DNA of 64,000 nucleotides from Novakomyces olei (Eukaryota). Where the stretch lies: the NCBI GenBank assembly GCA_016906335.1, contig JADEYG010000007.1, forward strand, positions 1,798,001 to 1,862,000. The letters run 5' to 3'. The position numbers and the translations under genes were made by a program. Shown one piece after another: positions 1 through 64,000 of this stretch. The notes under the pieces were generated by a model, which saw only the letters and a list, made by a program, of their open reading frames with translations, was not told where the DNA came from and made no database searches. The stretch's first letter is position 1. Each line of letters starts with the position of its first letter.

Positions 1-1166
1 GAGATTTGCTCTCAAGATCAAAGATCTTGATTCCAGAGGCAGTAGCAGCGCACAGCCAGTAGCGGTTGGGAGAGAAAACGAGAGAGTGCACAACGTCCTT
101 GGCGTCGAGGGAGTAAAGGTGACGAGATTCACCCAAATCCCACAGCATAACAGAACCGTCCTTGCCGCAGGTAGCGCAAAGTGAACCATCAGGAGAAATG
201 GCAACAAAAGAAATGTAGCCAGTATGACCATAAAAGTTGCTCTGCAGCTTGAACTCAAAAGTATCCCAGACCTTTACAGTTAGTATATGTTTTTCACACT
301 AAGTTAAAAGCTTTATTTTCTTTATTTATGCTCTGTAGCACTGCTGCACTTTTAAGTATTGTAATTGCTTTGCTTTCGCCCATCTGATCCCTTGATCACA
401 ATTACTGTCACCAACAAAACAGCCGCCAACATAGACTAGCCTGGCAGTTTTTGACATTTTTTTCCCTGACCTTGGAACCATGTATCAGATATTCCTGTGG
501 ATCTGTTTGTCTCACTGACAAATGTCTCTGAAGTAGCAAATATTGAATGTGCATCATCTCGGCATCAAGCTAAAGCAACCACATATCTAAAGATTGCATA
601 AATAATACAGTTGTCCAGTACAGGCACAGAGCATTGAGAAATCAACTTACCTTTACAATACGGTCCCAGCCAGAAGAGACAACGACTGGAATCTTGGCCG
701 AAGGTGACCAACGTACGCAAGAAACCCACTCGGTATGGCCTTCAACGACTTGCAGACATTCACCTACAGTGTTCCAGCGACGGATAGTACGGTCGCGGGA
801 TCCAGAAATGACTTGACGGTTGTCTTGAGACATGGAAACGGACAACACATCGTTAGTATGTCCAACAAAGCGGGTCCGAGTCTTGCCGGTGCCCAATTCC
901 CACAATCGCAGAGTCTTGTCCCAAGAAGAAGACAGAGCAAATTGACCATCTTGAGAGAGAGTGCAGTCAGACACGAAATGGTTGTGCCCGGTAAGACGGC
1001 GCCGTGCTACACCAAACGAGGTATCATCCCGAGTAAGGTCCCATACGACCAGAGTCTTGTCACGCGATCCCGATAACAAAATGTTAGGGTTAGCAGCAGA
1101 GGTAGCGAGGGTAGTGACCCAATTGCTGTGGCCTTCCAGCGTTGCGCGCAGTGCAATTGTCTCCAT
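1..1166 (-). CDS. cpc2: RACK1/Asc1/Cpc2 WD40 ribosome-associated protein, 3' end outside window; exon 1 1166-651, intron 650-272, exon 2 from 271
   Basis: [41 protein letters not shown]. Intron GTAAGT...ACTAAC...AAG, exon 2 continues [19 protein letters not shown]. Confidence 0.96.
482..561 (-). ncRNA. Intronic box C/D snoRNA, U24/snR24-like
   Basis: Minus strand reads ATGATG (box C-like), ATATTTGCTACT-T-CAGA (guide plus D'), GTGAGA (C'), CTGA (D). The guide is antisense to LSU rRNA AGTAGCAAATAT, and U24 is known to sit in the yeast ASC1 intron. Confidence 0.85.
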
Positions 1167-1254
1167 GTTTGTGTGGTGTTTGTAGAAAGATCAATTATCA
1201 CGTGGTACAAAGTATAAACAGGTTTGTTGTGGGTGCCCTGTTGATACAAAAACG

Positions 1255-1277
1255 CAGTCACAACAGTAACCCTAACA
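1255..1277 (-). promoter_or_regulatory. Homol D box (CAGTCACA) with adjacent AACCCTAA (Homol E/telobox-like) upstream of RACK1
   Basis: CAGTCACA at 1255-1262 and TAACCCTAAC at 1268-1277, about 90-110 bp upstream of the ATG, the same order as in fission-yeast ribosomal protein promoters. Confidence 0.65.
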
Positions 1278-1811
1278 GACCTAGTTCATTTACTATACAG
1301 CATCTGGCAGACCTCGTGTCCAAGTAATAGAATAAGCCAGCCAGGCAAGTGTAAATTAACGCAGTAGTAATGCTAATAATTGTTTTAGTATAAAAAACAA
1401 CAATATTTTGCAGAGCATATTGCACACTATATATCCTTTGCCCTGAGCATCAAATATCCAATTGAGCTTATTTAATAGACTTGTATTTTTTAATTTAAGA
1501 ACAAATTTAAACTTGACAGGAAAATTCTCTTAACTTTGGTGTGCTCAATAAATATCAATACGTGCTTGCGCTGAATCTTTTATCACCCCTTTACAACCCT
1601 TTACAGGTCTTAGTCTTGTAAAGGCATTTGCTATTATTATGGTTCTCATACCCTATAAAGTGCAAAATGTATGTTTTGACTAATTTATCGACAGATTATC
1701 TATCATCAATTACTATGTAGTATATATCGACTAATACTGATTCTTGAGCAGTGAAGTAAAATAACATTATAATTAATTTTTATACATTGCCAATAGGCAG
1801 AACGTGACAAG

Positions 1812-4800
1812 ATGGCCGGTGTCGCTTCTGGCCTGAGCGGGTTGTCAGAAAAAATAAAGGCTTCTTTAAGCACTTCAATATCACAATCAAAGCCTAAGAA
1901 AAATCAACGCGGCAATAAAACCGAAAAGCTTAATCGGTCTGAAAAAAGCGCGAACACTGATGCGAAAAAGAAGCCGGTGAATACGAAGGCCTTTCCTTCT
2001 CAAAAACAACGATCAAAACAAAAGAGAAATGAAGCGCCTCAAGCACAATCGGGAAAAAAGGAGCAGCTTAATGTTAACAAGAGAAAGCAGCATCAACGGT
2101 TCGAGCAAAATGGATCAGTTAAACTTCTGACCAAGCCGGCATCAGGCTGCCAACAAAAATCAAAACGTGAAAGTTTCCTAAAGGAAATCAATGATTTAGG
2201 TGGTAATGAAAGCGATTTAGATCTTGTAGGGTCTCAATCAGATTCTGATACCGCTCCGTCTGGTGAAGAATTTACCGATGCAGATGAGCCTGTTCCAAAT
2301 ATAAAAGTGTGTGCTCTTTAGTTTTCTCAAATCTCTATTATTTTATTTGCTAATAATCTAGGATCAAATCCGTGAGATTATGCGTGGAAAGTCAGGGGAA
2401 GGTGATACGGAAAAGGATGTCCCCACTAAAAGTCGAACCCCTGATTTAGCTCTTATTGAAAAGCCTCAGATTCCTGAGAATGGTAGCTACGATGACAATT
2501 ACAGTGAATGGCATCAACAAAAGCTGGAAGCTTTACCTTCCTCCGACGTTGACAACACTGCTGTTGCTGCAGATCTTCAACAGCGTGGAGACAGCCTCCT
2601 CGAAAAAGCTTCACGTGACTTTTTCTTCAAGAAACCTGCTTCTGAGCGAGAATTTTCACAACAGCTCTTAAAGTCTGGTACCATGAGCGATAAGCTTAGC
2701 ACTCTGACGCTTCGGGCACAGGAATCTCCCCTGCACAATATGAAAGCACTCGAGTCTATACTACAAATGACTGATCAGAAATCGAGAACAGAGTCAGTTC
2801 AGGCTGTTGTTGCTCTCAAGGATCTTTTCATCAGTGGACTTCTTCCCGACAGGAAGTTGCGGACATTTGAGCAATTGATAGATGGTGTAGAGGTTGGTGC
2901 GGCGTCAAACACTCATGTAATGTATTGGGCCTTTGAAGCATGGCTAAAGAAATTCTACTTTCGCTACCTTCATGTTATTGAAAAGCTTTCTCGCGATCCT
3001 CTATCATTTCCAAGGAACCACGCGATTACATATCTATATGAGCTGCTAAAAGCAAAGCCGGAGCAGGAGGCAAATTTGTTGAGGCTGCTGGTTGATAAAT
3101 TGGGCGACTTGGATCGGAAATTGGCGAGTAAAACGAGTCATTTGATTCTGCAATTAGAGTTGGCCCATCCAATGATGAAGTCGATTGTGACTGAACAAAT
3201 CAGAAATTCAATGCTCCGGAATCGAGAGCACAATCCTCATGTTCAATACTTTTCCATCATAACTTTAAATCAGACTATTCTAACAAAGCAACAGGAAGAA
3301 TTGGCAAATAGTTTAATACAAATGTATTTCGAGGTATTTGCAAAAATGCTTCAAGATTCGGAGAAGGACGGGAAAGAAGATGATGCAAATAAAAAGGAAG
3401 AGCCGCAAAACAAATCACGACAGAATAAGCAAAAGGCAAAACCGGGAAAGAAGAAAGGCGGCAAACCTGAACCAAAGGAAAAACATAACGAAGAGCATGC
3501 AGAGTCGTACAATGCAAAGACCTTTTCCGCTATTTTGACCGGCATTAATAGAGCTTTGCCATTTTCTAGTCTTACAAAAGAAGAATTTGAAAAGCATTTG
3601 GATATTCTTTACAAAATTGTCCGGGGTACAAATTTCAACGCGTCCATACAGGCCCTGATGCTCATACAGCAAGTTTCCTCAGGCAATAAATTTACCGATA
3701 GATTTATGCGGGCTTTGTACGAAATTTTGCTAGACTCAAGGCTGGCGCAATCGTCAAAACAGTCCCTATTTTTGAATTTGCTCTATAAATCATTGCGCAG
3801 TGACGACAACATTAAACGGGTTCGGGCCTTTGTGAAAAGGTTTATTCAATCTTTCGTGTTTCATGAACCACCATATATCTGTGGTGGCCTGTTCCTTTTG
3901 ATTGCATTAAAAAAGGATAAACCAAAAGCGTTTGCCGAAAAGATTATTAGCGATAATAACGGCAATGAAGAAGATGAGGAACGCGCTGCTATGGATCAAA
4001 GTGAGGCTTATGACGGTAAAAAACGAGATCCTCAATTTTCAGGTGCAGAAAAGAGCTCATTATGGGAATTTCTACTTTGTTGTCACCACTATCATCCAAC
4101 GGCCGCCTTATTTGCTACTGCTTTGGTGAATTCGGAGGAGCAAGAGAAAATAAACATCACAAAACCAGAATTATCTTTTTTCAATTTGAGCAGTTTTCTC
4201 GATAGATTCGTCTACAGAAACCCGAAACAAAAGCCTACGACGAAAGGCGGCTCATTAATGCAGTCTTCTGCCGCGCTTAATAGGGCAAACGAAGCTCTTG
4301 TTGTAAAAGGAGCTAATCTGCCTACAGGAATCCCCGTGACATCTACAGAGTTTTGGCAGCGTCCACAGGACCAAGTCCCCGTTGATCAAAAATTTTTTTA
4401 TCGGTTTTTCCAGGATCGAAAACAGAGCAAAAAGGCTTTTGTTTCGACAAAATCCAAAATACCTTCTACAGAGTTTGAAGAGTCTGATTCTGATACGGGC
4501 GCCGATTACAAGGATTTTCTTGGTGCTGGTGATCAGTTTTCCGGTGATGAAGAAAGCGACAGTGACGATAGCGCAAATGAGGCCGTTGGTGAATTAATGG
4601 GCAACAGTGGCGAAGAAAGTGGTGAAGATAATGACTTTGATGAAGAGGCGTTCATTAAAACTCTTTCGACAAACGCTGATGATATTGATCAGGGAGATTC
4701 TTCCGGTGACGATTTTGAAGAAGAAAGCGAACAAGACAGTGACCAACTCGCCAAAAATCCCAATCCCAGCTTTGATTCTAGCGATGAAGAGTCGAAGACA

Positions 4801-5094
4801 AATAAAATTAAAAACAAAAACAAAAAGCCTTTGGGCAAGCAGGAGCAAAATACGGAAGAGGCCGGCAATGATAGCGATCAACAGGTGGATGACGATAAAG
4901 AAGATATAGATTTTTGGCAAAGTACTGATGACGAGGCGTCGACCGAGGATTGGAGCCAGGCTAAGAATAATTCACTACAGCCACAGAAGCGAAAGGGGTC
5001 GAATGCAAAAGAATCTAGAGAGCGCAAGAAGCGATTGAAGGGTCTTCCCGTGTTTGCGGCAGCAGAAGATTATGAAGAGTACTTGCGAGAATAG
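1812..5094 (+). CDS. MAK21: Ribosome biogenesis protein Mak21/Noc1 (CBF/CEBPZ family); intron 2307-2361
   Basis: SGTMSDKLS, LLPDRKL, KPEQEANLLRLLVDKLGD, YDGKKRDP, HYHPT, FLDRFVYRNPK, acidic tail ending LPVFAAAEDY. The GT..CTAAT..TAG intron joins two ORFs in frame. Confidence 0.93.
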
Positions 5095-5710
5095 ACTGTT
5101 ATTGTATAGTGTGCATTACAAATACGTCGTGAATTTAATGAAAGTGCATGGAATTTGACAAATCACCGTTTTGCCACTGATTATCTATGTCATTCATATT
5201 ATTGGGAAGACTCTGCCTCCAGCCGTGAGTGATAAGTATCCTTGACAAGGTGTGAAAAAGGGCGGCCAAAATCTTTGATGCAGTGATTTAAAGGCAGCGT
5301 TGTTACGCTGAAGTTGACGATCAATTTCTGGAGAATCAGGGGTTTATTATTTCTGTTTGACCCTGTATTTATTTTTTATTGAGTAATTATTAGCTGTGAT
5401 ATAGATTGGATTAAAAAGTTTTACTCTGCCCCACATTTAGCCGGATAACGTTTTCTAATTGTGATTAAAAGACGCTGTGAATGCGCAGACAGCGATATGC
5501 GATGGAAATAATTGCTATCGAGATTGCGATTAAAATTCTCAGTATGGCAGGCAATTCACTGCGTCTTATAAGTGCGAAATAGATGGGTTCCTTGCAGACA
5601 CGAGCTAATGTGCTAATCTTTATTGGCAATATTACTACAGAACAATACTTGATCCAAAGATCTAACTCTAATTTCAGAATCGCACCTCCAAAATACAAAA
5701 AGGCCTTCGT

Positions 5711-7284
5711 TCAACTCGACCCACTGTTGTCTGCACATGAGAATGCAGAAGATATTTGCCCATCAGCGTAAGCCTGATTGATTTGAACAATGACGCCATA
5801 CGTTCCTCCCACCGTCATAAACAAGCCCAAAAGCACTAGCAGTACATGAAAGGCATAGAATAATTTTCGCCAGATATTGCCCTTATAATAATCAGCATGG
5901 CTATAAAGCCATAGCCAACCGGGCAAGCTGATAGCCAAAGGAGCAAAACACAAGGATCCGACCAGGGCCAGCACGTAGTTGAAAATGGGAATTGCAGAGG
6001 CCAATACAAAAGAAATAGCGGACATTCCGACGGTACAGCTCAACCAAGTACCCCAGTGCACAACAGTATTTGCCTGTAAATGCCTTGAATTTCTTAAAAT
6101 TCGGACAAAAATGTATTTCGCAGCCACATGAACGTACAAGCATCCACTAACAATTAATCCAGGAAGTGCAATTCCATACGCAACACGTTTAACCGTAGTT
6201 CCGGCGCTGCCCAGTGAAGGTGAAGCAATCCACTGTCCGCACCAAGCATAGATAACCAGGGAAAATGTAAGGTAAGAAGCAGTTACCAAGCTCATGCTAA
6301 GATAAACTGCTTTAGGGTAATCCTTGGGTTTCCTCATTTCCGAAATCACGGGAAGGAAAGCCGAAGTGGCAGCACTAGAAACGAAAATGGTTGCTGCTGC
6401 CGTAATTCCCGTAGCGAAATCGGGATTACCGATCGCCCGATATCCGAGTTCAAAATCGCCGGTTTGTGGAGCGGCTGCAGGCCGATCACGAACTGTGACT
6501 CCGATGCTGAAAAGTTAGAACCCAAAGAATGGACAAGGAAACATAAAAGCTAAATCAAATCAAGTTCAATTTAATTCAATTTTATTTAATTAAATGCGTT
6601 AAATAGAAATACAGATATCGTTTGGCCTTCATAATTCAACACTTACACAATGATAAAAACAGCGACGTAAACGCTGCCGAACCCAACCCAAGTGAGCCAG
6701 CCGATTTGCGAAAACTTCCGTACACTCGCACAAAGAGCAATAATAATGGTGGCAATGAATGAGAACCACACGGTGCAAATAGAATGCAAAGATAAGGCAT
6801 TGAAAGCAGTAGAAACACCAATAATTCCAGAGGCGGCAACGATAACGTAGCTGACAGTGAAGAGAAATCCGACCAATTCTTTCAACAATGGGCCACCAAT
6901 TACTTGAGCCATATCGGCTATAGAATGACAAGCAGGGTAGCGATTTCGAAAATTGCCTTGAACAATAGCGCAATACGTGTTAAGCAGTGTCCAACCAATG
7001 ACATTTACTGCACCAGGAAATGCACCCAACTCATACATTAATGAAGGTATAGAGAGTACGCCAGTAGCAAAAATAACTAAAATTTGTAAGAAACTTATCG
7101 TGCATTGGATCATGTACATACTCTTCAAAAAAATAACTGCGGCTTTTATCCAGCTCACAGTACAAAAGTCTACTTGACCTTCGCCCTTCTTAAAAACTTC
7201 GAACCTGTCTTCGACCTCGGCACTTTGAACATCAGGCACTTCTTGCTCGCCATTCAAGCTGTAAAGCTCTTTGCTTTCCGCCAT
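5711..7284 (-). CDS. Neutral amino acid permease (AAAP/Mtr-like); introns 7121-7077 and 6646-6507
   Basis: Multiple TM segments, ATGVLSIP, ISEMRKPKDY, SPSLGSAG, FSCADNS; canonical splice sites. Confidence 0.88.
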
Positions 7285-7709
7285 GGTTGGTGAAGCTTCG
7301 ATAGGCACGCGACTAGTATATATACCATTCGCGTAGCTGATACGATAAGAAACTTCTCCAAGAGCCTCCGTGAGCTGCTGTCAAATACAATTACCGATGC
7401 AAAAGCATGCCTGGGAAGGTATCAGAATTGGAGAGTTGGGGTAGCTGGCATTGGGGTATGGCTCGGGGTAAGAGCTGAGTGGTGTTGGAGTATCTATATA
7501 ATAGTGTATCCAGAAGAAATAAAGTAATTGGTGCATACATGATAAGCATATTTTAATTATTACGTTTTGACTGCATACCATGCGTTGGGGTAAGGCTTAT
7601 CATGATAACGAACAACATTTACAGTAAATTGCTTTACACTTATAATTAATGGAATTATTTATTTATTTATTTATTTATTTATCTATTTTTTTTAAATGCC
7701 GAACTTAAT

Positions 7710-8799
7710 TTACTCTAGCATTGCACCAGGTGCTGCAGGCATAAGTGCGCCTGAGGGAACCGGCGTTTTCTGCTTAAATTCGGTGCACACTTGCTCCATG
7801 GTTACAAACTCCACACCCTCATGCTTTTTGAAATGCTCGATGAGCCTGATTGTTAATTAGCCATTTCAGATAATTTAACAGTTTATTTCTCCTACCTTTC
7901 ATGCATGAGTAAAACATGCGGCCTGCCAGAAACATCCGGGTGAATGGTAATGGGGAATATAAACTCGTCATACTCGCGGTAAAAATAGTCAAAGTGATCG
8001 CGCCAGATATCCTCCACGTCTCGTGCATTGACAAATCCATGGCTGTTAGGCGCTTTTTTGATGAACATCATTGGAGGCAAATCATCAATGTACCAATTTG
8101 ATGGTATTTCAACAAGGCCAGTCTGTGGTCCGTGCTCTAAAGGTTTCATCCATGTTTCTGCTTTGCTTTTGTAATCAATTTTGGTCCAACTATCACCAGT
8201 ACGTAAATAGTAAGCTTGGCAGTCCTCGTGGCTCATACTATGGTCGTACTCAATGCCGTAATCCAACAACAATTGAGCTCCTTCACGGCTTGTTTCCCAC
8301 CTGGCATTAGAAAATAGAATGAAATAAAATTACATCATTTCGCAACAATAAAAAATAGAGCCTGTTCCTACCAAGGTGCCACACTGCCCCGGGGCGGTTT
8401 GCCCACAAAGTCTGTTAACATACGATAAGTCTTGTCCAGGACATCCCTCTGCTGTTCTAGACTCATATCAGTGGGATTTTCGTGTGAGTAACCGTGGAGG
8501 CCGATTTCGTGTCCAGCATCGCGAACTGCCGCCATTTCACGAGGGAATGTTTCCAGCGAATGGCCTGGAATGAACCACGTTGCCTTGATATTGTACTTTT
8601 CAAATAGTTTCAATAGACGCTTTGTCCCGACAGTGCCCGCCCAAACACCTGTAGTACAATAATTAGTCGCGTAAACAAGCAAAATGAGCTTACCCCGGCT
8701 TATATCGTTTGTTGAATCCTCGCCGCCGTATGAGCCAAGCCAGCCCGCCACTGCATCCACATCAACTCCATAGGTAACAAGAACTCGCTTGGCCGGCAT
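7710..8799 (-). CDS. CE4 polysaccharide deacetylase-like hydrolase (HpPgdA/PuuE-like), 3 introns
   Basis: [54 protein letters not shown]; last exon [16 protein letters not shown]...MLE*. Confidence 0.9.
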
Positions 8800-9215
8800 C
8801 ACTACTCGATTTTAAATCGAATTGAAAGTTTAAAACTTAATGACTCCGTGAGTTTATAAGAACGCTGACTCTAAAGTTTATTGCTTGCCGGTAGTTTCTT
8901 CGCGCTCTCCAAAAATGTCATAAAATAGCTCACGCAGAGATAAGCTGGTGGGTGAGTGGAGGAGCATTGGGGTAAAGATATAACTAATATTGGAGAACAG
9001 ATTTTTGGGGTACTTGGAGTAAAATTTGAGTGATAAGCGCACACGACTTGGGGCTTGTCGGACACACCCGATTAAGTTGCTGTCCAATCTCGCAACTTGC
9101 GCAACGAACATTTGATGTAAATCAGAATAAATAAATTATCAGCCATCGCTTTGTTCTCCTTTGAACTTTGAAAAGTTAAAGGAATAAAGGTGAATCGCTT
9201 TGAAGGCCGGTCAGT

Positions 9216-10946
9216 ATGTCGGTCCTGTTCACAAGCATCTCGGAGTAAGCACGAAACTCGAAAAATTCAATTGTCTAACTTGAACGAACAGAAACAATCC
9301 AATTAAATCTGGCGATGCGAAGAAAGTCATAGAGCCACTCGGTCTCAATATCGATGATTCGGAATCAAATGATTTTGACACTCTATTAGCCGCTGTGCAT
9401 GATTGTGCAGATGCGGTTGCTTCACTCCCAAATTACGAGCCTGTACCAGACTTGAAGAAATACCCACGGGAGAATGTTAGACGACCTAAACAAGAAGAGC
9501 AGGTGTTTGGTCAAGCCTGGGCTCATCGGTTCTTAATTCGTGGAAATCCAGATGGGAAATTGTCTGGCAAAACGGTCAGCTTAAAAGATGTGATTTGCGT
9601 TGCTGGTGTTCCTCAATTTCTGGGCAGTGACTGCACTCCGCCCTATACTCCCAAACTTGATGCTACAGTGGTGACGCGACTATTGGAAGCTGGAGCTGAT
9701 ATTCACGGCACTTCTACTTGCGAGCATTTTTGTCATTCTACATCATCGTTTACTAGCTCCCAAGGCACAGTAGAAAACCCTCATGCAATTGGCTATTCAG
9801 CCGGTGGAAGTACCTCAGGAGGGGCTGCTTTGGTGGCTGCTGGAGTTGTGGATATTACCATTGGAGGAGATCAGGGTGGAAGTGTTCGACTACCCGCAGC
9901 AATGTGTGGATGTAAGTGATTTGTTGTTTTTACATATTTTTAAATCATGTTTGCCAATAAAAAATTTATAATGCATATGCACATTCTAACGTTCAGGCAT
10001 CGGCCTGAAACCAACTTATGGGCGTGTTCCTTTTACTGGAATCACTAGCGGCGACGCTGTTAGCGATCACACAGGCCCCTTGGCTCGATCTACGCTTGAA
10101 ATTGCCGACTGCTTGGACGTAATTAGTGGTTATGATGGAATAGACGATAGATCTGTCGCTAGTCCGGCACCTGGGTCAACGCATTTTGCAGACATGCTTA
10201 GAAAAGCTGGAACCAGACTCGATGGAATCAAAATCGGAGTGTTAGAGGAGGGTTTCACACACGATGCTGTAATGCCGACAGTAAGGCATGCAGTATTAAC
10301 AGCAGTAGAGAAGTATCGGGAACTGGGTGCAATTGTTGAGCACGTGTCCCTGCCAGATCATCTGCATGGTCCTGCGATTTGGACGATTCAAAACCGAATT
10401 GCTGGAGCACAAACACTGCTGGGCCGTAACACTGGAAGAAGAGGTCTTTATATGACAGAAGCTACACAGGCACGGCTTCCCTGGACCGATGAGGCTTTTC
10501 AAAAAGCCTTTCCTTCCACCAAGAACGTTATTATTAATGGGCTTTATCTCGAATCTCAATTTCCGGGGCTCTATGGTAAAGCTATCAATATTGGTCGGCA
10601 AGCCACGGATAAGTATGAGGCCCTTTTTGAAAAATATGATGTTTTGGTAATGCCCACAACTCCTGCTGTTGCACCGAGACACGGCAAACGAGGATTGCCG
10701 ATAGAATCACTAAAGCCTGGTATGGGACTGACCATAAACACGGCCGTTTTTGATATCACTGGTCATCCGGCCATATCAATTCCGGTAGGATTGGCACCCG
10801 CTAAAGAGGACGAGCAAGTATTGCTTCCCGTGGGTATGCAAATAGTAGGTGGTTTGTGGCAAGAAGACAAAATATTACGTGCTGGGCATGCGTGGGAGTC
10901 TTCTTTTGACTGGAAAAAGATGCATTTTCGTTCAAACACCAATTAA
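9216..10946 (+). CDS. Amidase-signature family enzyme, 2 introns (about 9245-9291 and 9912-9996)
   Basis: SLKD (catalytic Lys), GGSTSG and GGDQGGSVRLPA (Ser-cisSer-Lys triad), GLKPTYG, TGHPAISIPVG, LPVGMQIVG. Confidence 0.92.
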
Positions 10947-11224
10947 TTCTCGTAATTAATCAAATTCATTTTGTTGTGTGTCATTTGTTAAATTATTTGC
11001 TCCGAAGAGTATCTCTTAATACATTATATTGACCCTGACTCTGGCCTCAACTCTGATCATCTATAATCAAGTAGCAAGCCTGTCGACTGGATGAGCAGAC
11101 TGCCCTAACGCTTCTACATTCATCGTCATATGATAATATTAATCAATCTTGACTGCGTTCTTTAAAGGGGTTTATGCATACTATTTATGCTGAAATAGAA
11201 ATTAAAATTATTCTAGCATTATGA

Positions 11225-12117
11225 TCATACGGTGATATAGCCCCCATCTACAACCATGGCATGGCCTTGGACAAAAGATGCTTGTGTCGAGCAAAGAAAA
11301 AGTACAGCGTCAGCCACTTCGGCCGGTTTTCCCATCCTTTTCATAGGAGCAATTTCAACCGCGGGTGTTATAGCCTCACGTATCTCTTTATTTGCCATTA
11401 CCAAGGGTGTTTCGATTACTCCAGGGCAAACACAATTCACACGGATCCCATCCTTGGAATAGTCAATTGCATCAGCCCTAGTAAGGCCAATTATAGCCGA
11501 CTTTGATGCGCAATAAGCAGCTGATAATTAGAAGATTAACCAGTAACTTCGAAGCAGACTTACGAGCATTTGGCCGGCTAACAATTCCCAACTGACTAGC
11601 AATATTCACAACAGCTCCACGTTGTGGGGACCTTGCAGGATCATGGCTAGCAAGTGGTTCTTGTGCCACCATTTGTAGTAGTTCGGCTCGGGACGATAAC
11701 CAACATCCTCTATAATTAATACTATTTACACGATCAAACTCTTCCAAGCTCGTCTCTCCCGATCGAAGAGGAACGCCGAGAACTCCGGCACAGTTTACAG
11801 CGTAATCCACACGTCCAAATGTCTCTGTTACTTTTTCGATAAAGGTTGCAGCAAATGTATCTTCCGCAACATTACCAGCATGCAGTAAAAGTTTTATATT
11901 AGGGTGTTTTTCGGAAATGTCTTTTTCTGTCTGCTCAAGAGTAGCCTTGTTAATATCGGTAATCGCAATTCTTTCACATCCTGCAGCAGCAAACGCTTTA
12001 GCAACTGCAGCGCCAATGCCTAGAAATCCGTGAGTTATTCATTCGTGATTTAAAAAGTTTACCACTTCCTCCAGCCCCCGTGACTACGGCAACACCTGGA
12101 AACAAGGATGCGGCCAT
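11225..12117 (-). CDS. Short-chain dehydrogenase/reductase, 2 introns
   Basis: VAVVTGAGGSGIG (spliced), VNCAG, NIAS, YCASK, NCVCPG, VDGGY. Confidence 0.9.
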
Positions 12118-12492
12118 TGCTATCGGTCTTCTGTCAGCGGTCTTTCAAATCTTTTATGTACCCCAACAACCCCAATCTTGCGTGGGCCAGCTTTCATATA
12201 GATTACTTTTATGATATGCAATGTGCGCTTTATCTATTAGCGTATTATCCCCGACACTAGTATCCGGCTCGGTTTTTCAAGTTATGCTAAGAGCAGAAAG
12301 GTCTTAGCATGAAAAATATCTTCTAATCGTCAACAGCTTGCTCCCTTCTATGACAAGAATCCTATCACGCCGTAGTCTCCCGAACATTGAAAAGTATTAT
12401 AAATCTGATAAATGCTTATCAGGCCCAGCTTTGGAGTAATTGGGGTTATATTTGGCAATCATACAATCTTCTCCAAGACCCCGAGATAATTG

Positions 12493-15322
12493 ATGCCGCC
12501 TTCAAGATCGTCTCAAAGTAACGGCGCAAAGCAGCGTGTATGCGTTCATTGTGGGCAAGCTTTCCGCCGAACTGAACATCTGAATCGTCATGTCCGCATA
12601 CGTAAAGTCTCTTTGTTATTTGTCCTTTGGTTTTTGGTTGTTGTGTTATATGGTTGCTAAGCCAGTAGATACGAAAGAGAAACCGTTTGTGTGTTTTTGT
12701 GAGGCGGCATTCAGTAGGCGGGACCTACTGAAAAGGCACACTAGAATTGTTCATGAAGGCGACTCGTTGCTTAGCAAATCTGGTGCATCTGTCGATCCAT
12801 CAAATGCTCAATCTGATGCTGCTACACGTCGATGGACTAGTAGTGAGACTTACCAGTCTGCTTCTGCCCAACCTGAAATACAGGACCCAGCAATGCTAGA
12901 AGCTGCCCAACTACTTTTGCCCGGGGAATATTCACGTAACAAATATTGTTCACTGTATTTTATTTTATTTAATATTTCAGTCTTTCCTCGACAAACATAG
13001 TATTTGATAAAGCATTTCTATAACACGCTAATCAATAGATCTCAACCATTTCCAAGAGTTTACAACATTTATAGACTCTATAGGTCTCCCAGCAGAATGG
13101 TTGCCCAGCGACGGAGATACTATAGCCGACGTTGGTGTTTTGGATGATAGAACGGTCGTGGATACAACTGAGCAGCCCGCAAGGCCAAGGCCTGAATCGC
13201 GAGCCGATTCTCCTTTTCGATCATGGCTTCCGTCTGTTCCAAGGGGCGATCAAAGCCTTGGGAGCATGTCTGAATCAGGTAAGCACAGAAAATAACCTGG
13301 AAATTAAATAAACTGTGTGTAAAAACCTGAAATTAAGTTTTAGAACCACCACAGGCAGCCAAGACATCGAAATTCAATGTCTCGGAAGACCAAAGGTTCC
13401 GTCTTGCAACTGCCCTTGAAGAATTTCACGATGTCATCCCAGGATTCGTCTTACCTTCTCGTCATACTCTTACACGGTATATTACGTCCTACTTCGAAGG
13501 ATTCCACCCGCACATTCCCTTCATACACGTTCCAACTTTTCGAGTAGAAAAATGCTCTCCTGAATTGATATTAGCGATCGCTACAATTGGTGCTCAATAC
13601 CGATTTGAGCATCGTAACTCTGAGCGATTATTTCATGTTTCAAGAGCGGTTTTATACGAACGCATGTCTCGAGAGTACCGCTCCAGAGCCGTGTACTCGG
13701 CTGATCTGCCTTCATATTCGGATAGCCAGTCAAATGCGGCCTTAAGAAAGGTGGCAATCAGTAACAATATCAGCAATAGTATCAGTGTTAATAACAATAA
13801 TGCTTCTGGTGTTGGTGATACCAATACTACCACAGCTCATAGCTCTACTGCATATTCGCAGATGGAGGTTATACGCTGCCTTCTTGTGCTAATGGGCTAT
13901 GCCACTTGGGAACGAGCTGTATTGGTACAAGAGGCTTTTCAGCTACAGGCACAGCTTATCCAGCAGCTGCGCAGCATCGGACTTGTTGAGCAGTACCCGG
14001 ACTCTTCTACCGCTCAGCCGCTTGACTGGTACGAATGGGTGGAGAAGGAATCAGAAAGACGAACCAAGTTGATTTCTTTTTGTTTTATTCATATTCACAG
14101 TGTTGCGTATAATGTATATCCTTCATTGCGAAGTAATGAACTTCATTTGCGGCTTCCCAGCTCTACAAGAGAATGGACGGCCAATAGTGCAGCGGAGTGG
14201 GAAGCCATTCAGCTTGATAGAGGACCACAGCAGCTCTTTTTCCAGGATGCGTTAGCTTTATTGCTACAAGGATCACCGCGGTCAGCGGTGCCTGTTGAGC
14301 CTATACCTGCACCGCTGGGGAATTATATACTTCTTCATGGTTTATTGCAGCGTATACATATTGTCAGCGAGCTAACATTGCCAACGGGAAGCAATTCCAT
14401 CAGTCTGCCAACTCAAGAATTCAACAAGATCGAGTAAGTTTATGCGACGATTTCTCACCTATTAAATTATCAAACTATTTGATAATTTTCACTTTGTTTT
14501 ATTTTTCTAATTACTAACCAATTAACAGGAGAGCGCTTCGTTCCTGGACAACTGTTTGGCAGCAAGCTCCAGAATCAAGCCTGGATCCGCATAATGCGAA
14601 TGGACCTATCCCGTTTACTTCGAGTGCTCTTCTCGGGCTGGCTTACGTGAGACTGTCATTAAATCTTGGCCCTTATCGTCGCCTTGAGACTCGAGAGCCT
14701 ACTGTCATTGCTGCTGCTTTAGCCAGATCTTCAAGGCCAGAAAGGAGCTATCGGCTCATTCCGGCTTTGATATACGCTGCTCATGCTCTAAGTATCCCAG
14801 TTCGTCTTGGGATTGATCATATTGCCAGAAGTCAGGCGTTTTTCTGGAGTGTACGACATTCTCTTGCAAGTTTTGAATGTGCAGTGTTACTCAGCAAATG
14901 GCTTTTCACTCTTGCCGAGGCCGGTCCTGACCAACCTATGCTAGGTAAGTGCGACGGTAGAGTCATTTAAAACAAAGCCAGAACCAAAGATAAAAACGAA
15001 CAGACAATGTTTTAAAAATGAAAACATTATTAAATAAGAAAGCAGTCAGCATACTTGTTTTCATTTCCCCCTAGTGTTGTGGAATGCTAACATTCTGGTA
15101 GAGTATGAAAGCCGTATACTTCGCTGGACACGCTGCATTGTCGAAGAAGCTTATTCGTCCATCGATTTGGAAGACGAATCTGAAGCTCCATCAAGCCTAG
15201 AGCCTGATGTACTGGGAATGGCGGTTCTTAGACTATGGACGCGTCTGTTTAAACGCAACACTCAATGGCCCTTTATAAATATTATTGGACAGAGTTTAGA
15301 GCAATACATGTCTATGCTCTGA
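12493..15322 (+). CDS. Two-finger C2H2 transcription factor with fungal-specific TF domain (Adr1/AmdX-like fingers), several introns
   Basis: CVHCGQAFRRTEHLNRHVR, EKPFVCFCEAAFSRRDLLKRHTRIVH, YFEGFHPHIPFIH, AIATIGAQY, ESERRTK, LRLPSS. Confidence 0.88.
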
Positions 15323-16879
15323 CGTTGGGATTGTATATGTAGTGCCTTTTCTTGTTCTAATGATAATATCTGTCGTCATCACTGGAATTCGGATTTCTGA
15401 GGTCGCAAGGCGAGCGACGCAGCTTTGTCTCGGTTGGAACATTTTTGCATGTTGCGATTGTAACTCTATTCTGTATTGTTTCTTATGCCCCTTCTCGATC
15501 AGAGCTTAAGTTTGCCGGCTCTTATTACGTTGCAGCGCACAGGTCTAGCTTTAAGGCGCGGCAGCCTTGTAGTTGACACGGCCTGTTACGGCGGGCCGCT
15601 TTGTGTTGCTTTAAAAACACATTCATTTCATTGATTAAGTGTAACCCATAGATATTTTTCTTTGCTTTTTCAATAAAGACGCTAAGTTAGCTTGAGCTAC
15701 ATATTATTTTTGTATATATGCTGCGACTGTTCTTTGCGTTTGAATTGCGACCCCAGCGAGCACAAACAACAGACAGACTGGAAAATCAAAATGCTGACTG
15801 CTCGCAGTCTGTAATAATTGACTCAATTTACAGATTATGTTGTTGGCTACCCAAATATAAATCTGTGTTCTAATGCTCTATTGAACAAGGGCCAGGCCGG
15901 AAGAGCGCTGCTATATGAAACAACCGATTTTTAGCTTAAATATACTACAATAAACCCTAGCCCTTTTGCTAAACCTGGTGGTCACGTGACCGTGCAATAT
16001 CTTTTCATTCAATCTCACTGGCACCCCAGATTTCAGGAGACAAAAGTCTAACTAAGCCTCTAGGCTGATAATTGCGCTATTTAGCGCTCGATTCCATATA
16101 ATGCTTATAGCTGGCACCTGGCTCTTTGATCCTTGCCCGAAAGAATCGTCTTTCACTTCATTATGCTATTGTTTTTCCATATTTATTTCTTAATATTATT
16201 GAAATCATTGGTAATCAAATCTAACTTCAATTTATTACTATATTCTGTATGTTTTGATATCTTAGGATATTTTTGGGCTTTATCAAGCTCCTGCTTGACT
16301 CAACTTGGCCTTTCCAGCTGCTGTAGACTTTAACGCGATTTTTTGGACGCGTTACACTATTATTGGCTTAGCTGACGATGTTAAGAGTCTAATTTAATTT
16401 TAATTTAGTTTGATAGCTTTATTCTTTGGTTTATTCTAATCAGTTAATTTATTGTGTTATATCATATGATGGGCGGGAAGCATGGAATCTTGCCAGTCCC
16501 TTTTTTCCGTAAAACACATGTCGAAAACGAAAATATATATTCAACACAGAATTGCTATCTATGGATTCTGGATATGATATTGACGGATGACCATAATCAT
16601 TTTTAATTATCCGAATGCGAATATATCAGTGAAAGAGTGATATTGAAGATATTTTATCATAAAATAATATGAACAATGAAAGTGAAGCGCTTCCAGTTCC
16701 AGAAACGTCAATGATGACAATAAAGGGGCCTTTTTCTCATTCAAAAGGTAAAAGAAAAGAAGCGAAAAGAAATTTTGTCGAAAAATTCATTCAACATGAA
16801 ATGTTTTTGAAAATTGATCATAAACGACTATTAGAAAATAAAATAATGACGAATGATGTTTTCTCAATGTGAGATTCAT

Positions 16880-18079
16880 TTAGCAGCCGCCAACAAGAGT
16901 AAAACCGACGGGAGGCGGGTTGTAGTCCTCAAAAAATTTGACATAGCAGTCCTCTGATTGGCAAGTAAGAATGATATTCTTCCGACCGCCAGCGTTGCAG
17001 CTAAACGACGAAGTTTGCGGCCAGCTCGACTCGGTGATGTCAAGACTTCCGTAGCTGCTACCCATTGAAGGTAAGCTTGAGTAGGAGGTAGAGGTGCTGA
17101 TATCCGAGTTTAGATCCTGTACTGAAATGTGGGCGTCTGTCAAAGTATAGTCCGAAGTCTGCAACTGAGACTTGTCCGGGAAATTAGCCTTCAGCACACA
17201 TTGGCCCTGAACATAGCTTGGCACATCAAACTGCAGGACAACACTTTGGCCGCTATTGCCGATGATCTCAGCAATATACTGGGTACCATACTGCTTATCT
17301 GGCTGGCTGCTCGATACTGGAACAATAAGGTTCGGGTACACGGTTTGCTTGCCGTTAGTATCGCAAGTAGAAGCCGGAGGAGCCGGTTGCTGGCTTGTCG
17401 GCGAAGGAGGAGCAGAAGACGGAGGAGCCGAAGACGGAGGAGCCGAAGACGGAGGAGCCGACGAAGGAGCTGCCGAAGAGACCGGAGGCGGCGAGGGATG
17501 AGGGGTAGCCGGAGGGGACTGAGGAGCCTCGCTTGGAGGGCAGCTGGTCACGGTAGTGTAAGCAACTTCACCATGAGTATAGACAACGGTTTGATATTGA
17601 GGTGGAGCCGACGATGGAGCCGGTGATGGAGACGGTGATGGAGACGGTGATGGAGCCGGAGAACTGCCGCCACTGCATCCAGAGATCTTGATCATAAAAG
17701 AAGAGCAAGACGAGTCAATCTTTTGGGTGTAAATGTTATTGTTACCCTGGCCGGTGGGGCAGTACCAGAAATGACTATCTCCGCTGGCTGTAAAGTATCC
17801 ATTCTCGTCGATGCCAAACATATTATCCCACACAGAATTGTACTCGGGGTTGGAGCACTGGAACTGATGATGATCCGTAATGTAACAGGCGCGTCCGTGA
17901 GAGTCTGTGACCTTGCCGTTCTCAATTGTGGCAACTAGATCGTTCGCCAGATTCTGGCCGCTGCGTACTTGGCCATCTTCAATCTGACCAAGGCCGTCAA
18001 AATGGCAATTGGCATCGCGTTTGACGGGATGCGCTAACGCGAGGGATGACAATAGGGCAATAGCGATAGCGGATTTCAT
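16880..18079 (-). CDS. Secreted Pro/Ser-rich cell-surface protein with a PIR-like motif and a But2 C-terminal-like domain
   Basis: Signal peptide MKSAIAIALLSSLALAHPVKR, GQIEDGQVR, SSAPP repeats, YPNLIVPVSSSQPD, FFEDYNPPPVG. Confidence 0.75.
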   Translation of the reverse strand: MKSAIAIALLSSLALAHPVKRDANCHFDGLGQIEDGQVRSGQNLANDLVATIENGKVTDSHGRACYITDHHQFQCSNPEYNSVWDNMFGIDENGYFTASGDSHFWYCPTGQGNNNIYTQKIDSSCSSFMIKISGCSGGSSPAPSPSPSPSPSPAPSSAPPQYQTVVYTHGEVAYTTVTSCPPSEAPQSPPATPHPSPPPVSSAAPSSAPPSSAPPSSAPPSSAPPSPTSQQPAPPASTCDTNGKQTVYPNLIVPVSSSQPDKQYGTQYIAEIIGNSGQSVVLQFDVPSYVQGQCVLKANFPDKSQLQTSDYTLTDAHISVQDLNSDISTSTSYSSLPSMGSSYGSLDITESSWPQTSSFSCNAGGRKNIILTCQSEDCYVKFFEDYNPPPVGFTLVGGC

Positions 18080-19989
18080 GTTGATTTGTTGATGTTGACA
18101 AGGGGTCGCGATCAACTTCAAATGATAGTACAGAGGGGTTAGCGACGCCAGTCTACCTTTTTATAGACTGACCGTTGAGTAGAGAAGGATAAAAATAGAA
18201 CCACGCATCAACCGGCGCCCCCGCATATTATGGGATAGCATCACTTCAAAATTTCAATTCCTCACTTGTTTTCTTCCCTTTTTCTTTACTTTATTCTTTC
18301 TCCTCAAATCATATAGACTGATCCATGAGCCGTTGCATCGTAAACAAACAATGCGTAACGTGCATAAAAGGATTCGCTCCTGACGTATGTCTCAATCTCG
18401 TGAATTGAAATAGAAACAGGCACTTTGTGCAAATATTAATTAATATTCACTAATAAAAACCCGATTAAAATTATTAGCAAAATACTAATAATATTATAAG
18501 CCAAACATATGGTAATTTAATCCAAGATCTCCGGCCGAGATCCGATATTATCGGCAGTTATTCCAAAATGTTCTTGGCTCACGCAATGGCATGCAACGGC
18601 CAAAAGTGAGGAATGCGTGTGACCCTACAATTTTCGTAAAGTATCGTGCATTTCTCTATAAACTTGGCTCGCCCATGCGCAGATCCCACGAATTTGGTGA
18701 TGCTGGCATAACACTGGGCCAACAGATTACCTAGAGCTCTGGTCCATTACCTGTTTTCACGATCGTGTAAGGAGAAAGGCTCGTAAACCTTACCCCGCAA
18801 CGTTGCCTCACTTAATGAGCTTTGCCGGAAATTGGTGCTTAATCGGGTTTGGGCGGTTAACCGTCAACTTTTGTGCCGCATTTTGTTGCTATTTTCATCG
18901 CTCGGTGAGTGCGCTACTTAGCTTCTGCTAATAATAAAATTTCATATTTCCAACCTGATTAGGTGTCAAACCTACTATACTTTTTCTAATTAAAATCAAG
19001 CCTAATCTAAATTGAATCAAAGTACAATGATAAAGTAATTTTATAGCCCACAAACATTGTTGCAAATTCTGCAATTACCTCATATACATCCTCTTGTTTT
19101 AAAAATACCAGTTGAACCCTACATACCGATCGGCGGTCTGGAAATGTACGAGCCACATTACTGGAAAGCATATTTTATTTTCCGGCTTAGCAATCTATCG
19201 GACTATTTCATATAAATTAATCGACGTAAATCGATTTAGGCAACTAATATTGCACGCTTAATGGATTGCGTAACTTTATATTAACGAACTGTCCAGAAGC
19301 ATTTAACATACTTTACGAATTTTATGTCGCATATGTTTTTGGTATTACTAATCCTTGATGAAAATTGCTCTGTCAACTATTATTCAGAGGGAGGGCCCTG
19401 AAAATTACTTCGCCACAGCGAAATAGTTACTGAACTTACAAGTCTTTGCCTATACCTTTCTATAATTTTGTATTCTCAAATGACCGCCAAACTATTTACT
19501 CCTGTGTATCATCTCCTATATAATGTTATATTTGAATATTTATCTCGATATGTCTAATTAGTGGAAAATGTCTTGCGCAGTAATTACATGTCGCGAAGCT
19601 ACCGTGCCTCAAACTCCAGCCTCTAAGCCTCAGCTTTGATTATTACTGGTCCAAAAGCCATAAGCGGATGATGATCTTGACAATTTCATTCTTTTCATAT
19701 ACAAGGAGTCCGTTTGACGCTTTATATTCTCTAATATTGACAGATTAAATTTAGCAGTAATTAGTAGATTGGCCATCAAGAACTCAACCTATTAAAACAA
19801 AACTGTGCAAAAATCCTAATTTACATTGTACCGAATTTCTTTTAACCCAAGGCATTGAGGTATTCTAATGAAAAGAATTGTAAACTTGTTAGAAAAAATA
19901 AAAACTCACGCTGTAACTTTCAAATCTAAAAGACAACAACAATCCGAAAATACGAAAAAATCCATACAACAAATCTTTATATCGGAATT

Positions 19990-21439
19990 CTATATGCCGA
20001 ATGACAAAATAGTCGCGATGACAATAAAAAATGCAAAATAAACAATGCTGTTGTGAGGTAAAATCGCGGCCGCACCATCTTCGTCTGCGTGTGCCGAGCT
20101 ATACGCTGCCAAGTAGATTGCTTGGTCCACCAAAGAGGGCTCTGTGGTATAGATGTTCTCTCCGTTCCCCATTTCGCGGAATTTATACTCGACACCATTT
20201 GCCACAGCTTCCAATCGAAACAAATCACCATTTGCATAATTGTAGTAATCAGCCAAGATAAACGTTGGGTTCCGTGGATGTTGTTCTTGGCAATTGATTA
20301 AGCCCTGTCCGGCCGATCCATATCCACTCAAAGCATTTGTAATGTTTATTTCTCGAATATCGGGTATGCTGACATCAGTGCCATTGATTGTAGCATCCAA
20401 GAAATGATTAGTCAAGTACATTATGCTGTTGTAAAAGCTCGGCGATCTACCAGGTGGCCGATTGTATTCGCAAGTAAAATTTTGTGTCGTTGAGTCAAAG
20501 GGTGTCTCCCAAATGTTTGAAAATTCATCTAAAATAAAAGGTGTATCTCTTATATTGGCACCAGTATCAAGAAACGTAATCGATTGGGTCCCATTTTGTA
20601 AAAATTCGCCAAGCACTGGCCATTCATCAAATTCATAAGACCGCTCTTGAGGAACCCATGACTTTCTGTTCATACCACTGTTATTATATGCGATTTCAAT
20701 TTGGCCTAGCGTTACCCCCGAATTAACCCATAACACCGTTACAACTGGATATTTAAGCGTCTGAACTAATAAAAAATAAAAAATAAAAAATAAAACATAA
20801 AAAAATATAAATACTGAAACAATGAAAAAATAATGAAATAATAAAAAAAGACAGTCGATGCATACACTCATTTGGATTTCGATCTAAAAACTCTCGTAGA
20901 GCTCTCAAATAATCTACAAGCAATCCTCCGTCAAGTAGGCTACATGAAGTGTGACAGAGATGTATGTCCGCACCTACAGGGTGCAGTTGTCCCTGGACCA
21001 GCCTGACGCCGTTATTAAGCTGTGTAGTCAAATTGTACACTTGATTTGCCGATGGGTCATTTACTCCCACAGCGTAAGAGTTATGAGCGCCGATGTATGT
21101 GATATTAGAGTAGTTTCGTGTACAATATTCCGCATAGCCGTTGCAAATCGTCGGAAAAGGTCTACGACTTGTTGAAGTTCGCGAAGCTGTAGAGTTTGAA
21201 TGGCCAGTTGAGACCGAAGGCACGGGTGTCGTAGCTGCTGCGGACGAGGTCACAGAGTTTGACGCTGAGCTTGTAAAACTGCTCGTGCCTGTAGAAGCAG
21301 TTTGCTGCACGGATCCGGAAACATCCGTCGACTGTAATGACGTACTCGGGCTCGCGTCTGAGACGGAAGACTGGCCGTATACCAATCCGACGAGTGCAGC
21401 GCAATTGCACAAGAGAGCCAAAGCTCTTTTGCGCACCAT
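19990..21439 (-). CDS. Secreted, probably GPI-anchored PLC-like phosphodiesterase (PI-PLC X-domain-like); intron about 20867-20762
   Basis: CNGYAEYC, IGAHNSY, QLNNGVRLVQ, HLCHTSC, WETPF, MYLTNHFL, PTFILADYY, hydrophobic C-terminus. Confidence 0.85.
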
Positions 21440-22041
21440 TTGGCCCTAGCGGATAATACGATTGGTCTCTCAAAAAAGTATGCGCAAAGATAATTTAAAC
21501 TGTGATATAATCACTATGACATGTTATCTATTACCCAATATTCGGGGATTCTACCGTTACGCGATTACTAGACTAGGTCGAATTCGGCTAAACGCGGCTA
21601 GATTTAACTGCTAAACTGCGGATTCGTCAAAATTTTCCAGGGCTGTTGCGAACTATTGCCCGGATACTATTTTGAATTCACAAGCCAATGCTCTGCTTAT
21701 CGCTGGAATCAATCATTGACGTCGGTTACTTGATTTTGGTTCAAATCGATGTATTCCAATAAGAACGCCAAGGCTCTAAAAATGGCGTGGAACAATGATC
21801 GGCTTATATGGTTAAAAGCAGCAAGTATAATAGCAGAGTATATACTAGCAGAGTAGTATGAATAAACGGTATGAAGAGCATTAAATGTGTAGCACGAGTT
21901 TTAGATTCGACACGCATGATATATATGACAGAATATATATCGAGTTGGGGGAAACGAGTGCGACATAATCGTGTGCCTCCCTAGTTTAGAGGTACTCTCA
22001 TTGGAGTATGCGAGTTTGTCAACGTTCGTTGAATATTGAAC

Positions 22042-23484
22042 ATGGACCTCCCACCTTATACGGAAAAGGCCCCACCACACTGGTTGCCGCTAGTCGTTCA
22101 GTACCTTGATCGGCGTGCACTAGTTGCGGCATGTCAAGTAGACAGGTCATGGTACGAGTGCGCGGTATCTGTTCTTTATCGCTGCCCTTCTCGCTATATT
22201 GTCACTGAGAGCGGTGATGAAGCAGCAATTGGTAAATAATTAAATTAAAATAGTCTAAAAATGTTTAGGCGATACTCGACTTGACCTAATTTCTCAGACC
22301 GTTTTACGCGTTTTTTATCAGGGCTACCGCGGACTCGTTTACAAACTTGTGCATTGGTAAACGCTCTCGAAGTGCAGAATATAAGCGCTAGCAATTCTAT
22401 CAATGACGGATGGCTCGCTCTTGTCCTCGAGCGCCTTTCATCACTGGAGTATCTAAATCTAAGTAACAACACTCTAGTAACTGGGCGTGCCATTGAACGA
22501 GCAGCGGCAAACAGTGCGCGCTACGTAAATATACGTATGCTCCGAATAAGCGGACTCGGTGGACTCTCACGTGCACATGTTTACGCTCTCATCAAAGCGT
22601 TTCCGGCGCTCGAGTCTCTCGACGCTACTGGCGCATCAGATATGAGCAATGAACTGCTCTTTCATATTGCTAAAAGATGCAAACCGCCGGCTACTGTGTT
22701 ATTACGTGGGTGTCGCGGTATAAACGATATTGGAGTCTGCAACATGTTGAGGTCATTTACGGCAGATAATGATTTGCAATTCGATTTCAGTCATACACAA
22801 GTCACAAATGCTACGGCAGCGGTGGTTTGTGATCTCTCTCCTGCTGTGCGTAAACGTATTAAACGACTCGGTTTGGCAGGAACAAAAATAGCGGCTGAAT
22901 CATGGCTTTTAGACTCAATGCTGGCATTGACGTCTCTTGATATGGGGGACGGTACAATGGTGACGTCATCCGGACTTGTAGCATTAAGAACAAGGCTCCG
23001 TAATGGCCTTGTCTTTTTGCGACTAGACGCAGCAGTACTATTGACGGGCTTACTCTGTGACGGTCTGCCTCCCCAAGCGCCAGCGCTAAATTTGCTTGTT
23101 ATAAGCACAGTGCCAACAAGGTTGCGGGCTGCTAATGCCTACTTGCTGGCATCCGTGTTGTTTGAAGTACATAGCGAATGGTCGCGACTGTCCACTATCA
23201 TCCTGCAGATGTCTGATATTATCTGTGCTGGTGGTCATGGAGACGATGAGGATCTGGCCCAAGCGCTGTCTACATTTAATGATGATTTAGAAAGCGAACC
23301 TAAAGAATCGAAAAATGAATTAATAGTTGATACGGTGGCGTATTTAAGGAAGGCTAAAAAGAGTCTTCAGCAGGCGGGTGTGCCTTTAGCTCATCGGCAG
23401 ATTCGTGTGCTGTATTCGCTTGGTGATACTAGGGCCGTTGTGCATGATGAGCATGATTGGCTCAATGAATGGAACTATTTGTAA
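22042..23484 (+). CDS. F-box / leucine-rich-repeat (RNI-like) protein, one intron near 22232-22268
   Basis: N-terminal LPLVVQYLDRRALVAACQVDRSWY, followed by LEYLNLS, LESLDA, LRGCRGIND, LTSLDM repeats. Confidence 0.72.
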
Positions 23485-25141
23485 CAAGCAAATTAAGTTT
23501 CAGACGAACAGCTGTCGAGTTGAGATAGCGCGCGTCGATTGAGTGTGAATTGTTTGATTTTCAATGAAATCTATGTATATACAAATTCGGTTAAGTTTAG
23601 CTTGAGTTATTTTTAATTTGGGTAATTAGGACGCACAAATGGTTGATTTGTATTCAAAAAAAATTCCTTAGTGATGTTACTGGTTTGGTGGTCGTTTCGC
23701 GATATGAGTTACAATTTACTCTTTGAACAGCAAGGACTGCGCTAGCAAAAGCATTTTAATTGGCGCGAAGTACATATTCTGACCTTTGTATAAAGCTTGT
23801 TCAAGGTTTCTAAAAATGTTCTAATAGAAAAATTCGCATTTAATATCAGTGGCAGTTCTACAAGGTTCAACGTGGCGGAATTCTCCTACAAGTCTTTGCA
23901 GATGTGATTGCGGGATAGCATCGTTTGACTGCTCTGCGTATTCTTCACTTACAAAACATCTTCTGATTAAACAATAGTTGTTGACTGAATAATGCGGATG
24001 CTCATTTCTCGCGACTTTACGCGTTTACGTGACTGGTTGTATTGCGATTTAGGGTTAATTTTGCCTTTGCGCCTTCACTATACCTAGTTTATGTAACTAA
24101 TTTGTAAACAGCATTTTTACTCGTGCTGTCCACTTAGAAGAAACGCGCGACATTTGATGCCAATGGAGGAGCGAGCCTTGACAAACGATTACGAACCAAA
24201 CATTCCGTTACATTAAGTATCTAGCGTAAGGGCACCCAATGGAGCGATAGAAACGTTTATTAGTAAGCAAAATTTAAGTTGAGTGACCAAACGCCAAGCA
24301 AAGGTGAAGAACTAATTGCGCTGAACATGGGCGCCTCAATAAGGCAAGGCGGGTCACCCGTATTGGGCAGCCCTATAATCTATGAAACAACGCTAGATTA
24401 TTCGAATCATGTGACAATGATGAAAATCAGAAACGCGGTCTACCAGAATTTGAATAACGCTCGAGCGTTGCGCGAATTTTTTATGCGTGATGTAATACTC
24501 TCTATTGCTTACTATCCTTGCATCATGGTTCGCACGACGTAATATCATCATCAAATAGACGTGCCAGCCGCTAAATGAAGCTAGCAGGCCGAAAATACCA
24601 GATATATTTGTGCAAATAGATCAGCGAAATCCCTTCCCTTGATTGAATCAGCGAACGCTTCAGTGCTGTTTTGAGTGTTAAACCCTAACCCTAGCATTTA
24701 GAAATGTTTGGACTTTTAACTTAGAAACGGGGAAAGAAGGTAGGTACATATAATGAAGAGGAGTTTTGCACGCAAAATAATAGCCGATGAATAGATTGTA
24801 TTACTAAATCGATCACGGAAAACAAAGCATGCAAATCCCTGACCTCTATCATCTAATTGCGGCTGGTATAGTGGGAAGGTATCTGAAACGATGTGACGCG
24901 TTGTATCGAGATATTGTTTTTTTATGATCCTTCTTTACCAAAATTGGCACAGTCTACAACGCATCACGGCACGCATCACGGGTCACGATACGATTGCGAA
25001 ATCAGAAAGAACCAAGGCCGTTAGGCAAAATCTTTCCATTTTTGTAGGCTAAAAAGGGTCTACATTTAAACGTGGAGCAGGATACTGAATGAAGAAAGGT
25101 TCTATTATAACAAAGTTTTCAAATGGGCGGCTATTTACAGC

Positions 25142-27827
25142 TCATGGTGTTAGGTAAGATCCCGTACGGAAGATATAGCCATGTTTGGCGAGCAAAAGTT
25201 CCCCGTAAACGTGTGGGGGGATAAATACAGAAACAAGAGACTCAGTGGGCTCAATTCCTTCATACTGAAAATACACAGGATCAATAAAAGTGCACAGATG
25301 ATCGTTAATCCATACAGAGGATTCCTTTAGATTCGACCCGCGAATCTCAAGGTTCTGATTTACTCGCTTGAGCTCTGTGATTACTGGAAAGCTGATCGAT
25401 GACGGTGATTGGGTGCCTGGCCCGTAAAATGTTGTATCCGTAAATCCCGTGGCTACGATGTTCCATAAGCTGGATATCTGGATACTTTCTTCCCAGGTAA
25501 TAACTGGTGTTCTTGGACTTTGATGATCCCAGCATCTCTCGCCTAGCATTTCCCCGTTATCTGCTTTGTTTGCCGTGTACATTCCGAATAGATTCGATGA
25601 TTTGTCATGAAATGATGCGTATTCCATCGATGATTTTTCTGCTTTAGGTATTTCTGTCATGCATGTTCTGCGAGGACTCTGCGCTGAGAGGCCGCTGATC
25701 TCATCTTGAACACACGACAGGTACTGCGTGAGCATCATGTCTCTATTCATTGCATCGGATAGTTCTAGGTTTTCATTATTAGATTTTGAGTGGACTTTTG
25801 AAGATGACGCAGAGTTTGGCATTGTTTGAGAAGATGGAATTTCGAATGCAACTTTAGCAAGCGAGTTTACGGGGTCTCTTAGATTTCCCGGGCTCTGACC
25901 TTGAACAAGTAGTCTGGTCTGTACTTTTCGCAAAATGAGTCGCTGGCTTCGCAATTTGGAAAAGCAAGATTCCAATACGACTTCACGATCGTACATCAAA
26001 GCAGGAGTGTGCTCATCCGGAAAATCACAGTTGAGATATTCACACATGTATATTTTGAATGGTTCCCATGTTGTTGTACTATTGCTCAGAATGCCGTATT
26101 CACTTGCAGAGAAGCTTGCGTCGTTTAGGGTCATTTGAGAGATTGCTCTGGCACTTGCCCTGGTATAGAGAAATTTTGTTGTTCCTGCTTGTCCTTTACT
26201 TCGGCTGAAAAGGCATACTGAGTCTCCATGATGCAAACTCATTTCTGAATTTATGAATGATCTTTTTTGTGATGGTTTGCTAATCACTGAAACTGGTGCT
26301 GATGCGAACGGTCCAAATACCTCATTTGTTGTTTCATCCGTTACTTGGATGTGTATAGCAATGTTTTTAATCCTCTCAATGCGGGAGTCAGGAAAGTAGA
26401 GATTTCTAAAATGACCTCTTGCCCAAACTACCCGTTTATTTGCATTATCATCTGAGACACCATGTGGGTCATATTGTTTTTGGCTGTTCTCTTTCACTAT
26501 TGTCTGCCCCTCTGCATCAAATTGCTCTGGTTTACATTCGTAATTTTCGTCCTGTGTTGCGCAAACAGATATTGCAGGCTGCCTTTCGATGCGATGATCT
26601 TCGTTATTGTCATAGCATGCCTCAAACCATGCCGTGCCAGTCAGGTGTATTAATAACGGCGGACAGAGATACCTAAATGATGTCAGCACATACTCTGATT
26701 GAAATCTGCACTGCTAAATACAACAAAATAATGTTCTAATCATTTTTCTTTGACTGTTTATTCCCTTTTTCTCCATCCTTTTCATGTGTTAATTTTCCCC
26801 AGTCTTCTCTTCGTCTGATTCTTTCTGTCTTCTTACTGCGTACTCTTGACGAAATGTATTATTTAATTACCTTCTCTCCACACCATAACTTTTTTGGGCT
26901 ATTAATCCCGAAAATATCTTGATGGATCGGGATTCTATTCTAGCTTTGCTCCTAGGATCCAGCATATTTTGGATGAGAGCCCTAACTGTGTTAATACTCG
27001 CTTGTCACAAATCAGGTAAGGGTAAAGGAGGAACAGTTGTCAAAGGACAAAGATACTAAAGACAAAAAAAGAACAAGAAAAAACTCAAAAACTTACTGTG
27101 TTTGCAATATCCAGCTATTATCTTTGTTTTCAACCGGGTATCGCCTGATACTACTTTGCTGTGGAGAGTTGTTACTGTACGGCAGATACGATGCCTTTTG
27201 CCGGGACACATGGCTTCTATCTCTCAAATTATGTCGGGGCGATAGCGATCTTCTTGAGGTTCTCCAGGGCTCTGTTATAGCGCTGTTTTGACCAAAATCT
27301 CCAGCTTCGATTGAAATTGCATTGCTGTTCATACTTGACTGTTCTCCTTCCCAATTACCGATAAAAGAAGCGTACGAACTCGGCATGGGGACATTGTTTT
27401 CGGCTCTCTGCTGTGATGATGACGATGAAAAATTTGACGTGTCATACAGCCGAGAGTTGCACAAAAGCTCTTCGTAGGACAGGATTGGATTATCATTGGG
27501 CTGGTAAATGCCATGTTCAACCGCATAGATGTCATCATTTGGCTGAGACATCTCGGCTGTTTGCCAGGCGGCAGCTGCCGCTACTCCGCCTCTTGTGCAC
27601 ATGCTCTTCAGCATGGACAAAGAGCTTTGTGATTGCGGGATGCTAGAGCTGCTGTCATCCTGGCTCTGTATGAAAGTGTCAAACGACGCGTTTGCATTTT
27701 CTTCGAGGATCTGTTGAGGGAGCACATTACCGACAATCAGTGAAGGATCGTCAAAGTAAGGCTGCGACAAGTCTTGCTGCGTAATCTCATCACGCGAACT
27801 AGACTCTTCGCCTGAGAATTTGCTCAT
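25142..27827 (-). CDS. CSL (CBF1/Su(H)/LAG-1) family transcription factor, Cbf11/Cbf12-like, 2 introns
   Basis: Middle exon AQKSYGVEK joins YLCPP; FRNLYFPDS, VISKPSQKR, VCLFSRSKGQ...TKFL, WEPF, LAKVAF; long low-complexity N-terminus. Confidence 0.85.
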
Positions 27828-29027
27828 AATGCAGTAAGCGCTACGAGTATTAGTTTCGCTTTGTAGCCATAACTTCCCAAAGACGGCTTTTTGGGTATTT
27901 ATAAGACTTCGCAGAGTTTTGTGGAACACTGCGGGAGATTTTCTGCTCGGGTTGAATGAGATCACAAAAACTTTCTAGGGGGAGGTGGTAGATGGAAGAA
28001 GGGAAGTTAAGGAAGAGATTAACAATGATAAAAGAATGAAAGAGAATCACGACAGCAGAGAAACGAAGAAGATATCAAAAAATTTTATATGTAGAGCACA
28101 AAGAACTTATTGTTCGTGCAGATCATTAATGGGGGGCATGTGATTTAAAGGCCTCATGAGGCGTTTTAGCCAATGATGTATCTATTTCAAGCTGGACTAA
28201 TCTTTATATTTATTTTCTTTCCCTTCATTCAAATGTATGTTTTTTGTTCTATTCTTTCTTTTTATTGTTATTTGATAAAAACCATCTGATGTTGTGGAAT
28301 TTGGAGAAAGGGATGGCATCGGCTGAGGACATTGAAGTTTGGTATCAGTCTCGCCACGAGGCAAAGGAAGGAAACGAAGAAGAAATCAGAAAATCGACCG
28401 ACTTTACGTAAGTCAAGTCAGAAGCTTTACATAAAAGTCGCGCGTGACCTCGCAGCGAGTCATGTGAAACAGCGGAAAGTAATAATTTACACATTAATAT
28501 CACCCAAAAAGGCAGTCTAACGAACTATTTTTGAGTCAAAACGCCTCGTATTGGGAAGTTTGGTGCAACATTCCCATCGCCTTGACATGCCAATCGCTCG
28601 AATAAAAGACGCAATAGATTGTATTATAGCGTATATGTAAGCAAACTAGTACACTTTCCAGCTATGAATCAATCTTTTTTGTAATTATTACATAAGATAT
28701 GGAGTAGAACGGAGATCAGAATGTGGATGAGACACCAATCATTCCTCATTTGAGATCAGAGCTAAAAGCTTTCCTTCCGTCTGCTGATTGTTTCGTTAAT
28801 TTTATAAACCTCTTTTGAGTTAAGTTTATAATACATTTGATTCAAACTTTTTACGTTTCATGACTGGACGGCTGTTGAATAATACATTATATTATTTTTA
28901 TTGTTGACTATGAAGTTTATCTACCCATAAATAGAATTGGCCAGTCAGCTGCTGTCAGCTGACCCGTACAGATACTTGTAAATGCCTCATGAGTACTCGT
29001 ACAATAAAATGATAAAAAACTTAGAGA

Positions 29028-29090
29028 TAATAAATAATAAATAATAAATAATAAATAATAAATAATAAATAATAAATAATAATCAAATAA
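29028..29090. repeat. (TAAATAA)n microsatellite, about 8 copies
   Basis: Directly visible 7-mer tandem array. Confidence 0.9.
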
Positions 29091-29235
29091 TCATTGTACA
29101 CGCTCGAGAGAATAAATGGTCGAGCAAGTACGAGCTGGCGGAATGTTGTAGCCGACAACATTGATTTATTAACAGACAGCAATGATAAATTTGAAGCAAA
29201 TTGTAAGGCTTTCAAATTTTTTACTATTCGTAAGC

Positions 29236-32010
29236 TCAAGTACCATTCTGGTTCTGTTTTATTAGCCGCCAAACCTGTGTCATCGCATCATCCACAGCGG
29301 CGCTTGTTCGGAGACGATCAGGCGCTTTGGAGCGCGCAGGGTCGGCAAAAGGATTCTCGTTTGGTATAATTGACAATGTGCTAGAGCTTCCAATTGAGCT
29401 TTTTGTATAATGGCTTGAAGTGGGTCTCGAATGATAGTGACCATGGGAACTACATTTTTTGTGTTGACCAATTAATTGATCAAGTGCTGCTGAATTGTCT
29501 TGATACGGAGTCACTGCCCTTGACTCGGCAGGCGAAGAAAGAATGGATTCTTTTTCGTTGCTTTGTGAAATATCTGACGGTGCCACAGAAGGAGTCCTTT
29601 GAATTGGCGCCCTTGCTTGCACCTGCTTTACTCGATCTGAGTTTGGTGCAATAGACGGCAAGCCTCTTGTTTCATTGCTAAACATGACCGGGCTCTCGTG
29701 ACTTTTGCCTTTATTCCTCTTCCGCTCTTCGTCAAGGGTTATCAAGTCAGGTACAGTTAACGAAGAGGATGATGATAAAGACAAAGAGGAAGGCGGACTG
29801 GCGTTTACGACTCGCAATTTCAGTTTTGGCGCTGTGAATGAAAGATCTCTGTCTGGACTGGCTACCTGTACCATTCGTTGATTCATGTCGTTCTCTTCGT
29901 TATACGAGGGTTTCCAGCGCTGTGGGGATTGAGGATTATAATCCATCGTTTCCCTCTGCCTACTGCTGACCACTGAGCCTGGTGACCATCTGTTGGCCGA
30001 TTCAGCTGTGACACGTTGCCGATGGTCATTGCCTGCTGAACTCATCGGAGACCGTGAGGCAATATTGTGGGCCATCGCTGGCAGAGTCAGGCCACGGTCA
30101 GCGGCGGGCTGTGATGCTGTTAAATCCCTCGTTTCGTTGTTGTGATTCACATTATTTAAAATCTTATTTCCGTAATTGTCTTTATTGTAGTTGTAACTAT
30201 CATTGCCGTAACCATATTTTTTGTTGGCAATACTATTTATACTGTTATTGTCATCGAACGGATTTCGCATAGGCAGCGGTCGACCCGTTTGACCTCCCCG
30301 TTGAGCATGCATCGTGGCCCAGGCAGGCAAAGTGAATTCCGAGTCGTGATTGAACTCGTGATCATTACTATTGCCATGGAACCACCATTCATCTGGCGGA
30401 TCTAGTGACGGCATACGCAAATGTGTGTCTGAGCCCGACTTGTTTCGCCTTCGAATGCGTGAAATAAGTGTCTTAAAGAAGGACTGTTTGCCATAAGGAC
30501 CGGTGAGCATGAGCTGGCTATTATCCCTTGTGTAAGGAGCGTTTTGGGTCCACTGAAGGCGCCGATGCCTACGACGCCAGAAATAATAGTAGCAAAGTCC
30601 TATAATAGTGCCGGCAAACAGAAGCGAACCAAGAACTGCACATACAGCAATAGCGGCAATGCTGCCTTTGCTCAATCTTTGCCTATTTCTTGTTGTGCCT
30701 GTACGAGTCGGGCTGTCGTTGCTGTTGCTGTTTCCATTACTACTGTTTTCCTGATCTCTCCATATTGTTTTAAGCTGGGAGGATGGCCGGTACTCTGATG
30801 ACCAAGCACCGGTATCAGCAGCAAATGAATACAAAACAAAAGGCGAAGCCATTGTGCCATTGTCGTATTTACCGAAACCAAAAATCGCAGTGCCGTCCGG
30901 TAGCATTACACCTGCTGCTCCACGTAGTCCAGAAAGACTGGCTTCCGTATCGGCACCCGGTGAGATGTCTGCTGCTGCCGAGCTCATCTTTAGGGACAAA
31001 TTGTCTAGTGTGAAATTGAGAAAGCTTGGTGTCGCACTCGTACCGTCAACCGACCCACCTATGAGAAACATCATAGTTTTGTTGCCATCTGCAATATCCT
31101 TATGCCCCAGCATGAGATGATCCTGCCGCGGTGTAACGCTGCTAGCACCGCCGTCGGTCGACAGGAAGGGTTCCTGCTGTTGAGTAGAGACGTAGAGCCA
31201 GGTTCCAGACTCCGTATCAAACGTTGCCCATTGATCGAGACCTACATAAGTGCGCTGCCCGCTCTGCCTTGCTGTTTCCCCAGAGCTTATAAACGCGTTT
31301 TTGCCGTCAAACCAGAGCCCAAATCCTCGCTCGGATACTGGACGCGTCGCGCTGCTTGAATTGAGCGTAGACCATGAAGAATTGGCGGTGTAATACACAT
31401 TCATCTCATTGTAGAGACGAGCATTCACGTCCGATTCGGAACAGGCACTCTGGCCACCAAAATAATATATTTTACCGTCCGAGGCAAAAGCTCCAGCCTG
31501 TGTTCTTCGGACGATAGGCTGCTCTTCGTCCCCTGGCCCCTCACTAATATTTTCGTTATGCGTCAGAGATGGAGACAATGACCATGTCCCTGCTGAAAGG
31601 TTGTAAACCTGTAACAAGGGCACATTTGTGCAGTTTGATTCTTGGGTCTCCCCTAACGAGCCTCCAATGACATAGAGCTGATCTCCGATGGCAGCGGCAC
31701 TGGCAAATGCAACATTATATGCCAAATCTGCGATTCTTGTCCATTTCGGACTTTGCAACGAAAACGAGTTCTCCAGATCGAGTTTCCAAGCATCTCCTAG
31801 AATGTCTCCATCTTTGTTGTATCCACCGGCTAAGTATAGGCTTTTAGAATCAGCCGATAACAGTGACGCCGCTCCATATCTCGACTCCGGTGAAGCGTTA
31901 GAGGTAGCATGCGCATTTTGCTCTGCTGGTGCGGCTGCAGCAAAGATCAGTTGCGCAGACAGAACGAGAAGGAAGACTTTAAGGTTGTGTATTTTGCTGG
32001 ACCACTGCAT
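29236..32010 (-). CDS. Type I membrane protein with extracellular kelch repeats and a long disordered cytoplasmic tail
   Basis: Signal peptide, LYLAGG, LYVIGG, IYYFGG, FLIGG kelch motifs, TM segment IAAIAVCAVLGSLLFAGTIIGLCYYYFW followed by RRRHRR. Confidence 0.8.
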   Translation of the reverse strand: MQWSSKIHNLKVFLLVLSAQLIFAAAAPAEQNAHATSNASPESRYGAASLLSADSKSLYLAGGYNKDGDILGDAWKLDLENSFSLQSPKWTRIADLAYNVAFASAAAIGDQLYVIGGSLGETQESNCTNVPLLQVYNLSAGTWSLSPSLTHNENISEGPGDEEQPIVRRTQAGAFASDGKIYYFGGQSACSESDVNARLYNEMNVYYTANSSWSTLNSSSATRPVSERGFGLWFDGKNAFISSGETARQSGQRTYVGLDQWATFDTESGTWLYVSTQQQEPFLSTDGGASSVTPRQDHLMLGHKDIADGNKTMMFLIGGSVDGTSATPSFLNFTLDNLSLKMSSAAADISPGADTEASLSGLRGAAGVMLPDGTAIFGFGKYDNGTMASPFVLYSFAADTGAWSSEYRPSSQLKTIWRDQENSSNGNSNSNDSPTRTGTTRNRQRLSKGSIAAIAVCAVLGSLLFAGTIIGLCYYYFWRRRHRRLQWTQNAPYTRDNSQLMLTGPYGKQSFFKTLISRIRRRNKSGSDTHLRMPSLDPPDEWWFHGNSNDHEFNHDSEFTLPAWATMHAQRGGQTGRPLPMRNPFDDNNSINSIANKKYGYGNDSYNYNKDNYGNKILNNVNHNNETRDLTASQPAADRGLTLPAMAHNIASRSPMSSAGNDHRQRVTAESANRWSPGSVVSSRQRETMDYNPQSPQRWKPSYNEENDMNQRMVQVASPDRDLSFTAPKLKLRVVNASPPSSLSLSSSSSLTVPDLITLDEERKRNKGKSHESPVMFSNETRGLPSIAPNSDRVKQVQARAPIQRTPSVAPSDISQSNEKESILSSPAESRAVTPYQDNSAALDQLIGQHKKCSSHGHYHSRPTSSHYTKSSIGSSSTLSIIPNENPFADPARSKAPDRLRTSAAVDDAMTQVWRLIKQNQNGT

Positions 32011-33286
32011 AGATGAAAACGAACAAGAGAAATGTGTTGATAATTGCAAAGAAATTTATTTGAAAGGAAGGAAGTTTGCCGAACAAGAAAAGATTGGATA
32101 GATTAGCGGAATGGGAACAAAAAGCCGCTCTTCACTGCTCAATTCGATTCGATTCTTAATGATCTTAATGAGCAGAGAGCAAAATATTAAGGCACTACCA
32201 AGTAGAGAAGACTAGTACGTACCAGTGCGCTTGAAAAAATAAAAAATAAAAGTGGAAAAGAAAAAGAAGAGGCCAGTCTCTGTTCCGGACAGAGACTGCA
32301 AGTAGTTTGTGAGATGACCCAGAGCCAGCTGGGTCACGAGAGCAATTTTAACTTAATTGAACAATTTTGTTGTCGCCTTGTCGCGAAGCACTATGATCGA
32401 TTGTTTACATAGTAAACAGACGGTTGCTAGACAGTTATTATGTAAATATATTAGCAAGTAATAGTATAAGCCAAAATTAAGAAGGATTTGAACTATTCTG
32501 TAAAGAAAATAATAAGTAATGGATGAAATGAGCATATGCACGTGAAGTTCAAGCTGCCAAAGAAATAAGACGGTGTTCAATTTATAAGGATAATCGGAAT
32601 AGCTTGCGAAAGAGCCTTCTATAGCTTGGCAAATTATGATCTTAAAATATAAGAATAATTTTAATCTATGTACAATAATTTTCGAGTGTAATGGCATTTT
32701 TTTGGCATTCTAAATTGCCGCTTTTCATACGGCTGTAGCTTTAGATAGGAGGAATGCAAAACAATTGTTGAAATCTAACATATAAGCTCATATTTTTAGA
32801 TGACTTGAAGAGACTGCACGGTGCAAATCGTCTGCTATGAACCATTTGGATGAAAGCTTCCCGTGCGATAGCCTTTTCGGCATAACGACAGCACAGGTGT
32901 TAGGAATTTATCTAGTCTAACTAAATCAGATTTTGCATATAGCAGCCCTCACCATCATCCAGCCGGTTGATTGTTGCATACTGGCTGCCCGTCCGCTTTG
33001 GTATGAGCCAGAAAACTTGGAGGTAAAACTCATTGTCACAAGCGCAAAATGCAAATTAAGAGATTCCTCACCCATATTTCCAACATGCGATATGCTGTAT
33101 TGCAAAGACAAGCGTTTCAGAACGAAGAGCGGCTCAGCTGACAACCTTTAGGTGGATGACACGCGATTTCCATGTGCGCAACCCTAGTCCAAAGTCGAGG
33201 CGCTAGCAATGGCAGTGACACTGAAAATTGAATCAGTACTTGGTGAAATGTGTAATAAATAGGGTTGCAAGTGTTGCAAGTTAAGA

Positions 33287-33577
33287 TCATTCAATTGCAC
33301 TCTCTAATTCTTCAATATCATAGATGACCCTTATCATCAAAGAGCAAGACTGACATCGAGCGATATCTTCCTCATCCCGAAGTTCATCCTTTAAAAATCA
33401 GCAAATGCGTTGATTAGGCGTGTAAGAGAAATTAAAAAACAAACATTTGAACCTTACAATAGAGATTTCAAACTGATCGCCACAAGGGCATGGAAAGTGA
33501 AAAATTTGCTTTGCTTTGTCCCAAGTCATGTCCTCAATCTCGACCTCATCGTAAATCGAAATAGTCTCTAGACTCAT
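33287..33577 (-). CDS. DPH3: Diphthamide biosynthesis protein Dph3/Kti11 (CSL zinc finger), 73 aa; exons 33577-33458 and 33388-33287
   Basis: [40 protein letters not shown] / [24 protein letters not shown]; intron GTAAGG...GCTGAT...AAG. Not in the ORF track. Confidence 0.93.
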
Positions 33578-33896
33578 GGCGCCTTGCCTCGGCCTACGAA
33601 ATACACAATGTCTCAGTATTGCTTCAGACTAGGTCAAAACTAGCTCTTTTCTGATGTTTAAAACTGAATTTTATTGTCGAGCATTTAGATATGTTTTTTT
33701 TAAAGTTAATTATTTTTCTTCTATTACATTGTGCCAGCTACAAACCGTAACACCATTTACAAGTTTGATGGGATAAAAAATAATAATACAATGTATATAC
33801 ACCATAATATAATTGATATATTTTATTCCACCCAGAGGCCAAACAAAAATTTTTCCCATCACAAAACCTCTGTTTAAGCATCCACGAGGCGTCGCC

Positions 33897-35108
33897 ATGT
33901 TTAGATCACATATCTTCGCCAAGTCGCGAGCTCTCTCGCGCAATGGACGTGGCCTTAGCTCTACTCTTTCAATGAATCGTCGCATGCTATCATCTGGGCT
34001 ATTGCGTCGCACTGCACTTGCATCGGCTCTGTCTCCCGCAGCAATGCAACAGACACGTGCTTTCAAAAGCATGGATTTTGCTGGTACCAAGGAACCAGTA
34101 TGGGATCGTGACGATTGGCCTCGCCAAAAATTGCAGGACTATTTCAAAAATGACACTTTGGCCTTGATCGGATACGGATCTCAAGGTCACGGCCAGGGTC
34201 TTAATGCTCGTGATAATGGACTGAATGTCATTATCGGTGTGCGCAAAGATGGACCTTCTTGGAAGCAGGCCATTGAGGATGGTTGGGTTCCTGGAAAGAA
34301 CCTTTTTGATGTCGAAGAGGCTATCAAGAAGGGAACTATCATAATGAACTTGCTATCAGATGCTGCTCAGTCGCAGACCTGGGAGAAGATTGCGCCTCTC
34401 ATCACCAAGGGCAAGACCTTATATTTCTCTCACGGCTTCTCCGTTGTATACAAGGATCAAACTCACGTTGTTCCCCCAAAGGACGTTGATGTTATCCTTG
34501 TTGCTCCAAAAGGTTCCGGCCGCACTGTGCGTACCTTGTTTAAAGAAGGTCGCGGAATAAATTCTTCCATCGCTGTATTCCAAGATGTTACTGGCAAAGC
34601 AGAGGAAAAGGCTGTTGCTCTCGCAATTGGCGTAGGCTCCGGTTTTGTGTATAAGACTACTTTTGAGAAGGAGGTCTGGTCTGATCTTGTGGGTGAGCGT
34701 GGATGCCTTATGGGCGGAATTAATGGTCTTTTCCTTGCTCAGTACCAGGTTCTGAGGGAGCGTGGCCATTCACCTGCAGAAGCATTTAACGAGACTGTTG
34801 AGGAAGCCACCCAGTCCCTATACCCGCTCATTGGCAAGCACGGCATGGATTACATGTTTGAAGCGTGCTCGACTACGGCTCGCCGTGGAGCTTTGGACTG
34901 GACGCCTCGATTCTTAGAAGCAAACAAGAAGGTCCTGAACGATCTCTATGATGCCGTTAAGGATGGTAGCGAAGCTAAGCGCTCTCTTGAATACAATGGC
35001 GCTCCTGACTATCGCGAGCGCTTTGCTAAGGAGATGGATGAGATTAGAGCTCAGGAAATCTGGAAGGCTGGACAGACCGTTCGTAAACTTCGTCCTGAAA
35101 ACCAATAA
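33897..35108 (+). CDS. ILV5: Mitochondrial ketol-acid reductoisomerase
   Basis: IGYGSQGHGQGLNARDNG, YFSHGFS, VAPKGSG, SDLVGERGCLMG, CSTTARRGA, VRKLRPEN; Arg-rich presequence. Confidence 0.97.
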   Translation: MFRSHIFAKSRALSRNGRGLSSTLSMNRRMLSSGLLRRTALASALSPAAMQQTRAFKSMDFAGTKEPVWDRDDWPRQKLQDYFKNDTLALIGYGSQGHGQGLNARDNGLNVIIGVRKDGPSWKQAIEDGWVPGKNLFDVEEAIKKGTIIMNLLSDAAQSQTWEKIAPLITKGKTLYFSHGFSVVYKDQTHVVPPKDVDVILVAPKGSGRTVRTLFKEGRGINSSIAVFQDVTGKAEEKAVALAIGVGSGFVYKTTFEKEVWSDLVGERGCLMGGINGLFLAQYQVLRERGHSPAEAFNETVEEATQSLYPLIGKHGMDYMFEACSTTARRGALDWTPRFLEANKKVLNDLYDAVKDGSEAKRSLEYNGAPDYRERFAKEMDEIRAQEIWKAGQTVRKLRPENQ

Positions 35109-35244
35109 ATATATGTATGAAGCGTTTTTATACATTTTTGATTAAGTGATAGGTGTCTTTGCAATATCTCTCAATTTGATTAGTTATTGTCAATAAGCAT
35201 ATAATTAAGAGCTCCTACCCTACATAAACAATTAAAACACCATC

Positions 35245-36818
35245 CTACTCCAATCTTTTCCTCTTTTTCGGTTGCTCTTGAGACATTGTGTGTTCATCTA
35301 TGATGATATCAGGCTGTAAATATTTATTCTCCCCTTTGAGAATATGCTGAGGCGTCGATTGAGAGCCCCTGACAAATTTGGCCACAAAAAATCCAATGGT
35401 CCCGGCTGCACCTGGCTCGCATCTGATACAGCCTCCAGCATTATCTTTGTCCTTAAAGTATTCGTCTAATCCGCGATTTGGCCAGAAGGGAAGCATGCTT
35501 TGCTGGCCAGCTAAAGTCCATCCTCCTTGTATGGCAACTTCAGACTCAAGTACAGCTTCAACGACAATCTCATTTTCAATTGCATGAATAGAGCAAGTTG
35601 AATACGTTATAACTTGAGCTTTAGGGAATTTCATTGCATGTTCAACAATGCGTCTTTGGAAATTTGATAGTGCAGTTAGGCGTTCGGTTTGACTAGCTTC
35701 CATCTTCTCCCTCGTACCAGTCTCCTCTAATAAAAAGTCGAGCCTATTAATTATTCCAGACCCAGAACAGCTTGGATCTAGAAGAATATGACTCGCTTGA
35801 TATATTTTATCGGAATCATTCGCTTTATCGGGATTTATTTGCAAAAAATCCATGTTTCGTACGTTGACTCTAGCGCCAGCTTTATTCAGCATTTGCTTGA
35901 GCATTTCACATCTTTTCGCGTCCCTCTCTACAGCGAAAATTAATCCAATTGAGCGTTTATTTTTCCTATATTGAAGGTCAGCCAAAAGACTAGTTTTATT
36001 TCCTGGCGCAGCACAGGCATCGATGACAATAGCGTCATCTGGAGGATCTAGTATCAAGGCAGGTAGCATACTAGCCTTATCCTGTATTATTAGGCGACCT
36101 TCAAGATAGTCAACATTTGTCGAAAGATCGTGTTTTCCGTCTATTGCAAATACAAATTCCAAAGAGGGGTCTTTGTATATCTTTCCTGGACCTAATTCTT
36201 CGAGAGATTTCACCCACTTGAGCTTTCCAAGCCTTTCAAGAACCTGATCCGGTTCTGATCTTAAACTATTGATTCGTATCCATCTTGCAATCTTTATGTC
36301 TAGGAAGTCAGCAATGGGTAATCAACAGATTTTGAACACACACCTGATTCGACTTTGGCTAAGTCGCGTATGTCTGATACCTTCTGACGCACCATGATTC
36401 TTTTCAGTTCCGCAGAAAGTCTTACTCTGTGCTTAAGTATTATTTTTTCAAGCCTATTGGGGTTCGTAGGGAAGTTCTGACGGCGTATGAAAAGATCGTA
36501 GACCAGCACCAATGCAACATTTTCGCTGAGCTAAACGAATAGTTAGAAAACCGACGGTTTACTTATGGTCGTCGTACTGTCTTTTCAAGTTTAAGAAGCT
36601 GAGAAATTTTGAGCATTTTAATTAACACATTACGATCTGTTTTAATCATTGTTAGCATGATTCCAGAGGTAGTATGATTTACATTTTAACACTTCGCAAA
36701 CAAATCCGAACGTTCGCTTGGGATTTTTGACATTTTTTGAGAAACAAAGAGACTTTACAGATCCTTTCTTTTGTTCGAGCTTTGTTAAAACATCGGCCAC
36801 TTCCTTGAAAAACTCCAT
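35245..36818 (-). CDS. RCM1: 25S rRNA m5C methyltransferase Rcm1/NSUN5-like (NOL1/NOP2/Sun), about 3 introns
   Basis: IIQDKAS, IDACAAPGNKTS, LLDPSCSGSG, TYSTCSIHAIENE, GFFVAKF; N-terminal KGSVKSL, LVYDL, RWIRIN. Confidence 0.85.
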
Positions 36819-37004
36819 TGAGCCAATCTGAATTACAGACACAAACTCATGAGCCTGAGTGTTTTGAGCAACTCAACTTCAATGTCGGCCGGCCCCTAAA
36901 CGATAATAATTGCCAATAAATTTTGAGTTATGTTGTATTCATGTGTTGAATTATTGGAGTTATTTTGAAGTTCGAATGGTTTATCTAATAATTTATTGTA
37001 AAGT

Positions 37005-38690
37005 AATGTAGGTATAATAATGTATGTGTGAATTATGTATGGTGTTAATATATGGTATTTATGTATGGGGATTAATGTTTGGGGGAATAATAGCTATTAT
37101 TACTAGCGACATTTCAACGAAATGTCAGCTGGTATTATTTTTTTTGTATAATAATTGCATTGTCTAAAATCGAGAAAACCCTAGATATATTCAAGACGGA
37201 ATTATGGCGAAATTCCTTTATATGTAATGTGATTTTATTATGTATAAATCTAGTCAGGGTTTTCGCTTTTCCTTTACGCCATAATTCCGTTTTGAAAAAT
37301 AATTAATGTGGTCATGCCAATTTCCTTCGCATTCCCGCGAATTATGGCGTAATTCTAATTAGAATTGTAGGAAAAACGTGGAGGCAGGGTTTTTTAGGAA
37401 GAATTTTTACGGCTTAATTCCAAAATAATATGGGAATAATATATTAATTTAATTAAATATTAAACAATTAACAAATATTATAAATGCTACAGAACTATAA
37501 GCTATTATAACTTATTGTCAATTTGTCTTGAAAGTTATTATTGATGAATAAATTAATGTTATTATACTTAAAAATGTTAATAAATTATTATAATGGTAAT
37601 AAATTTATTAAAAATTCTAATACTCCATATATTGCAACTTTTAATACTAATGCTCTATTATTTATTGAATAATAAATATATATCCATAATCGCGCCTTTA
37701 GGCCTTCGGGAACCTTTATATTCTTTTCCACAGTATAATATACACGACCCATAAAATACATCCTGGGGCATCATGAGCTTTTTATAAATCTTTAAACCCA
37801 TATATCTCCATAAATACTAATCCAATCTTGTAACCAAATATAAATTTACACTCCTACTGCTCCCCTCTATCCAACCATATACATTTTGTAAAAACACTTT
37901 TCATTCGACGTTTTGTCACCTCTACACATGGACTACACACTCTTAATTTTTCTTATTTTTCTGACGTTTTTCTTATTATACTCTATTACTATGTTGCTTT
38001 CTAATATTTATATTATATTATCAGACAACTATAATATGTGTAGCCCAGCTTGTATAATAATTATATTTATAAATTCAACAACTACCCTTGCAGACAATAT
38101 TGTTTGCCAATTTTTTGGAATTAAGTCGTAAAATATTTTTTCTCTAACTTCGTTCTTACCCCCGTTTATGCCAATTTCCTTAGCATTCCCGCGCAATTTC
38201 CCATATTATATTTTGGAATTTAGCCGTAAAAATTCTTCCTAAAAAACCCTGCCTCCACGTTTTTCCTACAATTCTAATTAGAATTACGCCATAATTCGCG
38301 GGAATGCGAAGGAATTGGCATGACCCCATTAATTATTTTTCAAAACGGAATTATGGCGTAAAGGAAAAGCGAAAACCCTGACTAGATTTATACATAATAA
38401 AAATCACATTACAAATAAATGGAATTTCGCCATAATTCCGTCTTGAATATATCTAGGGTTTTCTCGATTTTTAGACAATGCAATTATTATACGAAAAAAT
38501 AATACCAGCTGACATTTCGTCGAAATGTCGCTAGTAATAATAGCTATTATTCCCCCAAACATAATTCACACATACATTATTATACATACATTATTCTTCC
38601 ATACATTATTCCTCCATACATTATTCCTCCATACATTATTCTACCATGCATTATTCCTCCATACATTATTCCTCCACACATTATTAACCA
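37005..38690. mobile_element. Foldback / long inverted-repeat element: arms 37075-37436 and 38198-38562, about 760 bp spacer, outer 14-15 bp tandem arrays
   Basis: The arms are near-perfect reverse complements. The tandem unit TTATTCCTCCATACA lies on the right and degenerate reverse copies on the left. The structure is certain, its classification is not. Confidence 0.7.
38591..38680 (+). repeat. 15-bp minisatellite TTATTCCTCCATACA x6
   Basis: Directly visible, with more degenerate copies from about 38546. Confidence 0.92.
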
Positions 38691-38949
38691 ATACAAGTAT
38701 GCAAACGAAAGGCTACTCACTAAATTTAGTCACTGAATGGATGAAGTGATGTTCAGTCAGAATCTGGCTGTTCCGAAAAAAGCACTTAAAGCTTTAGCCG
38801 TTACTTATATTTCATTCTTCATTCTTCATCTATCCATTCAAGCATTCAAAAAATTTAAATTAATATTGTATTTGCGTATATTTGTAATATTTTATACTGT
38901 ATAGTGCTTTTCAGATGACTCGCAGTAATTAAGACAATAATGTCTGTAC

Positions 38950-39800
38950 CATTAAAATTCGAAGTTTCGTTTATTTGGCGCTAAATTTTCCACCTGGTGA
39001 TAATATAAAAAGTTACTCAAAAAATTTGATATTTGGTCCAGTCAGATTTGCGAAAAAAAAGCGAAGACCCGATTTATTGTCTCTAATTTTCAGTTCATAT
39101 TTTTTTTCATATAGAGAGAGAATGTCTGCATTCATTCATGAGTCGTCCAATGGATTGGATATATTTGCCCATCTTCAATGGAATTGAATCGTCATTGTTT
39201 GCGAAACTTTAAAATTTTCTTCTGCAAGTTTTAATCAACTTCAATCCCCAAAAACATTTGTGATTTTGTCTTAAGTTTGACTTCAAAATACCTTTGATTA
39301 TAATATTGAAATCGTTTTGAAATTCCCTTAATTCGTTCGGTAACTGATGAAATGACCGACATTGATTATAACAGAAATGCCACCTTATGTACGAATTGTC
39401 TGGCCTATCGTAAATTTCTTCAAATTTAAATTTTCTAGAAATTTTCGAGGCCATCTGCAGTGCTCAGAATGTTTCTCTACTTTTTCAACGAGACTATAAA
39501 TACATATAGTACGCTTTTTCTAGGGTTCTGTGAAGAAATGCCGTATTTAATTCGAGTTGATAAATTCATAATCCATTTTTTAAAGCGGCAGTGTGACAAC
39601 CTTATTGTTTCATTTGAGGTGCCCCTTGCGCACCATTCAATACGTTCAAATCTATGCTTTTTGCTTGAAGAAGCCTTTTACGACTAGTGTCTCTTTGAAT
39701 CAGACGACATTTTGCTTTTCACCTTATATATGCTTAAATCTCTTTTTGCGTCTTTCAATGTAAACGATAGCCAAAATGTTATCTGCGCTTTTCACTCTAT
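38950..39800 (-). pseudogene. Decayed Ty1/copia reverse transcriptase fragment
   Basis: Minus strand FKETLVVKGF (like FKARLVAKGF) and YQLELNTAFLHRTLE (like QLDVKTAFL), with many stops and frameshifts. Confidence 0.65.
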
Positions 39801-40471
39801 CATCAAACGTTTTGTAGGGCATTTTCCTTTTCAAGCATACTTCACAATTATTATCAATTCTTTTGCTTGATTTGACAGACGAGCTAAATATACTTTTTCC
39901 TCTTAAATTTCCTTAATTTTCAAGAGACAGGAGTTGTGTGTTGCCCAATTTATTTTTTTTTTCTATTCTTGACTCCCTTCGAGACATTCCCAAGCCAATC
40001 TGATGAATACATCTAAGCCATAGTGGGTGAAGCGTCTATAAATAGAGTAGTCGATCAGCGAATTAATTAAAAATATTAGCAATATTAACAATAATAAATT
40101 GCTCACCAAATAAACAATTACAGTAAATGCCCAAGTTTTCTGTGCCATGAAAGTCTTTCGTTTTTGTATTTGCCATTATCTTATTATATATAAAATCCAG
40201 ATAAAAAATTTAGCACGAAATTAAATTGTCAGGAATTACTAAGGCTTTATCGCTTAATATTACAGAACCGATTTCTTTATCGCAAAATATCTCCGTGCTT
40301 TAATATGTTTTTGATTGACGTAAAATCTACCAGTATATTTGGCTGTGCATACGTCCAGTTACTAATCGTCTGATGCTTTATATTTACCTCGATCTCAAAC
40401 ACAAATGTATCGCTTGTTTTTGCATGTAGTTTCTTTTTAACATTCATTTCTATTAATTATGTTATTAATTA

Positions 40472-43400
40472 TGCTGAAATTATTGATGTAAGTATTGTTT
40501 AATAGGTTGTTCGTACGGTTAATATTAATTATCTTACTTCAGTAAAAGACAGTGAAATTCCCCAAGGTCAAAGGGATTCATCCATGGATATGTATATTCA
40601 TATCCAGAACGTAGGTAAGCAAATACGGGGTAAAGACAGATCGTAATAGTTTCAATTTTGGCTAAAGGAATGAGAGTATTTAGAAAAGTAAATTTATAAG
40701 TTGACAGAGTCCATATTTCAACACTCGTCAAGACTCTTAAAACTTATAAAATCAATATCGATTTTATAATTAAATAAATAATAGAATTCACGAGCCATAA
40801 AATAAAGTTGAATAAATTTCGTAAACTTGTTTCTGATTAAATTTTTCGTTAATCCGTCTTCTCTCATCTTTTCTGTAGGACATCTTTGTAATTTGACTAG
40901 TTATTTTTTAATGTAATCCATCACATAGTAGTTTGTATTACTTAGATTTTTAGAGCCTTGATAGTTTCCTCCTGTACCTTCTAGAAGTATACACGCATTG
41001 TTGTCGCAGTTAATAATTGGTATTTAATTTTCCATATTATTGATCTCTTGTAATAGTTATTTGAAATAGAGCACTTAATTGATTGTTATCTTGAGCGCTT
41101 CAAATTCAGCCATCATAAAACTTGGTGTGACTATTTTTTGCTTTCTTGAGTTCCATGCGATCGGTCTATTGTTGTTGCCTATTGAACAAACATATCCTGA
41201 TCCTGACTTGCGGTCAGTAGTGTCTCCTGCAAAGAAAGAGTCAGCTCACGCAAGTATTTCGGTTTAAGGTAATCGATAACATGATATATTAATTTCGATT
41301 GTTGAACTCAAATATCTTTTTGTATGGTTCAATGCCAGTAGGTGCTCTTCGTCTTGAAACTTTGTATTTTTACTGAGCATACTTACTGCATATCGCAAAT
41401 CTAGTCTTGTCCATTCTGTAAGATAAATTAATTTTCCGACTATTGTAGCGTATATTTCCAAGCTATTATTTTTGTCATCCGCGGGATGATATAACGCTTT
41501 AATGTTTGCGATCGGATGCGATAATGGTCGAAGATTCGAGTCGGTAAAAGTTTGAACAATAGATTTAGCGTAAGACGCCTGAGATAGTTGTAGAACTCCC
41601 AGCTCTTGATCGTATGTAATATCCGTTCCTAAATATTTTTTTATTTTTCCTAAAGATTTAATGGAATAATGAGATTTGAGATATCGCTCAAACTCATCTC
41701 TTTCTCCATAAACTTTTTCAATTATTAAAAGATCATCCTCATATATTGCAAGAATAATTTTGTCATTAAAATATACTGCGTTGTCTTTCTTTGAATTTTT
41801 GAGGTTGTATTTAATCAAAGTAGAATGAAGTTCATTGTTCTATGATCTTGGTGATTGTTTAAGACCATATAGACTTTTTTCTAACTTGCAAACTTGATTT
41901 TTATTATCTTTTATGCCTTCAAGTAATTTCATGTATACAGTTTCTTTCAATTTTTTTCGTCAGGGAATGCTGTATCCACATAGACATGAAAAATATTGTA
42001 ATTATTTATAACACTTAGTAGGAATTGATGCGTAAGTTTCCTCGTAGTCCTGGTGGAAAATTTGGGTATATCCTTGGGCGTCTAATCTAGCTTTGTAGAT
42101 TGTCTCATTCGTAGCAATTTTGCATTTCATTTTGAAAACCCAGCATTATCCCACTACATGCTGATTGTCAGATTTTGTAATTTTTTCCATACATTATTTC
42201 TGTTCATTGCCTCAAGTTCTTTACTAAGTGCTTTTTTCCACTCAGAACTGTATGGACCGTTGACAGCTTCATAGTAGCTTTGTGGTTCCATAGGTAGATC
42301 TGTAACATTGTTCGCTTGTTCATCCGGTTTTGTGCTTATTTTGAGGTAATCGTCTCCTTCCAATAAAGGCGATAGCACTTTTCTCAGTTTTTCATTGGAT
42401 ACACCTGGGGACTTTAATTTTCTTTTTCCAGATAATATCTCGGTCAATTCATTGTTATCCCTTTTTTCATCTGCCATGTCAATATGATCAATATCAGTGG
42501 TTTTGTCTTCTTCACTAATATTTTGGATATTTTCAGCCATATCGTCCGCACCATCTAATGATAAGGCCCCAGTTCCAACATTCATTTCATTATTTGTAAT
42601 ATCAGATTTAATTTCATCTGATGTCTTTTCTTGTGCAGTAGATTCAGCATTGTCTGAGTTATCTGTAGATGTGTCCGCTGTATAATAATTCGATAATTTG
42701 TCGCCTTTATTCAAATAATTTCGTATTTGAGACTCATTTGTAGGGGAACTGGTAGTTTCATTTAAATTGTTATTTAAATAACGTTCTAAAAAATTGATAT
42801 CGTAGTTGTTGAGTGAACTACTGCAGGAGGTTTGTTTAAGAAAAATGACATCTCTTGATACAATACGTTTCGCACTTTTCAATTCAGACAAAATATAACC
42901 CTTTTGAGTTTCAGAATATCCTAGGAATATATATTCTTTCTCTCTCTGTTCCAACTTAGAATTTTCTTCTGTTTGCTTATTTTTTCCAATTGCTAAACGT
43001 CCAAAAATCTTTAAATTATACAAGTTCAGTGCTTTTCCATATAACATTTCGAACGGAGTTTTTGGACTCGATTTAGTTGCAATCTGTTTTTAAGATAGCA
43101 CTTGTTAAAATAGCGTCTGTTCAGAACCGTAATGGAACGTTTTTATTTAATAATTTAGCTCTTGCTTTTGACGTTATTGTCCATATGCCTCGCTCTGCCA
43201 CTCTATTTTGTACCAAATTGTTGGGGTCTGATGTATTATTCTAATTTTTTTTGTTAGCATTGATATTTCTGAATTTAAAAATTCAAGCCTATTGTCTTTT
43301 CCAAATATTTTTATTCTTTTTCCAAATTGAGTTTTAATAAATGGAAGAAATTCTGAAAACAGGTTTGGTACTTCACTTTTATCTTTCATAAGATAGAGAA

Positions 43401-45421
43401 ACGTATAATCAGATTAGTCTTCTGTAAATGTAACAAAATATTTGTAATTTGATTCGGACTGAATATTAATAGCGCCGCAAACATCACTATGAACTAGATC
43501 AAATAATTGTGTTGGCCTAGTTCTACCATCTGTGGGGAATGGTGTCCTTGTAATGTTTGAGAGCTTGCACGTAGAGCACGCTTCGGTCTCATTAGTACGT
43601 AAATTTTGTAATTTTCCCACTGCTTTTCCGTTTTTCAATTCAATCGTATATTGCTTACTTGCATGGCCAAGACGTTCATGCCATGTTTCGTAAGAATTTT
43701 GTAAAATGGAATTAACTTGTTGAACATTCTCTTTTTGTATAGATATCGTATTAAACGAGTATATGTTATTCTCCTCGTTCAGACGTATAAGCGGTTTGTC
43801 ATTACTCATCATAACTTTATCTCTGTCAGATATCGAGAACGTTTTTTCTCCATTAAATTCTTTTAATAACAAGTTTATTCCATATTTTGGAGTGTACAGG
43901 ACATTTGATAAAATTTATTTATTATTGTAAACGTCATTAATCTTTAAATATCGTTCCAACTCTTTCAATTGGAGAGAACGTTATTTTTTCCTGTCTGAAT
44001 TTTTGTCTCAACCCTTGTAAAAACATTTTAAATCAAAGCAAATGTGACTAGAAGCGCTTGTATCTAAAATCCATTGTGTAGATTTTTTAGGTACATTCTT
44101 ATATAGTCACAAGATAGGCTCATTTTTATTAGTCGTAATACTATAAACTGTGTGAGATTTGCTTTTTTAGTCTCGTTTCTTTTTCGACAATCTTTTTCGG
44201 TATGTCCATACCTTTTCACAGTTTTGACAGTGTTTTGTATAGGAAAGTATATCAAGCTTGTGCAGCAGCTGATTACTTAGTAAAAAATGAAATTTTACCC
44301 TGGTAATTGTGACTGTCATTGAGAAGACTATAAATAGATCTAGATAGAACTATGTTGGCTAACGAAATTGAATACAACACGTTTCAAATTAACACGTTCG
44401 AAATTATAGATTCAACATTTTGTTCCTTTCCCTTTAGGATTTTTGAAACAATCATTAGCCCTGAGTCCAATTCGTCCACAAAAAGAGCATTTGGGTGTGG
44501 GGTTGACCGATTCCCTATTTGGGAGTAATTTAGCAGTAATTTTAGAGCTAACATTGCGGCGAACGTTCTCCGCAATTTCTTTTGGTAATGCCAATAAAAT
44601 CCCACAGTACGTAAAATACGTGAGCTCCGTAAATCCTAGACGAACGAGACTGATCACGATGTTTCTGTAACCGTTCATAAACTTTTCAGGGTCTCCTCCC
44701 CACAATTTTTGAGGAGCCATGAACTTAGTGGCCACAGCTTCAATCTTTTGATTTACATTTTTGCCAAATTCCAAATCGAGTAATTTAAAGAGCGCTTTTG
44801 GCGATTTTATTCCTTCAATGCGGAAAGTAAGTAGATTTTCGTTTATCGCCTCGATTAGCTTGGCTGTGATTACGAGAACGGTGACTTTCGGGATATTGGA
44901 GTGTTGTTCGCTCTCCAATAATGCGGAGAACCCATGCAGTTCCAATCTGTTTGTAATTTTCAACTTCCATTCACTATACTCGTGCCACGATTTCAACATT
45001 GGAATTATTCCAAGTATTATTGTATTCTTTCTCAAACTATTGGCGAGTCCGGGGGTGACGTCTGGTTGAGCCATGTTTTTGATTTTTAATAATTTTTATT
45101 ATTAAGAAACTTAACTCCACTTCTAATCACTGAGTAGATGTAATATTTAACCTTCCAGGCTCATAACCTGTTGAAATTATTGATGTAAATATTGCGAGAT
45201 AGATTGTCCAAACGGTTAATATTAATAATTTTGCTACAGTAAAAGACAGTGAAACTCCCCCAAGGTCAAAGGGATTCATCCATGGATATGTATATTCATA
45301 TCCAGAACGTAGGTAAGCAAATACGGGGTAAAGACAGATCGTAATAGTTTCAATTTTGGCTAAAGGAATGAGAGTATTTAGAAAAGTAAATTTATAAGTC
45401 GACAGAGTCCATATTTCAACA
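40472..45421 (-). mobile_element. Full-length but frameshifted Ty1/copia LTR retrotransposon with Ty5-type priming; LTRs 40472-40723 and 45169-45421, TSD AATTA
   Basis: TG..CA LTRs; AATTA at 40467-40471 and 45422-45426; PBS GGTTATGAGCC at 45168-45158; gag knuckle, DTSASSHIC protease, WHERLGH and HSDVCG integrase, YEDDLLI RT, RNase H in copia order. Confidence 0.93.
44238..44417 (+). mobile_element. Solo LTR family A copy 1, nested in copia gag, TSD TTTTG
   Basis: TATAGG...TTCAACA, near identical to the copies at 46422 and 51994; TTTTG on both sides. Confidence 0.88.
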
Positions 45422-46017
45422 AATTATTTCGTATCGCGCTATCTCAAAAAAACTGTTTTAATATAAAAAATTAAATCCCGGGTTTAATAAAATATTTTTT
45501 ACCCATCGCCATTTTCATCTCAATTCATTCGCATGATCCATTTAAGTTTTATTTTTCTATTTAATCATCTAAATACAAAACAAAGTTTGGTTTGATGCTT
45601 AAGATACGCAATCATTTACGTTTGCTATGAACGTCTGATTTTTGATTAATTTTTTATGATTGTAGAAATAAATGGGGCTAGTTTTTATATAAGCAGAGTC
45701 AAATCTTTTATTGAATTAAGATAATCTAAAGGGCAAGGTAATATGTTTATGTAATGAGTACTTGAGCAGGATTGCGCGACTTTCTAAGCACCTTGAGAAA
45801 ATTAAAAAACTTGAAGTTAAACTTGTTTTATGTGTCCGATGTAAATTCCATATACATCCTCAGTGGTACCAACACAAAGCTTTAATATTACATTCGAGAG
45901 TGTTTAAATAGTATCATAGCTAGTTTTGTGTAACGAAGGTGTATTTCTTGATTGATATCAGTAACATAACTCAATTTGTCGCTATATTTCAACTGCTTTA
46001 TAATTTTTCCTCATTTT

Positions 46018-46202
46018 TATAGCGAGGTAAATCAAGCTTGTGAAGCGGTTAATTTCTGATAAAAGTACAGTTCTAACTTGAGGCATGGGATCTGTTAAAT
46101 CGCAGACTAAATAGAGTTAGATAGGCCCAATACAAATAACGAAAATTGCACACAACATTTATTCAAATTAACTTGTTCAACAAGATTCTGCAATTTTCAA
46201 CA
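46018..46202 (+). mobile_element. Old diverged relative of solo LTR family A
   Basis: TATAG..TCAAGCTTGTG..TAAATAGA..TAGATAG..TTCAAATTAAC..TTCAACA, colinear with family A. Confidence 0.6.
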
Positions 46203-46421
46203 ATTGCCAATCTTATTAGGGTTATGTAATAAGTAAACTTCTGAGCCTTGTTCCACAAATCCTAACGCCTATTTCTTTTTTTTTTATAAACGCCCAATGT
46301 ATGAGCAATGGCTCAAAACAAACTAATATACTCTGCTTCGCAATTCGATAAAGTGGCAAGCTTTTAATTTTTAGGCACCCCGTAAATTTATGATGCCATG
46401 CAAAACTTCTTTCCAATTTAT

Positions 46422-46602
46422 TGTTGAATCTATAATTTCGAACGTGTTAATTTGAAACGTGTTGTATTCAATTTCGTTTGCCAACATAGTTCTATCTAGA
46501 TCTATTTATAGTCTTCTCAATGACAGTCACAATTACCAGGGTAAACTTCATTTTTTTTTCTAAGTAATCAGCTGCTGCACAAGCTTGATATACTTTCCTA
46601 TA
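46422..46602 (-). mobile_element. Solo LTR family A copy 2, TSD TTTAT
   Basis: Reverse complement of copy 1; TTTAT at 46417-46421 and 46603-46607. Confidence 0.88.
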
Positions 46603-49600
46603 TTTATCACATGCATAATCGGCACCGCAACAAACGAAAACTGCTGCTGTGATTGCATTACTCTTTATGCTTCTTGTATCGCGCAAATACATTGTAATGT
46701 ATTTAAACTTCTCGGCATTCATTAGTTAGCTTTATCGGACATCTTATCTGGCCTTGAGCATCTACGTATCCAAAGTGTCGAAACTTCTAATTGGCTTGTT
46801 TAAAGAACCGATGTTAAATTTATTTAGCGCTTAATTTAATTGAGACTAACGCTGAACTATATATATACCTAAATTCCTGTCACTGAGTCACTTGTTCGTG
46901 TGCAAGGCTTTTGTGCTCAATTCTCGTTATTTCAGTCATTTCTCCCTTTTTTTTTTGAAATCCAATCATCTTGATTTTTCTTCGTGATGCCCAAGCTTGA
47001 TATATTCCTATTCAAATTAGAATCCAGACCATTCGCGATATACTCCCCGGTCAATAGGCTTCCCATCAATTTCGGCATCCTTTTTAATTGGTATTCCTTT
47101 TTTAGCCAAACATTAGCAATTAAATTGTTTGATAAATATATTATTACTGCATGCACGTAATACATTTTGAGCTGTCATTGTTTTGACTTTAATTTAATTT
47201 GGCTCCCAAAAGTCAATGGTTTGTCCAGGTTTCTAGACTTTATTTAAAGTTCTTGAATTACATAAAGTATTGCTAGTTTGTTCAATTCATACTTTTCCTA
47301 CATCAATCGAGCTTGGGGAGATCCAGCAAAATCTTATAATACTTATTATGAGGGTTGTCTTACAAATTTTTAAAGCGTGTTCAGTATCGCTAAGCGGCCT
47401 TTTGTATCTACAATAAATCGAAAATTATATTGTGAAACTTATTCACAAAAAGCGGCCTGTGCTCATCAAAAGCATAGCGCCATTTTTTCATTTTTACTCC
47501 AAGCCAAGAGCGGCGTTCTCATGGAGACGCAAATGATTTAAAAAGTCGAGCGAAATACTTTCGTCAAAAAACCGGATATGAAGTAACATATCAAATAATC
47601 AATACTCTTAAAACAAAAGCGATACAGTATTGACGAATGAGCAAAATACTTTAACGAGAAAACTATAACGACAGAAAAACAGAACACAAGCATTTATGAA
47701 AAACGATTGAGCATGTCAATAGCAAATAAGTTTAATCAGAAGTCAACAGAAGCTCGAATAATCGTGTATTATTTAGAAAATAAATTTAATGTATAATGCA
47801 TTTAACTGAACGCTAACATTACTATTTTAGGAATCCGTTCGCTCAATTAAAGATTTGTCAAGTAATGTGTGACTTGTGTTTGTCTTTAGACCAACGACTA
47901 GGAAGCCCAAAATACAAGGCAACTAAAAAGTCCATCTAATATCAGCTAGATAGTCTGGTTGGCCTTTAAACCCATGATGGGATAAAAGATCCTACAAAAG
48001 GACAGAAAAACCGCATTCTATATAATTGACATTTCGCGCGAAAAAAATTTATTATTGCCTTTTTCCTCTTCTGTTAGTTATCTAATTTTCTTCTGCTCGA
48101 CTCTTTCGCTACAGATTATCGACGTGAGATGTTACAGAAAAGTCCTGTTAATTGTTTGTTTAATGGCTTTTATGTAATAATTTACACTACAGCTATTTTT
48201 TGTTTTGGCATGTATTAATTTGGACGGGTTACGCTATAGTTTCAGTGGTCTGCAAGACGCCACTTGCGTCAATAAACCCAAAAAAAAAAAAATAAAAATA
48301 AAAGAAAATAATCACTTGAATAGGGGCAAAATTCAAATTGGATCTAAATAAATAAACCTAAAGCAGAAAATAAAGTCGGTGTCAGAAGGCAAATAAAGAA
48401 ACCTTTGATGAGCTTTTTCGCCACAAAGAAAATATAAATGTAAGGAACAAAGGCCTTCGCAAAGTAATTAAAATCTAATAAGAGACAAGAACAATCAGAG
48501 GTCAGTGACAATATTGTTATGCCAATCTAATAACCGTGTTAAAAAACAATAACAATAGAGTCTAAAAATAAAATGAAATCTATGAAAACGTCAAATAATA
48601 AGGTCAAATTAATTGCACATGAATTTGTTTAACGATTTATTTGCCGCGCCATACAAGAATGCCATTATGATCGATTGTGTTCGTGCCGGTCTTATGTCTG
48701 ACGCTATTTGTGGTAGTGCTTATGCCCCTGCTGAAGTAAATAAATTTGCCATACTACACAAAAAATTGACGTACTTTCTTAAATCCTTTCTTAGTCCTTA
48801 CGAATTCCATGGACCCACTTGAGCAGAACATATAATTACTTTTAGTGGATGACTATCATAAAATGTGTTATGGGTGTTTTTTGGAAACTAAAAGGTCGTC
48901 CACTGTTGCAATCAAAAGCTTCATCAATTTTGAAAAGCTCAGAAAAGTACAGTTATTTCGTTCAGGTAATGGCAGATAATTTAAAAATAAAATTCTGAAT
49001 CAATTATTAAATTAAAATTAAACACTACACTTAAAAAAGATTCCATATACTCCCAAACAAAACGGAATTGCTGAACTAAAAAAGAGGACAATAATAGAAG
49101 GGCCAAATGCAAGTCTGTTGCTTGAAGGGAGGCAGTCAGATATCTTTTAGAAAAGAATGGTAATGCATACAGCTTATGTTTAGAAGTAATATCCTCCTCC
49201 TATCTAAGTGTCTGAAAATCAATTTTATATGACTAAAGATGAAAAAGGTTTTGGTGACCTGGCGACAAGTTAAACAATGCACGGATTGCGACAAAGAACA
49301 ATAAGCTTTTTTTATACGGGTCATCAGCAAATCAAAAAGGACGTCAGTTTTGCAGTTTTGAGATAAACAACTTATCGTATCAAATAACTATTGTTTTGTA
49401 AAAAACGAACAAAAGCATTGTATTAAGGATGATCATCGAAACGAGATATCGAATAACCAAATTTCCGAAATAATAAGTTAAACAATGTCAATTAGTCGAG
49501 ACGAAAACAGAATATTAACGAATAACTCGAAATGACTTGCGCATGAAATACAAGTGTTCGTATATTTGAAAAAGTGTCAGATGACTCTGAGACAGGTGTT

Positions 49601-50013
49601 CTGTCAAGATAGTTTTCCGAAAAAAGACAAAGCATAATACAGCTAAAGGCCATGCATTTTGAAACTCCTGATGGGCCGGCTAGCTATAACGAACCACATA
49701 GCGAGAACGATAAGAACTTTTTGTACCACGCGATTGATGACGAGCTAAGAAGCATGTAGAAACCTAAAGCGTGGGGAATTGTAAAATTACCTACAAATTA
49801 TAAGCCCTTTGGACGCAAATGGGTGTTCAAAATCAAAAGAGACGAGAACAATGAGGAAATAGAATATACGGTCAGATTAGTCGCTCAGGGCCTTTTGTTA
49901 CGTTTTTTGGACGCCTAGTTCCTAATATAATTTTTGTCGGTACAGTAGAAACGAAAAGGAAAAAGATATAAACAGAGTACTGAGAAATATGACACTGCTA
50001 CGAGTGTGAGTGC

Positions 50014-51197
50014 ATATAATATCTTTAATATGACATCTTTAATATAATATCTTTAATCTTTAATCTTTAATATAATATAATATGTATATATAATATAATA
50101 TGTATATATAATATATCTAATATCTAATATCTAATATATATAAAATAATATATTATAATATAATGTTTAATAATATTTCAAATGATTAATAAATTAGTTA
50201 ATCAAAGTTTTTAATTAAAGTTTTTAATTAATTTATATTAAATTGGGTAATAGAAAGTTAATGAACATATAAATATTTATATTATAATATAATATATATA
50301 TTCTATATATATTTATAGCTATAAATTATAATATATGTATTATACATACTAAATTATATTTACAAGAGATTTAATTATATTTATAAAATATTAGATTTAT
50401 TTAATATTATATTTGATTTATATTTATATTTATATTTATATTTACTTTAAATAAAAAAAAATAATTAATTTTTTTTGCACCATAAATATAGTTAACATTT
50501 ATAATATTAGTCATTTGTTTAATATTTAATTAAATTAATATATTATATTTATACTAACTATAAATCAATAAGTTTATTATTAATTATAAACACACAATAA
50601 CCTTATATATATGATACTGATAATGATAATAATAATAATAATGATAGGTGTTTAAACAAACATATATTTATATTAAATAATAAGTATGGCATAAAAATAT
50701 ATATATATATATAATTAAACTTTGATATTGCAAAGAAAGTTTAATTATTGTATTATATAATAATTAAAAACATTACATTTTTAATACCAATTTTTAATAT
50801 TTTACATCTTAATTTATTAAATATAATTATAGATTTATTTATATAACATTTACTGGGATAACCATAGAGCTTTTTTTTTCCGTTTTATCTATAGACGAAT
50901 AGTTCATTTACACTTTCGTCTCCATATTTTATTTTATGTTGTATGACCAATATAGCATTTTTTATTGTTGTTTATTCTATTCTATTGAATTTCTTATATA
51001 TATTTATATTTTATATTATTATATTCTATATCTATATTTATAGCTAAATAAATAAAGAAAAAGAGAAGAGAAGATTAGAGAAGAGACACTTTAATTTTTA
51101 TATGCTTATTATAAAACATCTTATAAATAAATATTATAACAATAATTAATTAATAATAATAATGAATTTTTATAACAAAATCAATTTTAAATGACAA
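50014..51197. other. Extremely AT-rich 1.18 kb insert flanked by the 15-bp direct repeat TACGAGTGTGAGTGC; possible NUMT
   Basis: Repeat at 49999-50013 and 51198-51212; roughly 90% AT by eye, with sharp boundaries and simple repeats. Confidence 0.7.
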
Positions 51198-51993
51198 TAC
51201 GAGTGTGAGTGCCTCCACAAAACAAACTTATGAAAATGCTTCTAAAACCAAAATCCAGCAAATCACTGGAGAATACATGTGTCGCTGAAGCAAGATTATA
51301 GGAATATGTCAAGCTTGGACGCCACAGAAAGAGAACAGGAAGGCTGGCTACAGAAAAGATGAGGAAAGGCTGGAATAGCTGGAAATTAATTGCCATATTT
51401 GCTGAAATAGAACTAGAGAATCAATAAAATTTGCATACTATTCAGCTCTAAAAAATTATTTCTGGTTCTTTTTGAACGTAAATATAATATTTTATAATTA
51501 GGGGACATATGGAGACCGTTAACAGCGAATTTAAAGCATGCATTTATACAGAGACTTCAAGAAAGTGCACCAACTTCTTGTAATGAGAAAAGATTACAAT
51601 ATAGAAACACGGGTCTTTGAAATTGACTATTGCAAAACAATATCAAAAATTACCAAATATTTTGGTTATCAAATTTAACAAAAAACATATTTGATTTCAA
51701 CATTTATCAAATTAAATGAAAAAATAATTGAACAATCAAACAGAAGAAGATGTAGAAAATTTTTGTTAAGAATAAGCAGGCATTTTTTATTTACGAGAAA
51801 CTTATGCGGAAAGGTATCAACAAATTCTGCCACTGAATGTTTGGAATTCCTACAACAAATCCTACATAGTTTCAATTTAAAAAAAAAGGGCTAGTTTTAA
51901 ATATCAAGTGGAAATTAGTATGACTTTTGACCAAAAGACTCTGATACTGACTACGCTAGCTACAGATTTGAAAGACACTTTACATCTGAAATG

Positions 51994-52171
51994 TATAGGG
52001 TATATCAAGCTTGTGCAGCAGCTGATTACTTAGAAAAAAAAATGAAGTTTACCCTGGTAATTGTGACTGTCATTGAGAAGACTATAAATAGATCTAGATA
52101 GAACTATGTTGGCCAACGAAATTGAATACAACACGTTTCAAATTAACACGTTCGAAATTATAGATTCAACA
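51994..52171 (+). mobile_element. Solo LTR family A copy 3, inserted in the RNase H remnant, TSD AAATG
   Basis: AAATG at 51989-51993 and 52172-52176; near identical to the other copies. Confidence 0.88.
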
Positions 52172-53949
52172 AAATGGAATCTTTTTGGAAAATTAAATTA
52201 TACTCTTAGCTTTTCAAGCCAAACCTTATTCCCCTTATCTGTATGCAAAGCAGAATATGCACGTGCATGTTCAGCAGCTATTATCAAATTGACAATACCA
52301 ATTTAACTACAAAAATGCTAGATCCAGATCGCTCAATTTGGTTTTGTTTTGTCAAAAGCAAGCATTCCAATGTATCATGTTTCTATAAAATCTGGGTGAA
52401 GAACGGGTTATTTTTACGGATTTGCAAAAAATGCTGATGTCTAAATAAAGCAATTTCGCAAAAAGAGGTTGTTTATCAAAAAAAAAAACGTTTGTACGGA
52501 AGTTCCTAAGTTGAATATCGCGGGCTTGTGACCGATTGTCGGAATTGTTTCAAACTTTAAAATTTCCAATGATTTTTTCTGTTTGGATAATATACCTTGT
52601 GCAACATTACATAGCGGAGAAACAACTCCCCAAGACTCATTAAAGCTTAAGCGAGAAGCTAGTTAAACAATGTCACCGAGGCAGAAACGATCGGTTAAAA
52701 CAAATACGACAGTTAGATAAAACGCTGACAGATAGCACAGATGACTATACCGTTAAATGCTTTACTAAAAGTATGTAGAGACAAAATTATACAATTAATA
52801 TAATTTTGTTATCATAAAATAGCCTCTGTCCTGAAATTATCATTGTATTATCGATCTATTTATTTCAATCTATTATATCAATATCGATGTCTACATTATT
52901 AAAAAAATGCAGTGAGACTTCGAAAAGTTTTAGTGTTCTTTACAGTCAAAGAAGTTGAACTATTTATTTGTAATCCAAATGTCTGCAGTAGTTAATTGTT
53001 TCGGGTGCAAAAACACATTTTTGCAGATCAAAATAACCCTCAAATTCTAAATAAACATTTTGAACAATTTTTGAGCACTTTTCTCCGAGTGATATGTGAT
53101 TTTGACCTATGTTTATTTAAAGCTTTGATTTGCGTGAACCTGGCCTGAAACTAATTAAATTTAAATCACAATTTATTTTCAGATTGAACTTCCTAAAATA
53201 ATGGTATTAAACCAGCAAGAATACAAAGAAAAAAACGGTCGGTCCACATATTTATTCACATTATTTGTTTTAGCATTAATCAATTTCATTTTAGCAATAG
53301 CGGCTTACAACAACTTACTGGCGAAACTATAAAGATAAAGAATGTGTCAAGCTTGGACGTGACAAAAACAAAGCAAGATGACTGGATACTAAGAAAAGAT
53401 GGAGAATGGTTGGAATGACGGGTACCAAAAGCAAGAGGCTTGCACCATCAAACTGTGTCTCAGTGGCTATTATTAAAACAAAAACTAGTACAGCATTGGT
53501 ACAATTACAAAAGAAGCTAATAGAAATACAGCATTGATCTTTTCAAACAAGCCAATTCGAAATTTCTAAAAAACCAATCTAAAATGCAGCTAACTCAAAC
53601 GAAACGACTATCTTCATTGGAGAAATATTTTTCTTTATAAACAATTAGTTTAGCCTTATTTCGACATCCTTGGAGTCTCTATACCATCAAATGATATAAA
53701 AGCTCTGTTTCTACTAATACATATTTCAAATTATAGCAAATATATAGTCAAGACACACATGTATTCCTCAAAAGCCAATATGTCACTTATCTGCATGTAA
53801 ACTTCAATATTGCTTCAGCATGTGTTAGCATTATTCATAATGGAAGTGATTCCAATCAGAACGCAGTATCAAGGCATATCATAAGCAGACTCAACATAAT
53901 CAAATTATATAGCTTTCCGTTAAAATTTGGTATATTAGCATATAACTGG

Positions 53950-55150
53950 TATAGTCAAACTAAAACTATTGGTTCAAATATGCATCATCTATAGCCTTAA
54001 ATGAAATAAATTCAACAAGATTAATTTTTCAAGCCCCAATAGTTCATTTTAAAACACTATTTAGTCTCGTATCTTGACATTTAAAAGAAAATTTCTTTGG
54101 TCAAATTTGAGACTCACCTCTAGAAATAATAGAAAGATAATTTCTATTGGAATCATTTATGTCTAATTTGCGCACACATTGAGAAGACAACCTTTGCATT
54201 TTAAAACTGATGAGTCCTAACGTCATACTTTATTTACAAAGAGCCCCACTATTATGCTCATTTAAAGCTAAATATCTTTATTTGTAATTGATTCCGGCCT
54301 AATTAATGACTTGTTCACTCGTTACTAAAAACATTCATCATGATACTACGCCCAGCATTCGAAAAATCACAAGTATTAGGACATTCACGTACCTTTGAAT
54401 TATAGCAATTTTTGTGGAAAAAATTTAACGGCCAACCATAACGTTTGTTGTATTCTTTGTATGCTCATAAACCAAAACTCTATGATTATCCGTTAAGGTA
54501 ATCTACGATTATAAGACATACCATGATTGGTATTTTGTATACTGGCAGCTTACTTATTAAACAGTTTCGCATTCAGCTCTATTAGCGAAACATACAAATA
54601 CCTCATACAGTAAATAACAATTAGAATTAATTGTTTGCATTAAATGGATCTTCCTCTTTATGGGAAATTTCCTGCAGGATTTTTCATAATTAATATCGAT
54701 AGAAACCTCAACTTTGGAACGAGAGTTTGCATTTGATTTAATTTATTGTATCACTTGGGGGATAATTTCCAATAATTCAATATTTTCATTAATGGTCATT
54801 ATTACTTTACTATAAATACACATAGATCTATAAATATAATACTGACGAATCCCGTATTTTTATTCTGCATGAATTTGAATCCCTGAAACATAAATCAGAT
54901 TGTGATTGAAATGTTCTAATAACCTCGTCTAAATTTGCAATGATAGTTTATTGTACTCTAACGTGTTTTCTTTTTTTCCGTTGTTTTCTTCAAACGATAT
55001 AATGTCAGCCATAATCGGCCAATGTGATTTTCCAAATATAATTAAACATATCGCGTCCATGAGCAAAAATAGATAATCTATCTACCACACGAGAATAATG
55101 GTACACTGTACGGGCTTCTTGATAAGTATTATATTAATTTTATGATGTGA
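53950..55150 (-). pseudogene. Probable heavily decayed non-LTR retrotransposon (LINE endonuclease end plus RT start)
   Basis: Frameshifted motifs in LINE order: R-IDYLF (~55075), SHWPIMADI (~55015), DPFNANN (~54645), TDN (~54490), QGC-like (~54190). Confidence 0.45.
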
Positions 55151-56496
55151 CTGGCCAGAAACTGTTTTAGTTTGTCGTAGACTTTTTCACATTGTATAGT
55201 ATTATACAAAAATTTTTGACTTTGAATTACCAATATAATTAATTATAATATGGTTGATAGATACAAAATAAGAATGCTTTCCGAAATAGTTACAGAAGAA
55301 CCGTAGCAGAAACTTCTTAGATGAATAGTATAGCATTTGGTGATCAAATATATCATATCGATAAATCAAATTGGCACAGACCAATTCAATTATCTTCACC
55401 AATTATCTTCTGAGTCATCTAAATCAAGAAAGAAAATATGAATTTAATTTTTTTGAATCCTGAAACTATATTTTGGATGAGAGTGACTAGTCTCTGATGA
55501 TATCGGTTGCAACTGAACTTAAGTGAGCACAAACATAAGAATGAAACAATTTATAAACAAAGACGGACCAGCTAGGGCGTTCTTACACTTAATTCATTCA
55601 TCCACAGCTTAGAATTGAAAGCACTAAACCATATCTATTTAATTTTACGGCCACAATTTTACAAGAGTTTTTTCTTGCTTCACTTATTTAGAAACGATAT
55701 CAACACCGTAACCTACTCATAACATGTGATGTAACACTTTCCAACTGTCAGGGTTGCGCAAAGTCCTTTGGTACGTTAGCCATAATTGAATTTGTATCTC
55801 AAATTCACAATTATCTCGAGAAATTATAAACGAATACGTCAAAATTATCATCGTGAGGCAAAACGTACGATTGGCCAATATGAGCAATCAGCTTATTTTA
55901 AGCTTAATTTCAATGTGAGCTACTGCTTAAAAATATCTTGAAAGTAGACCAGAGAAATATTGAAATTTTAAATTGGAATTGATGCATTACGATTAGAACC
56001 ACTTTATAATATAAATCAACCAAAGCTACTAACCTAAAAATATAGCATAAATGCAATGCCTTGGTTTCACATACAATATGAAATCCATTTCATTCAATCA
56101 AGACGCTAAATATTCTATTGAAAAAATACTCGGGATTTTGTAACGTAATTTTTGTTGTATGGGTTCATGATTATGATTGTGTACCTTGTCAGCTTTTCTC
56201 TTCATGTTTTCGTCACGGCATTTCAAGCATAATCTCTGTTACTTCATAATTTTAATATGTTTTCTTTTAATAATCCAAAAAGAACGACTATCTGTGTAAT
56301 TCAGATCGACTCAGAGAGAAAGCTTACGGCCTCTTGCGCTTGCAGCGTTCGTAGCTATGATTTTAATTAAATTTAGGGTATATATGGTTCATACGCCGTG
56401 CCAATCAACAACACTGGTGCTCTTCAGACTGGAGATAGCGGTTGAAAATGAAAACGTGAGCATGCGCCAATAAATTGATTGGTAAATCAAAAAATA

Positions 56497-58462
56497 CTAG
56501 GCTATGGAAAATGTGGCTGACTTAATGACAACAAACTCGTCTATGCCGTATTTGGAGCCTTCACGACCCAATCCGCTCTCTTTCACACCACCGAAGGGAG
56601 CGGAGACGCTCGATATCATACCAGTGTTGACACCGACCATTCCGACCTCAAGATTTTCTTGTAGACGCCAAGCACGTTTTACATCTCGTGTAAAAACATA
56701 CCCTGCCAAGCCAACATCAGAATCGTTTGCCAGTTCGACGACTTCATCTTCAGTTGAAAATTTCCAAAGCGCAGCAATTGGACCAAACGTCTCTTCGTGA
56801 GCTATAGCCATTTTTTGATTCATTCCTGTGATTACAGTTGGTTCAAAAAAATTGTTGCCAATCGAGGATTTTTTGCCGCCAATGTTCAAGACTCCACCAT
56901 GCTTCAAAGCGTCTTCAACATGCGATGAAACTTTCTGTAATGCGCGATCATGGATCAGCGGTCCGTGTGTAACACCTTCTTGGAAACCATCTCCCAATTT
57001 GAATCCTTTCACTTTCTCAACAAGAGCGTTTGCAAATTTTTCATATATTCCTTCTTGGACAAATATACGATTGGCGCAAACGCTATTAAATAAAGAGAGG
57101 CAATGTTAGAAGTCGATATCAAATACTAATGTCATACCATGTCTGACCGGATCCGCGAAATTTACACGATATTGCGCCATTCACGGCCTCTTCAAGATCG
57201 GCATCGTCAAACACAATAAAGGGTGCATTGCCTCCGAGCTCTAGTGATACTTTCTTTATTGTGCCCGCACTTTGGGCCATCAAGATCTTGCCAACACGCG
57301 TCTTGCAGAAAGAATTAGTAAGTATTCTTAATGATTTCCTCAATATTACCGAGCCCGTAAAAGAAATCTTTCGTACTACAGGATTAGATGTGAGTTCTTC
57401 TCCGATAAGTGGGCCATTCTCAAGACCAGCAGTTACGACATTAATAACGCCTTTTGGAATTCCCGCCTGCTCTGCTATTTTGACAAAAGCCAGACATGTA
57501 AGAGGTGTGTATGAATCTGGCTTAATAACGACAGTGCAACCAGCAGCGAGTGCCTTGGTGCATCAGTAAGTTTGGCATTCCAATTTTCAATGATAATCAT
57601 ATTATGAGTAGTAATTTTTTGCATTTGTTTTTATTCAGTTGTTTTTTGATTTACCATAGTGACTTACCGCGCCAACTTTTCTTGTGATCATAGCAATAGG
57701 AAAATTGAAAGGCGTAATGATTCCACACTAGTTCGTTAATATAAAACTAGCCAGAGAGTGAATCCTTAGTTTCTTACCACTCCAACAGGTTGTTTGGTGA
57801 CAACGACTCGATTCGTTATGTTTTCTGTGATAATTGTATCACCGTAAATTCGAGGTGCTTCCTCAGAAAACCACTCTAAAAACGAGGCTCCGTAGGCGAC
57901 CTCTCCCTTGCTCTCGGTGAAGGGCTTGCCATTCTCTGCGGTTATGATAGCCGCCAGTTCCGATTGTTGCGTCATAGACATGTCAAACAAGCGACGCAAA
58001 TGTCTTGAGCGTTCGCGAGGGCTCGTGTTTTTCCAAGAATTAAACGCATTTTTAGCAGCCACAATGGCCTCCTTGGTCTCTGCAGCTCCCATGTCTGGCA
58101 CATGCGCCAACACTTTTCCCGTTGACGGGTCTTTGAATTAGCACTTCCAGCTTAATGAATAAATGATAAATAGATGCGAAACTAATTGAATTGGACAATT
58201 GAAGTCAGATTGGAACGTTATCGTAGACGAAAGGGGTACGAACAAGCCTACTTGTAACGGCAAATGATTTTTTCGACAAGGCATCGCGCCATTCACCATT
58301 GATATAGCCCTTGTCGGCGGGGATGTTCAAGGTAGATGCCATTCTATATTTCCTCTGCAATTTATGCGATAAGTGAAAATAGAGTGAAGGTGATGCCGGA
58401 TTTTCTCGTAATACTCTTGCAGCCCGGAATGACAATGGATGCCGAAATATTTTAGCTGCCAT
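56497..58462 (-). CDS. UGA2: Succinate-semialdehyde dehydrogenase (NAD(P)+), multi-intron
   Basis: ENGKPFTESKGEV, EWFSEEAPRIYGD, ISFTGS, LELGGNAPFIVF, KFRGSGQT, EETFGP, PFGGVKESGLGREGSKYG. Confidence 0.92.
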
Positions 58463-58905
58463 GGTGGGCGCCTTTTTTATGTACTCTGTATCCCCCTACT
58501 GAACAGTTTTAGCGCGGGGTCGATTGCTTAATTGTGCCGTAGCGGTAAATATCAATAATTAAGAAAAATAAGATTACAGTATCAAGTGTTGAGAGTAATA
58601 TTGCATGCATTATTTCGTCATACTAATATGCTTTATGTCTCCGTTTGACAATGTATCTTAATGTAATCCATCCCCACCTCTTATCATCTGCCTATTATAA
58701 TGGTTTAATACATGCTTTATCTACTTAACAATGAAACGTAATATTAACATAACATTGTACTAAGACCCAGTCTCTCATAGGTACGTACATAGATCCAAAT
58801 AGTACAGTACACGAGTATACGCACTTTCTCTTGGTTCTAGGCGAACACCAAGATAAACTGGTCTTTTCTACATCAGTGGAAGCTCTACTTGGTTTTCCAG
58901 TTCCG

Positions 58906-60080
58906 CTAAACCCACTCAACCTTCCATCCAAGGGCTTCGCCAGCCATGAATGAACGCACTTGCAAGTCATCTAGACCCCAGACCTCTTGCACTTTGTCCG
59001 TTGTTCGCACCAGCCTTATACGTTCCGGAGATGTTGCCTCTGTAATACCGTAAAATTCGCGGCCAAAACGCGACGAAAAATCTTCAAGACGATCGAGTTT
59101 GTTCCGCGAGTCAAATGCCTTGGCTAGTAAAGGCAAAGCGATTGGCTGTGTAAAGCATCCAGCCGCCGTCCGTAGGCCTCCCCGTTTTGCGGAAATGGGA
59201 TGTGGGGCACTGTCACTGCCAAAGAAGAATTTTTTATTTCCGCTTGTAGCAGCATCAAGCAATGCTTCACGATCAGAGGGCAGCTTCGCCACCGGCTTGC
59301 AAAATGAGAAAGGATCGTCACACCAGTGGTTGATGGTAAGGAATAAATGGTGGGCCGTAATTGTCCCTGCTACAGTGTCGCCGCACGCTAGAACTGTGTT
59401 AATGGCATCCTTCGTACTGCAATGCTCTAAAACGATGCGTAGCTTAGGAAATTTAGAATGCAACTCGAGCAAAGTAGGCAGGAATGCCGACTCTGCCGAC
59501 ATTACAGTGTTTTGTGATCCATGGGACGGCGGAACTTCGCCATGAATATTAAGCACCAAGCCGTGCTCTTCCATTGCTTTGAAAGTCGGATAGAAAGGCT
59601 CGTAACTTTCAATACCACCTTCAGAATTGGTTGTCGCGCCTGTTGGCCTTTAGCATGATCCTTGTTCTATACACGAACCTTTTGGGTATGATTTAACACC
59701 GCTAACTCCAGCAGCTTTAGCCTCTTTTATAACTTGCGGGGTAATTTCTGGCGACAAATAAAGCGTCACTAAGAATTGCACATGGGGTTCGAATGCTTCG
59801 AGCTCCGTTTTGTACTCCACCGCCCGTTGCACGCTCGTAATTGGTGGGACTAAATTCGGCTTTCAAACGCGCAAATCAGTATAATTCTTTTGTTTTTATA
59901 ATTTGGAAATAAAGAGCGTCAAAATTCAAATACCATGACATAAGCCAGCGAGCACCCTCCCTTGCGCACCGTCGGAGCGACAATCTCGGTCATCTCGCCC
60001 TGTCGAAGATGCACATGGAAATCCGCACCAGGCGAAATTTCAAGGCTATCAGGCGCCTTACTCGATACTTCAGTTTTCAT
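58906..60080 (-). CDS. URA4: Dihydroorotase (type II); introns about 59932-59860 and 59678-59640
   Basis: ADFHVHLRQG, VMPNLVPPIT, GVKSYP, LNIHGE, VLEHC, TITAHHL, FCKPVAK, FFGSDSAPH (S. cerevisiae naming). Confidence 0.95.
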
Positions 60081-60875
60081 ATCGAACGATTCGCGCACTA
60101 AAAAATCGTAAAATCACCAGTTCAAACCTCAATCACCCTTCAGATTTGGTGCACTAAAGCCGAGCAAGATATAAAAAAGTGCAGCATCAAGATTATTGGC
60201 TGCGATTCTTGATATGAATTGAAATGAAATATAATGCAAGGTCAATCAATTACTGGTAATATATAACCATAAAAAATAAATTTAATACCTACCACATTAA
60301 TCCCCCGCGCTTCTGTATGAAAATCTTAATATCATATTAATTCTTGGTTATGAAGAAAAAAGAGGTAAAAAAGTTAATATAATAAAAGACACATTCATTC
60401 TAGCGACTGTTTTGTGCTGCTAACGCTGACACGTATATTTATGTAGTTGCTTTGGTGTCGCCACGTGGTGTAGGCCATCTGGACTCATACACCGATGAAC
60501 CCACACTGTATAGAGTTAAATGCATCTTGAACGCATCAGATTGAGGTCGATTCGCTCATGATTTCCTTGTGTTACTTGTTACAAAATCTACTCTTCCCCA
60601 AGTTTTTTAAGCCTACCAATACCAATAATCAAATATTAAAATGCCCCAACGTTTGCGCTATAATTGTAAATCAAAAGTGCATTTGCCATACTGATCACCA
60701 TAGTCTCGGGATTTGAATGAACAGTTTTGATACGTACATCATATCCGTAAGTGGACGTAATATCTAGCCGAATACGCGTTATATAGTTACAACAGTATAG
60801 ATTAATACCAAACTAAATCTGATCCTTCGAAGGATATGCATGCAAGAACGCTAGAAAAAAAGCACAACTCATCCG

Positions 60876-62762
60876 CTAAATGCTCTGATAAATAGTGGGC
60901 GACTGTCTGTATTTATTCATATACAAAGACGAGTCAGGTATCCTTAATGCTAATTGCTGCCAACGAGTGCGGCACTGCCGCTGGCTTCTGCTACCATTCA
61001 TGTCTCGTGAAACGCGAATCCAAGACAATCCATATTTGGCAACAGCAGCACATAGTTTCTCATCTTCGGCATCAGACCAGCGACCTTTACTGAGGTTCGG
61101 GTCCAGCTTCTCCGTGTATCGGGCTATTATTTGAGCCCTTGTCCTAGGGCATGGCATCCTGGCAGCTACCCATGCCCAATCTATTGCCAAGGGTCCTCTT
61201 TTATCATTAGGCTTTGTCCCAGTCGTGTTACTCTCGTCTCTCTCGCAAGCCTGCAGTGCTTCTTCAACCAAAGAGATAAGCATCGCATCCTCAAGTTTGG
61301 TCCAACGTCCCTTCGTGCTTTTTTGTGCACTTATTTCCTTGAGTTCTTCGTCGTCGTCTTCTTCGTCATCACGTACATTGTGAGCAAAATTAAAGGGTTT
61401 TTGGTCGTGAAAATAAGCTGAAGAGGCAAAGTCCATTGAGTCACCACTAAACCCATAGTTATCGATGCTTTCTTGGTGTTTTCGTGCTGCTGCCAAATGT
61501 GGTGAATGCACTTTATTATCCCCTTGTAATCGACGCTCATCAATCAAGCTATGTTTCGAGATATTAGCGTCCATGACGTCGCATTTATCAGTACTCAAGT
61601 CATATTGATTGGTTTCATCGCTATAACTTTCCGCGTATATGTCCTCAGTCGCACTTTCATCTGACTTCGCGCTGTCTTGCTCGGACACCATCGTGAACGT
61701 TGGGAAATACGATGTAAAAGCGGAGCTTTGGGGAGGATATGGCGTCCTTTCGCTCGGAGTGTAAGGCGTCATTATTATAGGGTCCGCGTCACCAGAAGTC
61801 CCTATCAGATCAGGTTTTTCTTTACTGTCTGCGCTGTAATCTTTTCCCTTGGAATACTTAATCTTGCTTTTGTCCCGTGTTGGTTCTTGCCGAATGCTTG
61901 CAGATACAGATGCGGAAGAAGTATTGGCTTCTGACCCTGTATGCGGCTTTTGCCTATTCATACTTTTGGATGGCATTGTAAGCGTCCATCTGGGTTGTGT
62001 TCTATTGTACACTGCGTACGGAAAGGTTCCATTGACGGCATACGACGTCTGATTAGGGTATGCGCATACTCGGCTGTTGCGTATCGAAGGAGCTGAGTAG
62101 GGAATTTTTCTTTGTGAATGAGGTTTTTCGTCTCCGAGGAAATGAAGTCCTAAACCCACATTTTCTGGAGGACATTGGTTTGCCGTTTCGCGGCCTTTGT
62201 CTTCAGGAACGGCTGAGAAATGCTGGTTATAATTTATCGTCCATTCATGTGAAGGTGACAGGTTGTGCTGGCTTTCTGTGCCAGGGTTAGAGTATTGCTG
62301 ATTGATATCATGAAATTGAAGGCAGGTATGAGCCGGAGAATGTGTGGTCTTTTCGCCAAACGCCTGTTTGTTGTAATTGTTACTGACAAATTCGGCAAAC
62401 GAACGACTATCAGAAATGCGATTGTGTAGCCCTTCCGGTTTGAAGGCGTCTAATGAAGGAGAAACGTTTCCAGTTCCGTATTCTAGTGCCGAAGAATCGT
62501 GAGTATGGCTGTCTGTATCGTTTGAAACTTGTTCGCTATAATAAGGATGTAATTTATAGTGAGTATTTGTATTAAAGAACCCTGAACATGACGGCTGTTC
62601 TCGTTGCAGATGGATTCCTGAAGCGCAAGCGTAAGAGTCATCAGATTCGGGGTATCCCATGTGACCTGCAAATTCTAAATCACCAAGATATTTATCATGC
62701 TCGTGCTCCGCCGCATATGAATAGCACGGGTATTGAAATGGTGACTGTCCTGGCGTTAACAT
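60876..62762 (-). CDS. Myb/SANT-domain transcription factor with C-terminal repeats
   Basis: KGRWTKLED...W..VA.RM..RT..Q...RY and KGRWSDAEDEKL..AV.KYG.SW..V...M..RS..QCR.RW. Confidence 0.82.
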   Translation of the reverse strand: MLTPGQSPFQYPCYSYAAEHEHDKYLGDLEFAGHMGYPESDDSYACASGIHLQREQPSCSGFFNTNTHYKLHPYYSEQVSNDTDSHTHDSSALEYGTGNVSPSLDAFKPEGLHNRISDSRSFAEFVSNNYNKQAFGEKTTHSPAHTCLQFHDINQQYSNPGTESQHNLSPSHEWTINYNQHFSAVPEDKGRETANQCPPENVGLGLHFLGDEKPHSQRKIPYSAPSIRNSRVCAYPNQTSYAVNGTFPYAVYNRTQPRWTLTMPSKSMNRQKPHTGSEANTSSASVSASIRQEPTRDKSKIKYSKGKDYSADSKEKPDLIGTSGDADPIIMTPYTPSERTPYPPQSSAFTSYFPTFTMVSEQDSAKSDESATEDIYAESYSDETNQYDLSTDKCDVMDANISKHSLIDERRLQGDNKVHSPHLAAARKHQESIDNYGFSGDSMDFASSAYFHDQKPFNFAHNVRDDEEDDDEELKEISAQKSTKGRWTKLEDAMLISLVEEALQACERDESNTTGTKPNDKRGPLAIDWAWVAARMPCPRTRAQIIARYTEKLDPNLSKGRWSDAEDEKLCAAVAKYGLSWIRVSRDMNGSRSQRQCRTRWQQLALRIPDSSLYMNKYRQSPTIYQSI

Positions 62763-64000
62763 TTGTTTAATTGAATGCCTGCGCGAGTTGACACAAAAGG
62801 AACCAATTTTTAAAAGAAGTCAATCGCCCGCAAATATGTATTTGGCTGCAATTGCCGCTAAATATGAATTCGGGTTTGTTTGCCTCGTACTCCACGATAT
62901 GAGACGTCTGTATCTACCGCGATGTGTTGAGGCTTTAGACCAGCGTATTCATGGCACGGACTGAGAGATATTTGCATACGGCGGATCCAATTGTTCGGAA
63001 TGGTGAAGGGCACAGAAGGGATGGATCGCAATTAAATATATCGTCTCGTCAAGCTATCTCTGTAGTATTGGAAAACATTTTAACATTGACCGATAAGTCA
63101 CTTGCGACACAATAGGAGTTCCGATTAGTAGATACCCCCATTTACGGAACGTATGAGAAATAGCTTGATGCACATCAGAGACATTTTATGACGCGGGCAT
63201 GACTCTCAAAAATCTCACTTTCCACCGGGTTTTCCTATTTGGGGCTATGTCTCAGACACTTTTGAGACATACATAAGCAATGTTGCTGATTTGGAGCAAC
63301 GGTGATTATGAACGGGTCCCGTTTGGGAGGATGGCTTTGCTACTCACATTTTTTAGGAAACGCTGTGTGCCCTTAATATCGCTTGAATATATTGCGCAGC
63401 TGTCTAACGGCAAGTAAATTGAGAATTGGGGCAATTTTGAGGGAGCTCAAGACTGCTTTTACAACTTGCTACGTATTTGGCAGCTTTGCTTTGACGTGGT
63501 GGCTTTTCCGTATTATTATGAAGTCTTTTTGTTCTGGCCTTTTCGAATTTATCTCTATTCTTCGTTAACAACCTAGATTTTCCCATGTGATAGATAGCCT
63601 TGTATCCCAGATAGCATCTACGCTAATTTAAGAACAATGTGCCCATAAATGCCGTAGATTTGTGGTGATAAGACGCTTGAGTTGTTTGACCACTTCTAGG
63701 CTCCCCGCCACATCAACAATGAAAGTGGCGTATTCTACGTTTTGGAACTCACGTTATCCCCCCCCATATCCTCAAAGGTTTATTCACACAATATATTTCT
63801 AACTTGAAAGCACGCCTTCTTGATAGATGAAGCGCACAGTCTTTTTTTAGCAGCGTGCGTGAAAGGGGTAAAAATAACAATAAATCTGTAATAGAAGTAC
63901 ATCTGTACATAAGTAAATAAGTACATCTTTAGAATTATCATGAGTGGCTGCATAAAAGTATCCAATAATAGCCTTTATACATTATCCAAAAGGGACATGC

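Follow-up and report, generated by a model that had tools for sequence, protein, structure and literature searches.

A segment of 19.5 kb (positions 36900-56400, hereafter the block) in the window, that is, in the whole 64-kb stretch of DNA analysed, raises the question of whether an AT-rich domain populated by transposon remnants and placed between housekeeping genes is the centromere of its chromosome. The sequence-only reading had proposed a centromere or a heterochromatin island.

The GC content of the block is 0.309 versus 0.424 and 0.428 in the left and right flanks, and the AT-rich character claimed for it extends over its whole length: GC values of 0.131-0.367 were obtained in 19 out of 19 one-kb bins from 37001 to 56000, and values of 0.367 or lower in 3 out of 45 flank bins. 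Outside ORFs of at least 100 aa, the GC is 0.303 in the block versus 0.377 and 0.393 in the flanks. Those ORFs cover 13.8% of the block versus 61.6% of the left flank and 54.0% of the right one, in agreement with the drop in gene density described earlier. Relative to the surrounding sequence, the block is a GC-poor and gene-free trough, as expected of a regional centromere. The trough anticipated for GC is thus present, and that of GC3 is weak (0.36-0.37 in the exons nearest to the block; mostly 0.41-0.50 in exons farther away).

The Pfam scan of the block covered 144 of the 181 stop-to-stop ORFs of at least 40 aa, the 37 left out belonging to other frames of element A, to the AT island and to a 15 bp array. 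Only copia domains (RVT_2, SH3_retrovirus and gag_pre-integrs) reached or came near the cut-offs, five other matches were sub-threshold noise, and no host gene was found among the 144 ORFs, as had been claimed. The statement that the flanks lack transposable elements also held: the 13 non-self BLASTN pairs of at least 50 nt detected across the 64-kb window all fall within 36987-53566, the copia HMM yielded outside the block only E values of at least 1.7 with negative bit scores, and no transposon domain was present in the 22 long flank ORFs scanned. ARAGORN found no tRNA gene, and Rfam no match, 5S genes included, in the 64 kb; a cluster targeted to Pol III genes was rejected as an explanation on this account. 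The features of the block and its neighbouring genes are listed here by position; about 48% of the block is unclassified sequence.

33897-35108, plus strand: KARI/ILV5, left flank gene
35245-36872, minus strand: NSUN5/RCM1, left flank gene
36987..38685, unstranded: inverted-repeat (foldback-like) element, from BLASTN arms and tandem repeats
38686..40471, unstranded: AT-rich filler, unclassified; no Pfam match, marginal copia-like signal inside
40472-45421, minus strand: element A, complete but dead Ty5-like Ty1/copia LTR retrotransposon, from LTRs, duplication, primer-binding site and HMM
44238-44417, plus strand: solo LTR c1, family 2, nested in element A; duplication TTTTG
46018-46192, plus strand: solo LTR c4, family 2, old copy; duplication ATTTT, nhmmer E 2.6e-41
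46422-46602, minus strand: solo LTR c2, family 2; duplication TTTAT (plus-strand reading)
46780-47007, minus strand: old LTR relic, family 3; 68% over 231 nt to 53340-53566
47008..48835, unstranded: A-rich (plus strand) unclassified stretch; no Pfam match
48836-49897, plus strand: element B, truncated dead copia relic, from HMM, tblastn and RVT_2
50000..51212, unstranded: AT island with bracketing repeats, from composition and self-match
51302-51376, plus strand: LTR relic fragment, family 3; 78% over 77 nt to 53340-53416
51994-52171, plus strand: solo LTR c3, family 2; duplication AAATG
53340-53566, plus strand: old LTR relic, family 3, from BLASTN and alignment to the other family 3 copies
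53567..56400, unstranded: AT-rich filler, unclassified; GC 0.27-0.35, no repeat, no ORF above 85 aa, no Pfam match; stops about 100 bp from the aldehyde dehydrogenase stop codon
56497-57105, minus strand: last exon of Aldedh (aldehyde dehydrogenase), right flank gene

Concerning the host, a tree of the single gene ILV5 placed the window as sister to S. pombe plus S. japonicus (support 97/96), and the RCM1 introns are short (about 50 nt); both fit the 'probably basal ascomycete' proposed before. The Atlas search gave a placement at phylum level only, Ascomycota. A 924 aa kelch protein had no match at E ≤ 1e-20 among 8000 candidates, and none of the 204 pattern matches to an RCM1 exon in metagenome contigs was confirmed.

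The LTRs of element A (40472-40723 and 45169-45421) are 93.7% identical, have the tips TGCTG/TGTTG...CAACA, and are accompanied on both sides by the 5 bp target-site duplication AATTA. On the minus strand, Pfam located gag_pre-integrs at 43414-43914, SH3_retrovirus at 42154-43089 and RVT_2 at 41264-41839, so that the order is gag, IN, RT, with the integrase before the reverse transcriptase as in copia-type elements. A copia HMM, run locally on the six-frame translation with X at stops, matched profile positions 252-864 and then 868-1336, with E values of 2e-87 and 1.5e-83, across no fewer than 18 in-frame stops and a single frameshift (frames -2 and -1). Among 14 matches of the copia ORF, in the 'longer' length class only, the best one was 49% identical over 24% of the query. 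In tblastn searches with pieces of the element A ORF, nothing appeared outside the element except matches to nested and solo LTRs.

Immediately after the 5′ LTR of element A, at 45158-45168, i.e. at the position of a primer-binding site, lies GGTTATGAGCC, which occurs as a single exact copy in the window. Read as its reverse complement, it gives a CAU-anticodon loop flanked by G-C pairs, and it may match tRNA-iMet, the host tRNA-iMet being absent from the window. A primer site formed by a tRNA-iMet half-molecule is described as diagnostic of, or unique to, Ty5 in passages of PMC12711049 and of the Haase 2025 preprint, and passages of the latter name the tips TGTTG/CAACA for Ty5 LTRs. By its tips, its 5 bp duplication and GGTTATGAGCC after the 5′ LTR, element A would be Ty5-like, the hallmarks being present. 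The 11-mer also sits in an oligonucleotide of one paper, with its target unstated there, which lends no support to the Ty5 reading.

Element B is reduced to the integrase core and the beginning of the reverse transcriptase, with in-frame stops; it was detected by the copia HMM (E 3e-16 and 2.8e-15) and by RVT_2 (37.3 bits at 49760-49915). The third of the 'three decayed copia elements' reported earlier is a marginal candidate on the minus strand at 39500-40438 (pieces 39500-39586 and 40124-40438, HMM E 0.24 and 0.033), so that two of the three are clear. The probable LINE relic did not find confirmation: Pfam detected no LINE-type domain (RVT_1, endonuclease) in the 144 block ORFs, a scan that a very decayed relic could escape, and what remains is a run of A preceded by AATAAA at about 48270-48311, where the tandem-repeat finder marked 48280-48311. 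The A-rich stretch 47008..48835 may be what had been given that name.

The four solo LTRs of one family were all recovered, and every one of them has a perfect target-site duplication of 5 bp. Copies c1-c3 are 95.5-98.3% identical to one another, which indicates that they are probably fairly recent integrations; c4 is about 66-68% identical to those three. The closest pair, c2 and c3 (98.3%), forms a 181 nt repeat in inverted orientation. The family 3 relic at 46780-47007 resembles family 2 at both tips, and the fragment at 51302-51376 may, by alignment, extend from about 51296 to about 51530. A 34 nt stretch of the family 2 LTR had no exact match in the metagenome contigs scanned.

The arms of the inverted repeat (36987-37436 versus 38655-38198; about 450 nt each, with a loop of about 760 nt) are 91.5% identical over 460 nt by BLASTN, with sub-blocks at 96-99%, and their outer ends carry 14-15 bp tandem repeats (37018-37084 and 38546-38685). 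The repeat is located at the outermost margin of the block, some 170 bp upstream of the RCM1 start codon, and it exists as the sequence-only reading stated; the centromeric likeness given to it there does not survive, because the arms are only about 0.45 kb long and the position is at the edge. From its sequence, it looks like a foldback-type element. The AT-rich island was also verified: it spans 50014-51198 (1185 bp, 87.4% A+T), has internal dyad symmetry with a self-inverted match at 50040-50409, lacks detected homology to the LTR families, and has the direct 14-mer ACGAGTGTGAGTGC on either side, at 50000-50013 and 51199-51212.

Taken together, these features mean that mobile elements of different ages inserted repeatedly and independently to form the block. 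At least eight insertions were counted; the pieces are the copia elements A and B, the four solo LTRs, the foldback-like inverted repeat, the 87% AT insert and three further, older LTR relics. The five perfect 5 bp duplications of element A and the solo LTRs are all different, and therefore correspond to five separate integrations, one of them (c1) nested within element A. The identities given above, 95.5-98.3% versus about 66-68% in family 2, 93.7% between the LTRs of element A and about 68% in family 3, represent very different ages, and the sink has therefore been long persistent. The coding parts of all these elements are dead. By rough arithmetic, eight random insertions would all fall in the block with a probability of about 0.49^8 = 0.003, taking as target the 34.5 kb that lie outside ORFs of at least 100 aa in the window, 16.8 kb of which are in the block; this overstates the case, since the insertions themselves make up part of the block.

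In S. cerevisiae, Ty5 is tethered to silent chromatin through the C-terminus of its integrase. We infer that the block is a targeted sink in gene-free chromatin which has long taken up Ty5-like elements: a special chromatin, heterochromatic or centromeric, would direct Ty5-like integrases into it, and insertions would be tolerated there. The block is, with a probability of about 0.5, a candidate for the small regional centromere of the chromosome or for its immediate pericentric domain. CENP-A would then sit somewhere within the block, most plausibly on a core formed by the AT island and its LTR-relic surroundings, at about 50-53.6 kb. To our knowledge, no Schizosaccharomyces centromere is as small as this block of 19.5 kb. 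Against a centromere speak this size, the lack, in the block, of tRNA or 5S genes and of a kb-scale inverted repeat around the core, the share of about 48% that is unclassified, and the fact that the ILV5 placement of the host comes from one gene.

A close parallel in anatomy is found in budding yeasts, where passages of PMC12711049 and of the Haase 2025 preprint describe, at centromeres mapped by Hi-C, single clusters of Ty5-like pseudogenes that occupy large intergenic regions; Cyberlindnera sargentensis is the example given in PMC12711049, and part of PMC2997560 also mentions GC-poor troughs that hold Ty5-like clusters. The block is likewise a large, GC-poor intergenic region of Ty5-like pseudogenes and LTRs with host genes directly adjoining, and it has 5 bp duplications, TGTTG/CAACA tips and a putative primer site of the iMet type. 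It differs in holding also a foldback-like inverted repeat and a 1.2 kb island of 87% AT, and in its host, which the ILV5 tree places outside the budding yeasts. The link between Ty5 and centromeres is on record for Saccharomycotina and not for the clade of this host, and Ty5-like elements may be centromere-associated rather than centromere-making, as argued in a passage of PMC12711049.

In the nearest named clade by the ILV5 tree, the centromeres of S. japonicus are rich in transposons, with heterochromatin on all classes of them and CENP-A on a subset (part of PMC6538654). A retrotransposon-rich makeup is common to those centromeres and the block. The S. japonicus elements, Tj1-10, are reportedly of the Ty3/gypsy type and in much larger arrays; those of the block are Ty1/copia (Ty5-like), in only 19.5 kb. 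With centromeres of the fission-yeast type (cnt/imr/otr) the block shares its AT richness and lack of genes, and some of those also hold retrotransposon remnants and solo LTRs. Unlike them, it has no core bracketed by long inverted imr repeats, only the 0.45 kb arms and the 181 nt c2/c3 pair, no tRNA or 5S boundary genes in the 64 kb, and no outer-repeat arrays.

In Komagataella phaffii and Candida tropicalis, the inverted-repeat arms of the centromeres are of kb scale. The inverted repeat of the block, although it also surrounds a short unique segment as those centromeric repeats do (passages of PMC5010909 and PMC4741521), differs in its arms of about 0.45 kb, its edge position about 170 bp from the RCM1 ATG and its terminal 14-15 bp tandem repeats. 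As to the centromere or heterochromatin island initially proposed, the anatomy agrees with the descriptions of Ty5-cluster and S. japonicus centromeres, and the inverted repeat is the part that is not centromere-like.

The main rival is an ordinary, non-centromeric transposon nest or heterochromatin island, one of several, with the kinetochore elsewhere. We consider it quite possible, though less likely than a centromere. A large intergenic region would act as a safe haven in which each insertion enlarges the neutral target for the next one, so that nesting and self-enlarging targets account for the clustering without a centromere; tRNA genes, a core-flanking inverted repeat and satellite are all absent from the block, and fission-yeast transposon remnants occur also at the mating-type locus and subtelomeres (part of PMC6538654). 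Against this rival, the rest of the window is compact (54-62% long ORFs) with no transposable element in 44 kb of flank, the insertions of very different ages point to a persistent sink, and known Ty5-like clusters in such genomes are one per chromosome and centromeric (part of PMC12711049).

It seems improbable that the block is a pericentric flank or a former, repositioned centromere, with the kinetochore site outside 36900-56400. It would suit this explanation that every element is dead and that roughly half of the block has decayed beyond recognition, and centromere relocation is reported for budding yeasts in parts of PMC12711049 and PMC7263194. Against this explanation stand the three fairly recent family 2 integrations and the housekeeping genes that adjoin the block within about 100-170 bp on both sides, so that no larger centromere adjoins it.

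Transposon remnants are reported at fission-yeast mating-type loci (part of PMC6538654), and a silent mating-type-like cassette region, the heterochromatin of which gathered such remnants, could be thought of by comparison with the mat loci of S. octosporus and S. cryophilus. This is very unlikely, as HMG, alpha-box and homeodomain are absent from the 144 block ORFs and the 22 long flank ORFs. Finally, an AT isochore generated by RIP, of the kind seen in Pezizomycotina, for which the low GC and the many stops of the transposon relics could be invoked, was rejected, since TpA/ApT is 0.87 in the block and 0.85 in element A (RIP: above about 0.89), (CpA+TpG)/(ApC+GpT) is 1.23 in the block, 1.15 in element A and 1.27-1.33 in the flanks (RIP: below about 1.03), and the LTR differences mix transitions and transversions (11 and 5, respectively, in element A; 2-5 versus 1-4 among c1-c3).

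Returning to the block as a candidate centromere, a bolder version of this reading would make it a functional centromere of the Ty5-cluster type in a Taphrinomycotina lineage beside the fission yeasts, with the AT island as the CENP-A core; we regard this version as doubtful. By analogy, and as part of that same doubtful version, the AT island might be a functional counterpart of the AT-rich, LTR-derived CDEII of Saccharomycodes. A CDEII is far shorter than 1185 bp. The centromeres of S. ludwigii are compact Ty5-LTR centromeres with an AT-rich CDEII (passages of the Haase 2025 preprint), and the block resembles them in having a very AT-rich segment among LTRs and LTR fragments (62-95% identity there) with full-length elements alongside; it differs in that its island is 1185 bp long, is bracketed by a 14 bp direct repeat and has no detected LTR homology.

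In the portions of the literature considered, centromere maps of Taphrinomycotina are those of the Schizosaccharomyces and Pneumocystis groups, none having been found outside them, and more species of Taphrinomycotina are needed, according to the authors of the Pneumocystis study, before the ancestral state can be inferred. As a candidate that is compact, sequenced in full and endowed with Ty5 hallmarks, in a lineage next to the fission yeasts, the block bears on the form of the centromere ancestral to the S. pombe type, and on whether the Ty5-centromere link, debated for budding yeasts, predates that subphylum; the Ty5-cluster type of centromere has so far been described only in budding yeasts. 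If the bolder version were true, the Ty5-centromere partnership would date from the Taphrinomycotina-Saccharomycotina split or before, and the block would offer an outgroup state from which to judge how the cnt/imr centromeres of S. pombe arose. If it is just one of many transposon nests, it is ordinary.

A minor observation concerns the loop of the inverted repeat, a segment of which (37436-37690) resembles part of the AT island, with 67% identity over 270 nt and 93% over 54 nt.

The block of 19.5 kb between RCM1 and the aldehyde dehydrogenase gene (window 36900-56400) had been described in the sequence-only reading as AT-rich and without host genes, which agreed with GC bins and open reading frame (ORF) cover, both showing sharp borders. 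The GC content was 0.131-0.367 in all 19 one-kb bins from 37001 to 56000, and values this low occurred in just 3 of the 45 bins in the flanks. At 300 bp resolution, the left border (36900) was a drop from 0.37-0.42 to 0.27, and the right border (56400) a rise from 0.34 to 0.45. The overall GC content of the block was 0.309, versus 0.424 in the left flank and 0.428 in the right one; outside long ORFs, the values were 0.303 versus 0.377 and 0.393, respectively. ORFs of at least 100 aa covered 61.6% of the left flank and 54.0% of the right flank, versus 13.8% of the block, where they were retrotransposon ORFs. The features of the block and its neighbour genes were the following.

Features of the block and neighbour genes (window coordinates, strand, description)
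33897-35108, plus: neighbour gene, ketol-acid reductoisomerase ILV5
35245-36872, minus: neighbour gene, NSUN5/RCM1 methyltransferase, at least three exons
36987-37436 and 38198-38655: inverted-repeat arms, 91.5% identity across 460 nt, including blocks at 96-99%
39500-40438, minus: possible third copia element, marginal (profile E 0.24 and 0.033)
40472-45421, minus: element A, complete LTR retrotransposon
44238-44417, plus: solo LTR, family 2 copy c1, target-site duplication TTTTG
46018-46192, plus: solo LTR, family 2 copy c4, target-site duplication ATTTT
46422-46602, minus: solo LTR, family 2 copy c2, target-site duplication TTTAT
46780-47007, minus: LTR relic of family 3
48836-49897, plus: element B, copia relic with integrase core and start of reverse transcriptase (RT) only, in-frame stops (profile E 3e-16 and 2.8e-15)
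50014-51198: AT island, 1185 bp, 87.4% A+T, internal dyad symmetry
51302-51376, plus: LTR relic of family 3
51994-52171, plus: solo LTR, family 2 copy c3, target-site duplication AAATG
53340-53566, plus: LTR relic of family 3
56497-57105, minus: neighbour gene, aldehyde dehydrogenase, last exon
38686-40471, 45422-46017, 47008-48835, 52172-53339 and 53567-56400: unclassified, about half of the block

Stop-to-stop ORFs of at least 40 aa overlapping the block numbered 181, of which 144 (29 + 115) were scanned against Pfam, the other 37 being other frames of element A, the AT island or a 15 bp tandem array. The only meaningful matches were to copia domains: RVT_2 (E 1.6e-15), SH3_retrovirus (9.4e-16), gag_pre-integrs (2.3e-07) and a weak RVT_2 (2.1e-06) on the minus strand, and RVT_2 (37.3 bits, 49760-49915) on the plus strand. 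Five more matches, to families unrelated to transposable elements, were well under cut-offs. Neither tRNA genes nor Rfam families at gathering score were found in the 64 kb window. Self-BLASTN of the whole window gave 13 non-self pairs of at least 50 nt, all of them within 36987-53566, and no repeat of that size touched the 44 kb of flank. A LINE relic proposed earlier was not confirmed, as it came down to a plus-strand AATAAA with an A-run behind it (about 48270-48311), an arrangement like that at the 3′ end of retroposed transcripts; the 0.9 kb upstream contained no recognisable ORF and no Pfam match.

Concerning copia elements, two of the three previously counted were clear (A and B) and the third was marginal. 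A profile built from 8 of 14 distant copia polyproteins aligned with element A at 42184-44229 (profile 252-864, E 1.5e-83) and 40805-42175 (profile 868-1336, E 2.2e-87). Since its integrase precedes RT, element A belongs to the Ty1/copia type. The element is dead, as 8 and 10 in-frame stops interrupt its two tblastn alignments, which lie in different frames, and one solo LTR is nested in it. Its LTRs, of 252 and 253 bp, are 93.7% identical (11 transitions and 5 transversions), with tips TGCTG/TGTTG...CAACA and the target-site duplication AATTA; TGTTG and CAACA are named as typical Ty5 tips in the available text of a preprint (Haase et al. 2025). On the minus strand, directly after the 5′ LTR, occurs GGTTATGAGCC, its sole exact copy in the window, the reverse complement of which has the form of a CAU anticodon loop between G-C pairs. 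A primer site for a tRNA-iMet half-molecule is regarded as diagnostic of, or unique to, Ty5 (PMC12711049; Haase et al. 2025). It is strongly suggested, though not proven, by the sequence that element A carries a primer site of the Ty5 kind. The divergence between its LTRs (40472-40723 and 45169-45421) is uneven, with 84% identity in the first 92 nt and 98% in the next 169 nt. Such a pattern suggests that an LTR underwent recombination or gene conversion, and not that both decayed in a clock-like manner, which makes the overall 93.7% a poor estimate of the age of the element.

The four solo LTRs of one family proposed from the sequence were indeed found, each with its own perfect 5 bp duplication. 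In the nhmmer search, this family 2, of about 180 bp, had four copies at E 2.6e-41 to 6.4e-57, and nothing else scored below E 0.6. Copies c1-c3 were mutually 95.5-98.3% identical, while c4 was 66-68% identical to them. Three older LTR relics, absent from the earlier account, form family 3; they are about 68-78% identical, and resemble family 2 at both tips.

The AT-rich island noted earlier was also recovered. An exact direct 14-mer, ACGAGTGTGAGTGC, occurs on both sides of it (50000-51212 overall), resembling the duplications of variable length that accompany non-LTR insertions, or repair-mediated capture. The island could be a nuclear copy of mitochondrial DNA. A+T-rich islands mark replication origins in S. 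pombe, and a role of this kind could also be considered here. Part of the island recurs inverted in the loop of the inverted repeat, with 93% identity over 54 nt and 67% over 270 nt.

The inverted repeat itself was present as claimed, but it lies at the very edge of the block, about 170 bp from the RCM1 ATG (at about 36818), and its build is that of a foldback-type mobile element, not that of a core bracketed by centromeric repeats. Its loop is about 760 nt long, and 14-15 bp tandem repeats occur at both outer ends. At the right end, a ATTATTCCTCCATAC-type 15 bp unit is repeated 9.4 times (38546-38685); at the left end all copies are degenerate, which leaves the two arms unequal and without a definable target-site duplication.

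The AT skew was negative at about 38.7-47.3 kb and positive at about 47.4-53.7 kb, signs that match the minus-strand element A on the left and the plus-strand element B on the right. By this pattern, the unclassified filler too would consist of old retroelement sequence in these orientations, diverging from about 47.3 kb.

Altogether, the block received at least eight independent insertions, clearly differing in age, besides the three older LTR relics; none was detectable in the 44 kb of compact flank. Under a random-insertion model, with 34.5 kb of the window outside long ORFs and 16.8 kb of this in the block, the chance of all eight falling in the block is about 0.003, a figure that favours clustering, since the block was itself enlarged by these insertions. 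Repeat-induced point mutation was ruled out as the cause of the low GC content, as the indices TpA/ApT and (CpA+TpG)/(ApC+GpT) were 0.87 and 1.23 for the block, and 0.85 and 1.15 for element A. The transposable element families are themselves AT-rich (GC3 of 0.26-0.30 in the pol ORFs of element A). From these observations, we infer that Ty5-like elements have in this block a preferred and persistent sink. Mechanistically, we favour that it would act as a long-lived integration sink targeted through chromatin.

By analogy with known systems, the centromere of the chromosome would be the single most likely identity of the block, with a probability of about 0.5; CENP-A would then be predicted at about 50-53.6 kb. 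The sequence-only reading, which proposed a candidate regional centromere, was largely right in the main features it described, the number of copia elements and the LINE relic apart. In every feature readable at a single locus, the block matches the centromeres with Ty5 clusters described for budding yeasts in two sources (PMC12711049; Haase et al. 2025), the latter reporting that the AT-rich CDEII segments of Saccharomycodes ludwigii are embedded among fragments of Ty5 LTRs that are 62-95% identical. It also resembles the style of S. japonicus centromeres, which, according to PMC6538654, are transposon-rich and carry heterochromatin on every class of retrotransposon, but CENP-A on two of the classes. 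On the other hand, the fission-yeast hallmarks (cnt core, imr inverted repeats and tRNA boundaries) were not found in the block, and a nest of transposable elements located away from the centromere is a tentative alternative that deserves consideration. Whether such elements create a centromere or are drawn to one is left undecided by the authors of PMC12711049. A pericentric region or a former centromere is improbable. Returning to the centromere reading, GC3 was 0.36-0.37 in the exons nearest the block (35245-36069 and 56497-57562) versus mostly 0.41-0.50 farther away, which, in this small sample, is weakly indicative of a GC3 trough like those reported near yeast centromeres. No centromere maps in Taphrinomycotina beyond Schizosaccharomyces and Pneumocystis were found in the literature searched, and the authors of the Pneumocystis study state that more need characterising.

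Regarding the placement of the organism, a 924 aa ORF with N-terminal Kelch repeats (29236-32010, minus strand) had no relatives at E≤1e-20 among 8000 word-sharing candidates, probably due to crowding by low-complexity words and not to true isolation. No near-identical ILV5 protein occurred in a collection of 5.8 billion proteins (best 81%), so the proteome of this genome seems absent from the public protein sets searched. Among ILV5 proteins, identity was highest with S. pombe (81%, with 88% of the query aligned), followed by Saitoella (77%) and S. japonicus (74%). RCM1 has introns of about 50 nt. In a single-gene ILV5 tree of 25 taxa, the window was sister to S. pombe plus S. japonicus, with support 97/96, and apart from budding yeasts and Pezizomycotina.
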